From assembly GCA_003971905.1 (NCBI GenBank), contig RSEE01000081.1:248001-312000 (forward strand): a DNA stretch of 64,000 bases. The letters are read 5' to 3'. This stretch comes from Moniliella sp. 'wahieum'. Taxonomy: Eukaryota. Under the pieces are notes generated by a model. The model saw nothing but the letters and a program-made list of their open reading frames with translations, made no database searches and had not been told where the DNA came from. Position 1 is the stretch's first letter. Each line of letters opens with the position of its first letter. Positions 1-64,000 of this stretch are shown here, piece by piece. Position numbers and translations under genes: made by a program.

Positions 1-1995
1 TGCTACGCCCATCTTCCGATACTCCCGGCCTCTGTACCCTCACACTGCATAAATGGCACATACCTCGAGAGCCCTGAGCCTGTGTTCCCTGTAGATGGCT
101 GAACCTCAGCCCTGACCGTTGTTTTATTGCTACGGCAACTCTTGGGTCATCGGTCATCCTGCATTGGGCTGAGTTCATCGAGTTCACCTCAAATCAGTGC
201 TCATACCGCACCATTGGAAGGGGGCGTAACTTCTTCCCTTGCGTTGCACCCCCACCGGCCTTTTTTCGCCACCAACATCAAAGTCTCTACTTTTTGGCAA
301 ATGGGATACTGTAAAGGATTTGTATACTGTCGAAGTAATAGCGACGAAGAAACTAAAATAGTTGATGTTACGTTACAATGATTATCCGTCTGGCGGTAGA
401 CTCTACAAAAAGTCTGATACCCAGCTCCATCCTAGCTGCATCAACTACATCAACGTCATCAAAGTCAGTGGATGAGTCGCAGAGGGAAGATCGAGATCTT
501 GTGTCGCGCGTCGGCGCGTCAGCGCGTCAGCATCGACCGTCATCGAAATGGTACTGTCACGCTGAGTCTCAGCGCTGGCGCGGCTGATGCATCCACACGC
601 AAGCTCTTTTATATACGCGAGTTAGAAAATGTGCCGAAATAGCCCCTTCCCTCTCTTTATCGATTATCGGATTATCGCTCTGCCACCATCGGCGGCATAA
701 CCAAACGGCCCACACCTCTGTTGGAACTCCGATAACTATCTCCAACAATCCATATTTGATACTCTGGCACACCGGCGACATTCTCTAACTATGGTACACA
801 GTGTGGCGAATCACCTGATCTGGGCGCCTTCGCCCGCGGCAGCGCTACTCCCGCATTGGCTCCGAAAATGGGTGGGGGTTTAAAAAAATGTATAGCGCCG
901 TACGCCAATGAGGGTAGGTATAGGCCGCACCCATTCGCAGACGACCTCAGTTGGATCTCTCACGCAACGGTCCATTGGTCACTCGAAATACCTCGTACGG
1001 TAGGCGACCGTTCACCGTGAACGTTAAACGTTGAACTTCAAGCTTCAACGTTGAACGAGAGGAACACAAATGATAAATGCACAGGCCTGGGCAGCTGGGC
1101 AATTGGGGCCTCAGCCTGAGGCAGCAGAGGGGCTGTGGAGTCGAGAAGGGATCTCCGCAGTGTGCCGGCGCAACGACTTACTCTAAGGAGAGTCCCCCTG
1201 AGCTGGGGTCGCGCTGATAAAGTGCCGATAATGTGTTCTTTTCAGCCGATTTGCCGACAGCTGCTCGCTCCCCTCTCAGTAGGCTTATCTGGGCTTAGCG
1301 TTACAGCGCTGACACACGCGCCCTGGGGATGATACTGGACTCCGCAGTTACACCGCGAGAGCGAGAAGGAACCAAATCGTCTTTGTCGCACTGGATCGTT
1401 GTTTGTAACGCGGTTGTAGGCCGCTGGTGGCGCTGATGGCGTTGATGCAGCAGATGGTACCCACAGAAGAGAGACTCAGTGGCCCACACAAAATCTCTGC
1501 TGAAAAGGCTCAGCGCGCTCGGCCCAAGGTCTATAGGGGGGGGTCTCTCCCTGAGCGCCTGAGAGCCCTGAGGCCTGAGGCCGCCTGAGGCTTATGTGAC
1601 TATTGACTTGGTTATTGCTATCCGCACAGTACAGGGGGCGATGCATGTCCAACCGCCCTGATTCTGTAGCCGACGTAATTTCGTCGCTCTGTTGCAAAAA
1701 CCCGATGCTGCTGTGTGGCTACCGATACACGTGAGATACAGGGGGGAGTCAAGCTATCAAGCTATCAAGGGCTACCATACCTGCTTCTTTGAATGACAAG
1801 TGACAGGCGCAGGACTAATCATACACTACATACGCCCACTGCAGTGTTTAGGGGCTGTGGGGGCAATATAACCCCCAGCCTGTGGCGACACAATGGGGAT
1901 GGAGGTACTTCCCGCCGAATTGAGCTGCCCTATCCGTCCGCACCCACCCACCCACCACCACTTGCTCTTTTTCACCATCAAATCACTGCAGCCTC

Positions 1996-3707
1996 ATGTC
2001 TGCATCCACGATCGAAGAGGCCAAACCCCTTTCCCTCAGCAAGTTGGAGAAGGAGGATGAAAAGCAATATGAGGGTGAGGGGAGCGGGCCCCAAGTGGCG
2101 GTGTACGAGATTGAGCATCCTACTCACGAAGGGGACGCGGATGAGCTGGGAGGTGAAAAAACAGAGCTGCGCCGCATGAATTGGAAAGAAGGGCGGGTGG
2201 TTGCTGCAAAGCCCAGATCGGAAGTACGTCTTCCCCTCCCCCATTTTTCACCCTTTCTCTCGCCATATTCGTTCTGCTCTGTGGAGCGCGGGAGAGACTG
2301 ACTGACAGTTGTACTGTGTCTTGTTGGTGTAGTTGGAATCCTAGGTATCCCCGCCACGTTTGGTACGTTGGGGTTTGTGCCGGGCCTGATCTCCCTGCTT
2401 CTCTTGTGCGCCATCACGACACTCTCGTCGTGGTACATTGCCAAGATTCGGATGCGGTATCCGCACATTCATTCTGTCGGCGACTTTGGGCAGATGATCG
2501 GGGGTCGTGTGGGGGAGAAGGTTTGGCTGGAGTACTGCATCGTCTTTATCCTCTTTGCTGGTTCGGCAATCGAGTAAGTCGCCTTTCCTCTCTCCACTGT
2601 TTGGCACTCTATTTCTAAGTTGGCCACATGCAAACGAACATCGATCAGATACCCTCTGACACAAAGCATTGTTTGGCAGGACCTTGACAATCGCGTTTAA
2701 TGCGATCACGCTCCATGGGCTATGTACGATAGCCTTTGCCGGCATAGTAACGGTTTCTCTGATTGTCGGCTCGATTCTGCACGAGATGGAGCGAGTTGCG
2801 ATCCTGTCGTATGTTGGCTTGACTTGTGTGATCGTATCGGTGTGGGTGCAGACGATCGCGCTGCTGGTCAAGGGCAAGGGGGAAAGTCGGCCTGCCGGAG
2901 CGGGAACGAGGTGGAGGCAGCGGTACGCTATCCTCTCTACAAGGCGATGAACGCCGTGTCGACGCAACTGTTTGCGTTGATGGGCACACCAGGTTTCTTC
3001 TCCATCTCGGCCGAGATGGAAAAGCCGTCGGATTTTCTCAAGTCAGTATGTCGGCCAAGGCTTTGTGTGCAGCACCTATGTTGTGATTGCCTGTCTGGTC
3101 TATGGGGGGCAGGCAAGTGGCTTCTTCCCCGTTCTCGCCACGGCAGGGCCGACCCTCAAAATTGTGGTTTATGGCATTGCCTTGTTTGGCTTTGTTTGTC
3201 AGTGCCCTCCTCCTCTCCCACATTGGGGCCAAGTACATCTTCGTTCGTGCGCGAGCGGGACACGGCATCTCAACCACGCTACCCGGTACATTGGCTGGTC
3301 TGGTCAGGCTCCTTTTGCACCGTGCTGGTGATCGGGTTTGTGCTAGCATGCGCGGTGCCTGTGTTTGATGACTTGCTCTCCCTCATTGGCGCGTTGACGG
3401 GGGGGGGGGGTTCCTGGTGGTTGGCTTGACAGGCCTGATGGGCTTGTACATGCTTTCGCTGGAGTTTGAACATCCCAATATGGGTACGGTGGTTTCGCCC
3501 TGCGGGAAAACCTGGATTCAACGCGCTTGGAACCGCGCGTTCCACGACGGATCCAAAAAGGACAAGTTAATTTTTGCGTCAGCGTCGCGCTCGTGGGAGC
3601 AGGGTGCTTTGTGACTGGGTGCGGGACGTATGCGGCGGGCGGTGGCAATGGCCAAAGACTCATCTACCTCTGGCCAACCCTTCTCGTGCAGGGACAACAG
3701 CGTTTGA
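1996..3707 (+). CDS. Neutral amino-acid permease, Mtr-like (Aa_trans/AAAP family); 2 introns (~2224-2330, ~2574-2679); several frameshifts
   Basis: Joined ORF pieces give RRMNWK..., LGILGIPATFGTLGFVPG, YPHIHSV.D.G, GTPGFFSISAEMEKP.DF, FVLACAVPVFDDLLSLIGAL and a C-terminal PFSCRDNSV*. GTACGT/GTAAGT donors, CTGAC branch sites and YAG acceptors are present. Confidence 0.85.
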
Positions 3708-4948
3708 ACACCTCGTTCCCCTTTCGTCGTTTGGTTCGAGAAGGGCAGGGGAGCGCTTGAACTTCCTTCCTTAATTCGATCCTGTGTGTGTGAATAACAA
3801 TACTCTGGCAAAAGGACCCAGCAAAGAAGACCAAGACTTGGAGAGTTGCTGCCACTTTGCTTCAACTCCCCCGCCACTACTAATACAATGATATCTGGGT
3901 TCCATCGCAGTCTCCGCACAGTGACAAAAGTACTGTGCAAAATAGATTGGAATATATAGGGGGAAGCTTGGCTCCAAAGTTTGGCTCTAAAAGCTTGTGT
4001 GGTTGCACCGCTCACACATTGCACGCTTCCATTGATGCACATCAACGTCTTTGGTCCATCCAGCACTCCCCAAACCACATTTTCTGTACTTCTCTCTTCT
4101 CTGAGGGCGCCATGATACTTAGTACCTACTACCCTGAGGCCTCACCCTGAGGCCTGATGCACCTGATGCACGAAGATGTTTCTATTTTTGCCATAGCTCC
4201 ATCTGTTCCACTTCTTTGTGATCCATCTCATGCATCACAGCCATTTTCATGCCGAGAGATCGGAATAGGTACCTACCTAGAGTCAACAGCCGCCCAGAAT
4301 CCACAACAGCGGTTAGACAGGACTCAGGTCTCAGTATAGATTGAGAAGGTCCGGACGGAGTGTGCTGCACCGCCGGGCACATTCCTCTCATTTCTTCATT
4401 GGGGTCAATAATGATTAAATGATTAGGGGGTCGCGGGTATCATCGACATATCAGCCCGATTACCGGTTACACCCCGGCCTAAACGTAAACGTGCACTATA
4501 CTGCACACCCCAAAAGCCTATGACGCGTACAGTATGACGCACCTAGAGTAACCAAGGCTGGCGGTCTCGCCACTAATTCTCCAGTGGTGGAACTATACGC
4601 GGAACGGACGCTAAAAAGGGCATGAGAGGCATACCATTGTGGCTTGGGAGGTTGACAATACAAATAGGAGCCTGATCGGGGGCCTGAGGCAGGGAGAAGA
4701 ACGGGGTTGCCGAATGAAAATGGGGACGTATAGGCCGTGGGCCATGGATCGTGGGTGGTGGGTCGTGGGTCCTGGGGTCGTGGACCCATCGGACAAAAAG
4801 GGAAAAGATGTAACTGACGTTGTGCAAAACGCAAAACACACACACACAACACACAGCACCGCTACTGGGGCCCAAGATGAGGCAGAGGGGGGAGGTGAAA
4901 GAGTGGGATCAGGGTGAGACCCACGCTTTTTCTTGATACTCAAGCGTC

Positions 4949-7900
4949 TCAGTCGAGCCCCAAATCCACTTCCCTCCGCTTCTCCCCGTCGTCGTGAGCA
5001 TGATGCGACCCACCCGGAACGGCGCCGCTCGTACCAGCCACCGAACTCGAGGTCGAGGTCGAGGTGCCCGTCCCCTTATCCCGACTGTGACTGTGACTGT
5101 GGGTGTGGTGTGACTGGGACTGGGACTGATGGGCACAGCCTTGGTCTCACGGGTAGGGAAAGACATGCGAGCGGAAGTGGGGGAAGGTTTGGTGGTGGGA
5201 GCCGGAGCGGGCGCGGGGACCAAATTGGGCTTGGTTGGCGTCGGGTCGGCCAAGGAGGCTGATGGGAAGTGAGGATGAGTGGATGGGTGGGTCGTAGTGG
5301 AGGAGGGTGAGGCGGAGGAAGAGGAGGGGAGGGCGGGACCGCCATGGCGCTCCATCGATGCCCTCTTGGTCTTGGGAGCTGGGGCGGGATGAGTGTGAGT
5401 GGCATCCTTAGGAAGCAGAGACGGAAGCGGAGGCGGCGGCGCATCCGTACTGGAACTCGTCTTTTTGTGGAACAGGTTCGACGCGCGGCGGGAGAGGGAC
5501 TGACGACGCTTAGTAGGCGCAGCAGGTTTCTCTTCCTCGGTAGCCGCTAACTTGTTCTCGGCTTCGTGAGGTGCAGGCTAAAGAACTTCGAAGAGCGGGA
5601 ACGAAGCGGCGAAGGAGTGGCGGTACTACCCGCGTGCGCGTCCGATCCCACACGGTTGTGAATGGGAGAGGGTGTGGTACGAGGGGAAGAAACAGGAGGG
5701 GGCATGGAAAGACGATTGCCTTTGCCTACTGATCCTGGTGTCCGCTCAGGCGGGGGCATGGAAACACGTGCCTTGCGCTTCGACAAGTCTGCTTCCTCAC
5801 GCGACGCACGGGGATCTTGGATGCCGGCGAGAGCGAGGACGAGGGCGAGGGCGAAGGCGAGGGCTCCCAGCGTTTCGTGTACGAATCGTGTTCAGCACTC
5901 CGGCGGGGATTGGGAGGCGTGGTAGGGATTCTGCTTGGCATGGCAGCTCGCTTCCCCGTCTCAGTCCCAGCCGCGGGGACGGCAAGGTGATCCTCCGCAC
6001 TTGGAGAGAAGGGAGAGTACTTTCGCCGGGGGTAGACGGTACCGCAGGAAGCTCCTTTGCAGTACAGAGTCAACCGTTGGAGCGCGCTGAGAGTCACCAG
6101 CCAAAGACGCAGGAGTAAGCCGCTCAGCGGCAGGTTGAATGGAAGGCGAGGCAGTAGGAGGGGTGGTGTACCCGGTGCTCGTGGCGACGGAGATGATCGA
6201 CTGAGCTTCCGATGCGTCAAAAGGATCCGTTGTGGTTTGACGGAAGAGCGGATACCTGCCGCTGTGGTAAAGCTCCCGCGGACGAGGGAGACGAAGGAGA
6301 CGAAGGTACATCCTTAGTAGCGATGGGGGTCAAGCTAGGCTCTTGTTCAACGCCAGAGAGATCACTTGCCTTATGATCAGGTTCACCGATTTCCAAGGCC
6401 GGTGCAGGTGTAGTTTCCACGGGCCCTTGGACTTCCAAATCAGGCGTCAAGACCTGTGCGGAAGTCGGTACATGTAGGGATGTGGGCGTATCCGGATGAG
6501 AGGCCACGTTGTCAACGAAAATACCAGTTTGGGTGCTTGTCTGTTGTCCATGGGCTCGAGTCGGTAGTCTAGTTTTAGGAACGATTGGGTCAAGGTCACT
6601 CAAAGTAACGGCCGGCACCTCCGGGGTCTCGATCTTTTCCTGAATATGACTCTGGCTGTCCTCCTTGGGAAGTTCGGGTGCAGACTGGGTAGGCGGCTGG
6701 GAATCCTCCTTGGGTAGTTCCGCTGCAGACTCAACGGGCGTCTGGATTTCGTCCTTGGGGATTTTGTGGGTTTCGTGGGTCTCGGGGATCTCGGGGATCT
6801 CAGGTGTGTGGACTGAACAGGCGATTGGGCTTCCTTCGTGGGGGGCTCTACGCTGGGCAGGGCATGAACCTCATCAGCCTCCTTATGAACATCATGTTGA
6901 GTAGGCTGAATGGGAGCGTGGGAATCCTCCTTGGGCTCGGGCGTCTGGATGGAAGCCTGGATATCCTTCTTGGGCTCGGTCGTGGGCTGCAGTGGGGCAG
7001 GTGCGAGAGCAACATGATCCGTAAGAGGAGACGACTCGTGAGTTCGAAGTGAATCCTTGTGTTCCAGGGAAGGAAGCGCCCCGTTCTTCACTCCGGGACT
7101 CGTTTGCGGCGAAGCGGAGGTGGAGGAAGCAATGTGTTGGTATGTGTAGGTGTGCTTGCCAGCGTGGTACACATCATCCGTTTTGTTTACCCCCTTCTTG
7201 TTCTTTTCGCTGAGTGCCTCCTTGGGTAGGTGCTCCGTCTTTGGCGAAGGCTGGGAAGTCTTACTGGAAAGAGAGCTGCTGCCGGTGAGAGAACGTGCCC
7301 TGCCACCCGGAGGCACGGGCGGGGAGGGGGCCAAGAAGGCGGGGCCTGGGTCACTGCGCCCGAAGTAGCCGATCCGAAAGGCGTAGCAGGTGAGGTAGGG
7401 GTTGCCATCAAGATCTTTGTACTCTTCCTCCGCGCGTGACCAGGGGCGTGCTTGGTGTCATTCACCTCGGGTGACTTGGCTTCGACTGGCGGAACGATGC
7501 TCTCCTTGTCCAGCACGTTGGGTTCCGGTTGAATGATTTGCGGTGCCGTTTTGACTTGTAGGGGCAGCGGTTCCAAATTGATCGAAGGGGAAAGAGGCTT
7601 CACTGGTTTTTCCTCCACCAGGGCATCCTCCTCAGATGGATTTTCCTCTTGCACGGGGACAGCAGCAACCTTCTCGTCAGGATGGGGCACTTGTGCTACC
7701 GATCCGGCCAATTTCTCTTCCGAGTCCGAGTTGGGAAACGAAGGAGAAAATTCGGAGGCGAGAGTGGCAGCTTTGGGTTCCTCCTCGGGGCAGGGGGGTT
7801 TTGATCGTCCGACGCGGGTTCCGGGGGCACATCTTGAACATCGGACGTGGTCTCAGCTTGCACCTCAGGTTTCAACGCCGGTTGCTTTGAGACTTGGGCC

Positions 7901-8408
7901 GCTTGAATACCCCGCGGTGACTCGGGTGTTGCCGCGGGTTGGGGGAGTTGCGTTGTGGGCTGCGGTTGATGGGGCTTACTCTCTACAGCGGACGGGCGAT
8001 GTTTAGGAACGACAGCAGGGATGACATGGGTGGGTTCAAACCGTTTGGCGGTAAGCGTGAATTCGGGTTCTGGATAGGGTCAGGGCTGGTCAGTGACGAA
8101 CCGGGCACAAAGAGTGAAAACGTACTCGTTGGCGGGGGGATCGCGGGTAACTCTGCATCTGTAACGGGAGCGGCAGGGGCGTGGTTGACAGGCTCTTGCT
8201 CGTCCTGGTGCTTTGTCTCTGGGGTTGAATCGGTCTCGGGCGCAAGCTTAAGGAAAGCACTGCGCTTGCGGGGCTTGCCTTGTTGCTCATCGGACTTCTT
8301 GGGGGCCGGGGGCAAGCGGGAGGTGCGCCAGAGGGCATAGCCCACAGCCAGGGTGGAGACCCCGGCAACGAGGGTGAAGGCGAGCAGCGGCTTGTCCTGG
8401 ACCAGCAT
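4949..8408 (-). CDS. Large Pro/Ser/Thr/Glu-rich low-complexity protein with N-terminal membrane anchor; frameshifted, 3' end uncertain
   Basis: Chain of overlapping minus-strand ORFs (7983-8489, 7187-7711, 6600-7334, 6217-6618, 5547-5786). ATG at 8408 is followed by hydrophobic LLAFTLVAGVSTLAVGYALW and then basic residues. No family recognised. Confidence 0.5.
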
Positions 8409-9597
8409 TGTGGGCAAGGAGGGGGGGGGTGGTGGATGGGAGGGACGGGGGGGGGTGAAGGGCAGGGCGGGGTGGGTGCAGGTGTCCACGTGCGGAGGGT
8501 GACGGAGAGGAGGGGCGTGGGGCCAGCTGGGCGCTGTGCTCAGCGTTGGTCAGCGCACCCGACCGGCGGCAAGGCAGGCACAGGTAGCACAGGTAAGCAC
8601 CCGCACGCGGTGCTTCCGAAAAACGCTAATTGGACTCCTGGCCGCAGCCAGGGTCCCTGCCGGCGGATTGGATGCGCCCACAAGTCAGCCCATCGGCGCC
8701 ACACGGGTTACGTCATCATAGGTCACGCCTGCCGGCACGCACCAGCACGCACTGGCAGCCATGTGCCCTGCCGTCCGCTCGACGCAGGGGTGGTGCCACA
8801 CTCTGCCCACCGGCCCAGCGCCCCTCCGGCCCCACCCGAGGTGGGCCCACTCCAAATGTGGGGCCCCGCCCTTGCAGCTGCATCTGCATCAGCTTGATCC
8901 ACCCGACGCACGTGACATGCGACGCACACCGCACGTGTAAGCATTAATTGCCTCCCATCCGCAGCCACCCGCAGCAGAAGAGAGCCACCCACAGCCATCT
9001 ACCATTCACAAGTGCTCAGCCAGTGGGGACTGCGAAATCATTAATCACGTCTGTGCCCGCAACGTACAGCTAGCTCTTCTTCGGGCTCTTCTCACGTCTC
9101 GGTCGATCGATGTAGCTGGCGCATGATTCGTTTTGATACCATCTCTTCCCCGTTGGTCATTATACATTGCCATCCCTTTGAAGGCATTCCACAGACACCC
9201 CAGCGTCTCATTGTGCACTTGACAGCGATGTGCTGGTGCGTGGGAATACCCGCACCAAAGCCTCCCCATCTCACGCGCGACGCAATGTTCTCCTATAATA
9301 CTCATCAACACTGGGAGGGGCTCAGTGTAAGTCCACATGCTGATAGAGACAAACGCTGCCTTCGTTTTCTAGTCCGTATCATCTGCGTTAATTAAAAAGA
9401 AAGAGTCCTGTTTTGGCTCTGTAAGCAAAAAGAAATGCTTGGGACTCACAAAGACCATGCATGTCATAGACAATACGTATACGCCTGTTGCCACTCGTCC
9501 CTTGCCCGTGGTGGCGACGACTGGGGCAAAGTACTACTCGAGTCGTCCACAGATATGCACCTCTGCATAGAAGTTGGCCCGCGTGTAGGAGGATCTG

Positions 9598-11340
9598 AAT
9601 CAAACCCGCCCGGAGAACAGAGGGTGTGAAGAGGGATGCGACAATCAACAGCACCAGTGTCGGAAACAGAGCCGGGCCAGGTCCCACCACCATCTGCCTT
9701 GCTCCACTACTTGCCGCAGCCAGTTGACCCGGTGCGACGGGAGTCACCTCAATCAACGTGGACGTGCCCGATGGCCCAGCCGCCGTGGTTGCAGCAGCCG
9801 GGACAAGGATGATTGTTTGGGTCAACTCTGAGGTGGTCAATGAGCCTTGGTCCTGTACAGATAGGGAAATAGAAAAAAAGTATCATAGCCGTCAGTAAAG
9901 TTGCGCGGGCGCACTGGGTGAAAAGTGCAATGATGGTATTATGGACAAACGGACGGGGACTAAAAGGACAAGGAGAAAGAGAAAGAAAGAAAAGACGTAC
10001 GTTGGGCCCACAGCCGCTCCTGACTCCAAAACGGTACGGGTGGCGGTCAAGTCTTGCACAGCGACGATGGTTGCTGTAGTTGGGATGGCAGCAACGATGG
10101 CCGAGGCCGAGCCAGGGGCAGTAACGGTGGAAGTGGACGTGGACGTGAAGGTAAGTAGATGAGATTCTCCGTTCTCGGACTGAGTGGTGAAGATGGTCTG
10201 CACTGCCTCCGTCACCGACTCGGAGGGCAAAGCGATGGATACCAGTACCGCACCTGATGTGGGTGACGGCATAGAGAACTTGGACAGAGAGGAGTGGGGA
10301 GAAGAATTGGACGAGGCGGAGCGGGAAGAACTTGACGGAGTGGAGGCGGAAGAGAAAGAGTTCATAGAAGGAGATGGACTCGTGGAGGAAACCGAAACCG
10401 CGGTGGACGTAACGGCGCCTGAATGGGTAGTGTAGTGATCAGAAGTAGACGTGAATGAGATGGGGGCGCTACTGGACGTGAAGGGCGCTGAACTGGATGA
10501 GTTGTCAATGGGAGAAGCCAGGCTCGTTGTCGCAGTGGAAGTAGATGCGGCTGATGACGATGTTTTTGCGGAAGAGGCGTCTGAGATGGCCGTTGAGGCA
10601 GAAGCAAACGAGGAAGAGGAAGGTTCCGAAGACGTCAATGCCAGGGAGCTCGTATCAACCAACGAGGTCATTTCGGATAACGTGCTGGTTGCGGGGACAG
10701 TCGAGGGCAAGGGTTCATCGCTACTGGTTTGCTCTATCGAGGTAGTCGGCATATGCGTGCTGCTTGCCCCAGCAACGGTACTTGGGACAGCGGTGCTAGA
10801 CATGACAGTCGAGGCAACTGTAGGACAGATGAGAACAATTAGAACGGAAAACCTCGTAACGTTACATAGTCAACTCCATCAGCTGCAGCATGACCCTCAT
10901 ATTAGGTGCACAGGTCGTTGTTTGGGAGACTTCCCAAAGCATATAGGGGGCGGGTTGGGGAGCGTACCTGTATAAGCCGAGGATGTTGGGGATACCGCTG
11001 TTGTCGATGTCGATGGGGCAGAAGTAGAAGAAGCGTCAGAAGGTGTTGATTGTTCAAGGCTGCTGCTGCCACTGCTGTGGAAGGGAATGGCGCCACTAGC
11101 GGAAGAGTCGGGAAGAAATGGCTGATGGCAGAGCACCGCTTGAGGTAGGCGAGGGCAGTAGGGATGAGTCAATCGCCTGGGATGCCGTGTCAAGTGGCGG
11201 GGCGGACGTGCTGGACATTTAGCTTTTTGGGGTGGTGGCGCAACCAGAGGAGGGGCATAAACGACCCCCTCTGGATAGCCAGACTTATATATTCCCTGTA
11301 CAGTAGCTAATATAAAGAGGCTTGTGTATATAGCCACCGG
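9598..11340 (-). CDS. Ser/Thr-rich secreted, probably GPI-anchored cell-surface protein; introns ~10818-10967 and ~9853-10000; start codon unclear
   Basis: N-terminal hydrophobic AIYTSLFILATVQG, a long Ser/Thr-rich tract (ORF 9892-10803), and C-terminal small residues (AAASSGA) followed by hydrophobic LFPTLVLLIVASLF. GTACGC/GTACGT donors and CAG acceptors. Confidence 0.65.
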
Positions 11341-11960
11341 AAGATATGGTGGCGTATAGTGAGTGGTAACGCAGCGTGTTAGAGTGTGCCCGCCCGCCGC
11401 ACCCGCACCGCGCCAGTGCCTTCAGTGCCCGCCCGAGTGGGTCTGGCCGCCGGAACCAGGCCAGACCTCTGGCTCTCAGAACTCAGTCAAGTGGCCAGGG
11501 GCGGTTGCTGCGCAGTGGATTCATTAATCATTGTCCCTTAGTCGTACATGACAAGCTTCGCCTAGAATAACCTGCCACACACCATACCCGCTATTAGCCA
11601 CGCCCAGACCACGCTCAAGCAGAGACAGATTTCGTTAGTATATGTTATCTCTTCCCACGTAGTAAGCAGGCATACCCAACTATAGATCCCATCCCGCATT
11701 GCCCACGCCGGCACACGCCAAATTCCGACCCAGAATAAGACAGCCTGCACCACCTGCTTTGTGAGTCATGCATCAGGAGCGACCACAGCAGTGGCATCAA
11801 CCCAAAATATGGCGATGCAGATGTAGTGTGGGGAGATCTCGCACCAATCCAGCTTGCCTCCGTTCGTTCAAAACAACGAGAAAGGTCAGTAACAAGGAAC
11901 AAAGCATGTGGGGGACACGATTTGCAGTGGTCGCGGGAGAGGCGGTGCATGAGAAGCGAA

Positions 11961-12117
11961 CACCCTCAATCTCAATGCTAACGTCCAGGGGAAGACGGGG
12001 GCAACCTCAACGGCGGAGCGGGCAGGCTTGTGGCCTTCAAAAGCCTATAGGTAGCAGGAAAGACAACAGTTAGCAAGAGGAAGGGGACTAGGGAGAGAGA
12101 GCCACTCGACGACTTAC
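11961..12117 (-). pseudogene. Remnant of RidA paralogue (last exon plus preceding intron; exon 1 missing)
   Basis: Close match to 19165-19275 (encodes AFEGHKPARSAVEVA...LDVSIEIE). Intron signals GTAAGT (12117), GCTAAC and TAG (12045-47) are retained, but there is no exon 1 upstream. Confidence 0.75.
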
Positions 12118-12120
12118 CCA

Positions 12121-12713
12121 TGAGATGCTTCGGATATCATCCGCGGCCCGCCATGGTCGCATGGGCACATCTGTACAATGTTTTGCGCACATTGCACCCA
12201 GTCTTGGCAGAACCCTTCCTGCTGCGCCCGACACGCAGGGTCAGCGCCTTTGAGAGCATAGGCCGTGCATTAGTCTTTACCTCTCTGGAAAGTGCATCGC
12301 ATTCTGTTTATACCTGTCATGAGGCATTTGAGGCCTGCTTCCTTCTGTTGTATATAAGCAGCCATGTCTAAGGCTTGCTAGTATAACTGTGGTCATTGTC
12401 GACCAGCCTGTCTTTGGTCTCCCGACTACCCGTTCCTCTCTCGCCCTTTTACCTTTTCTAAGTACCACCTTTACGCTTACGAATGTACGACTTTTACGTC
12501 GAGTACGCTGCAAGCCGCGCGTGACTCTGATCAGTACTGGCATTAGTAACGCTTGCTCGTCTTTAGGACGCTGTCTGTTCCCGGCTACTATACAGAGTAC
12601 CGAGTGTAATAGTAACGCTGATGTGAGGAACAGAGTACGGTGCTCCTGGACCCCTTCAACTGGTCTGACGACCTACGTACGCGCTCCTACCTCGGAGGGT
12701 CTGGGACCTGTTA
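12121..12713 (+). mobile_element. LTR-like dispersed repeat, inverted diverged copy of ~17483-18120
   Basis: Reverse complement aligns by eye with 17580-18120 (e.g. ACCTACGTACGCG..CTCCTAC; TATATAAGCAGCC). TATA box at 12351 is followed by a pyrimidine tract. No target-site duplication seen, so the LTR call is an inference. Confidence 0.55.
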
Positions 12714-12828
12714 GTACTAGGTTCGATAGCATCATCATGTAGTGAGGGTATAGACATTCAGACAAGAACGCGGGCATGCAAGATAAAGCAGCGATCCCAC
12801 TGTTGCATGATGTGCCTGCAACGCCCTG

Positions 12829-15090
12829 TCAGCATCCTCCACATACGCCACCGCCGAAACCACCGGCTCCGCCACCACCTCCACAGGAACCACCACCTCC
12901 CCCACAGGCACCTCCGGCGCTCCCACCCCACCAGCCGCGGAGCACGAGGAAAACCCGCCCACGGCACTGCAGCCACTCGCACCACAGGAGCCTGCGGCCA
13001 CAGCGCCAACAGGTTCCAGCCACGCACGCTCCCAAACTTCCGGCGCCATGGCGACACACGCGGGGTTGCTTGCATACGTGCCCGAGTTGGAACCGGCAGT
13101 GATAGATGGATCTGGTAGTACGGAGCGTAGTAGGCATGTAGACGGGATAGACTCCCCACGCCATTGTGGGCGCTTCCGAATTGGCTTGAGCACGTTTCTC
13201 GTCTACATTGCCCGTGAGAAGCCCGCGTTTTGTGCAGTCGCCGTTGTGCCGCTTCGGCCTTGGAGACGAGACGACGATGCCGGACTGCCTCGCCACGTAC
13301 CACTGCCTCGTCCCCTTCGGTGGGCACGGAATTGTGGGCAGAAATGTGGGCGTTGCGCTCGGGATGGTTGTGGTCGATGTTGGGGTTAGAATAGAGGGCG
13401 TCCGCGTTGACCCGTGCCTGGGAGGCAGTGGACGAGGAAAACAAAAGCGCCGGTGACGCACGGTTGGTTTGGCTTTCGCGTACCGCCTCGCAGTACCAGC
13501 ACGTACACTCTGAGTACGGCTGGCCATTGGTCAAGTTGGCATAGCGCTTGGTTGTGAGCTCAAATGCATCGCTCAACCGACCCGAGGCGACTTTATCATC
13601 ATGGTTGATCATCCGCTTCATGTGATGCACCGTGTAGCAGTAATACCGTGCCGGGCTGAGTTGGTGGGTGTGCCAAGCCAAGTCCACGTCCAATGTCGGC
13701 ACCGCCATGGAACCAGGGTATTTCTTCATGATTTCGAGAAAGACGGAATACTTGGCAATCAACCGTGCCATGGTGTGCTCCAGTGCCGGCGAATGCAACC
13801 AATCAATCTCATCCATCTTGCGCACAAACGTGCCTTGGCGCAACACTGCCCCCACCAAGTCCAACCCAATGAGACGAGTTTTCCCAGTAACGTGACATCA
13901 TTGCCCGAATCCCCAACGCCGGGCTATTGCCACCTCCCGTTTGACCGGCTGCGAACGTCCAACCGCTCGTACGATCGTCCGGTTAGAAAAGATCACCTCC
14001 ATTTGCTCCCGCACCTCCAACATGGTCAGGTACGGATTGGCGTCAAAGTTCACCTTTCTCTGCAGTACCTCCAGTCCGCGTACCAACAGATGGCTCGCAT
14101 ACGATTGGCTAATCACCGGCAGCGGATTTTGGGGGGACGGCCATCGTAGGAAAGAATGGTACCGGGCATGGCCACATCCTTGCCTACCAGTTGGCTATAG
14201 TCGTACCGGAACTTGCCACACGCAGCGTATCGTGCGTGATGTGAAACTTGCACGAGGTACAGTCGGTGGCTAAATTGGTATCGGTAAACCCGTCCTTTGC
14301 GTCAAACCATGGCTTGGTCAGCTCGCCCAGGGGGCCACCAGTGGCCCATGGAATCTCTTCCTCCCGCTTGCAACGGGGACACTTGATCTTCTTCCCACCC
14401 TGGTCGTCTTGGTTTCGCCAGGCACGGCCGGTGGCTCGTTGAAACGAGTCGGCAGCCTCGGCAGAGGGAAGGTAATCGAGCGAGTCATTGATGCACTCAT
14501 CAATCAGGGCCCAGGGGAAGCCTACATTCCACACCCGCATGTGACCTGTACGAAGACAGTCTTCGAGGTAGTTGGTGGGGTTGAGGCAAAATGCGTGCCA
14601 GACCATCAGTACATCCAGCGGGGGCAGATTTTCCCTGCTCCCAGCGGTGGGTCCGAAGGCGACTTGGTGTTCTTCATCGCATCAGCCAACCTGTGGTTGA
14701 TTCAACCAGGTCAACGGTGATCGCTGGGCCTGAAGATGGCAAACATTCTTCCAAAATTGCTCAAACCGATCGGCGGCGCGTGCCACATAAACTGACCAGC
14801 GCTTTTCCCGCATCAGGGCCAGACCCTTGCTTTGATCTTCCTCCTTCTGGAATTGGCTCAACACGTCCTCGTCACGCAGGCCAAACAGACCATCAATATG
14901 GGCAATCGAATCGCGCAAATCGGCAAAGACAGCAAGCAAGCGCAAATGAGCGACACACTCGTCGGACGTGACAGTCTGTGTGGTGTCGCTGGCAGCGATG
15001 GGGGAAGGTGCGCTGATAGGGGGGTAGGCTGGTGGGGCCTCGCCTAGGCTGGGGGCGAGGGGGGGGGAACACCTTCTTGTCGGGCAACAT
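12829..15090 (-). CDS. Glycine-rich domain-containing protein (GRDP/DUF1399 family), paralogue 1; frameshifted
   Basis: ECVAHLRLLAVFADLR, WSVYVARAADRF, LPPLDVLMVWHAFCLNP..YLEDCLR, DLVGAVLRQGTFVRKM..IDWLHSP, VPTLDVDLAWHTHQLSP, INHDD, YSECTCWYCE, and a Gly/Cys-rich tail. Confidence 0.88.
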
Positions 15091-16443
15091 ATTGCAGCAG
15101 CAGTGTAGTGAGCCTGGTATAGAGGCGAGTAGCGAGATGGGCTATGCGGGTTGTTGAAGATGGTGAAGGGGAAGGGCAGGGCGGCGTGTGTGTGGGCGGG
15201 GGGGTGTTGGTGGCAGAGAGGGAGACACCCACCGAATTTATGCGAGCACGGAGGGCTGGAGGAGGGATGCAATCGGAGTTGGATGGCCGGCGCCAAGCTT
15301 GGCAACAACGTACAAGAGAGAGTTGGGAGGAGATCACTTAGTTGGGACAGTATCTCTTGTGCTCGGCATGTGTGCACACGTTTCGTGGCACGGGTGATGC
15401 AGTGATGGGCGCAGTCTGATATGGCGTTGCAGGCGAGTGGTTTCCAGCAGGGGTCGAATGAGTGGGCTCACCAAATTAATCGATCTTCATTGCTTCGTAG
15501 TCCTTGTGAGCAAGGGACATAATAGCGCGACGAGCGGCCTTGGTGACCGGTGACCCCGATGACCGGTGACTGGATGAGACATGGGGTGTGAGACAACAGA
15601 GCGCGAAGTGAACTGGGGACCGGTGATCGTTGATCGTTGAGGCCGGCCTGAGGCCTGAGTCCCTGAGTACTCAGACTGAGTAGATCAGAGCCTGGGGGCC
15701 TCACCGACCTCGCACTGGCATGGCCCAACGCCCATCCGCCACCCGACCAAAGCTTCGTCGACATATGGTCGATGATCGATGATTGATGACGTCGATGAGA
15801 TGACGGATCGATGACGTCTGCCGGAAAAACAGTCATAGAACTGGGCGCAGGGGTAGCGGCTGTATTTGGATCCGGTCTGCGGCCGCGAGCAAGTGGGCGC
15901 GGGAGGGCCCTGGTGGCCGGTGACCTCACCCTCCCCCGCTGCAGGAACTAAGGAGCACTAGTAGGCGAACAGCGCGAGTCGGATGTCTGAGGCCAGCCTT
16001 ACGGCACTGTGTGCCAGCTCCGGCAACACGTGGTACACGACAAGTGCTTTTTTGCTGGAAATGTTCGACTGTGTCGTTAAAACGCGTTGCGGCGTTCGCG
16101 TTACGCGTACATGATGCATGATACCAGCACATCCGCTGTATCCCTCGTCCAGGAGCAGCTGCGACTGCTGCGCGTCGTTAGTACGTGTCTCTGTTCGCTC
16201 CGCCTTGCGGGGTAGACAGGTCGCTGTGGGCCGTGCGGGCCGTACAACGCCGCACATGCCACAGCTGATGTACTACCCCGGTGTAACGTATTCAACGTTC
16301 AACGTTTACCCGGTGTGGTCCTCCTCGCGCCCAATTTGCACTCTGCTAGAGCAGGCTACGCGCTGAGGTTCAGCCCATCGCGTATCCCATGTCAGAACAC
16401 ATCAGCCGAACGAGGAAGTGCTATCGGCTGATATTCTTGGCGC

Positions 16444-16568
16444 CTTCGCAGCCTTCGCAACCTTCGCAACCTTCGCAATCTTCGCAATCTTCGCAGTCTT
16501 CGCAGTCTTCGCAGCCTTCGCAGCCTTCGCTTCGCAGTCTTCGCAGCCACAGTCTTCGCAGCCTTCGC
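16444..16568. repeat. 9-bp tandem repeat (CTTCGCARY)n, ~9 contiguous units plus degenerate ones
   Basis: Seen directly: cttcgcagc cttcgcaac cttcgcaac cttcgcaat cttcgcaat cttcgcagt... Confidence 0.9.
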
Positions 16569-17482
16569 TTGCTTCTGTTGGAGGGTAGTGCTAGGGTTCA
16601 GGGTTCCCCAGCACGGCCCTCAGTGGATCGGTGACGCTCGCTTAGCCGGCCGGGCGGAAGAGCTCCGCTTGCAGGGCGCGCACACCCTGCTCGTTCCATC
16701 TCCCGTCTCTCTTTCCTGCCTCCTCCCTTCAGGCGTTTCTTGAAGACTTGTGTGGCTCACCACTTTGCCTTCACACCTTGTCTGAAGGGCTTTGCAGCTG
16801 ATCCATAGGATCGCGAGTGCTCCCAAGTCGCACTCTATCGCAGCTTCGTCTGCTTCGCTTTGTCAACATCTATGCCAGTGCGATGGGGCTTAGACAGGAG
16901 GGGTTACCAAAAGGGTCAGCCAACAGTCATCATCCTCGATCAGTGGGGATCCTTTATCCCACCTTCCATTCTCGTCCCTTCCCGCCTTTCCTTTCCAACT
17001 CCTGACCGTTTCCAGCCAACAATTCATTGAGTACAGGCAACCTCTCGTTCCACTTAGCTGTCTCGTCTTCTTCATCCAACCTCGTCCTCAAGCTTTCCAT
17101 CCGCCCCAGTCGGGTGAGCCTTCCTTCAGCCGCGTCGATTCCCAGTACCACAGCATATCTCGTGGGTTCCTTTCACAGCCATGCCTCGACAGCCGCCTTG
17201 CCCAGCCTCAGCCCTCTGGCAGTGCTTGTCCTCCGCTGCATCTACCCGTCCCTAAGCCCCGGAAGCTTCAGACACTTTACTACCTTCGAGCCGCCGGCGC
17301 ATACGCAGCCTCCTTGCTCCACCACTCCGCCTTGTTCCAGGTTACTCTTTGCACCACCGATCCCCTTTTAAGGTAGTGGAGGGACGCATCGACGTCATAG
17401 GTCATGGGCGAGCCCCGAGACGGAGCCCGGCCCCGGAATTTGAGGGTGAAAGCCCTTGGACATGGCATTAGAGAGCTACAAA

Positions 17483-18120
17483 TGTTAGGTCCTGCTTCAG
17501 ATTCTGGTTGAACCGAGCGGGTGTAGAGGCAATGGGAGACCCTCTAGTTTGGGTGGCTGCCTCCGTGCAAAGGCCGCAGTTCAGACCTCCGAGGAGTAGG
17601 AGCCGCGTACGTAGGTCGTAAGACTAATTGAAAGGGGTCCAGCTGTACAGGACCTTCGACGTTGCTCTGTTCCTCGCGGCGTTACCACACTCGGTACGCA
17701 GTAGTATAGGCGGGAACAGATAGAGTCTTAAAGAAGAGCAAGCGACTGATAGTAACCGTGGCTTGCAGAGTGGTCGACGGAAGTCGTAAATTCGTAAGCG
17801 TAAGGGTGAAGCTTGAAGAGGAAGCTTGAAGAGGGAAGTCGGGGGGAAGACGGGGTTGGGCGGGGAGGATCACCGCCAGCAATAAGCCTCAGACCGGCTG
17901 CTTATATACCGTAAATCAGAACAGGCATCAACGTTCAAACAGAAGGAAGGGGATCTACAGTAGTAAGAGGTAAAGGGCGGCCTGTGCTGCCCAGACTGCG
18001 ATCCGGTGGGCCGCAGTCGATGTGGGGTTCTGTCAAGATCGGGCGCCGCAGATACGAAGCTCCGTGCCATTAAGTCAGGTCCTCTCCTGGCCCTCTGCGA
18101 AAATATCCGTGGCAAGTTAT
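17483..18120 (-). mobile_element. LTR-like dispersed repeat (inverted partner of 12121-12713)
   Basis: On the minus strand it ends GGACCTAACA (terminal CA at 17483), matching GGACCT at the end of the 12.7 kb copy. TATATAAGCAGCC at ~17896-17908. The other boundary is uncertain. Confidence 0.55.
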
Positions 18121-18234
18121 CTGTGCTGACTCTTACTCGCAAGTGTCGCGGGGCTGGCGTGGATTCGATGAGATCGAGTTCTACGAAATGCGGGGATCGG
18201 CGTCTGGAGATGACCGGAGCGCCCCATAACACCA

Positions 18235-18790
18235 TACCTTTTTGAAGGCATTCATTTCCAACAAAGACACCCCAACGATTCATCGTGCGCTTGACAGCAA
18301 TGTGCTGATGCGTGTTCGAATACCCGCACCAAAGCCTCCCTATCTCACGCGCGACGTAATACGTCCCTTCTATGATAACTCATCAACACTGGAAAGGGCT
18401 CAGTGTAAGTCCACATGCTAATAGTACTAGAGACAAACACTGCCTTCGTTTTCTAGTCCGTATCATACGACTCAGCGTATAGCAGTTGGAGATGTTAATG
18501 AAAGGCGGTAAACGGGAGCAGAAGGAATCAAAAGATGAGTCCGTGTTTTCCGAGTGCAGGAGGATCTGAATCAAAACACCCGGAGAACAAACGGGTGGTG
18601 AAGAGGGATGCGACATTCAACAGCAGCAGACGGTGTCGGAAACAGAGCCGGGCCTTGGCTCTGTACAGATAGCGAATAGAAAAAAAGTATCATCATCGTC
18701 AGTAAAGTTGCGCGGGCGCTGGGGTGAAAAGTGCAGTGATGGTATGGACAAACTGACGGGGCAAAAATGACAAGACAAGGACAAAGACAA
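18235..18790 (-). pseudogene. Internally deleted remnant of the GPI-type Ser/Thr protein gene (3' flank, part of last exon, part of intron)
   Basis: Blocks match 9168-9382, 9585-9678 and 9843-9975 in order, then jump to the homologue of ~11630. Confidence 0.75.
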
Positions 18791-19128
18791 CCTTTCGTAT
18801 ATGTCCTCCCACGTAGTAAGCAGGCATACCCATTATAGATCCCATCCCGCTTTGCCCACGGCCGCACACACCAAATTCCGACCCAGAGTAAGACAGCCTA
18901 CCCACCTCTTTTGTGAATCATGCATCAGGAGCAACCACAGGAGTGGCATCAATGTATCAACCCAAAATATGGCGATACAGATGTAGTATGGGGGGATCGT
19001 ACCAATCCAGCTTGCCGCCGTTCGTCCAAACCAAACGAGAAAGGTCAGGAACAAGGATAAAGCATGTGGGGAATACGGTGGTGTGGTCGGGGAGAGAGGC
19101 GGTGCATGAGAAGCGTTCGCCTGAACGC

Positions 19129-19648
19129 TTACGCACTGCCCGGGGCCTTGACCACCGCAGCGACACACTCAATCTCAATGCTAACGTCCAGGGGAACGGG
19201 CAACCTCGACGGCGGAGCGGGCAGGCTTGTGGCCTTCAAAAGCCTATAGGCAGCAGGAAGACAACAGTCAGCGAAGGAAGGGGGGAGGCAAATTAAAGGG
19301 CATATGAGGTCATATGGTCATACGAAGGCAGAAACGTACTGCTCGTATACAGCATTGATCCGCTTAAAGTGTTCCATGTTCTTGATGAACACTGTCGTCT
19401 TGAGCACCGACGACTTTTCTGCCCCAGCAGCCTTCAGGACAGCGAACAGGTTCTTGAACACCTGCTCCGTCTGTTTCTCAATCACCCCCGGCGCCGAAGC
19501 ATCGCCCTCGCCACCCTCAACCAACTTGCCCGTCTTCGGGTCGAGGGGATGCAGCCACATAAGCAGTCTGCGTGGCCTCATGCACAATGACCTGCGAATA
19601 GGGTCCCAAAGCGGCAGGAGCGTCGGGGGTGCTGTAAGCGGTAGGCAT
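19129..19648 (-). CDS. RidA/YjgF/YER057c/UK114 family enamine/imine deaminase (Mmf1/Hmf1-like); intron ~19244-19339
   Basis: MPTAYSTPDAPAALGPYSQ..., PLDPKTGKLVEG, QTEQVFKNLFAVLKAAGA...VLKTTVFIKNMEHFKRINAVY, then exon 2 AFEGHKPARSAVEVA..PLDVSIEIECVA. Confidence 0.92.
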
Positions 19649-20023
19649 GTTGGGAAACAGCGTGGAGAGCAAGGCAACAGTGGTGGTGGTTGTAAACACG
19701 GAGATCTGTCATGCCCAGAATGGCTGAGCGCCACGTCCGTGCGGCGGACGCGCGTTGCACCGAACCACATGACTCACTAGTCTTACCGGTAACCGTTACC
19801 GGTAACCTGGGCTCTGAGCGGACCCTTTGAAACGCACACGCCCAACGCGAGTAAACACTTCAAAGGGATGCGGCAGGAGAAAAGTACAAGACCGGTGGTC
19901 CGGTGATGAGCGGTGCAAAATCTCTATCTATTGGGTGTCCAGAAGAGGAGGTTTTCAAGACTTGGGCAGAAAAAAAGATAATAATCAACCACATTGAAAA
20001 AAATTAGGACGCCCATGTCGGGT

Positions 20024-20104
20024 CGAACGACGCAGGGGTCGAACCTGCAACCTCCTGATTACAACTAGTCGTAGTCAGACGCGCTACCATTGCGCCAGCC
20101 GTCC
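20024..20104 (-). tRNA. tRNA-Arg(ACG) with ~9-nt intron
   Basis: Reverse complement folds as GGACGGC/GTCGTTC acceptor, GCGC D-stem, TCTGA-CTACGA..-TCAGG anticodon arm and GCAGG-TTCGACC-CCTGC T arm. An oligo-T terminator follows (A run at 19997-20003). Confidence 0.93.
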
Positions 20105-20701
20105 TTGGTGCGTAAGTCCACCCCACACTACAAGTAACAAAATGTTACCACCGCATGCATCATATCATTTCCGGAACTGTGAACACTATTGCGCCTATCA
20201 GACTCTTTCCTTCGACGTGTATTGTTTCTCGTGCCAACCCATTCAAGGCTGAAAGATGTGACTCGCCAGCAGACCAGGATCCTCTGCCTCCCTGATTTGC
20301 TTCCAAATGGAGTGATGAGAATGGATACGGATCTTGTCAAGTGTAGAGACTTGTGTGCGTGAGCGAAGAGATGAATCATCTCCACTGAAGGAAAGAGAAG
20401 CTTCCAACACTTACATATCCTGTTGATCATCTTGGTAGCGTAGTAGAGCCCGCGCGTTGCCTTGGCCGGAGGAAGAATGACTCTTGAGTGCAACTACCAA
20501 CTTTCCAAATGTCAAGGTGTTTCCCGAAGCCTAAAACCCTCCATACACTTTCTTTTCACCGTTTGCACCATTTCTGAGAGCTGTTTGTATATAGTGGAGG
20601 CCATTTATGGTGTCTCCATCAGTATAGAGATATACAGAGGAGGAAGGATGGGAACAACAAGGTCAAAAGCAGCATGAGCATTCAACAATTGAGGGTGTGG
20701 G

Positions 20702-23700
20702 TAGTAGGTTCGATAGCATCATCATGTGGTTCACATCATTCATGTGGAGAGGGTATAGACATTCAGACAAGAACGCGGGCACACAAGAGAAAGCAGCAGC
20801 GCTTCCACTGTGTACCTCGCAGGCCCTCTCAGCATCCTCCACATCCACCACCGCCAACACCGCATCCGCCAGCACCTCCTCCACAGGCACCTGCTCCACC
20901 TGCCACGTTCCCACACCCACCAGCCGCGGAGCACGAGGAAAACCCGCCCACAGCACTGCAGCCACTCGCACCACAGGAGCCTGCGGCCACAGCTCCGCCA
21001 CAGGTCCCAGCCACGCACGCTCCCAAACTTCCGGCGCCCATGGCAACACACGCGGGGTTGCCTGCGTACATTCCCGAGTTGGAACCTGCAGTGATACATG
21101 GATCTGGGTAGTAAGGAGCGTAGTAGGGCATGTAGACAGGATAGACTCCCCACGCCATAGTCGCCGCTTCATCATTGGCCAGAGCACGCTTCTCGTTGCA
21201 TCTCTAGTGAGCAGACCGCGTTTGTGCAGTCGCCGTTGTGCCGCTTCGGCCTTAGAGACGAGACGACGATGCCGGACTGCTTCACCACGTACCGCTGCCT
21301 GGTCCCCTTCGGTGGACACGGCATTGTGGGCAGAAATGTGGGCGTTGCGCTCGGGATGGTTGTGGTCGATGTTGGGGTTAGAATGGAGGGCGTCCGCGTT
21401 GACCCGTGCCTGGAGGCAGTGGACGAGGAAAACAAAAGCGCTGGTGACACACGGCTTGTTTGGCTTTCACGCACCGCCTCACAGTACCAGCACGTACACT
21501 CTGAGTACGGCTGGCCATTGGTCAAGTTGGCATAGCGCTTGGATGTGAGCTCAAATGCATCGCTCAACCGACCCGAGGCGACTTTATCATCATGGTTGAT
21601 CATCCGCTTCATGTGATGCACCGTGTAGCAGTAATACCGTGCCGGGCTGAGTTGGTGGGTGTGCCAAGCCAAGTCCACGTCCAATGTCGGCACCGCCATG
21701 GAACCAGGGTATTTCTTCATGATTTCGAGAAGATGGAATACTTGGCAATCAACCGCGCCATCGTCTGCTCCAGTGCCGGCGAATGCAACCAATCAATCTC
21801 ATCCATCTTGCACACAAACGTGCCTTGGCGCAACACTGCCCCCACCAAGTCCAACCCAAACGGAGACGAATTTTCCCAGTACCGTGACATCATTGCCCGA
21901 ACCCCCACACGCCGGGCAACTGCCACCTCTCGTTGACCGGTTTGGAACCTCCAACCACTCGTACGATCATCCGGTTGGCACACGTCAGCTCCATCTGCTC
22001 CCGCACCTCCAGCATGGTCAGGTACGGATTGGCGTCAAAGTTCACCTTTTTCTGCAGTACCTCCAGCCCGTGTAACAACAGATGGCTCGCGTACGATTGG
22101 CTCATCACCGTCAAAGGATGGTGGGGCGGACGACCGTCGTAGGAAAGAATGGTACGGGCATAGCCACATCCGCGCTTACCAGTTGGCTATAGTCATACCG
22201 GAACTTGGCTACACGCAGCGTATCGTGCGTGATGTGAAATTGCACGAGGTACAGTCGGTGGTTAGGTTGGTATCGGTAAACCCGTCCTTTGCGTCAAACC
22301 ATGGCTTGGTCAGCTCGCCCAGGGGGCCACCAGTGGCCCATGGAATCTCTTCCTCCCGCTTGCAACGGGGACACTTGATCTTCTTCCCACCCTGGTCGTC
22401 TTGGTTTCGCCAGGCACGGCCGGTGGCCCGGGGGAACGCGTCGGCAGCCTCAGCAGAGGGAAGGTAATCGAGCGATCGTTGATGCACTCATCAATCAGGG
22501 CCCAGGGAAGCCTACATTCCACACCCGCATGTGGCCTGTACGAAGACAGTCTTCGAGGTAGTTGGTGGGTTGAGGCAAATGCGTGCCAGACCATCAGTAC
22601 ATCCAGCGGGGGCAGATTTTCCCTGCTCCACAGCGGTGGGTCCGAAGGCGACTTGGTGTTCTTCATCGCATCAGCCAAACCTGTGGTTGAGTCAACCAGG
22701 TCAACAGTGATCGCTGGGCCTGAGGATGGCAAGCAGTTCTTCCAAAATTGCTCAAACCGATCGGCGGCGCGTGCCACATAAACGGACCAGCGCTTTTCCC
22801 GCATCAGGGCCAGACCCTTGCTTTTATCCTCCTCCTTCGGGAATTGGCTCAACACGTCCTCGTCACGCAGGCCAAACAGACCATCAATATGGGCAATCGA
22901 ATCGCGCAAATCGGCAAAGACAGCGAGCAAGCGCAAATGAGCGACACACTCGTCGGACGTGACAGTCTGTGTGGTGTCGCTGGCAGCGATGTGGGGGAAG
23001 GTGCGCTGATAGGGGGTGTAGGCTGGTGGGGCCTCGCCTAGGCTGGGGGGCGAGGGGGGGGGGAACACCTTCTTGTCGAACGGCATATTGCAGCAGCAGT
23101 GTAGTGAACCTAGTGTAGAGGCGAGTGACGAGATGCGGTATGCGAGGTTGCTGAAGATGGTGAAGGGGAAGGGCAGGTTGGTGTGTATGGGGGGGTGTTG
23201 GTAGCAGAGGGGAGAGAAGAGCAGCGAGGCACCCCCGAATTTATGCGAGCACGGAGGGCTGCAGGAGCGATGCCGTCGGAGTTGAATGGCCGGCGCCAAG
23301 CATGGCAACGTACAAGAGACAGCTGGGAGGAGATCACTTCGTTGGGACAGTATCTCTCTGTGCTCGACATGTGCACACGTTGCGTGTTACGGGTGATGTA
23401 GTGACGGGCGCGGCCTGAGATCTCTGAGATCTGATATGGCGTTCTAGGTGAGTGGTGAGTGGTGAGTTGCTTCCAGCAGGGGGGGGTCGAACGAGTGCGC
23501 TCACCAAATTAATCGATCTTCATAGCTTCATAGTCCTTGGGCAGGAGGGAGCAGTGTGCGTTTGGAGAGACACCAGCGCGACGAGTGCCGGACGTGACCG
23601 GTGACCCTGTGCGACCTGTGACCAGCGACCGGTGACTGGGTGAGACCTGGGGCCTGGGCTGTGAGACAGCAGAGCGCGAGGTGAACCGGGGACCGGTGAG

Positions 23701-24626
23701 GCCTGAGTCCTCCTGAAGCCTGAGGCCTGACCGGTGACGGCAGTGCTCGGTGCCTGAGACTGTGAGTACGATGTCCTGCCTATAGTACTCACTGAACTGA
23801 GTATTGGGACTGAGTACACTGAGTGTGTACTGAGTATCCGAGTAGCAGAGACGCAAGCATACGATACGGTGCACTCGCTTACCTCGCCCATCTCCCTCTC
23901 TTCAGGTTTCTGGCCTCAGGGCCTCAAGGCCTCAGGGGCCTCATCGACACCGCACTGGCATCGCCCAACGCGCACCCGCTACCCGACCACAGCTTCGTCG
24001 ACATGTGGTCGATGATCGATGATTGATGACGTCGATGACGTCTACCGGGAAAACAGTCATAGGACCGGGCCGGGGGGCTGTATCTTGGTCCGGTCTGTGG
24101 CCGCGAGCAAGTGGGCGCGGGAGAGCCCGGGTGGCCGGTGACCTCACCCTCCCCGCCGCAGGAACGAAGGAGCGCGAGCGCGAGGAAGCCGAATAGCGCG
24201 AATCGGATATCTGAGGCCAGCTCTACCCCCTGTGCCAGCTCCAGCGACAGATATGTGCTTTTTGCTGAATGTTAGACTGCGTCGTTAACACGCGTTGGGG
24301 CGTTCGCGTTACAGGCTACATGAGCATGATATCAGCACATCTGCTGCATCCCTCTTTCAGTACGTGTCTCTGTCCGCTCCGCCTTGCGGGGTAGACAGGT
24401 CGCTGTAAACATTGCGGGCCGTGGAATGCCGAACGCCGCGCATGGCACACAGCTGATGCACTACACCCGGGTGTTACTATAAACGCATTCAAATTTTACC
24501 CGATGCGGTTCCCCTCGCGCCTAACTTCCCCCTGCTAGAGCAGGCTACGCCCTGAGGTTCAGCGCTGAGGCTCAGCGCTCAGCCTGAGCCCGCTCCCGTG
24601 ACCCATGTCAGAACATATCAGCCGAA
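20702..24626 (+). repeat. Direct diverged duplicate of ~12714-16410 (GRDP gene plus upstream region)
   Basis: Colinear similarity from TAGGTTCGATAGCATCATCATGT to CCCATGTCAGAACAYATCAGCCGAA in both copies. Confidence 0.95.
20829..23087 (-). CDS. Glycine-rich domain-containing protein (GRDP/DUF1399 family), paralogue 2; frameshifted
   Basis: Same motifs as 12829-15090. Starts MPFDKKVFPPP and ends ...GGGGCGGC*. Confidence 0.88.
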
Positions 24627-26362
24627 TACGCGCCCCTGGCCAATTGGGTTCAATTCGCATTCGATCCGTTCGTTTCCGGATCAAGTTTCCCCTAGGTAGA
24701 GTAACCTGCAGAGCAACCTCTACACCTGTAGCATGTGGGTGAACATAATGAACGTTGATGCAGTACGTTGATGCATAATGTGCAGTCAAGGGAGCGTCTC
24801 ACATGACGTCACGCGTCACGCCTTACACGTTAGTACGCACGATTCTCGTCGTGCTGGTGGACACGGCCACTGCAGGCAGGAACAGGCCTCCAGGCGTCGG
24901 TCACAACATATGCCCCCCCCCCCCCCCCCCCCCGCCCAAACAAAGCAGAAGCTTGAATTTGAAGCCTCAGTTTCACCTTATGAATGAAGTCCACCGGTTA
25001 TTCTATACCACCGTTCTTATTTCCCCTCTCTCGGGCCTCCGACGACCATCAAGAAAGGGAAAAGAAAGAGGAAGCAATCCTGCACAAGGCTGGGTCCAAA
25101 GCTATGATGGAATGCTTGAATGTGTGCCTGCGGGCATGTTGGAAATCACGGTACAAGACAGTGTGGACTTGGAACATATGGTGGGCGGTGATATATGATA
25201 GACGATATATATATGGAAGAACGGTGTGGACTATAATGTACGGGAAACTGAACTCCCCATCTCTCACAGATCGAGGGGGGTATAGGGTCAACATGATAGG
25301 CTCTTGATGAGAAAAAAGGGATATGTATTCTCAAAGAAGCGGTGGAGCGCCCACCTCATCATCACCAGGGAATCCAACAAAAATGAGAGGAAGAGAAAAG
25401 AGTTGAATCCCTGCCAATTGCATTCTATCTTTCCCTTTGGACCTTCGTTGTTTACCCAAAAAAGGATGGAGAAGCATCGGTACCAAAAGCTGCCACAGTG
25501 GTGGGACGAAGCGGCCCTCTAGAGTTAGGATATATACCGACATCTTCTTTTTCAAGCATTTTAAGGTGCGAAGAGTTCGTATCGCGCCCAAAAAGCACAG
25601 TGGTACTGCGTTACAACAGATGAGATGCACTCCCTATTTACCAGTTTCGAAATGGGAAACGCCCTTCCCCTTCCAAGAAAACGATGATATGTTGTGCAAA
25701 TTATCGTCACATCTACAAGAGCACACCCTCCGAGAGCAAAACAACTTCCGGCGGTGGCACCGTGGAAATGAACGGGAAGACAAAAGTAAGGGCGACCCTC
25801 TGTTGTCTATACTGCGTTGTTTTGAATTCCCTCTGTTGATAACAGGAGAATGGTGTACTACTACTACTACCATGTTCTCATCTGAGGGTCACCTATACAC
25901 AGAGAGTTGTATTATATATAGTGCCCTATTCCTTATCATCTCTCAAGCTATAGTTGCCCCATCTCTCACTATTCTCAGCTATAAAAAAGCTGATGAGGCC
26001 AAAACGGCCTCGCCGACAGGCCAGAACGGCCTATGGGTTTCTTCCATACTGGATGAAGCTTGAAAGTGAGAATGGGTGTGGAACAGCGTGCTGCGCTTTT
26101 GATGTGATGGGCGACTGTTGATGCTGATCTATACAACGCACAAACGTGATTGTCCACTATACTTTTAGTTTTGTCCATTTGCGAAATGGCACAAAACAAT
26201 CTTTTTGCAGTCTATGGTTCCTTCTCTCGACTTTAATTAAGGCAAGAATCGGAACAACGGACGCAGTATGCATGCCGCCGATGAACAATGTCACTGCCAA
26301 CTTGGTGAAGTCACGCACAGCTCGATCCAAAGAAGGAAAGTCGCCTTTATGGGCAAAAGAGG

Positions 26363-26457
26363 TGCTTCAAAGGGGAATCGAACCCCTGTCACATCGATGT
26401 CTTAAGAGCAACAACGCCCTGCTGGCAACGATGTAGTATACCACTAACCCTTGAAGC
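26363..26457 (-). tRNA. tRNA-Gly(GCC) with ~25-nt intron; conserved T8 missing
   Basis: GCTTCAA/TTGAAGC acceptor, CATCG-TTGCCA..-CGATG anticodon arm, AGGGG-TTCGATT-CCCCT T arm. The D arm only fits if one base (T8) is restored. Confidence 0.85.
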
Positions 26458-27592
26458 TTGATGTATACGTATTGGTATATTGTTTTGGGGGCAGTTTCTT
26501 CTATCTCCTGGGTAGTTACTCGATGACGACTGACTGCCATCATCCTGAGGGATAATCATGCAAACTTGTCTTGGCAATATGAACACCCCAAGCAGTTTCC
26601 AGCATGTTTCGACGGACGTAGCTCGCGAGGATATGCGAATGAGCGTGTGGCAGACATCCGAGTGGTAATAAAACGCGTAGAGCGTATAGTTCTATTCAAC
26701 TTTTCTCCGACGTACTTATAGCACGCGTGCAGCCCTGCCGGCGCTGACAGGACGCGTGAAACGGTGGCTACGATGGCTTAGCACGACCAGCGGAACGGTG
26801 GAGGGAAGACGGTGGAACGCGCACCCAATTGAAGCCGAGCATAGATCCAGTGGTCTTCTACTTAATCATATATAGTTAGAGAGGGTTCATGCAGCACTCA
26901 CATGCTGTCCTGCCGCGCTCATTAATCTCATTTTCATACTATATCCAACAACACTCCTGACTCAGGAGTCACAGCCTCAGGGCATTGATGCATTCTATTT
27001 CAAGCCGAATGGCGGGGGTGGCAGAAGATCCTCTGACCTGCTGGCGACGCCACAAAAGAACTTGGTTTGTTGATCGTGTGGTACTCACCACAAACTATTA
27101 TACCTCTCACATGTCACAGGAATACTACTGCTACTACTATACTGGTAAAATGATATAGGACGGAGAAGGGGTCGATCGTCGCTTATGCGGGGAAAACGCC
27201 ATTTTCGTCGACTCAGTACTCATCCGGCTTGGGCCACCTGACGCAGCTATGAGACGCCTGAGACGCGTGAGACGCGTGAGAAAACTAGGAACAGACGCAC
27301 CAAAAATCATGTCAATCTTCTCCCACATTACTATTCCCCTCTATACTCTATACCCAATCAACCAGCACACGGAAAGAGAGCTATATGTGCTGAGAGGGGG
27401 GGATGATCGATGATCGATGACCTCTCGATACGGTTATCGAAAGCTTGATCGCCATGACCGGAACTACTTTTTGATTTGAAACAAGTTTATATAAAGGGTG
27501 TGACCCGTACAACTGAAAACAACACCCCAACCACCACCCACCCCACCACCCCACCACCCCCACTCCACCACCACAACTCACTACCACCGTCG

Positions 27593-30507
27593 ATGCCTGC
27601 AACGGGACCCCAATTCTCAGCCTGCAAAATTGAGAGTGCACCTGCAATCTGAAGCGACCGACGCCGCATCGTATTCATCCTGCAACAAGCAGACCTGGTC
27701 CAAAACGAGCTCGCCGCTATCCAGGCCCGGGACCATATCCTATTTGAGCCCCATGCCCCCGAGGAGTCTCGAGAAGGAAGGACTTGCGATTTTGCATATG
27801 CACTCCAACGCGCATGGTACTCATGGCACGCTTCCACCTCATCCTTGAGCTCTTTGCCATCAATCACTTCGCGTACCCTCCCTTGGCATACCTTGAAGAA
27901 GGGTACCACCGCCTGCGTCTTACGGGATGAAGACCGTGCCTTGGACTGAGTACTGGCCCCCTACTCCAGAAGACGAAGACAAAGACAATAAAGAAGACAA
28001 GAGACAAATCAAGGGGCCCGAGGGCCATCAGCGCCTTCGCCGATCCCACTTTGAAGCGGTGGCGTGGTGCGTTCTACTTCCCTGCAGACGGTGGAGATGA
28101 TTATGCGCGCCGCCAAGCGTGCACATGAGCCCTAAGTCGACCCGCCAGGTTTGCCGCTAATGCCCAAGTCAGTCAGTATATCTTCTAGCCAAGGCGATTG
28201 TGACCTCTTCCACATCATGGGAATGCCATCGAAGTTGGCAGAGCCATTGGATGTCGATTTGCCTACGTGGACTACCAGACCCCTCGCAAGACCAAGCCTA
28301 TTGTTTCCAAACAAAAAGCAGCTGGATTGCCGGAGGAAGCCAAATCAGACAAGCTCGGTACCCATTCTAGGCACATGCGTGCTGTGCTTCGCTTGGATGA
28401 GTTTACTTGTGCTCCTCAAGCAACAGAGTCCCTGCCGCCTCTTCCATTGGATGTTTTACAGAAGGATTAAACGAGGAGCAGCTCAAGGCAATTCAACGCT
28501 CCATCATCCACCCCGCTCTGTACTATGCCAATAAGCCCACAAAGAAGAAATGCCCCCAACACCTGTCACAAGTGAGAAGAAAGACATAATAAGGACACTC
28601 TTTTCGTTCTCGATGCTCTTTCATCAATGAGTACTCAGAATGAAGCGAGAGAAGGAGAAAAGAGAGTCGTGTCTTGCCAAAACGCAACCCCGAAGAAGAT
28701 ACTGAATCTGATCCGCTCATCCCAATTTGAGGGGAAGAGGTAGGACCGGATGTACTTCCTTTCCATCTCCTACATGGACCCCTGGTACCGGCAAAACAAC
28801 GCGCTGGTCGAGCTGATCGTTTCAATTGGTTCTAGGAACGATGATTGGCAACGAACATTCGCGCAGACGGGGAACGACGGTCGATTTTCGACGCCCCCGA
28901 ATTTTGGTTACGGCACCTTCCAACTTGGCCATCGATGCGGTTGCCGAGCGGCTGATGGCTCCCACTACACCTTGGTTCCAGCTTTTCCGCAAACATCACA
29001 TCAAGGTGGCCCGAATTGGGAGCCCTGTGAAGATGACCAAACAAGTGGTACAGCACATGCAACACTTTCATCATGGATCTAAGAAATGCCCTATTCCTGA
29101 ATCATATTCCGATGGGCAGGTGTCAACCAAGATGAGGGAGCCTCCCTGCTCCTTCCAATGACACTCCTCTCCATCTGAATCGGAGGAAGATCTGTTGGTG
29201 GAATTCGTTACTAGCACCCTTCGGCCTCGGTATTGGCACGAAGCCGAAGTGGTGTTATGTACTTTGCACAACAGCGGCCGCAAGAATCTGGGTGGCCCGT
29301 TCGATTTTCATTATTGACGAGGCGTGTCAGGCGATGGAGCCGCTGTGTTGGGTGCCCTTAACCCGGGCTTGCCCTAATCCTCAAGGCCCCCTTGTCAAGG
29401 TAGTGATTGCAGGAGATCCGAAGCAACTGGGTCCAGTTCTCCAATCCGACGATGGGCTTTTTCGTCCTCCATCTTCATTCAAGAGAGGTGGAAATGAGGC
29501 AGACCCCCCTGTTCTCGTTCTTCCTCCGGAAAAGCAAGAAACCATGTTTGAGCGTTTATTGCACGCGTACCACGACTGGCCCGGAATCAAGACGTTTCTC
29601 AGAGTTCAGTATCGGTTCAATGAGGAGATCATGGCTTTCCCAAATACGTCCATGTATGAAGAAGGCCTGCGGGCGAACGAGTCCAACGCATCAATTGGAT
29701 TGAAGGGTCTCGTCAATACGTCGGAAACAAGATCCGAAGTTGGCATACCACTTCTGCCCCCATCCACAGAGGTGTCATGGAACAAGTTCCACTTACAATA
29801 TGCCTCCAAAGACACGGGCAAAAATCAAAAGGAGAAGAAGAACGCACGGGCTAAGAGGAGAGCCATGAAACGAGAAGAACGGAATGCACTCGAGAATCCA
29901 GGAGCCAAGGATACCGAGAAAGTAACGCAAGGTGCGCTCGCCAATGGTTATATGCCTGAGGATGACACCGAGTGGGATGCGCCGCTTGTTTTTTATGATA
30001 CGGGAGGGTACAGTCTATGGGAATCAGAACCGTCGGGGGGCCCTACCAAGTCCATGAGTAACCCAGCCGAGATGCGACTGGTCGTGGCTCATGTGCTCAA
30101 ACTTTTGGCTCATGGGGTCCGCCCTGACCAGATTTCCATCTTGACTCCCTACACGGCCCAGGTGCGCGCTTTACTGGAGACGGAATGATGCGCGAAGGGG
30201 CTCCACCGCTCGTCTGGCCAAGTTTTTCCCCAACCTCGCCATTGGCTCCATCGACTCGATGCAAGGCCGAGAGAATGAGGTGGTAATTGTTACCCTCGTG
30301 CGGAGCAACCGGACCCATGATGTGGGTTTCCTTAAAGACACTCGTCGGCTCAATGTTGCCTTGACTCGAGCCAAGCGTCAGCTGTGCATTGTGGGGGACA
30401 GTTGGACGATTAGGGGGAGTAGGCGCCATACTCATACTTACCTTTCGAATTTGATGCGCCATTTGAGGGAGCACGCTAGCCTTCCGTCGATCGAGGCGCT
30501 CATCTAG
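27593..30507 (+). CDS. Superfamily 1 Upf1-like helicase (Hcs1/IGHMBP2-like); frameshifted; start approximate
   Basis: Walker A HGP(P)GTGKT at ~28773-28800, ILVTAPSNLAIDAVAERL, IIDEACQAMEP, AGDPKQLGP, TMFERL, LRVQYR, ISILTPYTAQV, DSMQGRENEVVIVTLVRSN, VGFLKDTRRLNVALTRAKRQL. Confidence 0.9.
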
Positions 30508-30769
30508 GTGAATGTATCCTACACTTCTCGTCATCGAATATGGCTTTCTGAGTTTGGTGGCACAGCGTTAACTGCTATAGTGAACATGCAAAACGAATGA
30601 GCCTCTTGCACCATAGTAGGTAGGGACACATGAAGGGATATGGTGCAATCACGTGGACACTGGGGGTTAACATTGAATGGGAAACTGTGGGAGAAAAGTA
30701 GCGGCCCTTGCAACGGCACAGTTGGACCAAGGCGAGAGAACAAGGGGAAAGTTCATGCGAATTCCAAGG

Positions 30770-31893
30770 CTAAACGCACTCGCCAGGCAAGGTGAGTATA
30801 GGCAAGGTGAGCCTAGAAGTCCACAACTTCTGGGTTAAAGTATTTGCTAAAGTCGACCTTGCGCCAGGGGGCGTCAGCGTCCAAGTCCGGCGCTCCTTCC
30901 CGGCCAATGGCGGCACGGCCAAATTCCAGCGCACCCACAGGGGCAGACTGGGCCGAGCGGAAAGTGCGGCGAGCAAAGGGGGTCCCAGCACCAATGGGTG
31001 CCACAGGCGGGCCCAACTTGGGGTGACGGTGGGACGGCACCGGTTGCACATACGGAGCGGTGGAGGGGGCATGGGGATTCACCGTCTCATTCTCATCCGA
31101 TGAGCTGGAGCTGCCATCGTCCGAGCCAAATCCACTTGAGAGGCAGATGATTGTACAGTTAGTAGTGCTAAAGGGAAAACAAAAGAGGATGGTGCCACAT
31201 ACGCTTCTTCGTCCTCCTCGGCCCAGCGGGCAAGGACAGAGTCAACGTCTTGTCCGCCCAGAGCGCCTTCGTGCTCAATCGAAGGCTTGACACCCACACA
31301 TCCAGCTCAGGCGTCTCAAGGTCGGAGCGAGAAGCAGCGTAGGTCGACAAAGCGTGGGCTGGGACTGAGGCGTAGCGCTGCATTCCCCCGAGGTGCGGAT
31401 CAGACGAAGCGTCATTCCGCTCGGTTCGGGCTTGGAGCTGGCGAGAGGCTGGAGCTCATTGGATCCCGACTCGACGGAAGGGTGGTAGTTGGCTTTAACC
31501 AGCTCAAAGAAGGGCCCGGGGGGAGGAGCCGGGCCACGGCTGAGATGGCGCACTGGAAGGCTGGCGGTGCGTTCAAACGCCGAACGAGTGCGGCGGATGT
31601 ACTGCAGATCGTCCTCGGTGGCGGAAGGGGCGGCCTGGGGAGCCCGCAGTGCGGAGCAGGCGCATGCGAATCTGGGCCGGGTTGGACTGCAGACGATCAA
31701 AGACGCGCACGTCGACGTAATTGTTGGCCGAGACAGAGCCACGCCAGGTGGCTGGATGCTCGTCGCGCTGGCCCAGGGCAGCATCGTCGGCTTGAGCCTG
31801 CGGGTTGGCGTTGTTGCCGAGAAGGCCGACAGGCGAAGACTTGCTGGGGAGCATTGGTGGACGCTTGTCCAGCGGAGAGGCGAGGACCGCCAT
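30770..31893 (-). CDS. Hypothetical protein; frameshifted
   Basis: Overlapping coding-like minus-strand ORFs (31573-31893, 31275-31988, 31079-31297, 30813-31082) after a CCA-rich leader like those in front of other genes here. No family recognised. Confidence 0.45.
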
Positions 31894-33999
31894 CTGGGGA
31901 AGAAAGGGGTGGCGGGTGGTGGTGGTGGTGGTGTGGGGCAGGAGGGAGATGGATGGCCCGCGACTGAGTAAAGTGGGCCCCCTGCCACCGCCCAGCTACG
32001 AGGTAGACCTTATTTTGGGCTCCGCCGCGGCCACGCGACGCGCTTGGGACACTGGCGCCGTGCTGGCTCCTGAGCGCGTCGTTCCACACGCGCCCACTTT
32101 TGCGTGCAGCCCCAACCCTACTGTGCAGCCCGCCCGGAACATGTTGAAAGTATCATTTTGGATTTTGAACATCCACTTCTTGAGCTTCAAGCGCTGCTCC
32201 TGTGCTTGTCGAGTTTTTTGCGGGCGAAGTGACGACCAGTGCTCGCGAGTACTCAACCTATACTCAGTTCGAGTACGAGTGCTGAGTATGTGGAGAGTCC
32301 TGGGTATGCTCTTTGGAAGATTATTATGGGGCAGGATGGTTGCCACTTCAACAAAGCTGACTTCATATATTGAGCAGCACAGGCAAGAATCTTTGAAACC
32401 ACATTGTCCAACAAACGCCGACACTTCTGCCGCAGCGCATCACAGCTCCCCAAAGGCATCATTGTTGGCTATCGCGGCGCATGCATAACTAGCTGGGATT
32501 GGGCGTTTGGTTGAGACCTGAGGATCTGAGGGGCAGGATTGTACGAAGGGAATGTCGATGACCATCATTATTAAGCGCTGTTTTGTCTGGCCACAAAACC
32601 CAGTTTTTAGCACAAACTCCAAGATGATCGGGTCGGTTTAGGGATAGCGTTTCCCTGTCCCAGCCTTTTTAAGCTCTGTCAATGATATGGATGCAGTATC
32701 TGGCGGTGGGGCTTGCAGAAACCATATCTTGTGTTGTTTGGACTAAGCACTAAGTAAGTACTAATAATGCATCAGTATACCGGTGTAGTAGCAGAGTGTA
32801 GCCTAGTAGTAGTAAATGTAGTCCAACCCCATCTTCACACTCTGGCGGAGCACTCTCGCACTTCCGCGGTGTGTACATCAAAACCTCGTCAGACCGCGTC
32901 ACATAGAGGTCGCAAGCATGTGGCATCTATCTCTCTACTGTCCGTACCATCGAGATGTTACAAATGCAGCACTACTGAGAGTTACAGGCCATCGATCACC
33001 TGGGACACGGAACTACAAAACGTCACCCTCTATAAAACCATCCTCCGCAACAGCTATATCCCCTCTCGAGGTGAGGGTACCCTCTCTATCGTGCGTGTTC
33101 CTGTGCTATATTCCATCCCGTCACTGCATACTACTATAACCCATCCTTTCGGAACCGCACCCTGCCGCGCGTCTCGGCTCATTGCGCCTGTCGGCCCTTG
33201 CCCGGCTTCTCACTCTCGATCAGTGTAACAACTCTTCATTCAAACCTGCCCGCCTAATTCCGGTTCATGAAGTTTGAAGATGTCATTCTTGCAAAATCGA
33301 TTCTTGGGTATAGAGTCGAGATCTTCGTGGTCACATGTGGTGGCCTACACGATGGGCTTTGGGCCGAGGGACAATCGATTGCCCATAATGCCCGTGTTTA
33401 GTATATTTCTATCGCATTCTAACCCGTCCTACCCGCTCTCCCAAGGAGCTACTGGTTATCCCCGCCACCGTCACCAACCTCCCCCGATATCGCTCTTCTT
33501 CCATACGTCGCTACTGCGCCATCACTGTATTACAGAGGGCAACCTTCACCCTGTATAAAATACCAACCCTCTTGCGGAATGGGTTATTGAATCTGTGACC
33601 GAGTATGGGTCTCCAACGTATTACTTAATAGTATGTTGCTGTTAGCGTCTTTGTCGTCAAACGTTCTCCTCCCATACATCCCCCCCTACACCCCTGGCCC
33701 GCGGTTTCACAAAATGTAATCATTCTTCCATCAGATTGGTTAACCTCCTTCGTCTATCGCCCCTCCATCTGATGCCCTTTCCCATTTTCAGCGTTCCCGG
33801 TATGAGTGCGTTAACCCCCCCCCCCCCCCCCCAGTCCATCAGCCCGTCCCATGCTGCCGCCCTCCTACCCCTATACCCTCAACTCTCATCAGATCAACAC
33901 TTACAATATACGCATCCGTCACTCCCCCATATAAGTCCACACCCTCTCTGGGGCAGTTCATTCTCCGAATGACTTGCCGGATACGTTCGCAGTATAATC

Positions 34000-36900
34000 G
34001 GACTATGGAACGGCGTATAACGCGTAACGCGTAACGGAGGATGCACCGTTTCTACGGAACCCAAAGCGAGGCGGAGCGACAAACACATGCAACATGCAAT
34101 GCACAACGACTGTGACATGTGACATGTGAACCTATAAACACACCAGGTCGAGGCGAAGGGCTGTTGGTGGCGCTCTGTCGATCATGAAGTAGATCATCCC
34201 ATCCTATTCGTACTCTCGCCACTTCAAGACTTGAAGCTTGACTCAGTCTGGTGAGTACTGAGTACTGAGTACTGAGTGTACTGAACGTTGAACTCAGTAC
34301 GCAGTAGGACTCAGTTGATTACTCATATACTCATTTCCCCTGAGATTAGGGACTAGCCATTGGTCCTCAGGCTGAGGCCTCAGGGCCTCACGCGTCTTGT
34401 GCGCTCACACGCGTCACGTACCCCCACGCTTTTGAAAACGCGACACGCGTAACGCATAACGCGCGTCCCGCGTTAGTACTGAGTTTGGAGTACTTAGTGT
34501 ACTGAGTATACGGAGTACGGAGTACGGAGTACTGGTTATTGAGTTACTAGTTACTAGTTACTGACTAGTCAGTGCACTCAGAACACCCAACGCGCTGACG
34601 TTTGTGACCGTTGATTCAATAGGCAGTGCCGGCACCGACGAAGAACCGACGGAAGCGGGGCTGGCTCTGGAAGCTGGATAGTCGATAGCTGCGCGCATGT
34701 TCGCACAAACAAGTCCAGAATGGAGAAAATGGCAGTGTCGCGCTTCAGTGGGGGTGGTCCAGGGTGTTCTGTTCCCCCATATAACCTGGGTAAACATACA
34801 ACGCGCTCGTGGATGTCAAGCTTCAAAAAGGACATGTATCATGTGTGTCACAAGTCGGCCATTAGTAAGTACAACGACAGGATGGTCGATGGTATCGATG
34901 GCGAGCCTAGCGAGCCTCGCTTGCTGCGAAGGCGAGGGAGGCGGTGAGAGAGGCAGCTTATTAGCGCTTAAAGCCGGAAAAAAGCTGGGGTTTTTGTTAC
35001 GTACAGGGGTCGGATCTCATCCGTTTTGTTTTGTGCCCTTGTGGGCGGCGACTGCAATTGGGAAGGTGCGGCCTGTACTGCCTCCAACGGCACGGGAGGG
35101 GTCTGGGCCTGAATTGGTTCACATGCTACGTAGTGTGAGAAAATAAGATGCACATGATGCATGATGCATGATGCATGATGCGTGGTGTATGATACAATGA
35201 TCGATGATCGCTGAGTATTGAGTCAATGATCAATGCAGCGGTTACATACATTACAGGGATCGGTACTCGGTATGCGTATGAATTTCGAGACAAAGGCATG
35301 GGAGCCGTTATACTTTTGATACACAATGATTGTGACACGGGATGAAGACAAATAGTCATGCATGTCACCGGTTCCTGTGGACTAGCAAGGGACTACGTAG
35401 GGCTGTATCTCATCCATCTGTTTGCCACCCGCGCACCTCCTTTTTATCCGACCTGAGAATTTCACATCCATCGATTCAAGGAGCGATCATCGATTTCATC
35501 GACCATCGATCAGGTATTCGGTGACATGCAACATGCGACATGCGACATGCACGACACGCGATACGACTGTGACATGTGACGCGTGACATGTGACACGAGG
35601 AGCACGTGACCAGTGACTTGACCGGGTGCCTAAGTGATTAAGTGATTAAGCGGATTTGTGACGCATGATGCATGGATGATTCGGCGTGCACGATGCATGA
35701 CGCCACGTGATGGAGTGGCCATTGAATTATTGAATGCACGCGCTGCGACAAGCTGCGCCAACTGTGGCTGCTGTGGCGTTTTTGACCCTGTCGGCTCGTT
35801 AGGCATCAGGCGTTCCGCGTTCCGTGTTCCGCGTTCTGCGTTTAGGTCCTAGGATTCGGTCTCGGTACTCGCCAGGACATCGCAGGACTTGCCGCTGGCT
35901 CGACGTGCTCAGGCTTAGCACTGACCGGCTGACCGCTGTCTTTGGGTTTTAGCTTGGGATTCGGTAGGGTACTGGCCACAAGCCTACGGGACAAGCTTCG
36001 AACCTGGGCCCATCGCACTACATACATCTCGTCGAGCCGTGAGCGCGTGAGCGGAAGGGCCTCAGCGCCTCAGCACCTCAGCGCCCCAGCTGACCTCAAA
36101 TTTGGAGGCCAGAGAGACGAGGATGAGATGGATGAGTTCCCAGATCTGAGATCGATCATGTATGAGGCCGAGGGAGCCTGGATGAGGGGGTACACTGTCC
36201 CCATACTTACGCCCCCTCCACCAATTTCCCCCAAGAAGATGATCGATGATCAATACATCGATGAAACGCGTGGAATTAAGCGCTAAGCAGGTACCGCAAC
36301 GCGTAACGGGCGTAAGCCTACCTGCGTAAAGCCGCTGTCGGCCCACGCAATACATTCCTACCCTTTTCGGCCCTCTGCAGTCCCTAGTACAAGAGCCCCT
36401 TGCGCCTTTGCCTTACGCTGGAACCTGAGCTCCTGTGCCTCCGGTCTTATCGATCTTATCGGGCTTAGCGGTTAGGCCTTCGGCCTTCGGTCTGACCGGC
36501 TCACTCGCCATCGCTAACCCACTTCTCGATTCTTCCCGGTTGTACGCGGCAAGCGCCCCCGCGGTACATCATGGGTAACTATGTAACTGGTAACCGGTAA
36601 CCAGTAGCCGGTAGCCCGTTAAAAAGCAGCGTTCAACAAATTTCCTTGGCCCACGGTTCTCTTTAGACTCAGACTCAGATCTCTGTTTTCAGAATCTCAA
36701 CAGTAATTCAAAGTTGAACACGTTGAACATATTAAACTGCACGGACTGAACGTACTGAACGGTAACATCGCAGGGTCTAGACGAACTAGGGTCCCGCTGT
36801 TCTTGGTGCCGTATGGATCGACGCCTGGCATCTACATCCCATGCTGCATCTGCTACATGCCGCCAGCTGCGAGGAACAAGTGCGCTCAGCCCCTCAGGTA

Positions 36901-38520
36901 CTCAGGGACAGCACTGCGACAGCTGGCCAGTTTGGGGAAGACGTGAACTGGCAGCTGCTGCTGCGCCAGGCTGCACCTGTAATTTCAGCGGTTCAACGTT
37001 CAACGTTCAACGTTCAACGTGCATGAAAGAGGAACGTTGAACGATGGGACGTTGGCACGTTCAGATCGTGCTTCGAAGACCCAAGTCAGGCCCCTAACAT
37101 GCTAACACTTAAACGCGCCTCTGGGCTTAAGCGGTCTGCGCGGATGATCGATGAGGTCGATGAGGCCGAGTATCCGTCCAGCGCCCATTCCCTTGGTAGC
37201 ATGCACCGCGTTACGCTGCACGCGAACTGCTGAGCCGCAGTGCCTCACCGCCCACTACCTCGCAGGTCCCAGGCTTCAAGCTTCAGGCTGAACAAGAGGC
37301 CTATGCGCCTATGCCACGATGGGTAGTGTTCTGATGGGGGGTGCCCCTGACGCCGCAGCCTGGCGCAGCCCGCGCTCAGGCGCTCGAACTCAGTGCTTCA
37401 AGCTCCAAGCTTCAAGCTGTAAGCTGTAGGCTGTGAGTACTGTGAGTCGAGGGACGCGTTGATGGCTGCACAGTGCACAAGTTCATAATCAGCCACGTGT
37501 ACGTTGGTGGCGAAGTTGTTGCCCCCGTCGAACGGGGAGCTTGGATGCCGTCCACTTGGGTACTAGCAGGGATAAGTGGGGCGGACGCAGGACGCGGGAC
37601 GCGTGCCGCGTGAAGCGTGAAGCTTTTGAAAGGGACGTGCGAGAGATCTGATCGAAATCCAGGCGGCCTGGACCGAGGCACGGCCCGGCGCCCAGCCTGG
37701 TGCATGGCTGAGCAGTGGCTAGTGGCTGGGCATTACACGGCCGGAGTTATGTGACGCGTGACGCGTGACGCGTGATCATCTCGATCATCGTTCATCAATT
37801 GATGCCAACGATTAATGATTCGATGGAATGCGAGCGCGCCAGCATGCATGACTCACGCGTCACGCGTCACGCCTCCCACGCTGAGCCGCTCAGCTCTAGA
37901 TCTCACACCCACAGAGCTAGTGACAGTGACGCTGTGACGAATGTGGTTGAACGTTGATGCGTGATGCATGGTCATGATGCATGATGACTGACAGCACCAT
38001 GCCAGAGAAGCGTTATCAACACGTCAATTGCATGTCAATTCAATATTCAAGCCAGCGCAAGGATATACCCATCCAGACCCCAGGGGAGGCTGGGGAGGCC
38101 GAAAAGAAGAGAGCGTAGAAAGAAACCCCCGCAGCTGGGACCATGAATGCGAAAGGCTTCTTTCCTGTATAGCTAGGATCCTAAAACATGCGAGCAGCCA
38201 GAGTTAGCCGTTAGACGTTAGCGCTAGCGTTTAGCGCTTAGCGGTACCGGTTATCGATTATCGGTTGCCGATTGTCGACTGCTAGCATGTCAGCATGTCA
38301 GCGCTGAGGCACAGCGCTCTGCCTGTGGCCTGAGCGCTCGCTCCCACGGGTACCGGGTACGAGTTGCCGGCTGGGGCTGCGTGAATTTAGGCCTGTGCTG
38401 CCCTTTGATGAATTTGCGCACTTGAGACATCTATGATCGATGCCACCCGGTTACGACTTGGGCGTTACGCGTTACGGGTACAACGGCCGATGATCGATGG
38501 TCATGCATCGTGGATTGTTG
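34000..38520. repeat. Dense field of short 7-bp tandem repeats (T-N-A + 4-bp palindrome) in gene-poor DNA
   Basis: (TGACATG)n 34113; (TGAGTAC)n 34252; (TTACTAG)n 34544; (TGATGCA)n 35155; (TAACCGG) 36591; (TCAACGT)n 36993; (TGACGCG)n 37752; (TTAGCGC) ~38231; (TTATCGA) ~38250. Confidence 0.9.
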
Positions 38521-40351
38521 ACCGGTGATCGGGGAGTGACGGGCTACCAGCCTCGGCAACAACGCATGGCTGCTGGCCCTGTTGCTGTGTAAAATTCGGA
38601 AGGCTGACCATGTGCCAGGGGAGCAGCACATGTTCCCGTGTGAGGCAATGCCTGCGTCCCGCCCTGGCACCAGCTCAGCCATGGGGGACACGCGCTGATA
38701 TCGATAGCGCACCTGTCCTGCAGCTGTCGCATGTGGGCGCAGGCAGCAGCGCGCTTGCGGCTGGTGGGTGCGACAGGCTGGCCATGTACGCGGTGCGGCT
38801 GCATGCTGCATGCCCATGCCCCATGCACCATGTCCAAAGAACGGGTGTGCCAGGGTGCGCCACGTCACCCTTCATGCATCACGCTGCCGCTTTCACCGCG
38901 CCCACCTGGACCCCGCAGGCATCCCTGGCACCCCAGGACACACCGCCTGGGACCACGCTGTCTGCTCGATTTACTGTGCCATCGGCCGGTTGTCTTCGAT
39001 CTGCAAACAGAACGAGCGGCGGACAAGATTCCGTGGCTGACACAGCGCTGGTGCGCGGCAGGTGCTTGGCCACAGGGGCTGGCGGCGAGGCTGGCGCCCT
39101 GCCGGGTCGGATTCCGATTGGATCTGGGATGGCGACGAGACAGGGGAGGCGCTGGAGGGTACCCGCCTCAGGCTGTGGGGAAGGGGTTGACGACCATTAG
39201 TCACTAGTCATGCGTCGTGTGTGGCAGTCAGCGGTCCTGTACATAGGGGCGTCGGCCCCAAGATGGCTGCAGTGCCTGCGGTGCGGTCAGTTTTGCCGTG
39301 TGGGACCGGGGTGGTGCAGAGCCACCGACGGCGTGGGGGCGCCCAGGCGCACCGGATGCACCGGGGGGGCAGTGTGGGCTGCGGTGGCGGGCGCCTGCAG
39401 GGGTGGCCGGTGGCAGCGATCGCTTGGTGCGATCAACCGTTTCCCATCGCACGGTCATGCATCCGCCCATCAGCGCTCGGCAGCACCCGCCCCCTGGGCT
39501 GGCACGCTGCTGCGGGGACCGCGGGAGCAAGGCGCAAGGGGTACGTTGGCGCGGGCTCTTGGTCGGTCGGCCGTCGGTGGGGAGCTGCGTCACGCGTCCC
39601 TAACCGCTTCGGCGGCGCACCAGCCTCACACTTGCCCGTCACCGCTGCGGTGGCTGGGACGGTGGGTGCTGGGCAGTGCCGTGCGTGGGGGCGCGCGTGC
39701 TACGTAGGGCTGGTGCGGCTGGCCTGCCTGCTGCTTGCTGCGGGCGTACGCGCTGCTGCCGGCTGCTGCAGGCTGGCACCAGCACTCGGCCCTGGCTGGG
39801 CGCTGCGACGGTTGTGGCCTGTGGTCTGCTGGCTGGCCTGCTGGCCTGCGGACTGGCTGGGGTGTTCTGTCTTGTCTTGCCTGCACTCGGTCCAGCACCG
39901 GCACCTCCTTGCCTGGCCTGCCTACGCTTGTCTTGGGCGTTTCTTCGGTCTTTGCCGCTGCGTTCCATCCGCTCTGCCTTCTCCATCTCGCTTCTCTGCT
40001 GCCTCCGCCCCACCTCCATCCCCGCCGCCTGCCTTCCTGCCTCCTCCTCCGGCCGCTCCGCCCGCTGTGTCGCTCGCTCCCTCCGCCCCACCTCGTCCGC
40101 CTGCTTTCTGCTGCTGTCCCCCCACACCCGCGAGACCGGCTCAGGCACCCCGCCCACCCGCCCTCCCCTTCGCCTTCTTTCGCCGCCCCCCACACGCGCC
40201 CCGCCTCGGCTGCGGGCCCTGTTCTTTCTCCTGCTGCTGCTGCCGTTGAGCCCAGCCAGCCTGCTGTGCCCATTGCTCCTGCCGCTGTCCGTACGTAGCA
40301 CGCCCGATCGACGGCCTGCTCGCGTCACGTCGCGTGTCCGACCCTTCACCC

Positions 40352-43300
40352 ATGCCCCCCGCGCCCGAATACACACCCTACCAGATCGTTCGCCCACCAG
40401 CCCTACAAACGCCAGTTAGCCAGTCCACCGCGGCCCGATCATGCCTGCCGCCTGCTGTGCTCCCTGCCTTGTCGGGCCCCAGCTGGGACTCCTCCCCCTT
40501 TGGCCCGTCGTCCGGTCCCGCGGGTGCGCCTGTTGGTGCCTCCGCGTCCGAAGGCCCCTTGGGCCCACCTTACTCGGATCCTAGCACTGGGCCCAATGCC
40601 GTTGCCCCCCATACCGACCAATACTATTACCAGCGCACCTCCCCCACCCTTCCCCCCTGCGCGGCCCGCCCACCACTCGCCGCAGTGCACCCCAACTGCC
40701 GTCGCAATCGCAGACGCAATCGCAAGCGCAATCCCAGCCCCCGCCTGCCTCCCCCCCTACCTTCTCCTACTCCGACCCGGCCCTGCTCCAAATCAGCCGT
40801 CGCTCCACTACGACCAACGTCGGAGCCATCTCCCCTATCCATCGTTCCTCGGTCCCCTCGGTCTCTCTTCCTGCTCCGCCTCTGTCGCGCAGGCGCAGCT
40901 CCAGTACCAAGGCTCTCACCGGTGCCAAGCCCGACGTGGCTGCCGATCCGCATTCGACAGCTAGGGCGCCATCGGGTGGCCCGCGTCGTCGTTCGGTACG
41001 CAAGTCGCCAAGTACGGGTCCCACTGTCGCCGTGGTTCCCGTTGGCTCAAAGTCCATCGGAAAGTACATTGCGGCAGTATGATGATACGATTGTCACGAT
41101 GAAAAATGGCTGGCAACCCACAAGCCCGAGCTTGCCGATTCGTTTGATCAAGTGTCGGAATTGACGCTGGACGCGATGCTGCTGTACATTGATGATGCGT
41201 GGACCGCGGCTTGTCGTACAATACCGTGAGTCGGGTCAATTCAGCCCTAGCCGCGTACTTTAAGTTTCGTCTGAAGCGCGAATTGGCTGCCTGGGACCAG
41301 ATTCAGGACCTCAATGAGCGTCACGCAAAAGGAAACCCCTGTTTCTCGGAGCGGTACCGTGCTCGTACAATTCCATTTCCCGCACTGGCGGGGAACGCCG
41401 GCGCCGGCGCGACTCGGAGCAGGATGTGAAAGTCAAGCCCCTCCTTTATCCTGAGCTGGCCGTAGTCCTATCATATTTGCGCGAGACGATGGATGAGGTG
41501 CGTGTGAAACATCTGCCCCGCCCTACTCCCCCCGTCCCTCGTCCCTTGGCATTCTTACTGACTCATGCATGTCGTCTGTTCAGGACGCTATCACGAACAA
41601 CAAGTTCTTCCCGGGAGCTGGTGCTGTTTCTGTTTATGCCACCTTTTTGACCCTCAGCTACTTGCTCTGGACGCGCCTCGATGAGTTGCTCTTGCTCAAG
41701 TGGGAGAACATTTCGTTCAGCGACTACACTGGCAAGTTTGTCTCGCCCGAGGCTACTACGAAACTGTTGAAGGGTACGCTCGGTCTCACCGATGACCCGG
41801 CAGCGCTGTCGACCCAAACTACACACGCCTACCCCGACCGCCGTGGTCACTCTACCCTGGCGAGAAAATAACGATCGGCAGCCCAAGACGTACTGTCTCC
41901 AGTACCCAGGCCGAAAAGCCAACGCTGGATCCCGCTGGCACCATTACGCGTTGGCCCAATTTTGTGTCCGGCTCAATGGCAACCAGCCGCTGGAACCCAA
42001 GTTCCTCGTTTTTCCCTCCTTCAATAAGACCAACCTCTATGCTCCGCATTCACGCATGTATGGGACCAAGTTGCTTGACCAGATGAAAGAACTCTTTCGT
42101 CTCGCCGGTCTGGGCACGTCGAGCGGGCCTTCTCTCTCTCTCTCTCTCGGTGGAGCGGGCGTGCCGCCGCAAGGTGCTTTGGGCCGTTCCTCGCGCCCAG
42201 GTTCGCTGGGCGAATCTCCTGACTTGGAGGGAGATTATACCCAGCTCAGCGCCTTCGCAAGGGGGGGTGATCGATGGTTTGCTGCAGGGCAGTCGGTATG
42301 ACTCACCTGATGGCGCCGCATGGGCGGTCTGGTGGGGATGATGGGTTGTCGCAGGCCTCGATGAACAGCTTCCTTCACATGAGGGACAGTCGAGGAGCCG
42401 GCCGATGCTTCTTCTGCAACTTCGCCGGACCCAATGCGAGCGGGCGGGAGGAAGGCGGGCTTCAGGACGCAACTTGCCCCGGCGTGCAGCCTCCTGCGGC
42501 GATTCAGCACGCGGGCCAGCAATAACTCCACGCTTCGGTTGGCTCGGGCGTGACGGATGCGTCGCTGAGCCCCGAGGAGGCCCAGCTACCGGCTCAGCCG
42601 CCTAACCCGCTGCCACCTCACGGCGCCCCAGCCTCTACGGGGCCAGCGTACTGAGCCACCTCTTCCGAATGCACATCTCGCCGCGGGCACTACGGCTCCT
42701 ACGGCGTTTTCCCCCCACCGACAGCGACACGCGCTTTCCTTCCATCGTATACCATGCGCCAGTCCGATCCTGCCTTGGCATCCAACCCCCTTGTTGGACC
42801 AGGCAACGCGCGTCTGGACCGTCGGCTGGGTTGTATGGCCCCTCTCCTACCCCCCTCGGACCCGGTGCAGGCGCACATGTTTGTCGATCCCAATTCGCCC
42901 CCTCCGCCTACGTCCACCGGTCATCCCGCTGGCCCCGGCCCGGTTCCCACGTCTGCGCCTGCCCCTTCGGATCGAAGGGTGAGCGTTGACCCGATGGGGG
43001 GGATGAGTGTCTTGCCCCCCCACACGGTGGATCGGCGGCTGTCCTTGGGTCCTACTCCCCCGGGTTTGCCGCCCATTGCGGGAGCCGGGCCGCAAGGGGG
43101 CGGCACGATGCCCTCGCCGGTAGGCAGTCGACCGGGTCCGCGTCAACGCCCTGGACCGTACTATTACGATCCTGTTCTCCGCGTCAAGGCGATGGCTACG
43201 GGATCTACCCGCCGCCGGTCCCCCGTCCCATTTCCCCTGCGAGTCACATGGCGCACGTGCCCGGCCACATGAACCATGTTCCGCCCCATGTGGGCCATGT

Positions 43301-43493
43301 TACCGACCGACCCTCCGTTTCGCCGCACCAAGGCCATCACCTCTCCCCCTCGCCTTACCTTGGCCACGCGTACCACCCCCGGCCCACCACCCCGCTCCTA
43401 CGCAAACCATGCCCTACTCAACTTCCCTTCCCAGCCCCCCCCACAGCTGGGCAGGGCTACCACGCCCCGCCTCAGGAGCGGTGGTACAATTAA
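40352..43493 (+). CDS. Protein with degenerate tyrosine-recombinase (Crypton-like DNA breaking-rejoining) core between Pro-rich arms; intron 41498-41583; frameshifted
   Basis: Core ~41040-42400 reconstructed across frames: STLRQY...LSYNTVSRVNSALAAYF...GNPCFS (core-binding-like), FLTLSYLLWTRLDELLLLKWENI (first catalytic Arg box), LVFPS, SAF(R/A)xGG, WWG*W. Intron GTGCGT...ACTGAC...CAG. Family assignment is from remembered motifs, not a database search. Confidence 0.6.
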
Positions 43494-44880
43494 CCCCCAT
43501 TCTTTCCCTTTCCCTTTCCTTCTTTGACCCCCTCTGGCCCTTTAGCGGGCCTGAGGCGAGCCCCCTCCTGATCCCTGTCCCTGCCCTGCTCTTTTCCGGT
43601 GCCGTCAGCCACGCCTTCGGTTGGAGCAGGTGGACCAAGTGTGCATGTTCCCTACCCCGCACACGTCTTGACATGGTTACGATTTACGAGCCTCATGTTT
43701 CCTGGTGCGAAGATCTGCGTGCGCCCTCTTTGGTTTTGTCTTTCTCTTTTTTTTTCTCCCCTTCGCCCTTCACTTGCCCGTTGCCCCTTGTCCCTTGCCC
43801 CTTGTCTCTCTTGCCCCTTTCCCCTTGCTCCATGCCCCTTACTCCTTGCCTTTCTTCCGTTCCTCTTTTGTTCCTCTTTTGCTCTTTGTTTGATCGCTGT
43901 TCTCTTCCTTCCCTTGTTTCTCGCCTACCAAATCATGCTTTGCTCTGCCCCGCCGTTTCCCGCTAGTCGCTCTATGACGGTTTGTATGGATTTTTTTTAC
44001 CCGCCTACCAGCCTGCGCATGCCCATCACCAAACCAAGGTTTTACTAGTGGTGGCAGTGACTCCCGACTCGCAAGGGGGGAGAGACAACTATAGGAAGAC
44101 TGGCCGTGCGCGCAGCGAGGCGCGATATGGAGCCGTGACATGCGGGAAAGCTACACTGAGTTACGAGGGGGGTGGGAGGGAAGTGGCGCGGTGCGGTGCG
44201 GCAGTGGGCCATTGAATATGGATGGACACCGAATTCATCGGACTGTGGCTCTCTAACCATCCGTCGGTAACACGCCACACAGTTCTATGATCTCCTATCT
44301 CCCCACTGTGGCACGTTCCCCCCCGATGCGCGAACCTTGGTGGCGAATCTGGTGCAGTGCAGCCTACCCGCCTTCTGAAGTCTGTGATCTGAGGCCTACT
44401 GAGATGCACTGATGGCCGATGCTTCAGGCGATGGAGCGTATGTGCGATTTCGTCAACGTTCACCACTACGCCCGATCCAATCAATACATGCAACACCTCC
44501 GCATTGCGCCGAGCCATCCTCCTTCCACACCTCAATCATCTTCAAGATTGGAATCGAATCAGATATGCACAGGAGCAACGTTGGCATACATGTGATCGGG
44601 GGGCAGTTGACAGGCACCTACACTGGCCAAAGCAGAAAGCGTCTCTTGGAACTTGACGGACTTGCCTTGATCGATGGCTAAGGTTATGGTTGCGACTCGG
44701 CCAGCCCAACATACAGAAACAACTACAGGGCAAGCACAAGAGCGAGGCAGGTATCATATTTTGGTGTGGGGGATCCACGGTCGAGGACGGGCCACAAACT
44801 GTGGCCGACCAAAGTAAGGAGATGAGTGTATCCTAGGGGGACGGCATGAGTGACATGGGGACAGAAAGCGTATTCAACAG

Positions 44881-45493
44881 TTACTCCTGGTCAATAACGA
44901 CCGTCTCGAGGCCCTTGAACGAGGTGATGCCAAACACGGGCGTGGCCACAACGTAAAGCTTCTCCTTGGCGTCCTCATCGTCATTGCGCTTGCGCTCCAG
45001 ACGCACCCGAATCCGGCGCGGGACCGACTTGACGCCCAACTTCCAAATCTCCTCGTTGAGCTTAGGGTCGATGCGAACGTCCTTGACGCTCATGGCGCGC
45101 TGGGCAAAACGGACAACCTCCTTGATGGCACGAGGGGCCGTCTTCTTGTCTTGCATGCGGAAAACACGCTTGGCCAAGTGGATCGTGTACTCGCGCTACC
45201 AACCAAAACAAACGAAACAAGTTAGCCAATCGGGCACACCCAAAGCAGACCAAGCGATGTCGTAATGCGCACAGGGCAAAAATAGCCAAGCGAAGGGCAA
45301 ATCTGCCCAACGCTCTCGACGATTCCCCCCTAAGGGGGAAGGGTACCGGCCTCTTACAGAGACCGGGACCGAGGCGTCGACCGGCAGACCTTCATGCATC
45401 TCGGGCAAAGGACGGCATTCAGAGTCCCAGCAGGATACTCACGGTCACGACGTCCTTGAGGACGGAACGCTGTGTCTTCTTCGTAGGAGCCAT
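44881..45493 (-). CDS. RPL31: 60S ribosomal protein L31 (eL31); exons 45443-45493 and 44881-45195
   Basis: [28 protein letters not shown]...[13 protein letters not shown]...[43 protein letters not shown]. Intron GTGAGT...GCTAAC...TAG. Confidence 0.97.
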
Positions 45494-47670
45494 GGTTGAG
45501 TGAGGTACGGCCAGAGGTGGATGGGTGCGGGAGACAACCTGCTCGGATGTCCCAGGGCCAATAGCCAACCGTGCACATCCGCTCCGCAACCCCACGTTTT
45601 ATTGCGCCGGCTGTTTTCGACACGGTCGGTTGTGGGCATGTTAGGGTTGACCCCTTCTTGGCCGGGTCAACAAGGGTACATTTCAATAGTTGATGATCAT
45701 CGATCTCATCGATTATCGATCAGCCTGCTCCCTACTATGGTGTCTCAGAACCCACGTGTCCGTCCACCACTCCTTTGTGGGTGAAGCTACTATATATAGG
45801 AGCGGTGAAGCTATAGGAAGCAGCGCAGTGGGGGCTTCCTTAAACGTTGTCAAGTAATTGTAACCCATCATTGTATTGTCCACCTCCAAGTTTCGTTGAG
45901 TGCACCAAACTTCACTCTAACATCTCAACCACACTCAGAGAGTGCTTCGGAGGTCTCCACTTTGAGGGCATGCCCTCATATGACAAGGCCGGGGCGACAT
46001 AGTTGGTGACAAACCAGACTGTAAATCGCAGAACGTCAGAGGCAGTTGGGAAGACCTCCTGCTCACATATACGGCCTTTTTGTTGACTGCTGGGACTCTA
46101 TATGTTTACAGCGCCGCAGGGATGCAGCCAAGGCCTGTGTTCCTCTCTCGTTGTGGCCATGATTAAACGCGCCGGATATTACGCCATCAGATTGCCAGGA
46201 TATTGGAACACTGGAAGAACTTGTTGAAGAGTCTCATGATGGGCGGCGTCCATCTGAACGCTCACACAACGCACAACTGCACAGTATCTACCTGCACTAT
46301 ATCTGGTTTAGAAAATTGTCAGAGAGTCCCCCGACCTGCTGTGGTGTCATCACTGGCATCTTTTGAATGAATGGGCACGAGCTGATCACAAAGGCAGACC
46401 GAGCGAGTTTGATGCGGTACATGCCTTGACGGACTCCTGGTTTAGAAGTTTTTCCAAAAACGGTGTACACCTCTAATACTGTTCTATACACTGCCACTAC
46501 TCCGAAGACCGACGGGTCATGCTGATGGTGATGATGCGATGATGAACCAATGATGCCATGTTACATGAGCGGCTCAGAGCGCGCATGAACATACTCACGT
46601 AGAGAACAATACTCTGACCGTTGTTCACGCTGCGCGAGCGATTCGAACACATATTGTCATGCGCAACGTATTGGACTCTGTTTTTTCGCAACATCAGGCA
46701 GTCTTGTATTGCTTTTGTGCTTGCAAAAGTTACTTCTGGATACGTTTGCTCTACTTTGCACGTAATACGTTGTTTTCACTTAAATGTTTGCACATCACGC
46801 AAAAAGGCCCTACTGGCGGATTCAATCGTGTGGCCATTTGTCCGTGCACTCAACAAGACTGAACTCGATTTAATGAATCAAATGACACTACTACTTTGTT
46901 AGGCTTGATGCACAGGGCCCACAGAGAAAACACACACCTAGTATAAAGTCCTTCGGCGGAGCACACAGGTTCGCATTATTGATGATGGGAACCCTAACGA
47001 CGTATGCGAGATTCAATACCCCGCTGTTTTGTGGGGGGCATGGCAGCGGTCAGATACTATGAGTAGCAGCTGCCCTATAGCCTGGCTGGGCATCTGGAAG
47101 AAGCGAAGCACATTCTGCAGACCAACGTAGTGCTGGTGCTAGTGACCAAGCTAGTGATACAAGTGATGGGCGATGGTCCACCTTCTACGGGCAGTCGGCC
47201 AGTCATGTCATGAAGTGACATGTGAAGATGTGAAGCTGGAAGCTTGAAGCTCCCCGGCCAGCGGCCACACACAGACAGGCAGTGCCGCCTTGGCGCCAGT
47301 GCCGACCCATCGTCTTCATCGTCTGGGCACGAGAACGCAGGTGGGGGTGGAAGGTTGCCTCCGATAAGGGTCTTCGGCTTCGTCCGTCGCAGGGAGCCAG
47401 TGACTGTAGCTTGAAGTGATGCATGAGGATGGTCTGACCGATGACTGTCAGGTGACTAGTACGTACTACCGGCTGTAAGCTGCACCAGCCTGGATCTGGC
47501 AGGTGCCGGACTTTTTTTTTGTTCGGCAGTCCGGAACCCACCCTGGGGGCCACCAGCCCAACCATCCCCACTCACCTCCACCACCCATCCGGCGCCAGCC
47601 AGCCCCATCCTTCTCATCCCCCCCCAACCACCTCGTCTGTATCTCGCCGCCCCACCCCTGCCACTGCCCA

Positions 47671-50236
47671 ATGGCAGGTACCCGCTCCATCCCGGCTCCT
47701 CGCCCTGTCCCTGGCCCCAGTGGCCGTGGCGTTGCTGCTCCAGGTGTCCGTCCCACCGCCACCCGCACCCGCGAAGTGTCAGGCCACCAACAGCCCCCCT
47801 GGAAGAGCAGCTTGGACCTTGTTTGGTCTTACTCTCGCTCCCAGGCTTTTTATGGGGAGAACACTGGCACGTCTCCCTCCTTTGTCGAGCGCTTTGCCCT
47901 GCCTGCCGCCTCAGGCACGTCTACTCCAGCCGATTCAGAAGCCGAAGGACCTTCCCTCACGTCAGATTCTTACGAATACTCGGACGAGGATGAGGATGAT
48001 GATCTTTTTCTTGACGGAGACGAGGAGGATCAGTACAGCGACGAAGAGTACGACAGCGACGAGTCCCGAAGCGATTCGGACAATGACGATGCTGGTGATT
48101 AACGCCCGTAGAGAGCGTCGCCGCTTCCCACGCGAGTGATACTGCGATTCCAGACCGCAATATCCCCGGCAATGCGCAGTCCCAATGGGCTTCGGAGCAG
48201 CTTCCCTCCAACGCACTCAAGCCTGTGCCTGATCGGCGGTCACGCGGTCGCTCGGTACCTGGACTGAGTAACCTCAGTCGCGCTGCCTTGCAAGCTCGCA
48301 ATGCCAAGCTCCGCACTCTCGAAGATGATGATACCAACTCGGACGATGGTCGGGGTCGGAGATTGAGTGGCTCCCGCTCCCGCTCCCACTCTCGCACTCG
48401 TACTGCTACAGGCCCAACCGCCCCTTCGGCCGGTCTTCCCCCACCTAGTCTTTCCCCGGGGGGATCAATTCTGTTGCCAATGGAGGATCCTCCACCCCTC
48501 ACAGCGAAGCGCTTCTTCGAATGGGCGAAAGTCGAGTCGTTCTCGTACCCGAGGAAGCCATTCTCGTGGGCGGGGGACTCGGGGGAGGCGAAATGGATCA
48601 GCGCGCTTTAGCCAGGCCCGTGCCCATCAGGCAGAAGATGGCGATGCGGACAAGCCTCCATTTTTGGTTACCGACATTCCTAATGGAGAGAGGGATTGCC
48701 CACCACATACCAATGGGCGCACTTCAGCCAATTTACTGCGGGCAGCTGTACTGAAGCGCAATGGTAACCCCTCCTCTGACACCACCAAAGGAGTGGCGTT
48801 CCCTGCGGGAAGGAGCACCTTTCTTCAGAGCTGGTTCAACACCTTGAATGCGGTGATGGGCGTCGGCATCCTTGCCACGCCGTGGCATTCAGCTATGCCG
48901 GCTGGATCTTGGGGCCGCTGCTGTTCTTGGTGTGTGGGCTGCTAACCAGCTACACGGGCAAGGTTCTTTTGGCATTATGGCCCGCAATGGCCGGCTTCGC
49001 ACGTACGCCGACATTGGAAGCTATGCGTTTGGGCCGCGCGCGCGTGCGTGGGTCAGCACGCTTTTCTGCCTTGAACTGTGGGCGGTCTGCGTGGCACTCG
49101 TTATTCTCTTTGCCGACAGCCTCCACGCCATCTTCCCCAACGGGCCTGGGAGCAACACTTACAAGGTTTTGTGCTTGCATTGGTGCTCCAACCATCTTCC
49201 TCCCGCTCAAGCTCTTTCGCCAGTCAGTGTCGTTGGCATTCTCTCTGCCTTTACTCTCGTGGTGGTAGTAGTGGTGGACGGGTTTATCAAACCTACGTCT
49301 CCGGGTAGCCTGCATCAGTGGAACAGCAGCGCGTCGGCGGTGCCCGACTGGATGCGTCTGCCGTTATCCTTTGGCTTGATCATGAGTGGCTTCAGCTCTC
49401 ACCCCGTTATCCCCAGCCTCGCGCGCGACATGCGCGAACCCAGACGCTTCCCCTCTATGCTTAACCGGGCTTATGTGACGGCGACAATCCTGTATCTCAC
49501 CATGGCTGCTGCCGGTTACGCCATGTTTGGCCGCTCGGTGAGCGACGAGATCACCAAGGACCTTGCCCAGACCCCTGGCTTCCCCGAGACGTTCAACCGC
49601 ATTGCCGTCTGGCTCATTGTCGTCAACCCCTTGTCCAAGTTTGCCCTCGCATCTCGTCCTATCATCAACACTTTCGAGGGCACGTTGGGAATCGAAGAGC
49701 CTCATCCCACCCATTCCACGCACTCCCAACCTCCCCTCCTGCAAGCCCACATTCCTACGGATCCCTCTCACCAGACTCAGATCAGTGCCCGCAACCTGTA
49801 CCGGCGCTCTCTCCAACACATGTTGGTCCAGCTCCAAAGAAAAGGATCACCCACCCAATCCAAGAAGTCGTTCAGCTGGGACTTGCCCCTTCCCGCCACA
49901 GCTGGGCAAACTGTGACCTCGCCGCTTCTCATGAACGCGGATCAATCTCCATCAGCATCCGAGCCACGCTGGCATCGCCCGGCTCGCATTGCGGTCCAAG
50001 TAACTCTGGCTGGCCTGATTGTCTTGACGGCCATCGTACTGCCCGGGTTTGAGAAGACGATGGCTTTCCTCGGCTCGTTCCTCGTGATCACGACCTGTGT
50101 CCTGGGCCCTCTCTTGGCCAACTTGAAGCTATTTGGTCACGAGATGAGTTGGATGCGGATCGCTGGTGATGTGGCCCTGCTGACCGTCTCGGCAGTGGCG
50201 GCCATTGTGGGCACGATTTGGGCCTTTATCACTTAG
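47671..50236 (+). CDS. Vacuolar amino-acid transporter, AVT1-like (Aa_trans family); frameshifted
   Basis: N-terminal SSLDLVWSYSRSQAFYG and acidic tract. GRSTFLQSWFNTLNAVMGVGIL, FSYAGW, LRTYADIG.YAFG, FCLEL, SFGLIMSGFSSHPVIPSLARDMREP, NPLSKFALASRP, MAFLGS. Confidence 0.9.
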
Positions 50237-50757
50237 GTTCCCAGCCATGAGAGGGTCTCATGAGTCTACTGGACGCCTTCTTCATTCAACCACACCTCCT
50301 CCCCTTGTCACCGGGTATCGGAACATCCTACACCATACATGTGCATGCCAGGCTCGCCAAGAGCCGCCATGGCTACAGTGTCTCCTCATACCACTCACTG
50401 TCGTTTGTTTCATCCTGTCCTGTCCTGTCCTGTTTGTTCTGTCCTATTCTGTTCATCCTGTCTCGTATTGTCTCGTCTTGTCTCACCATCTCTTTCTTTC
50501 CTGTCGGCCTGCATCGTTTAACCGCACTCCCACTCAAGCTGTCCTCAACGCCCGCATGGGCTGGCATCACCTCATGACTCCTCTGTGCCCATGTCGGGCT
50601 TCATTTCTGTCGTCCCCCTTTCCATTTCCATTCCCATTCCCATTCCCGTTCTATCTCGTCTGTGGCATGTATATGTCATTCCTGGAAGCTAGGCCAGGCG
50701 AATTGTATTGCGAACCCAGCATGCTAGGTCGATGCAAAACCTCACATCTGCCACAGG

Positions 50758-53700
50758 TCACCCGAGCAAGGCACGGAATTTGTCCTGGTTGGATTTACGA
50801 GGGGGAGCATCAACTGCGGGGCGGGGGCACGTCCATCGAGTCACCCTGATCCGGAACCGAGGAGGGAGGAGGCAGCGTCTGCGTCCGCGGCGGGTTCTGG
50901 GCCTGAGGTCGAGGTCGCGTGGTGCGGGGAGCAAATGCCGTGGCCGACGTGGGTGGAGGAGGGCGTGACCCAGATGCAGTGGCCCGCACGCTGGATCTGC
51001 CTCCACCTTGCCGACCCTGCTCCAGGGAGGAGAGGATCAGAGGCTGATCGTCGTACATCACCTGTGGGGCCAACAGGGCCTGACCAGCCGCCTGGGCTGT
51101 GATCAGTTCAACAACTGCTGTGTTCGACCCAGGGCTATACTCGACCTTGCGGACAGAATTCAGTCCAAGGAGGTGCTCGAACGTTTGTTGGACCAGCGCC
51201 TCTTGGGCATTGCTGGGCAACCGGCAACGTGAACGGCGCGCGAACGGAATCCCTGCCCTCCACGTGGCGTTTGCTGGTGCTTCTTTCCCGGGTCGGCCAT
51301 AGTAGCCTTCAAGGTTCGGCTCTGCACTTCGAGCCCATTCAGCTGGGCTAAGGCCTTGTGCGCGTCCAAGGCGGTCCGGAAGTCGGCAAAAGCAATCCCA
51401 GGCCGAGGAACTCGCACGGCAAGGAGGTCCCCATGCACAGCAAACAGTTCCCTCACCTCGTCTACTGTCATATGGTGCGGCAGACCCGCCACATACACTT
51501 CCCGTTCCGAGGCATTCGCATCCGAGCGCACCTTGCGCCGCTCAGGGTCCGAAAGAGCTACCGTCAACCGGTTGAGCTCTGAGAGCTGCCGCCCATTCGC
51601 GCTTAACGAGCGGCTTGCCCCTTGAGCTGTAGCCATCTCCACATAACAGAAACGGCGTGAGGAGGCAAAGCGTCTTGAGGGCCAACGGGTGTCCAATACA
51701 TCCCCAAATTCGGAAAAGAGAGACGTGATGTCCGTGTTAGTGTAGGTATCTGGGAAGTTGGTCACATAGAGTGTGCAATCCCTGCTGACAGATACATGGA
51801 CCGGACCTGTAGTCCCACCCGCCACGGGGATCCGTTTTTGGTCTCGAGTCAAGGCTGTGGGGATCGCCCCTCGATCAGAAAAGACGACCGTGCCTGCCCA
51901 GTTTCCGCTAGCCAAAGCACGCGGACCCACCACATCACTGATGGTGCCACACCCTTTGAACAATGTTCGTAGCTCGTCTGTCGGAGGGGGGGGTTCTGCA
52001 ACGCTAGACGAGACGACCACAGAAGTGTTCTCCCGGTCGGGGTTAGAGTGAAGTCCGCCACTTTGGGCTTAGGCTTGGGCCGAGCCATCTCCTCAGCTCC
52101 ACGAGGTGCCTGACCCGGTGCAGCTGTTGGATCGGTACTAGCGAGGCCCAGTGCAGCCTCGTCTGCTGTACGTTTGCTGCCCGTACGGACATGGGACGCA
52201 GTCGAGGATGGGGTGGTCTCGAAGCTAGGCGGAGGAACTGCCGCAGTCTGGGCTGTGGAGGGAACAGTGGTAGCAGTAGACTCCGTAGCAACCGGGGCAG
52301 CTGCTTCATATGCCTGGGCTTGGTATGACGAATAGTACTGCTCCCATGCCTTTTGGGTTTCGCGTTTAGACCGTGCCAGGGCGTACTCGAGATCCGACAA
52401 TGTCCCATGAACTTGCTCAAAGGCGACCCAGGCGTCGAGCAGACGAGACTGGTCCTCGGTGACAATACGCGAGCCTCGCTTGTAGATGTGGCGTGCCTCG
52501 TCCAGCATTCCTACACGCGTAAAGTACTCGGCAGCAGTCACCTGAGCCCGGCACTGAGTCCGCTGCGCATTTGCTACCTCCTTCCACACAGTGTTGGCCA
52601 TCAGAGCCGTATCAGGGCCAAAGAGCTCACACCAACTCGAGTAAAATCGCTCTAACCGCAGCTCCGGATCTGTACCCGCTTTGCCCCCGCCTTGCCCTTG
52701 GGGAGAAGGCGAGCCTTGCCCAGCTCCAGCGCATGGGAGGTTACTTCCTCCACACGGACGAATGTTTCAAGCTCTTCAGCTAGCTTCACTTCAGTGATAG
52801 GCACTCCCTGAGTCTGAGCCAGATCAATCAAAGCCAGCTGCTTCTCGGCCACACAACGACCCAGAAGCAGGGTAGCGAAAGGAGCCGGGCCCCGCTTGGC
52901 TACTTGTCGTAGGTCCAAAGCAGTCTGGAACGTTGCTTCCACCACTTCAAAAGGCTGCCACAGACGCGTTTGGGTCCGCAGCAAGAACGCCCACAAAGTC
53001 CCACTCCCCGGCATCGCGCGTAGAGCTTCGGTGTAGATATCCAATTCCTCCGCTGGGGATGCATCCTGGCCGTGGATAGCGTGGAAAGAAAGATAATCCT
53101 CCCACATCCCCTCGGCAGTGGCAAACGCCGAGTCCAACTCAGTCGCTGCGGCCGCCTTGACCTCAGGGTTCTTGGCCTGACGTCCTTGCTCGTACTCGGG
53201 GGTAGGTGGTGCCTGCTCTGCTCGGGTCAAGGTCGGTGGCAAGCCCACAAGAGCTAGCACCCGACGGTAAAGTACGACGGCTTGCTCGATCACAGGATTG
53301 GATCGGTCCGTAACCGTAACAAGGTATTTCGTCAATTGGGTAAGCTCCTCGTAGGATACTCCTTGAGTTCCCCTAGGATCAGAGGTAGTGGCAAAGATTC
53401 CTCGGAGTGATTCTTCTTGGGCCCGGACTCGGTTGGCATGCTCTACCGCGGCGGCACCCGCCGTAGCAGCAGCAGCCATGAGAGACTCGTATTTTTCCGA
53501 GTCAAAGAAGGTGGTAACAAATTCGCTCATCATGGACATGGTGAGGGGGCGTTGTTCATGAGCCACGGCGGCCCGTGCTTTGAACGCGCGCAGGACACGG
53601 TCCCGCTGCTCGGTGTCCCCGCGGATACGGAAATAAGCCATCTCGAAGGAGAGGTACATGAGAAAGATGGCTTGACTGTTGACTGCATCATGCGCGATTC

Positions 53701-54469
53701 GAGAATATGCGGTCCAGAGACGTTCCCGCACCGCCGGCTCCCCAAGAAGGGACTCATACTCGACGAGAATATCGTCCGACCCTTGCTCTTGCGCCTTGGT
53801 TGCCACCTCGATCAGGCTGGGAACGGCAGGCAAAGAGGGCGCGACATACGTCCAGGCACCTGACTTGGTAGATTGAAGTACAGCCCCACCCACAAGCCCT
53901 GTCTGCTCTTGAAGCACATCCACTGTCGGCACACCCTCGTTGATCGGCGCAGGCACCGATTCGTGCATCGCCTCGTCTGCCCCGAGCCCGGTGGTACCGT
54001 TGAAAAGTCCCCAGACATCGGTACCAGAGTAAGTACTGTGCCAATGAAGAAGAAGAGAGGCAAAACGCGCGTGGGCCGCAGCGTCCATACCAGAGCCGGC
54101 CTGCGTGGCGCGGTCGTGGATCTGGAGCACCGCCTCCAGTTGCGCGGCGGGGATGACGGTCAATGAGGCCGTACGCTGCTCGTGAGCCACCCGTGAAAGG
54201 GAGTAGGTCGAGTAGAGTGCCCACTGTGCCGGACGCAGCGCAACGTGCTGCTCCATCTGAGCAAAAGCCTGGGCCAGCTCGGTGCTAGCCGCCTGGGCGC
54301 TTGCTTCTGCCTCGAGCACCGCCTCGGCGTTACTCGATTGCATCTCAGCGCGCGCGGACAAGAGCTTGGCCTGCAGGGATCGCACCCACAACGCATATCC
54401 GCGCGCATCGTTTTGCTCCACCTCGGACGGCTGGTCGTCGGATGCGTTCTGCCCTCGCTTCGGCGGCAT
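50758..54469 (-). CDS. PRP24: U4/U6 snRNP recycling factor Prp24/SART3-like (helical-repeat N-terminus, RRMs, C-terminal Lsm-interaction motif); frameshifted
   Basis: HAT-like segments (LLDAWVAFEQVHGTL), RRMs TLYVTNFP...RWPS.RF.SSRRFCYVE and REVYVAGL, and C-terminal KSNQDKFRALL*. Confidence 0.88.
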
Positions 54470-54737
54470 GGTGGTGGTGGTGGCGAGGCAAGAAGCACAG
54501 GCCCTTTGAGCAATGGGTGATGCATGCATGATGTGTCGGCCGAGGTGGGGGACGGCTCTCGGGTTCAAATGTTCAACATCCATTCTCTGCCAATCAAAGA
54601 ACGATGATCGGTGGGTGACCGGCGGGCGTCTATATGGCCATCTATTAGATCTACGGAGGCAAGTTGAAGCTTGGAGCTTATATTCAGGAGATGTCGATGA
54701 GGATCGATGCAGCCGATGAAGCAGAAGGCACTCTCGC

Positions 54738-56140
54738 TTACCTCCTTCCCGCGCGGGCGTTCTTCCCCGGCCGGTTCTTCTTGCTCGAGGGAGCACGCAC
54801 GCCCGCCGTGCCCGAGATGCGGCGCTTCTTGGCCGGCCCCCCGCACCGCCCCCAAACGAAAAGTTCTCCGTCGACTCGCGCGTGTTGGCCTTGGAGTGCT
54901 TCTTCTTGCCCCCGTAGCCGTACTTGGCATCGCGCGCCGAGCGGGGCATATGCTTGCCCCCACGTCCACGCCCGCGCCCAGCCGAACCGCCGCGCACGCC
55001 GCGGGGGGGCGCTTCGCCCTCCATGACATCAGCCAACTGGATATCAAACCCATCGTCACCACCGCCCGAATGCTCTGGACAAGGCAGGAAAAGGGTCAGT
55101 CAGCACAGCGATCCTTACAGAGATGACGCCGGTTGTGTGAGGGGGAAGGGACGGGTCTACATACTGCGCTTCAGATCCTTGACCTTGTCGGCAAACTCTC
55201 GTTTTTGCTTTTGACGTTCCAACTGCTTCTCCACCTGGACCTTCTTGCCGAACTTCTTGAGCTCACGTTGACGCTTGGCCTCTTCCGACGCTTTGATTCC
55301 GGCACGCTCATCCAGCATGCGCTGGCGGACCCGCTCCATGTGCTCATCCGACTTGACCATCTCGGCAAAATAATCTTTAGGACGAATGAAGGGCACCCCA
55401 GCCTGGGCTAGGCGACGACGACCTTCCTCAGCACCGGCAAGGGCTTGTCGGTAGAACACAAGTTCCCGCTTCAAGTCATCCTCGAGGGCAGTACCAACTT
55501 CTTCCGCTACGTTCTCTGGCCAAGACATCCATCGTCTCGGTCCAGGCCAAGGGGGGGCCCTTGGCCAGCGCATTGAGCGAAATGGCCTCAGTCAAAGCCT
55601 TGAGCGCAACCACATTGTTGATCCGTACTCGGTTGTGCTTGGTAGCCAAGACAGCAGGAGATACTTCCCCTTTGATGTGGTCCAGTTCCACGTCCTCATC
55701 TTCCTCCTCGTCTTCCTCCTCGTCCTCCTCCTCGTCATCTTCCCCAGACTCGGTTGGAACGAGACCGCTGCGGAGAATGCTCTCAGCCAGGGTGGGCTTA
55801 GACATGGGCTTCTCCATGTCTTCCTCCTCCTCCTCTTCCTCCTCTGAATCACCCTCCTCCTCCTCCCATCATCCTCATCATCCTCATCCTCACCCGTAGG
55901 GAGTTCGACACCTTGCCTCTTCAGTGCAGCCATGAGGTTTTGCATCTCCTCCTCATTAATCTCCTCCTCCGAGTCATCGTTGTCGTCGTCCTCCTCCTCC
56001 TCCTCCGAATCGGCAGAATCGACATCTTGCTCCGGCTCGGGGTTCTTGGACACTTTGACAGCCTTCTTGGCAGGCTTGGCAGGCACAGCCTTCTTGCTGG
56101 GCGCGGCGGCGCGTGTGGCAGGTGCAGACTTGCGACCCAT
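54738..56140 (-). CDS. EBP2: rRNA-processing protein Ebp2; short intron near 55075-55163; frameshifted
   Basis: Acidic N-terminus, DDLKRELVFYRQAL, VPFIRPKDYFAEMVKSDEHM, RQRELKKFGKKVQVEK, RDAKYGYGGKKKHSKANT and a terminal RPGK..R motif. Confidence 0.95.
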
Positions 56141-56804
56141 GATCCGTACTCGTTGGGCAAAAAGGACTGGGGGGCTGCAAACTAAGTGGATGGGTGGAGT
56201 GTAGGTGAGCGAGTTTGCAGAGAAAACAAAAAATCAGGCCGTCGGAATGAGTATCGGCCAAGCAAATTATTCCGCCGAGGGGGCGCAACGAGGCATAAAT
56301 TGCATCAATGAGGCTCATTCCCCCGCAAGGGGTGTAGTTGGATGAAATGGAGTTTCTCGACCACATACCGTGGCAAGTACTAGAGCAGCACACAAGCCTG
56401 ACCTTGTCAAGGCCCACACAGCATATCTATAACTTGACAACTTCATGCAATAACTTGTCCTTGGACGTCTGCTCGTTGCCCTGAAAAGGTCTACGTCCCC
56501 TCTATGAGTACACTTGACAGGAGGCCAAGCTGAGCCTTGATGTATTCGGATGTGGAAGATAGGGGGGCTGCTCTCTCGAAACGAAGCATGTAAACATTTT
56601 TTGGCGAGAGGCAACATGGCACAGGTAGAGAAGGAAGATCAAATGAAGGTGGTGTGCCACAGTTGATGAGACGGGGGAAAAGAGAGTTGGTACCAATACG
56701 AGGCTGGTGGTTATATGTGTGGAGGGTATTAAATGAAAAAGCTGACGGCACAGCTGTGGCGCAACCAGAGAGCGTTCTGAGATGTTGTACAGCGCACCGC
56801 AGAT

Positions 56805-58608
56805 TTAGCCCCCCCGTGCCGCATCTGCGCTACTCTGCCCCCGAACAGGGCTGGCGGCAATGGGCTGTGGTGCCTTCTTCTCGAGCGCATACCCGTTGGG
56901 GCCAATGACCACCCCCGCCTGGCCTGGATGCCCCGTGTAGCCCGGCACTTGTTCCTCCTCTTGCGGGTGGTGGGTGTAATCCTGCATGTGCTGAGGATCC
57001 TCCTCCTCTTCAGGTTCCGACTCCTCGGCAATGTGATCATGGGCAGGGACTAGATGTTGGGGGTGAACGCCCTCATCCTCGGATTCGGTCTCGTATTCCA
57101 CTTCTTCCTCTTCCTCAGACCCATCTTGACCATAGTACGCCTCTTCCCCATCTTCCTCCTCCTCTTCCTCTTCTTCTTCTTCTTCTTCGTAATCATCATC
57201 TTCATACTCCTCCTCCGACTCGGAGCGGTACCCCACAGCACGGACCGCGGCCGGCACCGGGCCCGAGCGGTCCATTTGCTCCGACGTGGTGAGGTAGACC
57301 TTGGAGAGCTGCTTAATGTCGTTCCACCACTCCATCATCTCGGTATGACTGCGGGCGCGGAAGACATAAGCCTGTTCACCGCGCAGACTAGCCAAGGGGC
57401 TGTCGGATTTGCCGCGGTGATGCGGAACTTGTGGCTACGCGAGGCCATGGTGGACGGCGCTCCGAGTGTGCATACAGGGAGGAAGAGGGAAAGGGAGGGC
57501 TTGGGATGGCGATGCGGATCCGAAGAGGCGTGTTCATGCAAGTAGCCGGCAGGAGTAAGAACATAGAACCCCTCACGGTACGACTTGGTCAGACGACTCT
57601 TCCGTTCCAAAATACCATGGTGGACAGGGATGACCGACGGGTCGTCCTTGCCCGGATAGTCGATCGTTTCGGGGTTGCGCAGTGGAGTGTCCGGGTCTAG
57701 CAGATGGTCTGAACGAGCAGCAAACGCAATCCACTCGGCATTGGGTTGGAGGCTGCGCATCTGTACTCCAAGGGAGAGCCACGTGTCCTGCACCTGAGCC
57801 GACATGCGGCCCGACCACTCGTCAAACGTTTGCCAGGCAGACTGAATGGAACGAACGATTCCTTCTTCAAAGTGTGCTGAGTTTTGCTGCATGATGATGA
57901 TGGACTTTTGCAGAGCATTCTCCTCGTTGACCTGCTTGTGCAACTGACGATAGACGAGGGAGTTCTGGGCCCAAGGGTCCTCACGCGCTGTGACACTCAT
58001 GGGGCGTTCTTGAGGAGGGTAATCGACTTGGCCAGATCAGTGACCATCTTGGTCGACAGTTCACGCTCCTTGGCCACACTGCTGGCGAGTTTGCCCGTGT
58101 CGAGCTGGACGTTGCGAATGTGGGCCTTGATCTCGGTGCGGAGCTTCTCGAGGTGCTGGACAATGGAGCCCTCGACAGTCTTGCCCAGATTGGCGTGGTG
58201 GTCTGCGATGACACGCGTCTTGTCGCGGATGGAATAGTAGACGTCCTGGATTCCATCCTCACCGAGGAACTGGTTCCCCTCGCGGAAAGGGACTTGAATC
58301 ACACCTCCGAGCCTGGTCAGCTCGCGGGCAGTGTTGTACTCAATGTCAGCGATGCCCTCAAAGTAGGCAATGAGCTGTTTGGTAATGTGCTTCCATCCTG
58401 AAAGAAAAAAGTTAGCAGAGAGAGGGGGACAAACAAGGGTTAGGTGTGGTGGGGGTGACGTACCAGTGAAGCGCTCGATGAGCAGGTCGCTTGGCCGCAG
58501 CTCGTTGGGGCCGGTGTTCTTCTTGATGAGCGACGCGTTGCGTGAGGTGGCCGCCGAGCGGCGAGAGACGACGGAATGAGTGATGGACTGTGCGTCGTAC
58601 AGTGACAT
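56805..58608 (-). CDS. Slm1-like BAR/PH-domain protein with acidic tail; intron ~58398-58463; frameshifted; 3' end approximate
   Basis: LLIERF..WKHITKQLIAYFEGIA, DPW..N, LHKQVNEEN.L, PH domain GILERKSRLTKSYREGFYVLTPAGYLHE...P.LSLFLP.C, YVFRARSH.EMMEWW. Confidence 0.85.
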
Positions 58609-59988
58609 GGCGAGCGGGAGGGGTGGGGGTGGTGGTGGGGGGGGATGGTGGTGGGTGGGCCGGCGAGCACGCCTGCCGCGAGCGCGTCAGCGTTCAATTG
58701 AAGCTTGAAGCTTCCCTTGAAGCTTGAACGCTTGCCCTGAGGAGCAGCTGAGCGAAGGGAGTAGTGGCCCAAGCCTCCGAGCGACGCTGACCGGTGAGGG
58801 CTTGGCGTGAAGGTGGAAGGGTGACGATGATCGGCTGTGCTGCATGTGCTGCCGCGCCCTGCCCTGGCGCCGCTCTGCGCGCGGATGGCGGGCAGGCGTG
58901 GCGCCAGTGTGCATCTGCGGCGCCTGTGCTAGGCTGGGCCAGTGCGGGGCGCTCCGGCTCCGGCATGCGGGTACACTGGCGCCACGCCTGCCTGTCGGCG
59001 GCCGGCCAGGGTCTGCGACGGGGCGGCTGCGCGCCGCGGCTGCGCACAAATGCAGCTGCATGCATCCCGGCTGGCCTGGCTGGCGTCTGTGCCTGCGGAC
59101 ATCCTGGACATTTCAACCCTGGGCTTTCAATATTCAATCGGCACGGCACACTGCCCCCACACCACGCCTCTCTCAGCACCACGGGCGCAGTAGGCGGCCG
59201 TCCTGCTCCTTCGCCGAGCAGTCGGCTGTCTATAATGCCTGCCATGTCACAGGGACCACAGCTGAGCTGGACGTTTAGTTGAACATTCTACTCAGCGCAG
59301 CCTTCAAGCTGCTCTTGAAGCGTACAAAACAAGACATTCGTGTCCATCAGCGTCACCATTGATGAGATCGAGAGCACACTTCGATCCAGATGGTAATAGG
59401 TGCCAGAGCTCCCGGAGCCTTGTGGGCTGCCTGCGTCCAACCCGGGTATCGATTTCACAGACAACTTTCGCAGCTTTTGTGGGGGAGGGACTTTGCATGG
59501 ACGACCCACTTCATGCTTTCCTTATGGCCTCGATCCCTCTATGCAGGTTCTGCCAGAGATTTGGATTTAGCCCCTCGCACCCCTCCGAATTCTCTTTTCC
59601 CCGCACTTTGTCCACTCGGGGTATGCTGTGCTTCCTCATGCTAGCGTACGTCTAACCCAGTCAGGAGGCCAGCAGTGTGGAGTCTCGTCAACAGGTCCGG
59701 ACCTTCTCTCTCGCGGCAATCTCTTAGTTCCAAATCGGATGTAGAGCGAGTGGAGATGAATGAGCATGACACGCATGCGAGTTTTCAACGTTCAAGATGG
59801 TCCATCTCCACAATGAGACTCTCCAGTTAGGCCTTTCCACTGTGCTCAACCCTTGAAACGAGAGCTGTGTTGACTGGGAAGTATATGCAACACTTCTATC
59901 CCTCTTCTCTCGTCAGCCACACAACACACGCTGCTATCTTGTCATCACATCAAGTTTCGATTCCCACCGAAACCCCAAACGTCAGATC

Positions 59989-61481
59989 TTAAACCCCCCG
60001 TTGGCTCATCTGCAAAGCCAGCGCCAATTGCTCTTCTTCCGTCAGGTCGTCCAAGTCCTCTAGATCCAGGTCCACGTCTGCCTCGGGACCAAACTCGGGC
60101 TCCGGTGGGTTCTGTTCCTCAGCTGCAGGCGCAGACGAAGTAGGAGGAGCAGGAGCAGGAGCTGGAGCTGGAGCTGGAGCTGGAGCTGGAGCTGGAGCTG
60201 GAGCAGAAGCAGGAGCAGGAGCTGGAGTTGGAGGGTCTGTGGAACCTTTCCCCTGTGTACCAGAGAGCTGAAGTGCCAACGCCAACTGAGCCGCTTCGTC
60301 CGTCTTCCAGGTCCCGCAATTCGAAGTCCAAATCTTCCTCTGCCTCCTTCGCCTCTGTAGCCTGCTGTGGCACAGGCGGTACAGGCCGAAGAGTGTCGCT
60401 CGTCTCTTCTTCCGACCGTTGCCGTTTGGTTCCCCGTTCTTCTGTGTTGGTCGGGCCAAACGTACGTTTGGGAGCGAGAGGTCTCTTGCCCTCCCGACGC
60501 AAGGCCATGACGGCACGTAGAGCAGGATGATCTGGTACTGTGGGTTTCAGTCCGTTCCTCAACAGGGGGTGGGAGGGGGCATAAGATCCGGATCGCCTGG
60601 AGGAAGGAGGGCTTCTTCTTCAGGAGAAGGGTCCCTCCTTGGCCCAGCCGATGCTTCCCTTTCAGTATTGTGCATAGCTTCCTGAGCCTTGCGTTGGCGC
60701 ATGGTTCGTGTCTCTCCCACGCGGAAGGGTTGGTGTGAAACGCTTCTCGGATGTTACGAACTTTGGCTGGGCCAAAACCAGTGAGGCAGGACAACTGATC
60801 CGCCGAGGTGCGCACAATCGAGTCGAGAGAACCCAAATTGGAAGTGAGCGTAACGACATCTGTCTTGTTCACCCGGTCCACCGCGGTGAGGAGGGATTCC
60901 ATCTGTTGGCCGTACTCGGCCCTGGGGCGACCTCGGATTGCATCAGGAGGTTTCTTCTCAAAAAGCTTGTACATCTCAATGTAATTCGCAGCCTCTTCGT
61001 TGTTCCAAGCCATGACGATGACCAAATCATTGAGCAGTGCCATGCGCGAAAGCTCGCGCACATCCGTCATCGAGTCGTGCACATCATTCATCACCAGCAA
61101 CACTCGCAGCTCAAAGGATCGACCTAGTTTCTGGATCCGTTCCTGAATGTAGTACGGCTTGGCCCGATGGTACATGAGGCTGGATCGTGTCAGATAAAGC
61201 AAATGAATACATCAGAACATGAGAACAAACCTGAGAAAGAGGATCGCTGTCGTCCCCATCTGAAAATCAGGCACAATCTCTGCCATTTCCCAGCCAACTC
61301 CCTTGATTGACGATAAAAGCGGGTTCTTGCGCTGGGACTTATTGACCAGGATGGTGTTGCCTCCACCTAAGCCACGGATGATAGGCCTGGGCCTAGGCCT
61401 AGGCCGCGGCCTGTTACCAGGTGGAGCAGGTTGGTGAGAGGAAGATCCCTCGCCAGAACCAGCAGTAGGAGCGGCACTCAT
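59989..61481 (-). CDS. RAD10: DNA excision-repair protein ERCC1/Rad10/Swi10 with extended C-terminus; intron ~61180-61230; frameshifted
   Basis: ILVNKSQRKNPLL..I..V.WE...IVPDF.MG...LFL|SLMYHRAKPYYIQERIQKL, LRVLLV, AWNNEEAANYIE.YK, and HhH2 region LTAVDRVNKTDVVTL.SN.GSL...LTGFGPAKVRNI. Confidence 0.93.
60143..60228. repeat. Coding hexamer repeat (GCTGGA/GCAGGA)n encoding (PA)n in the ERCC1 tail
   Basis: Seen directly; the minus-strand ORF reads PAPAPASAPAPAPAPAP. Confidence 0.9.
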
Positions 61482-61722
61482 GGCGGTGGTGGTACAGACC
61501 CGACTGCAGCCCCAGCAACCAACCGGACTACGCACAATGGCCACAATGGCCCTGGGCAATTATCGAGGTGACTTGGTTGATTGATGACGTCGGTGCAACC
61601 TGCCAGTGATTTAATTTTTTATTTCTTTTTGATATGCAATTCCTCCATTGCGGCGCCACCAAAATTTTTCTGGGTTCTACGCCCCATCAACTCAAGCGCC
61701 TCCATCGTCGACGACCGCAACC
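61482..61722. promoter_or_regulatory. Short bidirectional promoter RAD10/NUG1 with RRPE-like motif
   Basis: Divergent ATGs about 240 bp apart. AAAATTTTTC at 61661-61670 resembles the fungal ribosome-biogenesis RRPE element. Confidence 0.5.
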
Positions 61723-64000
61723 ATGGGGCAACGTACCGCTGCCAGCCGCCGCAAGCAGCAAGGGAGACAGGACAAGCGCAACGGTGCCCAAAGGAAAGGC
61801 GCGCTTCCTACTTCCGGCCCCAATGGCGGTGGAGGAAAGGAAGGCCTGCCTGCCTTTTTTAAGCATCGCAAGTACGCTGCCGCCGCCGCCGCGCACGAGA
61901 GCGGGACGAGGTCCGGGGAGGCGAGGTAGAGATGGACGAAGCTGGTGAAGGTGGGTCCCTTGCGTCGGAAACGGCTACTGTTGCCCAAGTGCCCCAATCC
62001 GACTTTCAATTTACCCTCCGCCCCGACGCAGAGGGGGAGACGTATGCCTCCCTTTCGGCGGACCGAGCATTGACGGGGGGCAAGGACAGTTCTCTGCGTG
62101 CCTACTCGGGTCAGTTGAAGGAACTGATTGCATCTTCGGATGTTATTGGAGGTGTTGGATGCGCGGGACCCGATGGCCTGTAGGTCCTTGACCACCGAGA
62201 CCCTGGCCTTGGGACAGGGAAAAAGGGTGATTCTCATTCTCAACAAGGTTGATTTGGTGCCGCGAGAAAACGTGGAGCGGTGGCTCAAATTTTTACGCCA
62301 TGACTTTACCACCTTGGCATTCAAGGCCTCGACGCAGCAGCAGCGCTCTCATCTAGCCCAGGGGGCTGGGAAGGTGCCCTCCGCGGGGGCCGGCGCATTG
62401 CACACAGGCAACGAGGCTTTGGGAGCCACCGCGCTGTTGCAGCTAATGAAGAACTATTCGCGTAACTTTTCAGTCAAGACATCCTTGACGGTCGGGATCT
62501 TTGGAGCGCCCAATGTGGGCAAGTCTTCCCTGATCAATTCGCTCAAGCGGGCCCGGGTATGTGGTGTGGCCTCTACCCCGGGTCACACCAAGGTGCTCCA
62601 ATCTGTCGCGCTCGACAAAAAGATCCGGCTGATCGATTGCCCCGGCGTGTCATTTCATGAGCCTCCCTCGGCCGGGAAGGGGATGACTGAGTTTGACACG
62701 ATGGCTGCTGCCCTCCGAAACGTGGTTAAGGTCGAATTACTGGAAGACCCTATCACTCCCGTCCGAGCCATCCTTTCCCGTGTCCCCATTTCCCAATTGG
62801 AAGAAGTGTACGACCTCCCGCCTTCCTCTTCCCTTGGTCAAGAAGGAGACGAAGTGGATGTGACACAACCGATTCCCTCCCCTACCCTACTTATGGCACA
62901 ACGCTTCCTCCTCCGCTCGCCCTGCGCCGAGGACGGCTACAATCTGCTACCGGCGCACCGGATCTCGAGGGTTCAGCCCGCTCGGTTCTGCATGATTGGA
63001 ATGTGGGCAAAATCAAGTACTGCACTGCACCTCCGCTCGTTCATCGTTCCGCCCTCGTTGACCCCAATGCGACCACCAAGGCACCTACGTCTTCGGTTTC
63101 GCAGCAGACCGACGCTGAAGCCGCTCGGGCTGCAATTAACGCCACAAGCGAAATCAAGACCACATTGGATAAGGAGTTTGATCTAGATGCGCTCTTTGCC
63201 GGGCTGGACAATCCGGACGAGGCGCTGCAAGGTGCTCAAGCCGCCGACGAGGGCAACACGGGCCGGGAAGTGTAGCCCAAGGCGGCGCAGCGCTCCAAGC
63301 CCGCGAACGCAGGTTTGCTACCCAACAGGACTTGGATCGTGCCGCCGGAGTTGAGACGATCGAGGAGGATGACGAAGACGAAGCTATTGTGCCTCCTGCC
63401 CCGGTCCCGGCCCCTGCTCTGGTTTCCGAACCCGCCAACACTTCGCTTGGGAAAAGGCGGAGGGACCTAGACGATTCCGATGAGGAGGAAGAGATGGTTC
63501 CTTCATACCTTCAACCCACTGGTTTCGACACGGACTCAGATGATGAGGATTTGGTGCCACGTCGTCTCCGACCCCCGCCCCCGCCGGAGGAAGATGATGT
63601 GATGGTCCCCGTCCCCGCGGGCGGAGGATCTGAAGAACCTGTGGAGGCGACGCAGAACCTCCCTTCCTGGTTGGAGAAACAGCAACGCAAGGCAGCGCAA
63701 GAGCGCAAGCATACCGACCTCGGCAAGCGCTCTCAATTGGCTACCATCTTTTCCGAGCAAGAACTCGAGGGGATCCAGTTGCAGTCCAAGGGCAAGGCGC
63801 GCAAAAGGCCCGCAAACTCGCTCGCCGTGAACGTCGGGCTAACGCGGATGGTCTGGGCGAATTGATCGAGATGGGTATGGGCCTTGCCGAGGAGGAGGAC
63901 CCCGAGGTATACGCCGCAGGCTCAGGACAATCCAAGTTTGCCCCGGGCGCTGGGCCCAAACCTACCTCGCCTGAGGCCATTGATACGGACGATGAGGAGG
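61723..64000 (+). CDS. NUG1: Nucleolar circularly permuted GTPase Nug1/GNL3/Grn1; frameshifted; truncated by window end
   Basis: SDVI.EVLDARDPMACRS, ILILNKVDLVPRENVERWL.FLR, FKASTQQQR, G1 GAPNVGKSSLINSLKR, VASTPG.TK, G3 LIDCPG. Confidence 0.93.

What the first reader, a model, noticed from the sequence alone, without database searches (positions are those of the whole stretch)
23410..24600. Duplicated promoters show the heptamer arrays changed after duplication
Seen: the two GRDP upstream regions align but differ at heptamer sites. Copy 2 has CTGAGATCTCTGAGATCTGAT (23415) where copy 1 has TCTGAT (~15415). It has (GTGAGTG)n at 23448 vs one GCGAGTG, an extended TGAGTAC field at 23760-23845 vs a short one at ~15655-15680, and TCAGCGCTGAGGCTCAGCGCTCAGCCTGAG (24559) vs TCAGCCC (16370). 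Inference: arrays are gained, expanded or lost at seed sites on a short timescale, which gives an internal test of the process; direction cannot be fixed without an outgroup.
Basis: partly seen in the sequence, partly recalled or inferred. Interest (0 to 1): 0.7.

Follow-up and report, generated by a model that had tools for sequence, protein, structure and literature searches.

The report
Repeat turnover in duplicated upstream DNA
Two copies of a duplicated stretch of fungal DNA, each lying next to a decayed gene, differ mostly by short repeats and small deletions, so this genome's odd 7-base repeats are unstable, but the comparison cannot tell gains from losses.

Summary
The label "heptamer arrays" fits only part of them. 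(GGTGAGT)3 is a true heptamer array. 23415 is a 9-mer doublet that holds one 7-nt step. The "TGAGTAC field" is irregular and built from inverted repeats. 24559 is a 13-mer / 6-7-nt mix.

The setting is a roughly 7-kb tandem segmental duplication in a smut-related basidiomycete. Both GRDP genes are pseudogenes with independent frameshifts, so these are not working promoters. Substitution divergence is 5.7% in the gene bodies and 10.3% upstream.

Upstream indels are not enriched for multiples of 7 (5 of 54). Six of 23 indels of 4 nt or more are tandem copies of adjacent sequence, against 1.6 expected. The largest copy-2-only segments are unique sequence, so they are probably deletions in copy 1.

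Two sites, perhaps three, pair a single xyTNA 5-mer in one copy with xyTNA-y'x'-xyTNA in the other. The same 5+2 form is in excess across the window.

No outgroup could be obtained, so direction stays open.

This scan already reported the TNA-palindrome heptamer rule on other pieces of this genome. This finding adds paralogue state pairs to that, not a new phenomenon.

The parts
9190..16410 (.). Copy 1 of the tandem segmental duplication
   Evidence: blastn of the window against itself. It holds about 1.66 kb (9987-11645) that copy 2 lacks.
18262..24626 (.). Copy 2 of the tandem segmental duplication
   Evidence: It is separated from copy 1 by 1.85 kb of unique DNA (16411-18261).
12760..15090 (-). 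GRDP-like pseudogene, copy 1
   Evidence: PF07173 hit, E = 4e-14. tblastn with ascomycete GRDPs shows 2 frame changes. There are 5 in-frame stops in the homologous frame, and the ATG is out of frame.
20740..23086 (-). GRDP-like pseudogene, copy 2
   Evidence: PF07173 hit. A 258-aa N-terminal ORF is followed by at least 4 frame changes at places where copy 1 is continuous.
15091..16410 (.). Upstream region of copy 1 (1320 bp)
   Evidence: Alignments. It has 8 TNA-palindrome-TNA motifs and 97 copy-1-only bases.
23087..24626 (.). Upstream region of copy 2 (1540 bp)
   Evidence: It has 9 motifs and 317 copy-2-only bases.
15415..15700 (.). Indel-rich TGA-phased zone in copy 1
   Evidence: 251 gap columns against 280 aligned columns, with identity 0.896. 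Token parse.
23414..23945 (.). Indel-rich TGA-phased zone in copy 2
23415..23434 (+). (CTGAGATCT)2 containing the 12-mer TCTGA-GA-TCTGA (23423-23434). The counterpart in copy 1 is a single TCTGA at 15415-15419.
   Evidence: The 7-nt step has the 5+2 form, and the remaining 9 nt are a plain tandem copy.
23447..23467 (+). (GGTGAGT)3.0, private to copy 2. Copy 1 has GGCGAGTGGT at 15432-15441.
   Evidence: lag 7, 0.86. It does not follow the TNA-palindrome rule, so it is plain slippage or microhomology duplication.
15624..15640 (+). (TGATCGT)2.4, private to copy 1
23760..23845 (+). 'TGAGTAC field' of copy 2. It consists of irregularly spaced ACTGAGTA copies and two hairpins, and includes a 19-nt insertion, with GTAC duplicated, in the centre of the palindrome that copy 1 has as CTGAGTACTCAG (15662-15673).
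23846..23925 (+). Largely unique sequence present only in copy 2
   Evidence: It is part of the 97-nt gap. No second copy exists in the window. It is best read as a deletion in copy 1 (inference).
24552..24589 (+). 27-nt copy-2-only block containing GCTCAGC-GCTCAGC (24570-24583), the 10-bp palindrome TCAGCGCTGA (24559) and a 13-mer x2.2. Copy 1 has a single TCAGC at 16370-16374.
16291..16306 (+). (TTCAACG)2.3 in copy 1. Copy 2 (24480-24498) has the same length but reads TAAACGCATTCAAATTTTA.
15769..15783 (+). (TCGATGA)2.1, shared intact with copy 2 (24009-24023). A 16-nt duplication follows it only in copy 1 (15792-15807).
15542..15555 (+). (GGTGACC)2.0. The motif TGACCGGTGA is shared with copy 2 (23595). 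The degenerate array that follows is about 15 nt (two decayed units) longer in copy 2.

Best explanation
These are two paralogous stretches of essentially neutral non-coding DNA inside a tandem segmental duplication whose GRDP genes have both decayed.

Since the duplication they have diverged by about 10% in substitutions and by three kinds of length change:
(a) Tandem duplication or collapse of short units of 6-16 nt, most often 7 nt, by slippage or microhomology-mediated duplication at repeats already phased on TGA/TCA.
(b) A few 7-nt steps of a special form, in which the 5 nt xyTNA are duplicated with 2 inverted nt (y'x') between the copies. This is the same step that is over-represented across the window and that builds this genome's palindromic heptamers.
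(c) Ordinary deletions of unique sequence, mainly in copy 1.

Nothing suggests that the repeats regulate anything here. Shown: the alignment, the event classes, the pseudogene state and the 5+2 excess. Inferred: neutrality, the mechanisms, and the direction of every change.
For: Duplication and divergence:
-. Gene bodies differ at 134 of 2338 aligned columns (5.7%). Upstream regions differ at 126 of 1224 (10.3%). Transition/transversion counts are 76/58 and 72/54.

Both genes are broken, at different places:
-.
- There are 27 one-base indels, and 14 of them are not in homopolymers of 3 nt or more.

Indels:
- Upstream indels are larger than gene-body indels (54 vs 36; Mann-Whitney p = 2.6e-6).
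- They are concentrated in the TGA-phased zone, where substitution identity is unchanged.
- 6 of 23 upstream indels of 4 nt or more are at least 80% tandem copies, against 1.63 expected. Their lags are 7, 7, 8, 6, 13 and 2.

Private perfect repeats occur in both copies.

5+2 state pairs:
- TCTGA (15415) vs TCTGA-GA-TCTGA (23423).
- TCAGC (16370) vs TCAGC-GC-TCAGC (24572).
- Under one alignment, CCTGA vs CCTGA-GG-CCTGA.

Window-wide support for the 5+2 step:
- There are 105 TNA-palindrome-TNA motifs, against 9.06 in local shuffles.
- Period-7 runs show an excess that starts sharply at array length 12-13, not at 11 or 14.
- Single-step motifs with two matching flank bases are one-sided 14 times (8 + 6) and two-sided once.
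Against: - There is no outgroup, so no change is polarised.
- Every 5+2 pair can also be read as a deletion between 5-nt direct repeats, or as an exact 7-nt duplication plus one substitution (TCTGATA to TCTGAGA).
- The alignment inside the TGA-phased zone is ambiguous, because everything there is TGA plus 4 nt. Event counts therefore depend on gap placement.
- Large indels also occur in the downstream paralogous non-coding DNA, which has no heptamers (gaps of 46, 61 and 168 nt). The size contrast with the gene body may therefore only reflect past selection on the coding sequence.
- The two shared arrays have stayed perfect in both copies despite 10% divergence. This weakens the argument that perfect private arrays must be young.
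- The numbers are small: 2-3 state pairs.
Confidence: 0.62

Rival explanations
1. Loss only. The ancestor already carried all the repeats. Copy 1, and to a lesser degree copy 2, merely lost units and unique DNA by deletion between direct repeats. Nothing was gained after the duplication.
For: - Copy 2 is 220 bp longer (317 copy-2-only bases vs 97 copy-1-only).
- The largest copy-2-only pieces are unique sequence, which slippage cannot create.
- The extra units of the copy-2 GTGACCG array are degenerate, so they look old.
- The 16-nt difference at 23414 is bounded by CTGA repeats.
- The copy-1 form of the ACTGAGTA field can be derived from the copy-2 form by 2-3 deletions between repeats, whereas the reverse needs at least 4 duplications (my parse).
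Against: - Copy 1 also has private perfect arrays, so any losses would have to run both ways.
- Four private perfect arrays of 16-21 nt would each have had to escape substitution at about 5% per lineage. By my arithmetic the joint chance is about 0.03, assuming no homogenisation.
- The window-wide excess of 12-13-nt 5+2 forms shows that a generating process exists.
Confidence: 0.15
2. Transposon scars. The private TNA-palindrome repeats are footprints left by repeated insertion and excision of a cut-and-paste element that forms hairpins on flanking DNA. The retained target duplication supplies the 5 nt and the two P nucleotides supply the rest. Such elements would prefer open upstream DNA.
For: - The 5+2 junctions at 23423 and 24572 have the expected form. 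The 2 nt between the copies are the reverse complement of the outer 2 nt of the duplicated 5-mer.
- The flank match is one-sided window-wide.
- hAT, Transib, MULE and RAG form hairpins on flanking DNA, and end joining leaves footprints (PMC5499845, passages read).
- Earlier notes of this scan reached the same reading on other pieces of the genome.
- Motifs are absent from the gene bodies.
Against: - Neither copy carries an element at any differing site.
- No convincing terminal inverted repeats bound the copy-2-only DNA.
- No transposase domain was found among the 75 ORFs scanned in the window.
- hAT duplications are 8 bp and MULE duplications 8-10 bp (PMC5499845), not 5 bp.
- About half of the repeat differences ((GGTGAGT)3, (TGATCGT)2.4, CCTGGGS x2, and the 9-, 13- and 16-mers) do not have this form.
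Confidence: 0.18
3. Regulatory divergence. The arrays are clusters of transcription-factor sites (TGA/TCA half-sites) that were remodelled after duplication to change expression of the two GRDP paralogues.
For: - The arrays lie upstream of the genes.
- Blocks of near-identity lie between the variable zones.
- TGACGTC-like motifs occur at 15788 and 24028.
- Unstable promoter repeats are known to tune expression in yeast (recalled, not checked here).
Against: - Both downstream genes are dead.
- All 16 four-base palindromes are used window-wide, which does not fit any one factor.
- Substitution identity is the same in repeat and non-repeat zones.
Confidence: 0.03
4. Artefact. The two 'copies' are haplotypes or mis-joined contigs, or the repeat lengths are assembly errors.
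For: - 13 of the 27 one-base indels in the gene body lie in homopolymers of 3 nt or more.
- No reads could be examined (none was listed).
Against: - The copies have different flanks and a 1.85-kb unique spacer.
- Other genes in the window are intact (459-aa and 815-aa ORFs).
- Differences of 7-97 nt are not typical base-calling errors.
Confidence: 0.02

Closest known systems
Microhomology-mediated tandem duplication / replication slippage as the source and sink of short tandem repeats (bioRxiv 10.64898/2026.02.28.708716, abstract read; PMC8639346 and PMC13167724, search listing only)
   Same: Single-copy segments become tandem copies and collapse again. The process behaves neutrally and is depleted from coding sequence. 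Here 6 of 23 upstream indels of 4 nt or more are tandem copies. Once made, a 12-mer xyTNA-y'x'-xyTNA is itself a pair of 5-nt microhomology arms that could expand to 19 or 26 nt, and those array lengths are seen in the window.
   Different: It does not explain the preference for period 7 or the TNA-plus-palindrome rule. It also does not explain junctions where only 5 of the 7 nt are a direct copy and the other 2 are inverted.
Excision footprints with palindromic (P) nucleotides of hairpin-forming cut-and-paste elements (hAT, Transib, MULE) and V(D)J coding joints (PMC5499845, passages read; the Coen hairpin model and P-nucleotide literature are recalled)
   Same: A retained short direct duplication, plus a couple of nucleotides that are the reverse complement of the adjoining flank.
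   Different: No element and no occupied site were seen. The duplication is 5 nt ending in TNA, rather than 8 nt (hAT) or 8-10 nt (MULE). The events stack in tandem. Several of the repeat differences here lack the form altogether.
Unstable tandem repeats in yeast promoters that tune expression (recalled; not read here)
   Same: Short repeats upstream of genes whose copy number differs between related sequences.
   Different: The genes here are pseudogenes, there are no expression data, and many unrelated repeat units are involved.
Centre-break instability of DNA palindromes (recalled; not read here)
   Same: Copy 2 has a 19-nt insertion, with GTAC duplicated, exactly at the centre of the palindrome that copy 1 keeps as CTGAGTACTCAG.
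   Different: This is a single case and its direction is unknown.

Membership tests
Tandem-repeat turnover by slippage / microhomology-mediated tandem duplication | The inserted bases are a tandem copy of adjacent sequence in the longer allele | tested here: inconclusive
   6 of 23 upstream indels of 4 nt or more meet this at 80% identity or better, against 1.63 expected. The other 17 do not.
   5 of 54 indels (p = 0.90), and 5 of 23 for indels of 4 nt or more (p = 0.22). Composite gaps such as 16 = 7 + 9 blur this test.
Tandem-repeat turnover by slippage / microhomology-mediated tandem duplication | Microhomology arms flank the unit in the short allele | tested here: inconclusive
   Seen by eye at GGCGAGTGGT (15432) and at the CTGA repeats (23416-23433). 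Not seen at the CCTGGGS site. No systematic count was made.
Hairpin / P-nucleotide excision footprints (hAT, Transib, MULE type) | A retained target-site duplication with flank-templated inverted nucleotides at the junction | tested here: met
   Met at 23423-34 and 24572-83, and at 15649 under one alignment. Window-wide, one-sided flank matches outnumber two-sided ones 14 to 1.
Hairpin / P-nucleotide excision footprints (hAT, Transib, MULE type) | An element of the family, or an allele with the element in place, at such a site | tested here: not met
   Neither paralogue has an element at a differing site. There are no convincing terminal inverted repeats. No transposase Pfam domain was found in the 75 ORFs scanned. 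The rest of the genome could not be searched.
Hairpin / P-nucleotide excision footprints (hAT, Transib, MULE type) | Duplication length typical of the superfamily | tested here: not met
   It is 5 nt here. hAT gives 8 bp and MULE 8-10 bp (PMC5499845). The 5 bp of Transib is recalled, not checked.
Functional promoter repeat elements | An intact downstream gene and conservation of the elements between paralogues | tested here: not met
   Both genes are frameshifted. Only 2 of about 14 motif sites are intact in both copies.
GRDP-like proteins (Pfam PF07173), for the flanking genes | A domain hit above Pfam's threshold and a continuous reading frame | tested here: not met
   The domain hit is met (53.8 and 31.9 bits against a cut-off of 22.7). 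A continuous frame is not met in either copy. They are GRDP pseudogenes.

The most novel reading that the evidence does not exclude
The paralogue pair preserves substrate and product of an undescribed, still recent mutational process. At an xyTNA site, 7 nt are inserted: the 5-mer is duplicated and 2 flank-templated inverted nucleotides are placed between the copies. This creates a 7-bp odd palindrome that later expands. It would be the work of an unidentified hairpin-forming nuclease or transposase acting on upstream DNA of this smut-related lineage.
Probability: 0.3. Interest if true: 0.7.

Novelty: new variant of a known kind. Interest (0 to 1): 0.38.

Why it matters
If the palindromic heptamers of this genome come from a specific DNA-breaking or copying process, paralogous neutral DNA is the cheapest place to catch its elementary step.

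This pair gives two, perhaps three, before/after state pairs of the 5+2 form. It also shows that ordinary tandem duplication and deletion act on the same tracts, and it gives a rough turnover rate: most motif sites are not shared at about 10% divergence.

It also sets limits. The repeats here sit beside dead genes, so this locus gives no support for a regulatory role. Without an outgroup the comparison cannot separate birth from death.

Tried and rejected
Outgroup and polymorphism:
- Public sequencing runs: none was listed.
- Earlier scan notes by sequence and by place: nothing.
- An exact 32-mer from the best-conserved upstream block in metagenome contigs: 0 matches.
- The GRDP N-terminus in metagenome contigs: 136 pattern matches, 0 relatives.
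- No whole genome is held for this window.
- Named relatives of a window protein are only about 50% identical, so known genomes are too distant to serve.

Other tests:
- Multiples of 7: not enriched.
- RIP-like mutation bias: not seen. Transition/transversion counts are 76/58 and 72/54.
- Copy-2-only DNA as a MITE or transposon: only the inverted orientation of TGAGGCC / GGCCTCA units was found, with no convincing ends.
- Rfam and tRNA scans: nothing in either upstream region.
- DNA hairpin potential: only the TGAGTAC fields stand out (z = -3.66 and -2.68). The other repeat sites lie within the range of shuffles.
- Downstream paralogous non-coding DNA as a second sample: one shared motif and no private heptamer events.
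- Literature: searches for 'heptanucleotide repeats' / Ustilaginomycotina and for excision footprint, tandem duplication, palindromic, fungus and transposon listed no paper on such repeats. Only listings were seen, and supplements were not consulted.
Full report
**What is there**

The window looks like a basidiomycete related to the smut fungi. A 459-aa amino-acid transporter ORF has its best named matches in Ustilago, Melanopsichium, Sporisorium, Moesziomyces, Testicularia, Violaceomyces, Tilletiaria and Exobasidium, all at only about 50% identity.

blastn of the window against itself shows a tandem segmental duplication. Copy 1 runs from about 9190 to 16410 and copy 2 from about 18262 to 24626, with 1.85 kb of unique DNA between them.

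Each copy carries a minus-strand GRDP-like gene (PF07173). Its ATG lies at 15090 in copy 1 and at 23086 in copy 2. The regions in the finding are the DNA upstream of these genes: 15091-16410 (1320 bp) and 23087-24626 (1540 bp).

**The genes are dead**

Full-length homologues are ascomycete proteins of about 700-800 aa at 35-40% identity. This matches the 2.3-kb gene bodies without any need for introns.

tblastn with three of these homologues shows several frame changes in copy 2 at places where copy 1 is continuous, and the reverse also holds. Copy 1 has five in-frame stops in the homologous frame, and its ATG is out of frame. Copy 2 is open for 258 codons and then breaks.

The two gene bodies differ by 36 indels. 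Twenty-seven of these are 1 nt long, and 14 of those are not in homopolymers of 3 nt or more. Other genes in the window are intact, so this is decay and not a poor assembly. "Promoters" is therefore a misnomer. These are upstream regions of two independently decaying pseudogenes, and this makes them a fair sample of near-neutral change.

**Checking the observation**

All four named differences are present.
- 23415-32 is (CTGAGATCT)2, a 9-mer doublet. The difference from copy 1 is 16 nt.
- 23447-67 is a perfect (GGTGAGT)3, against GGCGAGTGGT in copy 1. This is 14 nt, a genuine heptamer expansion or contraction.
- The "TGAGTAC field" is real as a count: TGAGTA occurs 4 times in copy 2 and twice in copy 1. 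It is not a tandem array, however. The ACTGAGTA copies sit 13, 9 and 11 nt apart, and the stretch folds as two hairpins (z = -3.66).
- The 27-nt block at 24563 is a mix of a 13-mer x2.2, (GCTCAGC)2 and the 10-bp palindrome TCAGCGCTGA.

The underlying 7-nt phasing of TGA/TCA is real in both upstream regions. Pairs at distance 7 number 10 and 12, with 6 and 8 at distance 14, and only 1-7 at the other distances. The gene bodies show no such peak.

In a global alignment of 12700-16420 against 20704-24640 (3302 matches, 260 mismatches), the results are as follows.
- The upstream part has 54 indels and the gene bodies have 36. The upstream indels are larger (Mann-Whitney p = 2.6e-6).
- Lengths are multiples of 7 in 5 of 54 cases (p = 0.90), and in 5 of 23 cases for indels of 4 nt or more (p = 0.22). 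The prediction "multiples of 7" is not met. Composite gaps (16 = 7 + 9, and 15 is close to 14 + 1) blur it.
- Six of the 23 indels of 4 nt or more are at least 80% tandem copies of neighbouring sequence, at lags 7, 7, 8, 6, 13 and 2. Random segments of the same lengths give 1.63. The other 17 are not tandem copies.
- Indels are not randomly placed. The zone 15415-15700 has 251 gap columns against 280 aligned columns, while substitution identity is about 0.90 in all three zones.
- The contrast with the gene body should not be over-read. The downstream paralogous non-coding DNA, which has no heptamer arrays, also has gaps of 46, 61 and 168 nt.

**Turnover of the special motifs**

Earlier notes of this scan, made on other pieces of the same genome, describe a rule: T-N-A plus a 4-base palindrome, i.e. 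(xy-TNA-y'x')n, with the palindrome templated by the flank. I tested that rule here.
- The window has 105 TNA-palindrome-TNA motifs, against 9.06 in local shuffles. All 16 palindromes are used. Forty-five of the motifs lie in 34-39 kb.
- Period-7 runs show an excess that begins sharply at array lengths of 12 and 13 nt: 97 and 56, where the decay seen at other periods predicts roughly 60 and 18. There is no excess at 11 nt.
- Among single-step motifs with exactly two matching flank bases, the match is one-sided in 14 cases (8 + 6) and split one-and-one in a single case.
- This fits an elementary product xyTNA-y'x'-xyTNA (5 nt duplicated plus 2 nt inverted) and does not fit an exact 7-nt tandem copy.

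In the paralogues, copy 1 has 8 such motifs, copy 2 has 9, and the gene bodies have none. They sort as follows.
- Two are intact in both copies: GGTGACC and TCGATGA.
- Three are recognisable but degraded in copy 2 by a point change or a 1-nt indel: 15560, 16112 and 16292.
- The private copy-2 motifs at 23425 and 24572 face a single seed in copy 1. TCTGA (15415) faces TCTGA-GA-TCTGA, and TCAGC (16370) faces TCAGC-GC-TCAGC.
- Under one of several equally good alignments, copy 1 has CCTGA-GG-CCTGA where copy 2 has one CCTGA.

Other private repeats do not obey the rule and look like plain tandem duplication. These are (GGTGAGT)3, (TGATCGT)2.4, CCTGGGG/CCTGGGC, and the 9-, 13- and 16-mers.

**Direction**

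No outgroup could be obtained.

Internal hints point both ways. For loss in copy 1:
- Copy 2 is 220 bp longer.
- Its largest private pieces (about 23846-23925) are unique sequence that slippage cannot make.
- The extra units of its GTGACCG array are degenerate.
- The 16-nt difference at 23414 is bounded by CTGA repeats.
- The copy-1 form of the ACTGAGTA field follows from the copy-2 form by 2-3 deletions between repeats.

For gains:
- Both copies have private perfect arrays.
- Four such arrays of 16-21 nt would have had to escape substitution at about 5% per lineage. By my arithmetic the joint chance is about 0.03.
- That argument is weakened because the two shared arrays are also still perfect in both copies.

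Each 5+2 pair can equally be read as an insertion, as a deletion between 5-nt repeats, or as an exact 7-nt duplication plus one substitution.

**Mechanism**

The best reading is neutral length turnover by three processes acting on the same tracts:
- Microhomology-mediated tandem duplication or slippage and its reversal. The phenomenon is described in bioRxiv 10.64898/2026.02.28.708716 (abstract read).
- A minority of 5+2 steps.
- Plain deletions.

The 5+2 junction has the form of a retained short target duplication with two P nucleotides. That form is expected from transposases and RAG, which make hairpins on flanking DNA (PMC5499845, passages read). However, no element, occupied site, terminal repeat or transposase domain was found here, and the duplication length does not match hAT or MULE.

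There is no transition bias of the RIP kind. There is no RNA family or tRNA in either upstream region.

**Verdict**

The paralogue comparison shows that these repeat tracts are unstable and supplies two or three state pairs of the unusual 5+2 form. It fails the multiples-of-7 test. It shows deletions of ordinary sequence alongside the repeat changes. It cannot separate gain from loss.

The general heptamer rule had already been reported by this scan on other DNA of this genome, so this finding adds supporting detail and not a new kind of feature.

Noticed in passing
window 34000-38900: A roughly 5-kb ORF-poor stretch holds 45 of the window's 105 TNA-palindrome-TNA motifs and most of the perfect heptamer arrays (for example TGAGTAC x3.7, GTTCAAC x4.3, CATGATG x4.1).
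   Followed up: partly
window 12760-15090 and 20740-23086: The best homologues of the GRDP pseudogenes are all ascomycete proteins at 35-40% identity. The neighbouring transporter's best named hits, by contrast, are Ustilaginomycotina. This may reflect horizontal acquisition or loss in relatives.
   Followed up: no
window 23772-23790 vs 15662-15673: Copy 2 has a 19-nt insertion (15 new nt plus a second GTAC) exactly at the centre of the perfect 12-bp palindrome CTGAGTACTCAG that copy 1 keeps. This looks like a centre break repaired with filler.
   Followed up: partly
window 16112-16121 vs 24318-24328: Copy 1 reads CATGA-TG-CATGA and copy 2 reads CATGA-G-CATGA. A 1-nt difference inside the inverted dinucleotide destroys the TGCA palindrome.
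   Followed up: no
window 16292-16308 vs 24482-24498: The tracts have the same length but different palindromes: TCA-ACGT-TCA-ACGT-TTA in copy 1 against TCA-AATT-TTA in copy 2. The adjacent change CG to AT keeps the spacer palindromic.
   Followed up: no
window 16401-16568: At the outer edge of copy 1 there is a hairpin (ATCAGCCGA ... TCGGCTGAT), followed by about 15 units of GCCTTCGCA-like 9-mers (TRF 16442-16568). Neither is present after copy 2.
   Followed up: no
window 9987-11645: About 1.66 kb is present only in copy 1, where copy 2 has 12 nt at 18788-18799. There is no Pfam hit and no obvious terminal repeats, and GAC-type microhomology lies at both edges.
   Followed up: partly
window 19283-20734: A copy-2-only segment carries an endoribonuclease L-PSP domain fragment (19321-19773, minus strand) and a tRNA-like gene (20024-20104, minus strand, anticodon not called). 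A second tRNA hit lies at 26363-26457.
   Followed up: no
window 2701-3426 and 4499-8549: There is a weak amino-acid-transporter fragment and a chain of overlapping minus-strand ORFs in shifting frames. These suggest further decayed genes in the first third of the window.
   Followed up: no

Follow-up and report, generated by a model that had tools for sequence, protein, structure and literature searches.

Short tandem arrays with an interchangeable core

The spacers of this locus raise the question of what produces short tandem arrays that keep one 7-bp architecture, T-N-A followed by a 4-bp palindrome, while the palindrome itself is exchanged from array to array. All array counts given here refer to one 64-kb window, the whole stretch of DNA that was analysed, of one Ustilaginomycotina genome. 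The DNA of the window is nuclear and comes from a fungus of this group; its best protein relatives are Ustilaginomycotina proteins with about 50% identity. The sequence-only reading of this DNA, which had pointed to Ustilago, was thus right about the lineage. In our literature search, we found no paper describing such T-N-A palindrome 7-bp arrays, and none on the intergenic ATTCACG/ATTCGTG heptamers of Ustilago maydis, to which the sequence-only reading had likened them.

We searched the window for exact arrays of at least two copies of a 7-bp unit and used 50 Markov simulations each at order 1, 3 and 5 as background. In total, 49 arrays were found when all units, including non-primitive ones, were counted, compared to 3.3-4.5 in the simulations, and 47 remained with primitive units only, where about 4 were expected. 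Within the window, 7-bp arrays are thus far above chance. T-N-A plus a 4-bp palindrome accounted for 23 of the 47 units (2.7% by chance; binomial p = 7e-24), and 36 of the 47 arrays were at most one mismatch away from this grammar, compared to an expected 28%. Non-palindromic 7-bp arrays are present too, as 11 of the 47 deviate by at least two mismatches. All 17 loci listed in the sequence-only reading (17/17) contained at least one T-N-A plus 4-bp palindrome unit. The variable core that it had described was confirmed as well, but its list of 12 cores was too short: 15 of the 16 possible 4-bp palindromes are used in the window, with AATT as the one absent, and no half-site preference was seen among the 15. 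TNA-pal4-TNA joins with an identical N were found 85 times in the window (2.1 expected). Joins with complementary N, which give the 10-bp perfect palindromes that had also been pointed out, are present (10 versus 2.5 expected in the window) and are a minor feature beside the 85 same-N joins.

The grammar is a 7-bp odd palindrome, xyTNAy'x', centred on N and tandemly repeated head to tail; from this repetition, the 4-bp palindromic core and the A....T hexamer arise automatically. T..A stood at the centre in 23 of 25 symmetric array units. Moreover, 12 of the 23 grammar arrays begin 2 nt 5' of the T (p = 2e-5) and 9 of the 23 finish 2 nt past the A. Among 20 quasi-palindromic period-7 arrays from ORF-free DNA, 14 had the odd palindrome at the array start or end, compared to an expected 2/7 (p = 1.5e-4). 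Where two alternating symmetry centres had been proposed, the operative one is therefore the N of T-N-A and not the 6-bp A....T palindrome. Seven of the 23 grammar arrays had a length that is an exact multiple of 7 and no related bases in either flank, and for these, plain duplication of an existing palindrome fits equally well as mirroring.

In the 24,023 ORF-free bases, the period spectrum of exact arrays peaked at 7. For periods 5, 6, 7, 8, 9 and 10 we counted 31, 20, 36, 14, 13 and 1 arrays, whereas 18, 4.6, 1.1, 0.4, 0.1 and 0 were expected, respectively. Period 7 is the mode, but it is not the only one in excess, as periods 5, 6, 8 and 9 are likewise enriched. Palindromic symmetry was absent at these four periods and limited to period 7. 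The non-palindromic 7-bp arrays, together with the excess at periods 5, 6, 8 and 9, suggest that more than one process may operate.

The T-N-A grammar was matched in 14 of the 20 ORF-free segments, and density across the segments ranged from 0 to 8 matches per kb. To call the arrays pervasive, as had been done, is too strong, since the other 6 segments have no match and the 3.4-kb ORF-free stretch 44046-47455 lacks a lag-7 signal. ORFs of at least 150 aa span 39,780 of the 64,000 bases, and 19 of the 23 grammar arrays are found elsewhere; the remaining four are located inside ORFs without a Pfam match, three of them in a stretch with indels between paralogous copies.

The dense tract at 34000-38520

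Arrays are densest in the interval 34000-38520, as the sequence-only reading had stated: with 7% of the window's length, it contains 23 of all 47 arrays, and 13 of the 23 that follow the grammar. Tandem Repeats Finder gave 26 period-7 rows in this tract, lag-7 identity was 0.358 compared to about 0.25 at other lags, and TNA-pal4-TNA density reached 7.6-8.0 matches per kb. The sole ORF of at least 150 aa in these approximately 4.5 kb is located at 34682-35143 and has no Pfam match, and no known RNA family was found by Rfam in 33000-39500. Most of the tract consists of 7-bp arrays, some intact and others decayed.

The arrays of the tract, like those elsewhere in the window, are given without a strand. 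TAACGCG x2.7 (34018-34036) is a run of 7k+5 form, and the exact array TGACATG x2.7 (34111-34129) can be read as the blocks TGTGACA TGTGACA TGTGA. Further exact arrays are TTACTAG x3.0, which equals three AGTTACT blocks (34542-34562), GATGATC x2.0 (36238-36251), CATGATG x2.0 (37973-37986) and TTACGCG x2.1 (38462-38476). TGATGCA x4.1 (35153-35235), found both as an exact array and by Tandem Repeats Finder, keeps its 7-bp phase onward through TGATGCG, TGGTGTA and TGATCGA units. A mixed TGACATG/TGACGCG array was found by Tandem Repeats Finder at 35568-35595, and at 36589-36613, GGTAACC x2.0 is followed by decayed AGTAGCC and GGTAGCC copies. Some arrays have inverted partners. TGAGTAC x3.7 precedes TGAACGT and a TCAGTAC copy in inverted orientation (34252-34306; inverted pairs I8 and I9), with a DNA fold of z -2.84, and GTTCAAC x4.3 has an inverted partial array 7-16 nt downstream (36991-37046; pairs I2, I6 and I10; z -4.42). 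At 37751-37872, TGACGCG x3.6 (37751-37775) and TCACGCG x2.9 (37853-37872) are separated by 77 nt and form an inverted array pair with 18 nt of 100% complementarity (pairs I1 and I3; z -4.63).

Outside the tract, we found an imperfect TGAACGT array that is broken by CTTCAAG CTTCAA (1018-1057), the exact array TGAGGCC x2.3 (1567-1582), GATGATC GATGATC GATGA in the 7k+5 form (27402-27420), and TGAAGCT x2.3 followed by CTTGAAG CTTGAA (58698-58728). Period-13 arrays are present as well. At 4131-4171, the unit ACCCTGAGGCCTC x1.9 is followed by CCTGATGCA x2.1, and at 19783-19807 Tandem Repeats Finder gave an array of the 10-bp perfect palindrome TTACCGGTAA plus CCG (DNA fold z -3.01).

The elementary structure is 12 bp long and mirrored

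Period-7 runs with a T..A-centred odd palindrome as their terminal 7-mer were seen 10, 6, 14, 8, 5, 2 and 1 times for 3 to 9 matches, whereas 2.5, 0.9 and 0.1 were expected for 3, 4 and 5 matches and 0.0 for 6 to 9. The mode of 5 matches corresponds to a 12-bp run, and the commonest elementary run is [xyTNAy'x'][xyTNA] (14 seen versus 0.1 expected); structures of this kind with 5 or 6 matches number 22. The smallest recognisable product is thus this 12-bp structure followed by unrelated bases, which indicates that the added copy mirrors the block about N instead of simply duplicating it. Near-copies on the right side of a perfect odd palindrome deviate from it chiefly at positions 6-7 (37 of 59 differences), and those on its left side at positions 1-2 (36 of 58; p about 1e-7 for the bias towards outer positions). 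These differences and the excess of the 12-bp run support the fold-back or template-switch-like inverted templating that the sequence-only reading had suggested.

In addition, 12-mers whose mirrored spacer lay distal to T-N-A occurred 87 times versus 0.44 expected, and those of the proximal type 12 times. The mirrored-spacer rule holds in its 5+2 form (22 versus 4.9 expected) and fails for 5+3 (0 versus 1.2 expected) and 5+4 (0 versus 0.6). The excess of period-7 runs was about flat from 10 to 13 bp (+88, +44, +59 and +46), as expected from longer arrays after mutation.

Arrays turn over between two paralogous spacers

The window contains an 8-kb segmental duplication, and the coding parts of its two copies are 96-98% identical. 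In the paralogous spacer of about 1 kb, the copies are separated by about 20 indels of 2-106 bp. The non-coding stretch of copy A (15468-16330) harbours arrays at 15542, 15645, 15769 and 16291. That of copy B (23387-24650) has a lag-7 identity of 0.326, and compared to copy A it carries extra grammar-unit segments of 16, 14, 15, 7, 10, 16, 35, 106 and 27 bp. The 27-bp insertion, found in copy B only (24552-24583), is built with period 13 from two units, GCTSAGC and CCTSAGG, that occur in both orientations. A young event is found at 23415-23439, where copy B reads CCTGAGATC TCTGAGA TCTGATA and copy A reads TCTGATA; mirroring of TCTGATA gives the extra block TCTGAGA. Arrays are quickly gained, lost and re-cored, and then decay by point mutation.

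Alternative explanations

A sequencing, basecalling or assembly artefact is hardly credible, since the arrays TCGATGATCGATGAT and GTGACCGGTGACC are common to copies A and B at matching positions amid substitutions, coding DNA is avoided and the arrays show graded decay. We also consider it very unlikely that the arrays are a selected cis-acting code, be it clusters of sites for a dimeric protein, nucleosome-excluding or shape elements, or frame-independent stop signals. Array density does vary 10-fold among ORF-free segments and is highest in long spacers beside ORF starts; moreover, one strand of every T-N-A reads as a stop codon, TAA or TGA, and with each 7-bp step the frame moves by one. 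However, neighbouring units have the same N, so that stop codons arise on one strand only, and palindromic cores are irrelevant to stop codons. Turnover is fast, with positions not conserved between the two paralogous spacers, and decay follows the spectrum of DNA without constraint. The shape-read chromatin or regulatory code proposed in the sequence-only reading therefore finds no support. In contrast, its view that a single sequence-specific factor would hardly account for the arrays was correct: because 15 cores are used without half-site preference, a single binding factor cannot explain the pattern, and clustered transcription-factor sites would share a half-site and not differ by some 20 array indels between paralogous spacers. 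Ordinary microsatellite dynamics, in which any 7-bp duplication can arise and near-self-complementary units expand or persist via slipped-strand hairpins, would fit several observations. Unit number varies between the paralogs as in simple sequence repeats (1.4 copies of GGTGAGT in one paralog, 3 in its counterpart), arrays decay by substitution, inverted array pairs fold strongly (z -4.6 and -4.4), and periods 5-9 are all in excess as short tandem arrays. We nevertheless regard this as unlikely, and ordinary slippage, which the sequence-only reading had also found hard to reconcile with the pattern, cannot explain it. Most arrays have two copies, where slippage ought to be rare, and the peak at 7 is sharp, with almost no arrays at periods of 10 or more. 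The direct array TGATGCA x4 (35150-35215) folds no better than shuffles (z +0.35), which argues against hairpin-promoted expansion. Under slippage, the abundance of simple sequence repeats depends on tract length and unit size and requires no unit symmetry, whereas 23 of the 47 units here are TNA plus palindrome, symmetry is confined to period 7, and the T..A centre, the fixed block phase and the outer-position differences would be left unexplained.

The control DNA does not favour such units. Viral contigs showed no general preference for palindromic heptamers, with palindromic units at 26 loci (13, 10 and 3) and scrambled controls at 19 (3, 16 and 0). In 265,882 bases of metagenome sequence flanking (TGAACGT)3 arrays, 61 seven-bp arrays were found, of which 11 fit TNA plus palindrome, and only 3 of these 11 had a core other than ACGT. 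Neither the metagenome flanks nor the viral contigs thus have a general bias toward such arrays. Excision footprints of DNA transposons, with repeat visits building up the arrays, are quite unlikely as well. PIF/Harbinger-type elements duplicate a T-N-A/TWA target, and the chemistry of hairpin-forming (hAT-/Transib-like) elements leaves target duplications and short palindromic 'P' nucleotides. The dyad-symmetric block boundaries with T..A at the centre would agree with this, the mirrored 2 nt look like P nucleotides, and array-bearing spacers often adjoin the 5' ends of ORFs. However, a transposase domain was found in none of the 151 ORFs scanned in the 64-kb window, and a search of the 64 kb for a TIR element with a 7-bp duplication gave one match, chance-level and unrelated to the grammar. 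Mirroring is almost wholly on the side distal to T-N-A (87 versus 12), other P lengths are absent with only 5+2 enriched, and the roughly 200 events estimated for 24 kb would demand a very active element. The use of 15 different cores rules out leftover transposon termini, and the arrays show neither constant termini nor P nucleotides of variable length mirrored at a broken end.

A proposed templated-insertion process centred on T-N-A

The reading that we favour, with a probability of roughly one half, is that the arrays arose through a lineage-specific, T-N-A-centred templated-insertion mutation process followed by decay, and are not a binding-site code. The elementary event would be a 7-nt templated insertion adjoining a T-N-A. 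Of the inserted seven nucleotides, y'x' would be the reverse complement of the two bases 5' of the T, and the other five would re-copy xyTNA; with y'x' templated inversely and xyTNA re-copied, the new copy would be mirrored about N. Repeat events at the regenerated sites, together with gain and loss of units, could then give 2-4-unit arrays, switched cores and inverted array pairs, and repeated insertions would lengthen the spacer DNA over time. Insertion rather than deletion is the probable direction of change, judging from the run structure and from a single clear difference in the two-way comparison of the paralogs. The results point to a previously undescribed process that inserts a mirrored copy of neighbouring bases.

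Three features, namely the need for T..A, the constant step of 7 nt and the dyad symmetry of the block boundaries, suggest breakage or nicking by a dyad-symmetric activity that prefers T-N-A. Its repair would involve short strand-switch or fold-back copying. As no protein reads 'any palindrome', the symmetry must derive from DNA templating. A full, chemically ordinary route to xyTNA y'x' xyTNA could not be constructed. Fold-back through a 1-nt loop is sterically implausible, and the copying strand would have to return without microhomology, because the base preceding the block never matches. As a tentative and rather doubtful extension, this lineage might have a novel dyad-symmetric DNA-breaking activity preferring T-N-A, whose break repair writes the mirrored 7-nt insertion and which, by acting repeatedly on the sites that it regenerates, manufactures spacer de novo. 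A hairpin-forming transposase, either still active or domesticated, would be one candidate and some other nuclease a second. If this were true, events in the window would number about one in every 100 bp of spacer, and the readable 'mutational signature grammar' could be used to map the genomic working sites of the activity.

Comparison with known systems

Palindromic microsatellite-like repeats in Fusarium mitochondrial genomes are proposed to be mobile elements in the available portion of the report (PMC7218506). According to the same portion, they resemble the arrays of the window in that they are palindromic, lie in fungal spacers, go along with indels and differ among closely related genomes (PMC7218506). 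Unlike the window arrays they are mitochondrial, and a 7-bp T-N-A rule does not appear in that portion of the report (PMC7218506).

Bacterial STRR-type heptamers share with the window the period of 7, the intergenic location, foldable inverted pairs of arrays and, frequently, a constant TGA flanked by variable bases. Such intergenic bacterial arrays include cyanobacterial STRR and the G-rich heptamers reported from Xanthomonas and Nostoc. Bacterial-type heptamer arrays were also seen in three metagenome loci (L002, L006 and L072). STRR-type arrays are long, belong to one unit family, lie between prokaryotic genes and follow no any-palindrome rule, whereas the arrays of the window have 2-4.3 units and 15 cores and are found in a eukaryotic nuclear genome.

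Footprints of PIF/Harbinger, hAT and Transib elements resemble the arrays in the T-N-A target, the short direct duplication and the short, flank-templated inverted additions. In the window, however, the mirror axis is at the N of T-N-A and not at a broken end, mirroring is one-sided with a fixed added length, and no element or transposase is present.

Top2 cuts with a stagger of 4 nt, and we know of no fungal enzyme with a 7-nt stagger. For trapped topoisomerase II in yeast, the available part of a preprint describes duplications that arise when staggered breaks undergo fill-in and rejoining (bioRxiv 10.1101/2020.05.03.075358). In both cases, a dyad-symmetric cut would lead to a fixed-length tandem duplication, and the block boundaries in the window are symmetric about the site centre. 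In contrast to fill-in products, the window has a length of 7 and not 2-4, its copy is mirrored and not identical, and its centre is T-N-A.

Quasi-palindrome template-switch mutation, which is said to have been studied in highly transcribed yeast DNA as well, copies a few bases from the opposite arm and turns an imperfect into a perfect palindrome; in the window, too, the added bases match the adjacent arm in reverse complement. In rad27-deleted yeast, the available portion of a report describes 21 template-switching loci with quasi-palindrome mutations or palindrome elongation under the Ripley model, where switches occur alongside short-direct-repeat insertions and amplification can follow (PMC5677150). 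Such switches use a prior inverted repeat of several bp and have no fixed length. In the 12-bp structures of the window, by contrast, the only arms present beforehand are one T..A pair, every step measures 7 nt and comes with a direct 5-nt re-copy, the centre is always T-N-A, and the products accumulate as tandem arrays across whole spacers.

Gene content and placement of the host DNA

The window has the ordinary gene content of eukaryotic nuclear DNA. Its genes encode, among others, an ERCC1/Rad10 homologue, Ebp2, an Aa_trans transporter and an RRM protein, and further genes encode a BAR/PH protein, a GTPase and an AAA_11/12 helicase, alongside two GRDP-like genes. The transporter ORF at 48857–50236 matches proteins from Ustilago, Sporisorium, Moesziomyces, Violaceomyces, Tilletiaria and Exobasidium at ~50% identity, and its top match reaches 57%. 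The host therefore belongs to the Ustilaginomycotina, and the protein collection searched contains no near relative. The ORFs at 38529–41164, directly downstream of the densest repeat tract, have a GC content of 63–64%, with long ORFs overlapping on both strands, and no Pfam match was found for them in any frame. We also noted two poly-C tracts, one of 25 bases at 24913–24937 (91%) and one of 18 bases at 33815–33832 (exact).

Abundance and placement of the heptamer arrays

The sequence-only reading had described 7-bp units made of T-N-A plus a 4-bp palindromic core, and we found such units at all 17 loci it had named. All statistics given here refer to the 64-kb window. In total, we found 47 exact arrays with at least two copies of a primitive 7-bp unit. 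The excess of 7-bp arrays over a Markov background is large (49 arrays when all units are counted, versus 3.3–4.5 simulated at orders 1, 3 and 5). The units of 23 arrays fit the grammar exactly (chance 2.7%, p = 7e-24), and 36 of the 47 are at most one mismatch away from it, compared to 28% expected. When any centre pair was allowed, 25 of the 47 units were symmetric, and in 23 of these the pair is T..A. As cores, 15 of the 16 possible 4-bp palindromes are used, fairly evenly. Joins of the form TNA-palindrome-TNA with the same N occur 85 times versus 2.1 expected. The 10-bp palindromes with complementary N that had been stressed before are present, but number only 10 versus 2.5 expected.

Two features of the earlier description hold in part. 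The 7-bp period had been taken as fixed; in the 24,023 ORF-free bases it is the mode of the exact arrays (36 versus 1.1 expected), but periods 5 (31 versus 18), 6 (20 versus 4.6), 8 (14 versus 0.4) and 9 (13 versus 0.1) are also in excess, while periods of at least 10 are almost empty. The pattern is also not evenly present across the whole window: matches occur in ORF-free DNA, but their density varies from 0 to 8 per kb over 20 ORF-free segments, and the 3.4-kb ORF-free segment 44046–47455 gives no lag-7 signal. Arrays had been called essentially absent from recognised CDSs, and 19 of the 23 grammar arrays are indeed located outside ORFs of at least 150 aa, in DNA that makes up 38% of the window; the other four lie within such ORFs, none of which has a Pfam match. 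The ORF-poor spacer at 34000–38520 was correctly singled out as the densest tract. It harbours 23 of the 47 arrays, its lag-7 identity is 0.358 compared to ~0.25 at other lags, and about one in seven of its positions is in 7-bp register beyond chance. The longest tandem array of the window lies outside the 7-bp grammar, at 16442–16568, where the 9-bp unit GCCTTCGCA is repeated ~15 times and varies systematically at a single position (GCA, ACC, ATC or GTC).

The grammar reduces to one repeated odd palindrome

The real repeated block is a 7-bp odd palindrome, xyTNAy'x', centred on N and arranged head to tail, in which y'x' is the reverse complement of xy. In this arrangement the junction y'x'xy is therefore a 4-bp palindrome and Ay'x'xyT a 6-bp palindrome. 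Both the choice of any 4-bp palindrome as core and the two alternating symmetry centres noted previously are thus real, yet they are consequences of repeating an odd palindrome and not independent features. Twelve of the 23 grammar arrays start exactly 2 nt upstream of the T and nine end 2 nt past the A (p = 2e-5). Among the symmetric period-7 arrays in ORF-free DNA, the odd palindrome itself is found at the start or end in 14 of 20, compared to 2/7 expected. Palindromic symmetry exceeds chance only at period 7; at periods 5, 6, 8 and 9 it is at chance level.

To describe the elementary structure, maximal period-7 runs were sorted by length and their terminal 7-mer was tested as a T..A-centred odd palindrome. 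Runs with three to nine matches that end in such a 7-mer number 10, 6, 14, 8, 5, 2 and 1, respectively, versus 2.5, 0.9 and 0.1 expected for three to five matches and 0.0 for six to nine. The mode is thus at five matches, a 12-bp run [xyTNAy'x'][xyTNA] beyond which the bases are unrelated, and 22 structures of this type have five or six matches. In 12-mers, a 2-nt spacer that mirrors the repeat end away from T-N-A was found 87 times versus 0.44 expected, and the opposite type 12 times. The mirrored-spacer rule holds for 5+2 forms (22 versus 4.9) and is not upheld for 5+3 (0 versus 1.2) or 5+4 (0 versus 0.6). The simplest reading is a 7-nt insertion beside xyTNA in which y'x', reverse-complementary to xy, precedes a second copy of xyTNA. 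Where a near-copy lies beside a perfect odd palindrome, the two outer positions account for 37 of 59 differences in right-hand copies and for 36 of 58 in left-hand copies, compared to 2/7 expected. The excess of 10–13-bp period-7 runs is roughly flat (+88, +44, +59 and +46), which fits substitution decay of longer arrays and not a birth size of 10 bp. From the run excesses, we estimate past events on the order of 200 in the 24 kb of spacer.

At three loci an array has a nearby inverted partner, and these form strong single-strand folds (z of -4.6, -4.4 and -2.8), whereas the fold of a pure direct array is no stronger than that of its shuffles (z of +0.35). In addition, the window contains five period-13 arrays, with none expected by chance. 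Those at 4131–4155, 19783–19807, 24552–24579 and 38218–38243 combine a TGA-type with a TCA-type unit; the remaining one is located at 17808–17834. Four of the five consist of a 7-bp unit and a 6-bp unit of opposite orientation, for instance the 10-bp perfect palindrome TTACCGGTAA followed by CCG.

Turnover of units between paralogous spacers

A tandem segmental duplication of ~8 kb comprises 12800–16400 (copy A) and 20800–24650 (copy B), with a copy spacing of 7990–8240 bp and a GRDP-like gene in each copy. The copies share 96–98% coding identity, and their spacers are far more diverged. Over ~1 kb of paralogous spacer they differ by ~20 indels of 2–106 bp, and grammar units make up many of the additional segments (7, 14, 15, 16, 27 and 35 bp). 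Copy A lacks a 27-bp array that in copy B is built of GCTSAGC and CCTSAGG units, and GGTGAGT occurs in three units in copy B versus 1.4 in copy A. In one stretch T-G-A is kept in the 7-bp register while the cores differ between the copies. At 23415–23439 copy B reads TCTGAGA TCTGATA, and its counterpart in copy A is TCTGATA alone. As expected under the model, the additional block TCTGAGA is a mirrored form (here and throughout the spacer, we infer the direction of A/B changes from the comparison of the two copies). The arrays TCGATGATCGATGAT and GTGACCGGTGACC are common to both copies and lie among substitutions.

A scan for terminal inverted repeats (TIRs) linked 12470–12690 with 17610–17805 by several colinear inverted matches of 14 nt, which suggest an inverted duplication of ~200 bp flanking copy A. 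A tRNA-like gene, the anticodon of which was left undetermined by ARAGORN, is located on the minus strand at 20024–20104, and its sequence is present only upstream of copy B.

Alternative explanations and controls

A sequencing artefact is argued against because TCGATGATCGATGAT and GTGACCGGTGACC are shared amid substitutions, coding DNA is avoided and the decay is graded. The regulatory code considered previously fits poorly with the turnover between the paralogs and with the lack of half-site preference. A search of 33000–39500 gave no Rfam match. A simple 7-bp duplication that then mutates at random is disfavoured by the positional bias of the differences. A 3-bp TNA duplication with 2+2 leftover transposon bases predicts runs of 10, 17 and 24 bp (3 modulo 7), seen in none of the 23 grammar arrays, and the 10-bp run excess lacks a geometric fall-off; leftover transposon ends would moreover predict constant cores, and 15 different cores are observed. 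The 151 scanned ORFs of the window yielded no transposase domain, and a scan of the window for TIRs with target duplications of 2–9 bp gave nothing relevant and no TIR element with a 7-bp duplication. A 5-bp duplication with variable P nucleotides is rejected, since it would also give 5+3 and 5+4 forms, and neither occurs. Reading T-N-A as a stop codon (TAA or TGA) on one strand leaves the palindromes and the one-strand orientation unexplained.

We also searched for the exact (TGAACGT)3.4 pattern outside the window and found it in more than 121 metagenome contigs, many with bacterial-type long single-family arrays and others with isolated arrays. The flanks, 265,882 bases in all, contain 61 seven-bp arrays, of which 11 are TNA plus palindrome; eight of these carry the seeded ACGT core and three another core, and these flanks did not show the multi-core grammar. 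Same-N joins with non-ACGT cores number 22 per 298 kb in these contigs versus 75 in the 64-kb window. In viral contigs, a weak proxy for fungi, three palindromic units were found at 13, 10 and 3 loci and three scrambled controls at 3, 16 and 0, all small numbers. By these controls, the many-core palindromic grammar is not general to heptamer repeats.

In the long bacterial-type arrays (contigs L002, L006, L049, L052, L072, L086 and L098) TGA is constant and the next three or four bases vary, as in TGAAGGT, TGAGCGT, TGAACGT and TGAATGT. In L002, L003, L072 and L086 such arrays adjoin another heptamer of the GAGAACC/GAGAACT type. At 3987–4024 of the 72-kb contig L053 (47% GC), two TGAATAT units pass straight into three TGAACGT units in the same 7-bp phase; this core switching resembles that of the window, but is isolated.

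Possible mechanism and comparison with known processes

The pattern combines a fixed 7-nt step, a T..A centre and dyad-symmetric blocks with a new copy that is mirrored; arrays are gained and lost rapidly, and they decay. A dyad-symmetric activity might break or nick at T-N-A, repair would then include a short inverted-template copying step and direct re-copying, and the process could act repeatedly on the regenerated T-N-A sites. Of the several standard fill-in, P-nucleotide, fold-back and break/hairpin schemes worked out on paper, none yields the product unless an unsupported step is allowed. The base preceding the block offers no microhomology.

If the mirrored-insertion reading is true, mirroring and repeating at T-N-A would explain a large part of this genome's spacers and leave a site-specific small-insertion signature, distinct from slippage, Top2-type duplications and classical quasi-palindrome correction. 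It would also be an example of spacer growth in which non-coding DNA and short promoter palindromes arise without selection or transposon cargo. The process is open to direct testing, and the fungus has a small genome. Motif finders will call the arrays palindromic regulatory motifs (ACGCGT, ATCGAT, ATGCAT), and in spacer alignments within this lineage indel models must admit mirrored insertions.

The pattern is related to known kinds, namely short tandem repeats and templated insertions; a bolder possibility is a new site-preferring nuclease activity that builds spacer DNA. Searches of the openly accessible literature gave no paper on repeats of this type in the nuclear genomes of smut or other fungi, and none on the intergenic Ustilago maydis heptamers that the earlier reading had mentioned. 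Transposon target duplications with hairpin footprints are among the nearest described processes. Two others are quasi-palindrome correction and palindrome elongation with amplification in rad27-deleted yeast (PMC5677150) and the fill-in duplications that arise from trapped Top2 (bioRxiv 10.1101/2020.05.03.075358). Of the rad27 quasi-palindrome events, Top2 fill-in and transposon footprints, none has all the features of the window pattern, and each has one or two of them in common with it.

What the first reader, a model, noticed from the sequence alone, without database searches (positions are those of the whole stretch)
40352..43493. Candidate domesticated tyrosine-recombinase (Crypton-like) gene with degenerate active site
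Seen: an intron-containing reading frame with Pro-rich and His/Pro-rich arms around a ~450-codon core. The core retains LWTRLDEL (Arg at 41674-41676), but the other expected catalytic positions look altered: WRENN where RK is usual, SAF(R/A)xGG at ~42248 for HxxRRGG, WWG*W at ~42329, and SMNSFL where a Tyr nucleophile would be expected. No flanking terminal repeats or RT/gag were seen. Established: tyrosine recombinases use R-K-HxxR-H/W-Y, and fungal Cryptons have been domesticated (Gcr1/Msn1/Hot1, Ndc10/Cbf2). Inference: a catalytically dead DNA-binding or chromatin regulator, possibly an undescribed lineage-specific domestication. Frameshift noise makes residue-level calls uncertain.
Basis: partly seen in the sequence, partly recalled or inferred. 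Interest (0 to 1): 0.75.

Follow-up and report, generated by a model that had tools for sequence, protein, structure and literature searches.

The report
Broken copy of tamed recombinase gene
This stretch is a fungal gene descended from a DNA-cutting recombinase that lost its cutting residue long ago and probably became a DNA-binding regulator, but the copy in this window is broken by many one-letter shifts, so it is either a dead gene or badly assembled sequence.

Summary
They do not lie in one spliced frame, though. They sit in three frames joined by at least nine, probably 10-11, single-base frame changes between 41047 and 42348, plus one candidate intron (41498-41583). Read frame by frame, the locus is colinear with a 1323-aa 'hypothetical protein' of the basidiomycete yeast Tilletiaria anomala (152 of 265 residues identical) and with two unnamed proteins. 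These were the only 3 hits among 1.84 billion representatives. The family has a SAM-like N-domain and box I of tyrosine recombinases. hhalign gives P=8.5e-5 with its Arg on XerD Arg148. Three HMM libraries give weak integrase, XerC or SAM-domain hits, and ESM Atlas neighbours are integrase and DUF3504 clusters. All members have Phe where Cre has Tyr324, so they cannot recombine. Long disordered tails with conserved short motifs and a conserved C-terminus point to a host gene, not a transposon. Crypton ancestry itself could not be tested. As assembled, this copy cannot be translated: it is a young pseudogene (slightly favoured) or a poorly assembled stretch. It is a known kind of thing in a new, unannotated lineage.

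The parts
40352..41046 (+). N-terminal Pro/Ser-rich low-complexity arm starting at the first ATG. The best-looking frame changes at least twice (about 40650 and about 40980). RRGSRW at 41028-41045 matches P0001.
   Evidence: Three-frame translation; tblastn of P0001 4-195 and 98-251; DP alignment.
41048..41497 (+). SAM-like (core-binding) domain region, colinear with P0001 residues 146-294. It is read as four blocks in frames 2, 1, 0, 2: 41048-41099, 41101-41193, 41199-41363, 41366-41497.
   Evidence: Identity to P0001 is 12/16, 21/31, 36/55 and 18/43. The P0001 region hits Pfam Phage_int_SAM_1 at E=0.053, NCBIfam XerC at E=0.034 and PHROG integrase at E=0.01.
41498..41583 (+). Candidate intron, 86 nt (GTGCGT...TACTGAC...CAG). 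Alternatively it is a 29-codon in-frame insert (41498-41584), because the stretch has no stop in frame 2.
   Evidence: Sequence; ORF 41318-41650 is continuous; the DP alignment prefers the intron plus one extra base.
41585..42121 (+). First half of the recombinase-like catalytic domain. It holds box I YLLWTRLDELLLLKWENISF (Arg 41674-41676), the hairpin TLPWRENNDRQPKTY (41849-41893, Lys 41885-41887) and the LVFPSF patch (42005-42022). Blocks lie in frames 2, 1, 2, 0, 2.
   Evidence: hhalign places the family Arg on XerD Arg148 with P=8.5e-5 and 1.7e-3. The extended alignment reaches the LFPS patch with P=1.1e-3. ESM Atlas with 41584-41871 returns Phage_integrase clusters at 0.93.
42122..42232 (+). 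Low-complexity insert (Ser/Leu/Gly-rich) at the place where all relatives carry a variable low-complexity insert.
   Evidence: alignment A1 columns 525-630.
42233..42393 (+). Box II-like end of the domain. It holds YTQLSAFARGG (frame 2), VIDGLLQGSRYDSPDGAAWAVWWG (frame 0), TGA at 42339-42341 where the relatives have Gly, and SQASMNSFL (frame 1) with Phe 42370-42372 at the Tyr position.
   Evidence: BLASTP of P0002 GGWTNEESMLKFLQN against Cre 313-327 GGWTNVNIVMNYIRN gives E=2.1, which is weak. The W-to-F spacing of 9 equals the W/H-to-Y spacing in Cre and XerD.
42394..43493 (+). C-terminal Pro/His-rich disordered arm, with further frame changes (for example near 43170). Its end ...GYHAPPQERWYN* resembles the relatives' ...HAPPPPAWNAPR*.
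41046..41047 (+). Frame change, one base missing (frame 0 to 2), between RRGSRW and QSPSESTLRQYDD.
41100..41106 (+). Frame change, one base missing (frame 2 to 1), at an A5 run, between DDTIVTMK and KWLATHKPELADSF.
41195..41200 (+). Frame change, one base missing (frame 1 to 0), between LLYIDDA and VDRGLSYNTV.
41362..41365 (+). Frame change, one base missing (frame 0 to 2), between FSERYRA and YNSISR.
41639..41640 (+). Frame change, one base missing (frame 2 to 1), just before TFLTLSYLLW. The block on its 5' side matches weakly.
41833..41836 (+). Frame change, one extra base (frame 1 to 2), at a C4 run before TAVVTLPWRE.
41904..41906 (+). Frame change, one extra base (frame 2 to 0), between CLQY and QAEKPTLD.
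41954..41956 (+). Frame change, one base missing (frame 0 to 2), between GTITRW and QFCVRLN.
42261..42267 (+). G7 run carrying a frame change (frame 2 to 0; one extra or two missing G), right inside the HxxR-like motif.
42339..42348 (+). Frame change, one extra base (frame 0 to 1). One reading has an in-frame TGA at the invariant Gly plus an extra G at 42348. The other has an extra T at 42339 and no stop.

Best explanation
The locus is this genome's copy of a small host-gene family that descends from a tyrosine recombinase and lost recombination before its known members diverged.

The ancestral protein had four parts: a disordered N-arm, a SAM-like core-binding domain, a recombinase catalytic-type domain, and a long disordered tail. 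In the catalytic-type domain Arg I, a hairpin Lys, Arg II and the WWGGW Trp are kept, but His II is lost and Phe replaces the nucleophilic Tyr. The tail carries short conserved motifs, among them an RGRP (AT-hook-like) motif in two of the three relatives.

Inferred mechanism: the two domains still clamp DNA as a recombinase does. Without the Tyr hydroxyl no covalent DNA link can form, so the protein acts as a DNA-binding or DNA-bridging regulator of transcription or chromatin, with the tails recruiting partners.

In this window the copy is broken by about ten single-base frame changes and possibly one TGA. I take it to be a young pseudogene rather than a working gene.

Shown: the homology, the box I alignment, Phe at the Tyr place, and the frame breaks.
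Inferred: DNA binding, the regulatory role, and that the breaks are real.
For: Family:
- 3 of 1,835,955,588 representatives hit at E<=0.001. P0001 is Tilletiaria anomala K437DRAFT_128645, annotated 'hypothetical protein'.
- The window is colinear with P0001 across 8 blocks, 152 of 265 residues identical.

Recombinase descent:
- hhalign of the family against XerD/XerC/Cre/lambda Int aligns box I with Arg on XerD Arg148, P=8.5e-5 and 1.7e-3. The extended alignment from the SAM domain to the LFPS patch has P=1.1e-3.
- The only hit, or the best hit, of P0001 in three HMM libraries is a recombinase model at residues 147-337: Pfam E=0.053, PHROG integrase E=0.01, NCBIfam XerC E=0.034.
- ESM Atlas neighbours are integrase, SAM-domain and DUF3504 clusters at 0.93-0.96.

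Dead enzyme:
- Phe is invariant in the 3 distinct relatives (P0002, the fourth row of alignment A1, is a fragment of P0004) and in the window. It pairs with Cre Tyr324 in the second-best BLASTP segment.

Host gene:
- The C-terminus and tail motifs are conserved across 700-aa disordered tails.
- There is one core copy in the window and no flanking repeats.

Broken copy:
- One search finds 10-11 frame changes in 1.3 kb. Neighbours show 3 direct frame jumps in about 2,000 Pfam-matched codons (my tally; jumps read). Poisson P is 3e-8 to 2e-5.
- The core has 57% GC and ordinary homopolymer density.
- The other locus in the window with this lesion density is a redundant duplicate gene copy (11 frame changes in 1.1 kb). 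Lesions therefore cluster where selection can be relaxed.
- TGA sits at the invariant Gly of WWGGW.
Against: Against real decay:
- Every well-defined lesion is a single base, the same type as the frame jumps in the conserved neighbouring genes.
- No other in-frame stop lies in about 430 corrected codons, and the TGA can be read away by a one-base slip.
- Identity to P0001 (57%) is higher than the identity among the other relatives (129-139 of 277).
- 41 of 56 family-invariant positions are kept in the first half of the catalytic-type domain.
- The intron signals are intact.

Against the fold claim:
- Sequence and profile searches of the PDB found no recombinase.
- No Pfam, PHROG or NCBIfam hit reaches a curated cut-off.
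- The AlphaFold model had pLDDT 39 and its Foldseek hits are meaningless: 0 with E<=0.001.
- hhalign of the box II part alone did not find box II (P=0.18, elsewhere in the template).
- BLASTP against XerD gave nothing.

The function is wholly inferred.
Confidence: 0.48

Rival explanations
1. Same family and same inferred function, but the gene is intact and working in the organism. On this view the ten or so frame changes are single-base assembly errors.
For: - Conserved neighbouring genes carry the same kind of one-base frame jumps with no room for an intron: Aa_trans near 48966, BAR_4 near 58007 at a C4 run, and helicase AAA_12 between 30176 and 30232.
- All well-defined lesions here are single bases, several at A5, C4 or G7 runs.
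- There is no certain in-frame stop.
- Similarity to P0001 and the invariant residues are well kept, and the splice signals are intact.
- In the duplicated block, indels reach 19 against 83 substitutions over alignment columns 600-2400. That is high for real divergence (recalled expectation about 1 in 10) and hints at an error layer.
Against: - The lesion density is about 7 per kb against about 0.5 (at most about 1.1) per kb in neighbours, Poisson P 3e-8 to 2e-5.
- Neither GC (57%) nor homopolymer density sets the core apart.
- Long open frames nearby (459 and 815 codons) show the assembly is not uniformly this bad.
- The best-matching reading has TGA at an invariant Gly.
Confidence: 0.37
2. 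The locus and its relatives are decaying relics of a Crypton-like transposon, not a host gene family. The database 'proteins' would then be gene-model artefacts.
For: - The domain is recombinase-derived.
- The window copy is broken.
- Two of the three relatives are N-terminally truncated gene models.
- ESM Atlas neighbours include Crypton-related DUF3504 clusters.
Against: - The same replacements (Phe for Tyr, LPWRED, LRKGG, WWGGW) are invariant in all relatives.
- The very C-terminus and short tail motifs are conserved across about 700 disordered residues.
- The database holds only 3 clusters, of 1, 3 and 1 members.
- There is one core copy in 64 kb, no flanking repeats and no GCR1_C or other transposon domain.
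Confidence: 0.07
3. The resemblance to tyrosine recombinases is a chance likeness of motifs. The family would be an unrelated lineage-specific protein.
For: - No curated threshold was reached in any library.
- The PDB searches found no recombinase.
- The structure model failed.
- Box II was not found by hhalign.
- hhalign probability is only 15-60%.
Against: - Independent tools converge on one pre-stated hypothesis and in the right order along the protein. The SAM-domain hits fall at 147-227, box I at 311-337 with Arg on Arg, the LFPS patch follows, and the GGWTN..F segment pairs with Cre 313-327.
- Two ESM Atlas queries, one from the window and one from P0001, both return integrase families.
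Confidence: 0.06

Closest known systems
Crypton tyrosine-recombinase transposons (CryptonF/A/S/I; Kojima and Jurka 2011, PMC3212892, passages read)
   Same: A eukaryotic protein with a tyrosine-recombinase-type domain and no RT, gag or terminal inverted repeats. Fungi are known hosts.
   Different: The R-H-R-Y tetrad is not intact (His and Tyr are lost). There is no GCR1_C domain, no target-site or terminal direct repeats and a single copy in the window. A phylogenetic link to Cryptons was not tested because no Crypton sequence was at hand.
Crypton-derived host genes: yeast Cbf2/Ndc10, Gcr1, Msn1, Hot1, Cdg1; animal DUF3504 genes KCTD1, ZMYM2-4, QRICH1, KIAA1958, WOC (PMC3212892; PMC13465315)
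   Same: A recombinase-derived domain with a dead catalytic site sits inside a larger, largely disordered regulatory protein and is conserved as a host gene. DUF3504 clusters appear among the ESM Atlas neighbours (0.94).
   Different: There is no Pfam DUF3504, GCR1_C or Ndc10 hit and no PDB hit to Ndc10. The lineage is different (relative in Tilletiaria, Ustilaginomycotina). Here Arg I, and in the relatives Arg II and Trp, are kept, and Phe stands for Tyr.
Cre recombinase of phage P1, and its Tyr324-to-Phe mutant (the mutant's behaviour is recalled, not from a call)
   Same: Box I aligns (BLASTP segment P0002 3-26 against Cre 162-185). GGWTNEESMLKFLQN pairs with Cre GGWTNVNIVMNYIRN with the same Trp-to-nucleophile spacing. 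A Phe at this place should allow DNA binding but not cleavage.
   Different: Both segments are far from significant on their own (E=0.34 and 2.1). His289 has no counterpart. The family carries a large low-complexity insert and 700-aa tails.
XerC/XerD-type bacterial recombinases
   Same: The domain order matches: SAM-like N-domain, box I, LFPS patch. The hhalign box I match puts Arg on XerD Arg148, and NCBIfam XerC is the only hit of P0001.
   Different: Scores are far below the family cut-offs (13.5 bits against 335). Box II was not aligned. BLASTP shows nothing.

Membership tests
Tyrosine recombinase superfamily | Box I with catalytic Arg I | tested here: met
   hhalign aligns YLLWTRLDEL with XerD YATGLRVSEL, Arg on Arg148, with P=8.5e-5 and 1.7e-3. 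The window Arg is at 41674-41676.
Tyrosine recombinase superfamily | N-terminal SAM-like core-binding domain upstream of the catalytic domain | tested here: inconclusive
   P0001 residues 147-227 hit Pfam Phage_int_SAM_1 at E=0.053, NCBIfam XerC at E=0.034 and PHROG integrase at E=0.01. All are below curated cut-offs. The extended hhalign alignment has P=1.1e-3.
Tyrosine recombinase superfamily | Box II His-x-x-Arg | tested here: inconclusive
   hhalign of the C-terminal part did not find box II. By eye the relatives have (V/V/Y)-x-(L/I)-R-K-G-G, so Arg is kept and His is lost. The window reads F-A-R-G-G on a G7 run that carries a frameshift.
Tyrosine recombinase superfamily | Nucleophilic Tyr about 9 residues after the His/Trp III position | tested here: not met
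   Phe stands at +9 from the last Trp of WWGGW in all 3 distinct relatives and in the window. It pairs with Cre Tyr324 in BLASTP. The spacing in Cre and XerD comes from alignment A5.
Tyrosine recombinase superfamily | Recombinase catalytic-domain fold | tested here: inconclusive
   AlphaFold2 of P0002 with a 4-row alignment gave pLDDT 39 and pTM 0.27. Foldseek against the PDB gave 0 matches with E<=0.001. The predicted order (helix, three strands, helices) is compatible, but at low confidence.
Active Crypton transposon | Intact R-H-R-Y tetrad | tested here: not met
   Tyr is replaced by Phe and there is no His at the HxxR place.
Active Crypton transposon | Multiple copies with short terminal direct repeats | tested here: not met
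   The core occurs once in 64 kb. Only short, chance-level repeats lie around 39-44 kb. Genome-wide copy number could not be tested with these tools.
CryptonF and its derived genes (Gcr1/Msn1/Hot1/Cbf2) | GCR1_C DNA-binding domain | tested here: not met
   No GCR1_C hit at E<=1 in the 10 window pieces or in P0001-P0003.
Crypton lineage (any group) | Grouping with Crypton recombinases in a tree | not testable with these tools
   No Crypton sequence could be fetched, and the protein searches returned none.
DUF3504 (PF12012) domesticated recombinase genes | Match to the Pfam DUF3504 model | tested here: not met
   No hit at E<=1. The only link is ESM Atlas neighbour clusters carrying DUF3504 on 87% and 17% of their members, at score 0.94.
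Domesticated (host) gene | Conserved, non-mobile orthologues with conserved non-catalytic residues | tested here: met
   Three relatives share 98 invariant columns in the core, the C-terminus and the tail motifs. Their clusters hold 1, 3 and 1 members.
Domesticated (host) gene | Open reading frame in this genome | tested here: not met
   The window copy needs 10-11 frame changes and may carry a TGA.
Domesticated (host) gene | Shared synteny (for example with RPL31), purifying selection, expression | not testable with these tools
   No eukaryotic genome context, orthologue DNA or RNA data was available.

The most novel reading that the evidence does not exclude
An undescribed, independent domestication of a tyrosine recombinase in a small group of basidiomycete yeasts (Ustilaginomycotina). 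On this reading the gene is intact in the organism and the frame breaks are assembly errors. The protein keeps most of the active-site pocket but has Phe for the nucleophilic Tyr. It would then be a natural 'binds and bridges DNA but cannot cut' recombinase, used as a chromatin or transcription regulator through its AT-hook-bearing disordered tails.
Probability: 0.33. Interest if true: 0.6.

Novelty: new member of a known kind. Interest (0 to 1): 0.45.

Why it matters
Tamed tyrosine recombinases are known from budding yeasts (Ndc10/Cbf2, Gcr1) and from animals (ZMYM2-4, QRICH1). A 2026 paper notes that fungal cases 'remain less explored' (PMC13465315, passage read).

This family matches no Pfam model, so domain-based screens for co-opted transposon genes would be expected to miss it. 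For example, the main text of the 1237-genome fungal screen PMC10799480 mentions no Crypton and has 'tyrosine recombinase' only in one reference title.

If the family is confirmed, it adds a basidiomycete case in which nearly the whole active site survives except the nucleophile. That makes it a useful natural test of what a recombinase fold does once it can no longer cut.

For this window the practical message is simpler. The locus should be annotated as a frameshifted copy or pseudogene of that family, and the assembly carries single-base indel errors.

Tried and rejected
Sequence and family searches that found nothing useful:
- Pfam on 10 single-frame pieces at E<=1: nothing.
- PDB sequence search with two pieces: nothing relevant, only polyphenol oxidase at E=1.2.
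- PDB profile search with the family alignment: only low-complexity matches at E>1.
- Word-indexed protein searches. The window piece with longer targets found none. P0001 140-640 found itself only. The clean core profile A4 found P0001 and P0003 only. These searches missed P0004, so their silence is weak evidence.

Structure and profile comparisons:
- AlphaFold2 of P0002 gave pLDDT 39, and Foldseek on it gave no meaningful match.
- hhalign of the box II part alone did not align to box II.
- BLASTP against XerD gave nothing.

Attempts to measure frame noise in the neighbours:
- A codon-usage Viterbi frame tracker was too weak, with GC3 only 0.64.
- Aligning the two Aa_trans paralogues gave only noise because they are too divergent. 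One search also used a wrong frame.
- Pfam on small ORFs added little.

Splicing and repeats:
- Introns cannot explain the frame changes. For example, candidate splices at 41078-41152, 41227-41422 and 41774-41864 would delete blocks that match P0001.
- The inverted repeat 39154-39173 / 43549-43568 (20 nt, 85%) and the direct repeat 40197-40215 / 43463-43481 were rejected as transposon ends, because dozens of such matches occur in 12 kb.
- No RIP: the duplicated block shows 111 transitions against 84 transversions.

Not done or not available:
- The genome-contig scan (bacteria and archaea only) was not used.
- No supplementary files were consulted.
Full report
**Setting.** The window is eukaryotic, fungal-type DNA.
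- It carries ribosomal protein L31e at 44881-45195 (-), two amino-acid transporter genes, an RRM protein, Ebp2, a BAR/PH protein, Rad10/Ercc1, a GTPase and a Upf1-like helicase (Pfam).
- The 38-44 kb stretch is the most GC-rich part, at 62-64%.
- The conserved core of the finding (41000-42400) has only 57% GC.

**The observation.**
- LWTRLDEL, with Arg at 41674-41676.
- LPWRENN at 41852-41872.
- SAFARGG at 42248-42268.
- WWG*W at 42330-42344.
- SMNSFL, with Phe at 42370-42372.

The Pro-rich arm from the ATG at 40352 and the His/Pro-rich arm ending at the stop at 43491-43493 are also there. The motifs, however, lie in different frames.

**Relatives.**
- Single-frame pieces gave no Pfam hit at E<=1 (0 of 10 pieces) and no PDB sequence hit of relevance.
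- A full HMMER scan of 1,835,955,588 representative proteins with the piece 41771-42301 found 3 proteins at E<=0.001: P0001 at 1.3e-15, P0002 at 1.1e-11 and P0003 at 1.3e-08.
- P0001 is the 1323-aa 'hypothetical protein K437DRAFT_128645' of Tilletiaria anomala UBC 951. P0003 (1033 aa) and P0004 (830 aa, of which P0002 is a fragment) are unnamed.
- Three word-indexed searches added no further member. They also missed P0004, so their silence is weak evidence.
- None of the three relatives scanned (P0001-P0003; P0002 stands in for P0004) reaches any Pfam cut-off.

**Colinearity and frame breaks.** tblastn of P0001 on the window gives:
- P0001 98-251 in frame 0 at E=5e-21.
- P0001 311-336 and 367-461 in frames 1 and 2 at E=9e-26.
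- P0001 146-296 in frame 2 at E=1.6e-4.
- The core matches nowhere else in the 64 kb. The only other matches are low-complexity tail matches at E of about 1e-5 or weaker.

A protein-to-DNA alignment of my own, which allows frameshifts and GT-AG introns, runs colinearly from P0001 residue about 117 to about 465. It needs frame changes at 41047, 41100, 41195, 41365, (41584), 41640, 41836, 41906 and 41956. Its last part went astray in P0001's low-complexity insert. From there I mapped by eye and by local alignment, which adds changes at the G7 run 42261-42267 and at 42339-42348.

Nine of these events have well-matched blocks on both sides. All are single bases, except possibly two at the G7 run. 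Block identities to P0001 are 12/16, 21/31, 36/55, 18/43, 17/26, 12/23, 9/16 and 27/55, in total 152 of 265.

Introns cannot explain the changes, because neighbouring blocks abut or overlap. The only intron candidate is 41498-41583 (GTGCGT, TACTGAC branch, CAG), and the same stretch also reads through in frame as 29 codons (41498-41584). So 'intron-containing reading frame' is not what is there.

**Is it recombinase-derived?** Several weak lines agree with the hypothesis, which was stated before these tests were run.
- In three HMM libraries the only or best hit of P0001 is a recombinase model over residues 147-337: Pfam Phage_int_SAM_1 at E=0.053, PHROG phrog_1 integrase at E=0.01 and NCBIfam XerC at E=0.034. 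All are below curated cut-offs.
- I fetched XerC, XerD, Cre and lambda Int from annotated records. Their alignment puts the known catalytic residues in invariant columns.
- hhalign of the family against that alignment matches box I, with the family Arg on XerD Arg148. P=8.5e-5 at probability 60%, and P=1.7e-3 with the second family alignment.
- With a permissive setting the alignment extends from the SAM-like domain through box I to the LVFPSF / LFPS patch, P=1.1e-3.
- The ESM Atlas feature search returns Phage_integrase clusters at 0.93 for the window piece 41584-41871. For P0001 146-470 it returns Phage_int_SAM, Phage_integrase (76% of members) and DUF3504 (87%) clusters at 0.94-0.96. By the tool's own account these are leads.

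Against the claim:
- The PDB profile search found no recombinase.
- The AlphaFold model of P0002 from a 4-row alignment had pLDDT 39, and its Foldseek hits are meaningless.
- hhalign of the box II part alone failed.
- BLASTP against XerD gave nothing.

I put recombinase descent at about 0.9. The Crypton label remains untested.

**The active site.**
- Arg I is kept.
A family-invariant Lys follows seven residues later, in the turn of the hairpin that the low-confidence model predicts. So loss of the hairpin Lys is not shown.
- At the HxxR place the relatives read VCLRKGG, VSLRKGG and YCIRKGG: Arg is kept and His is lost. The window reads FARGG on a G7 run that itself carries a frame change, so that residue call is unsafe.
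- WWG*W is WWGGW in the relatives.
- Nine residues after its last Trp stands Phe in all 3 distinct relatives and in the window. That is the same spacing as Trp315 to Tyr324 in Cre and His270 to Tyr279 in XerD.
- The second-best BLASTP segment between P0002 and Cre pairs GGWTNEESMLKFLQN with GGWTNVNIVMNYIRN (E=2.1). The best segment pairs the two box I regions (E=0.34). Both are weak, but they are colinear.

Without the Tyr hydroxyl the covalent step of recombination is impossible (established chemistry of the family; see also the passage in PMC13465315).

**Host gene or transposon?**
- The relatives share 98 invariant columns in the core.
- Across roughly 700 disordered residues they also share short motifs: SY(L/F)QQVLS and LWPLP in P0001 and P0004, an RGRP motif in P0001 and P0004, YYxGSDPSSYA in all three, and the very C-terminus PPPPAW(N)APR.
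- The window ends ...HAPPQERWYN*, which resembles that C-terminus.
- The database clusters hold 1, 3 and 1 members.
- There is one core copy in the window.
- Nothing better than chance-level repeats flanks the locus.
- No GCR1_C, RT, gag or transposase domain was found.

This fits a domesticated gene that lost catalysis before the known members diverged.

**Pseudogene or assembly noise?** Conserved neighbours do carry one-base frame jumps with no room for an intron:
- Aa_trans near 48966.
- BAR_4 near 58007, at a C4 run.
- Helicase AAA_12 between 30176 and 30232.

So the assembly has indel errors. By my tally that is 3 jumps in about 2,000 Pfam-matched codons, about 0.5 per kb. Counting every staggered ORF junction as a jump gives at most about 1.1 per kb. 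The core here has at least 9 in 1.3 kb, with Poisson P between 3e-8 and 2e-5. Its GC content and homopolymer density are ordinary.

One other locus shows the same density. It lies in a 2.7-kb segmental duplication (12730-15419 against 20734-23418, 90.9% identical). There, copy B of a GRDP-like gene has 11 frame changes and 2 stops in 1.1 kb relative to the open copy A. The two copies differ by 195 substitutions and 35 indels, 25 of them single bases.

Dense lesions thus sit in two loci where selection could be relaxed, which favours real decay. On the other side:
- All lesions here are single bases.
- No certain stop exists, because the TGA disappears if the extra base is placed at 42339.
- Similarity to P0001 (57%) exceeds that among the other relatives (47-50%).
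- 41 of 56 invariant positions are kept in the first half of the catalytic-type domain and about half in the box II part.

I put pseudogene slightly ahead (0.48 against 0.37). Only reads or cDNA can decide.

**Mechanism (inferred).** A recombinase-type two-domain clamp binds DNA. With Phe for Tyr it cannot cut, so it would bind or bridge DNA. The AT-hook-like motif (motif identity recalled) and the long Gln/His/Gly/Ser-rich tails suggest a transcription or chromatin regulator, as in Ndc10/Cbf2, Gcr1 and the ZMYM proteins (PMC3212892, passages).

**Novelty.** Four literature searches found no description of this family or of a recombinase domestication in Ustilaginomycotina:
- 'Crypton' + 'tyrosine recombinase' + 'domestication' + 'fungi': 28 papers, 15 listed.
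- 'Crypton' + 'Ustilaginomycotina': 1 paper, on rust fungi, listing only seen.
- 'tyrosine recombinase' + 'domesticated' + 'Basidiomycota' + 'transcription factor': 2 papers.
- 'Tilletiaria anomala' + 'recombinase': 0 papers.

It is a new member of a known kind. Its interest is moderate, and is lowered by the broken state of this copy.

**Unchecked.** The following could not be checked:
- Genome-wide copy number.
- Synteny with RPL31.
- dN/dS.
- Expression.
- Any tree with Crypton sequences.

The one genome collection on offer holds only bacteria and archaea and was not used.

Noticed in passing
window 9190-16374 and 18262-24563: A roughly 7-kb block is duplicated in direct orientation. The best segment is 12730-15419 against 20734-23418 (90.9% identical). 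Further pieces at 77-93% are 9190-9382/18262-18466, 11646-11958/18800-19115 and 15695-16374/23935-24563. In the best segment there are 195 substitutions (111 transitions) and 35 indels (25 of one base).
   Followed up: partly
window 20766-21889 (-) versus 12761-13897 (-): Copy B of a GRDP-like (PF07173) gene has 11 frame changes and 2 in-frame stops relative to the open 379-codon copy A, although 317 of 365 aligned residues are identical. It is a decaying duplicate or a locally error-rich stretch.
   Followed up: partly
window about 48966 (+), about 58007 (-), 30176-30232 (+): Three conserved genes show one-base frame jumps inside Pfam domains with no room for an intron: the Aa_trans transporter, the BAR_4/PH_20 protein and the AAA_12 helicase. 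The assembly evidently carries single-base indel errors.
   Followed up: yes
window 37750-37878 and 36991-37046: Short tandem and inverted repeats of GTGACGC and CAACGTT units. The first contains repeated ACGCGT, which I recall as the MluI cell-cycle box (a recollection, not a test). They form inverted arms 37750-37775 / 37853-37878 (26 nt, 92%).
   Followed up: no
window 20024-20104 (-): ARAGORN calls one tRNA-like gene with an undetermined anticodon, just upstream of the duplicated block. No other tRNA was found in the 64 kb.
   Followed up: no
window 40484-40642 (+): The N-terminal arm contains ...PPYSDPSTGPNAVAPHTDQYYYQ..., which resembles a motif (GYYAGSDPSSYATS...DQYYTQ) lying in the C-terminal tail of P0001 (tblastn E=0.17, not significant). 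This is chance or a rearranged tail.
   Followed up: no
window 38500-40350: About 1.8 kb at 64% GC lies upstream of the locus. It has long open frames in several frames on both strands and only low-complexity translations. No domain was found, and its nature is unclear.
   Followed up: no
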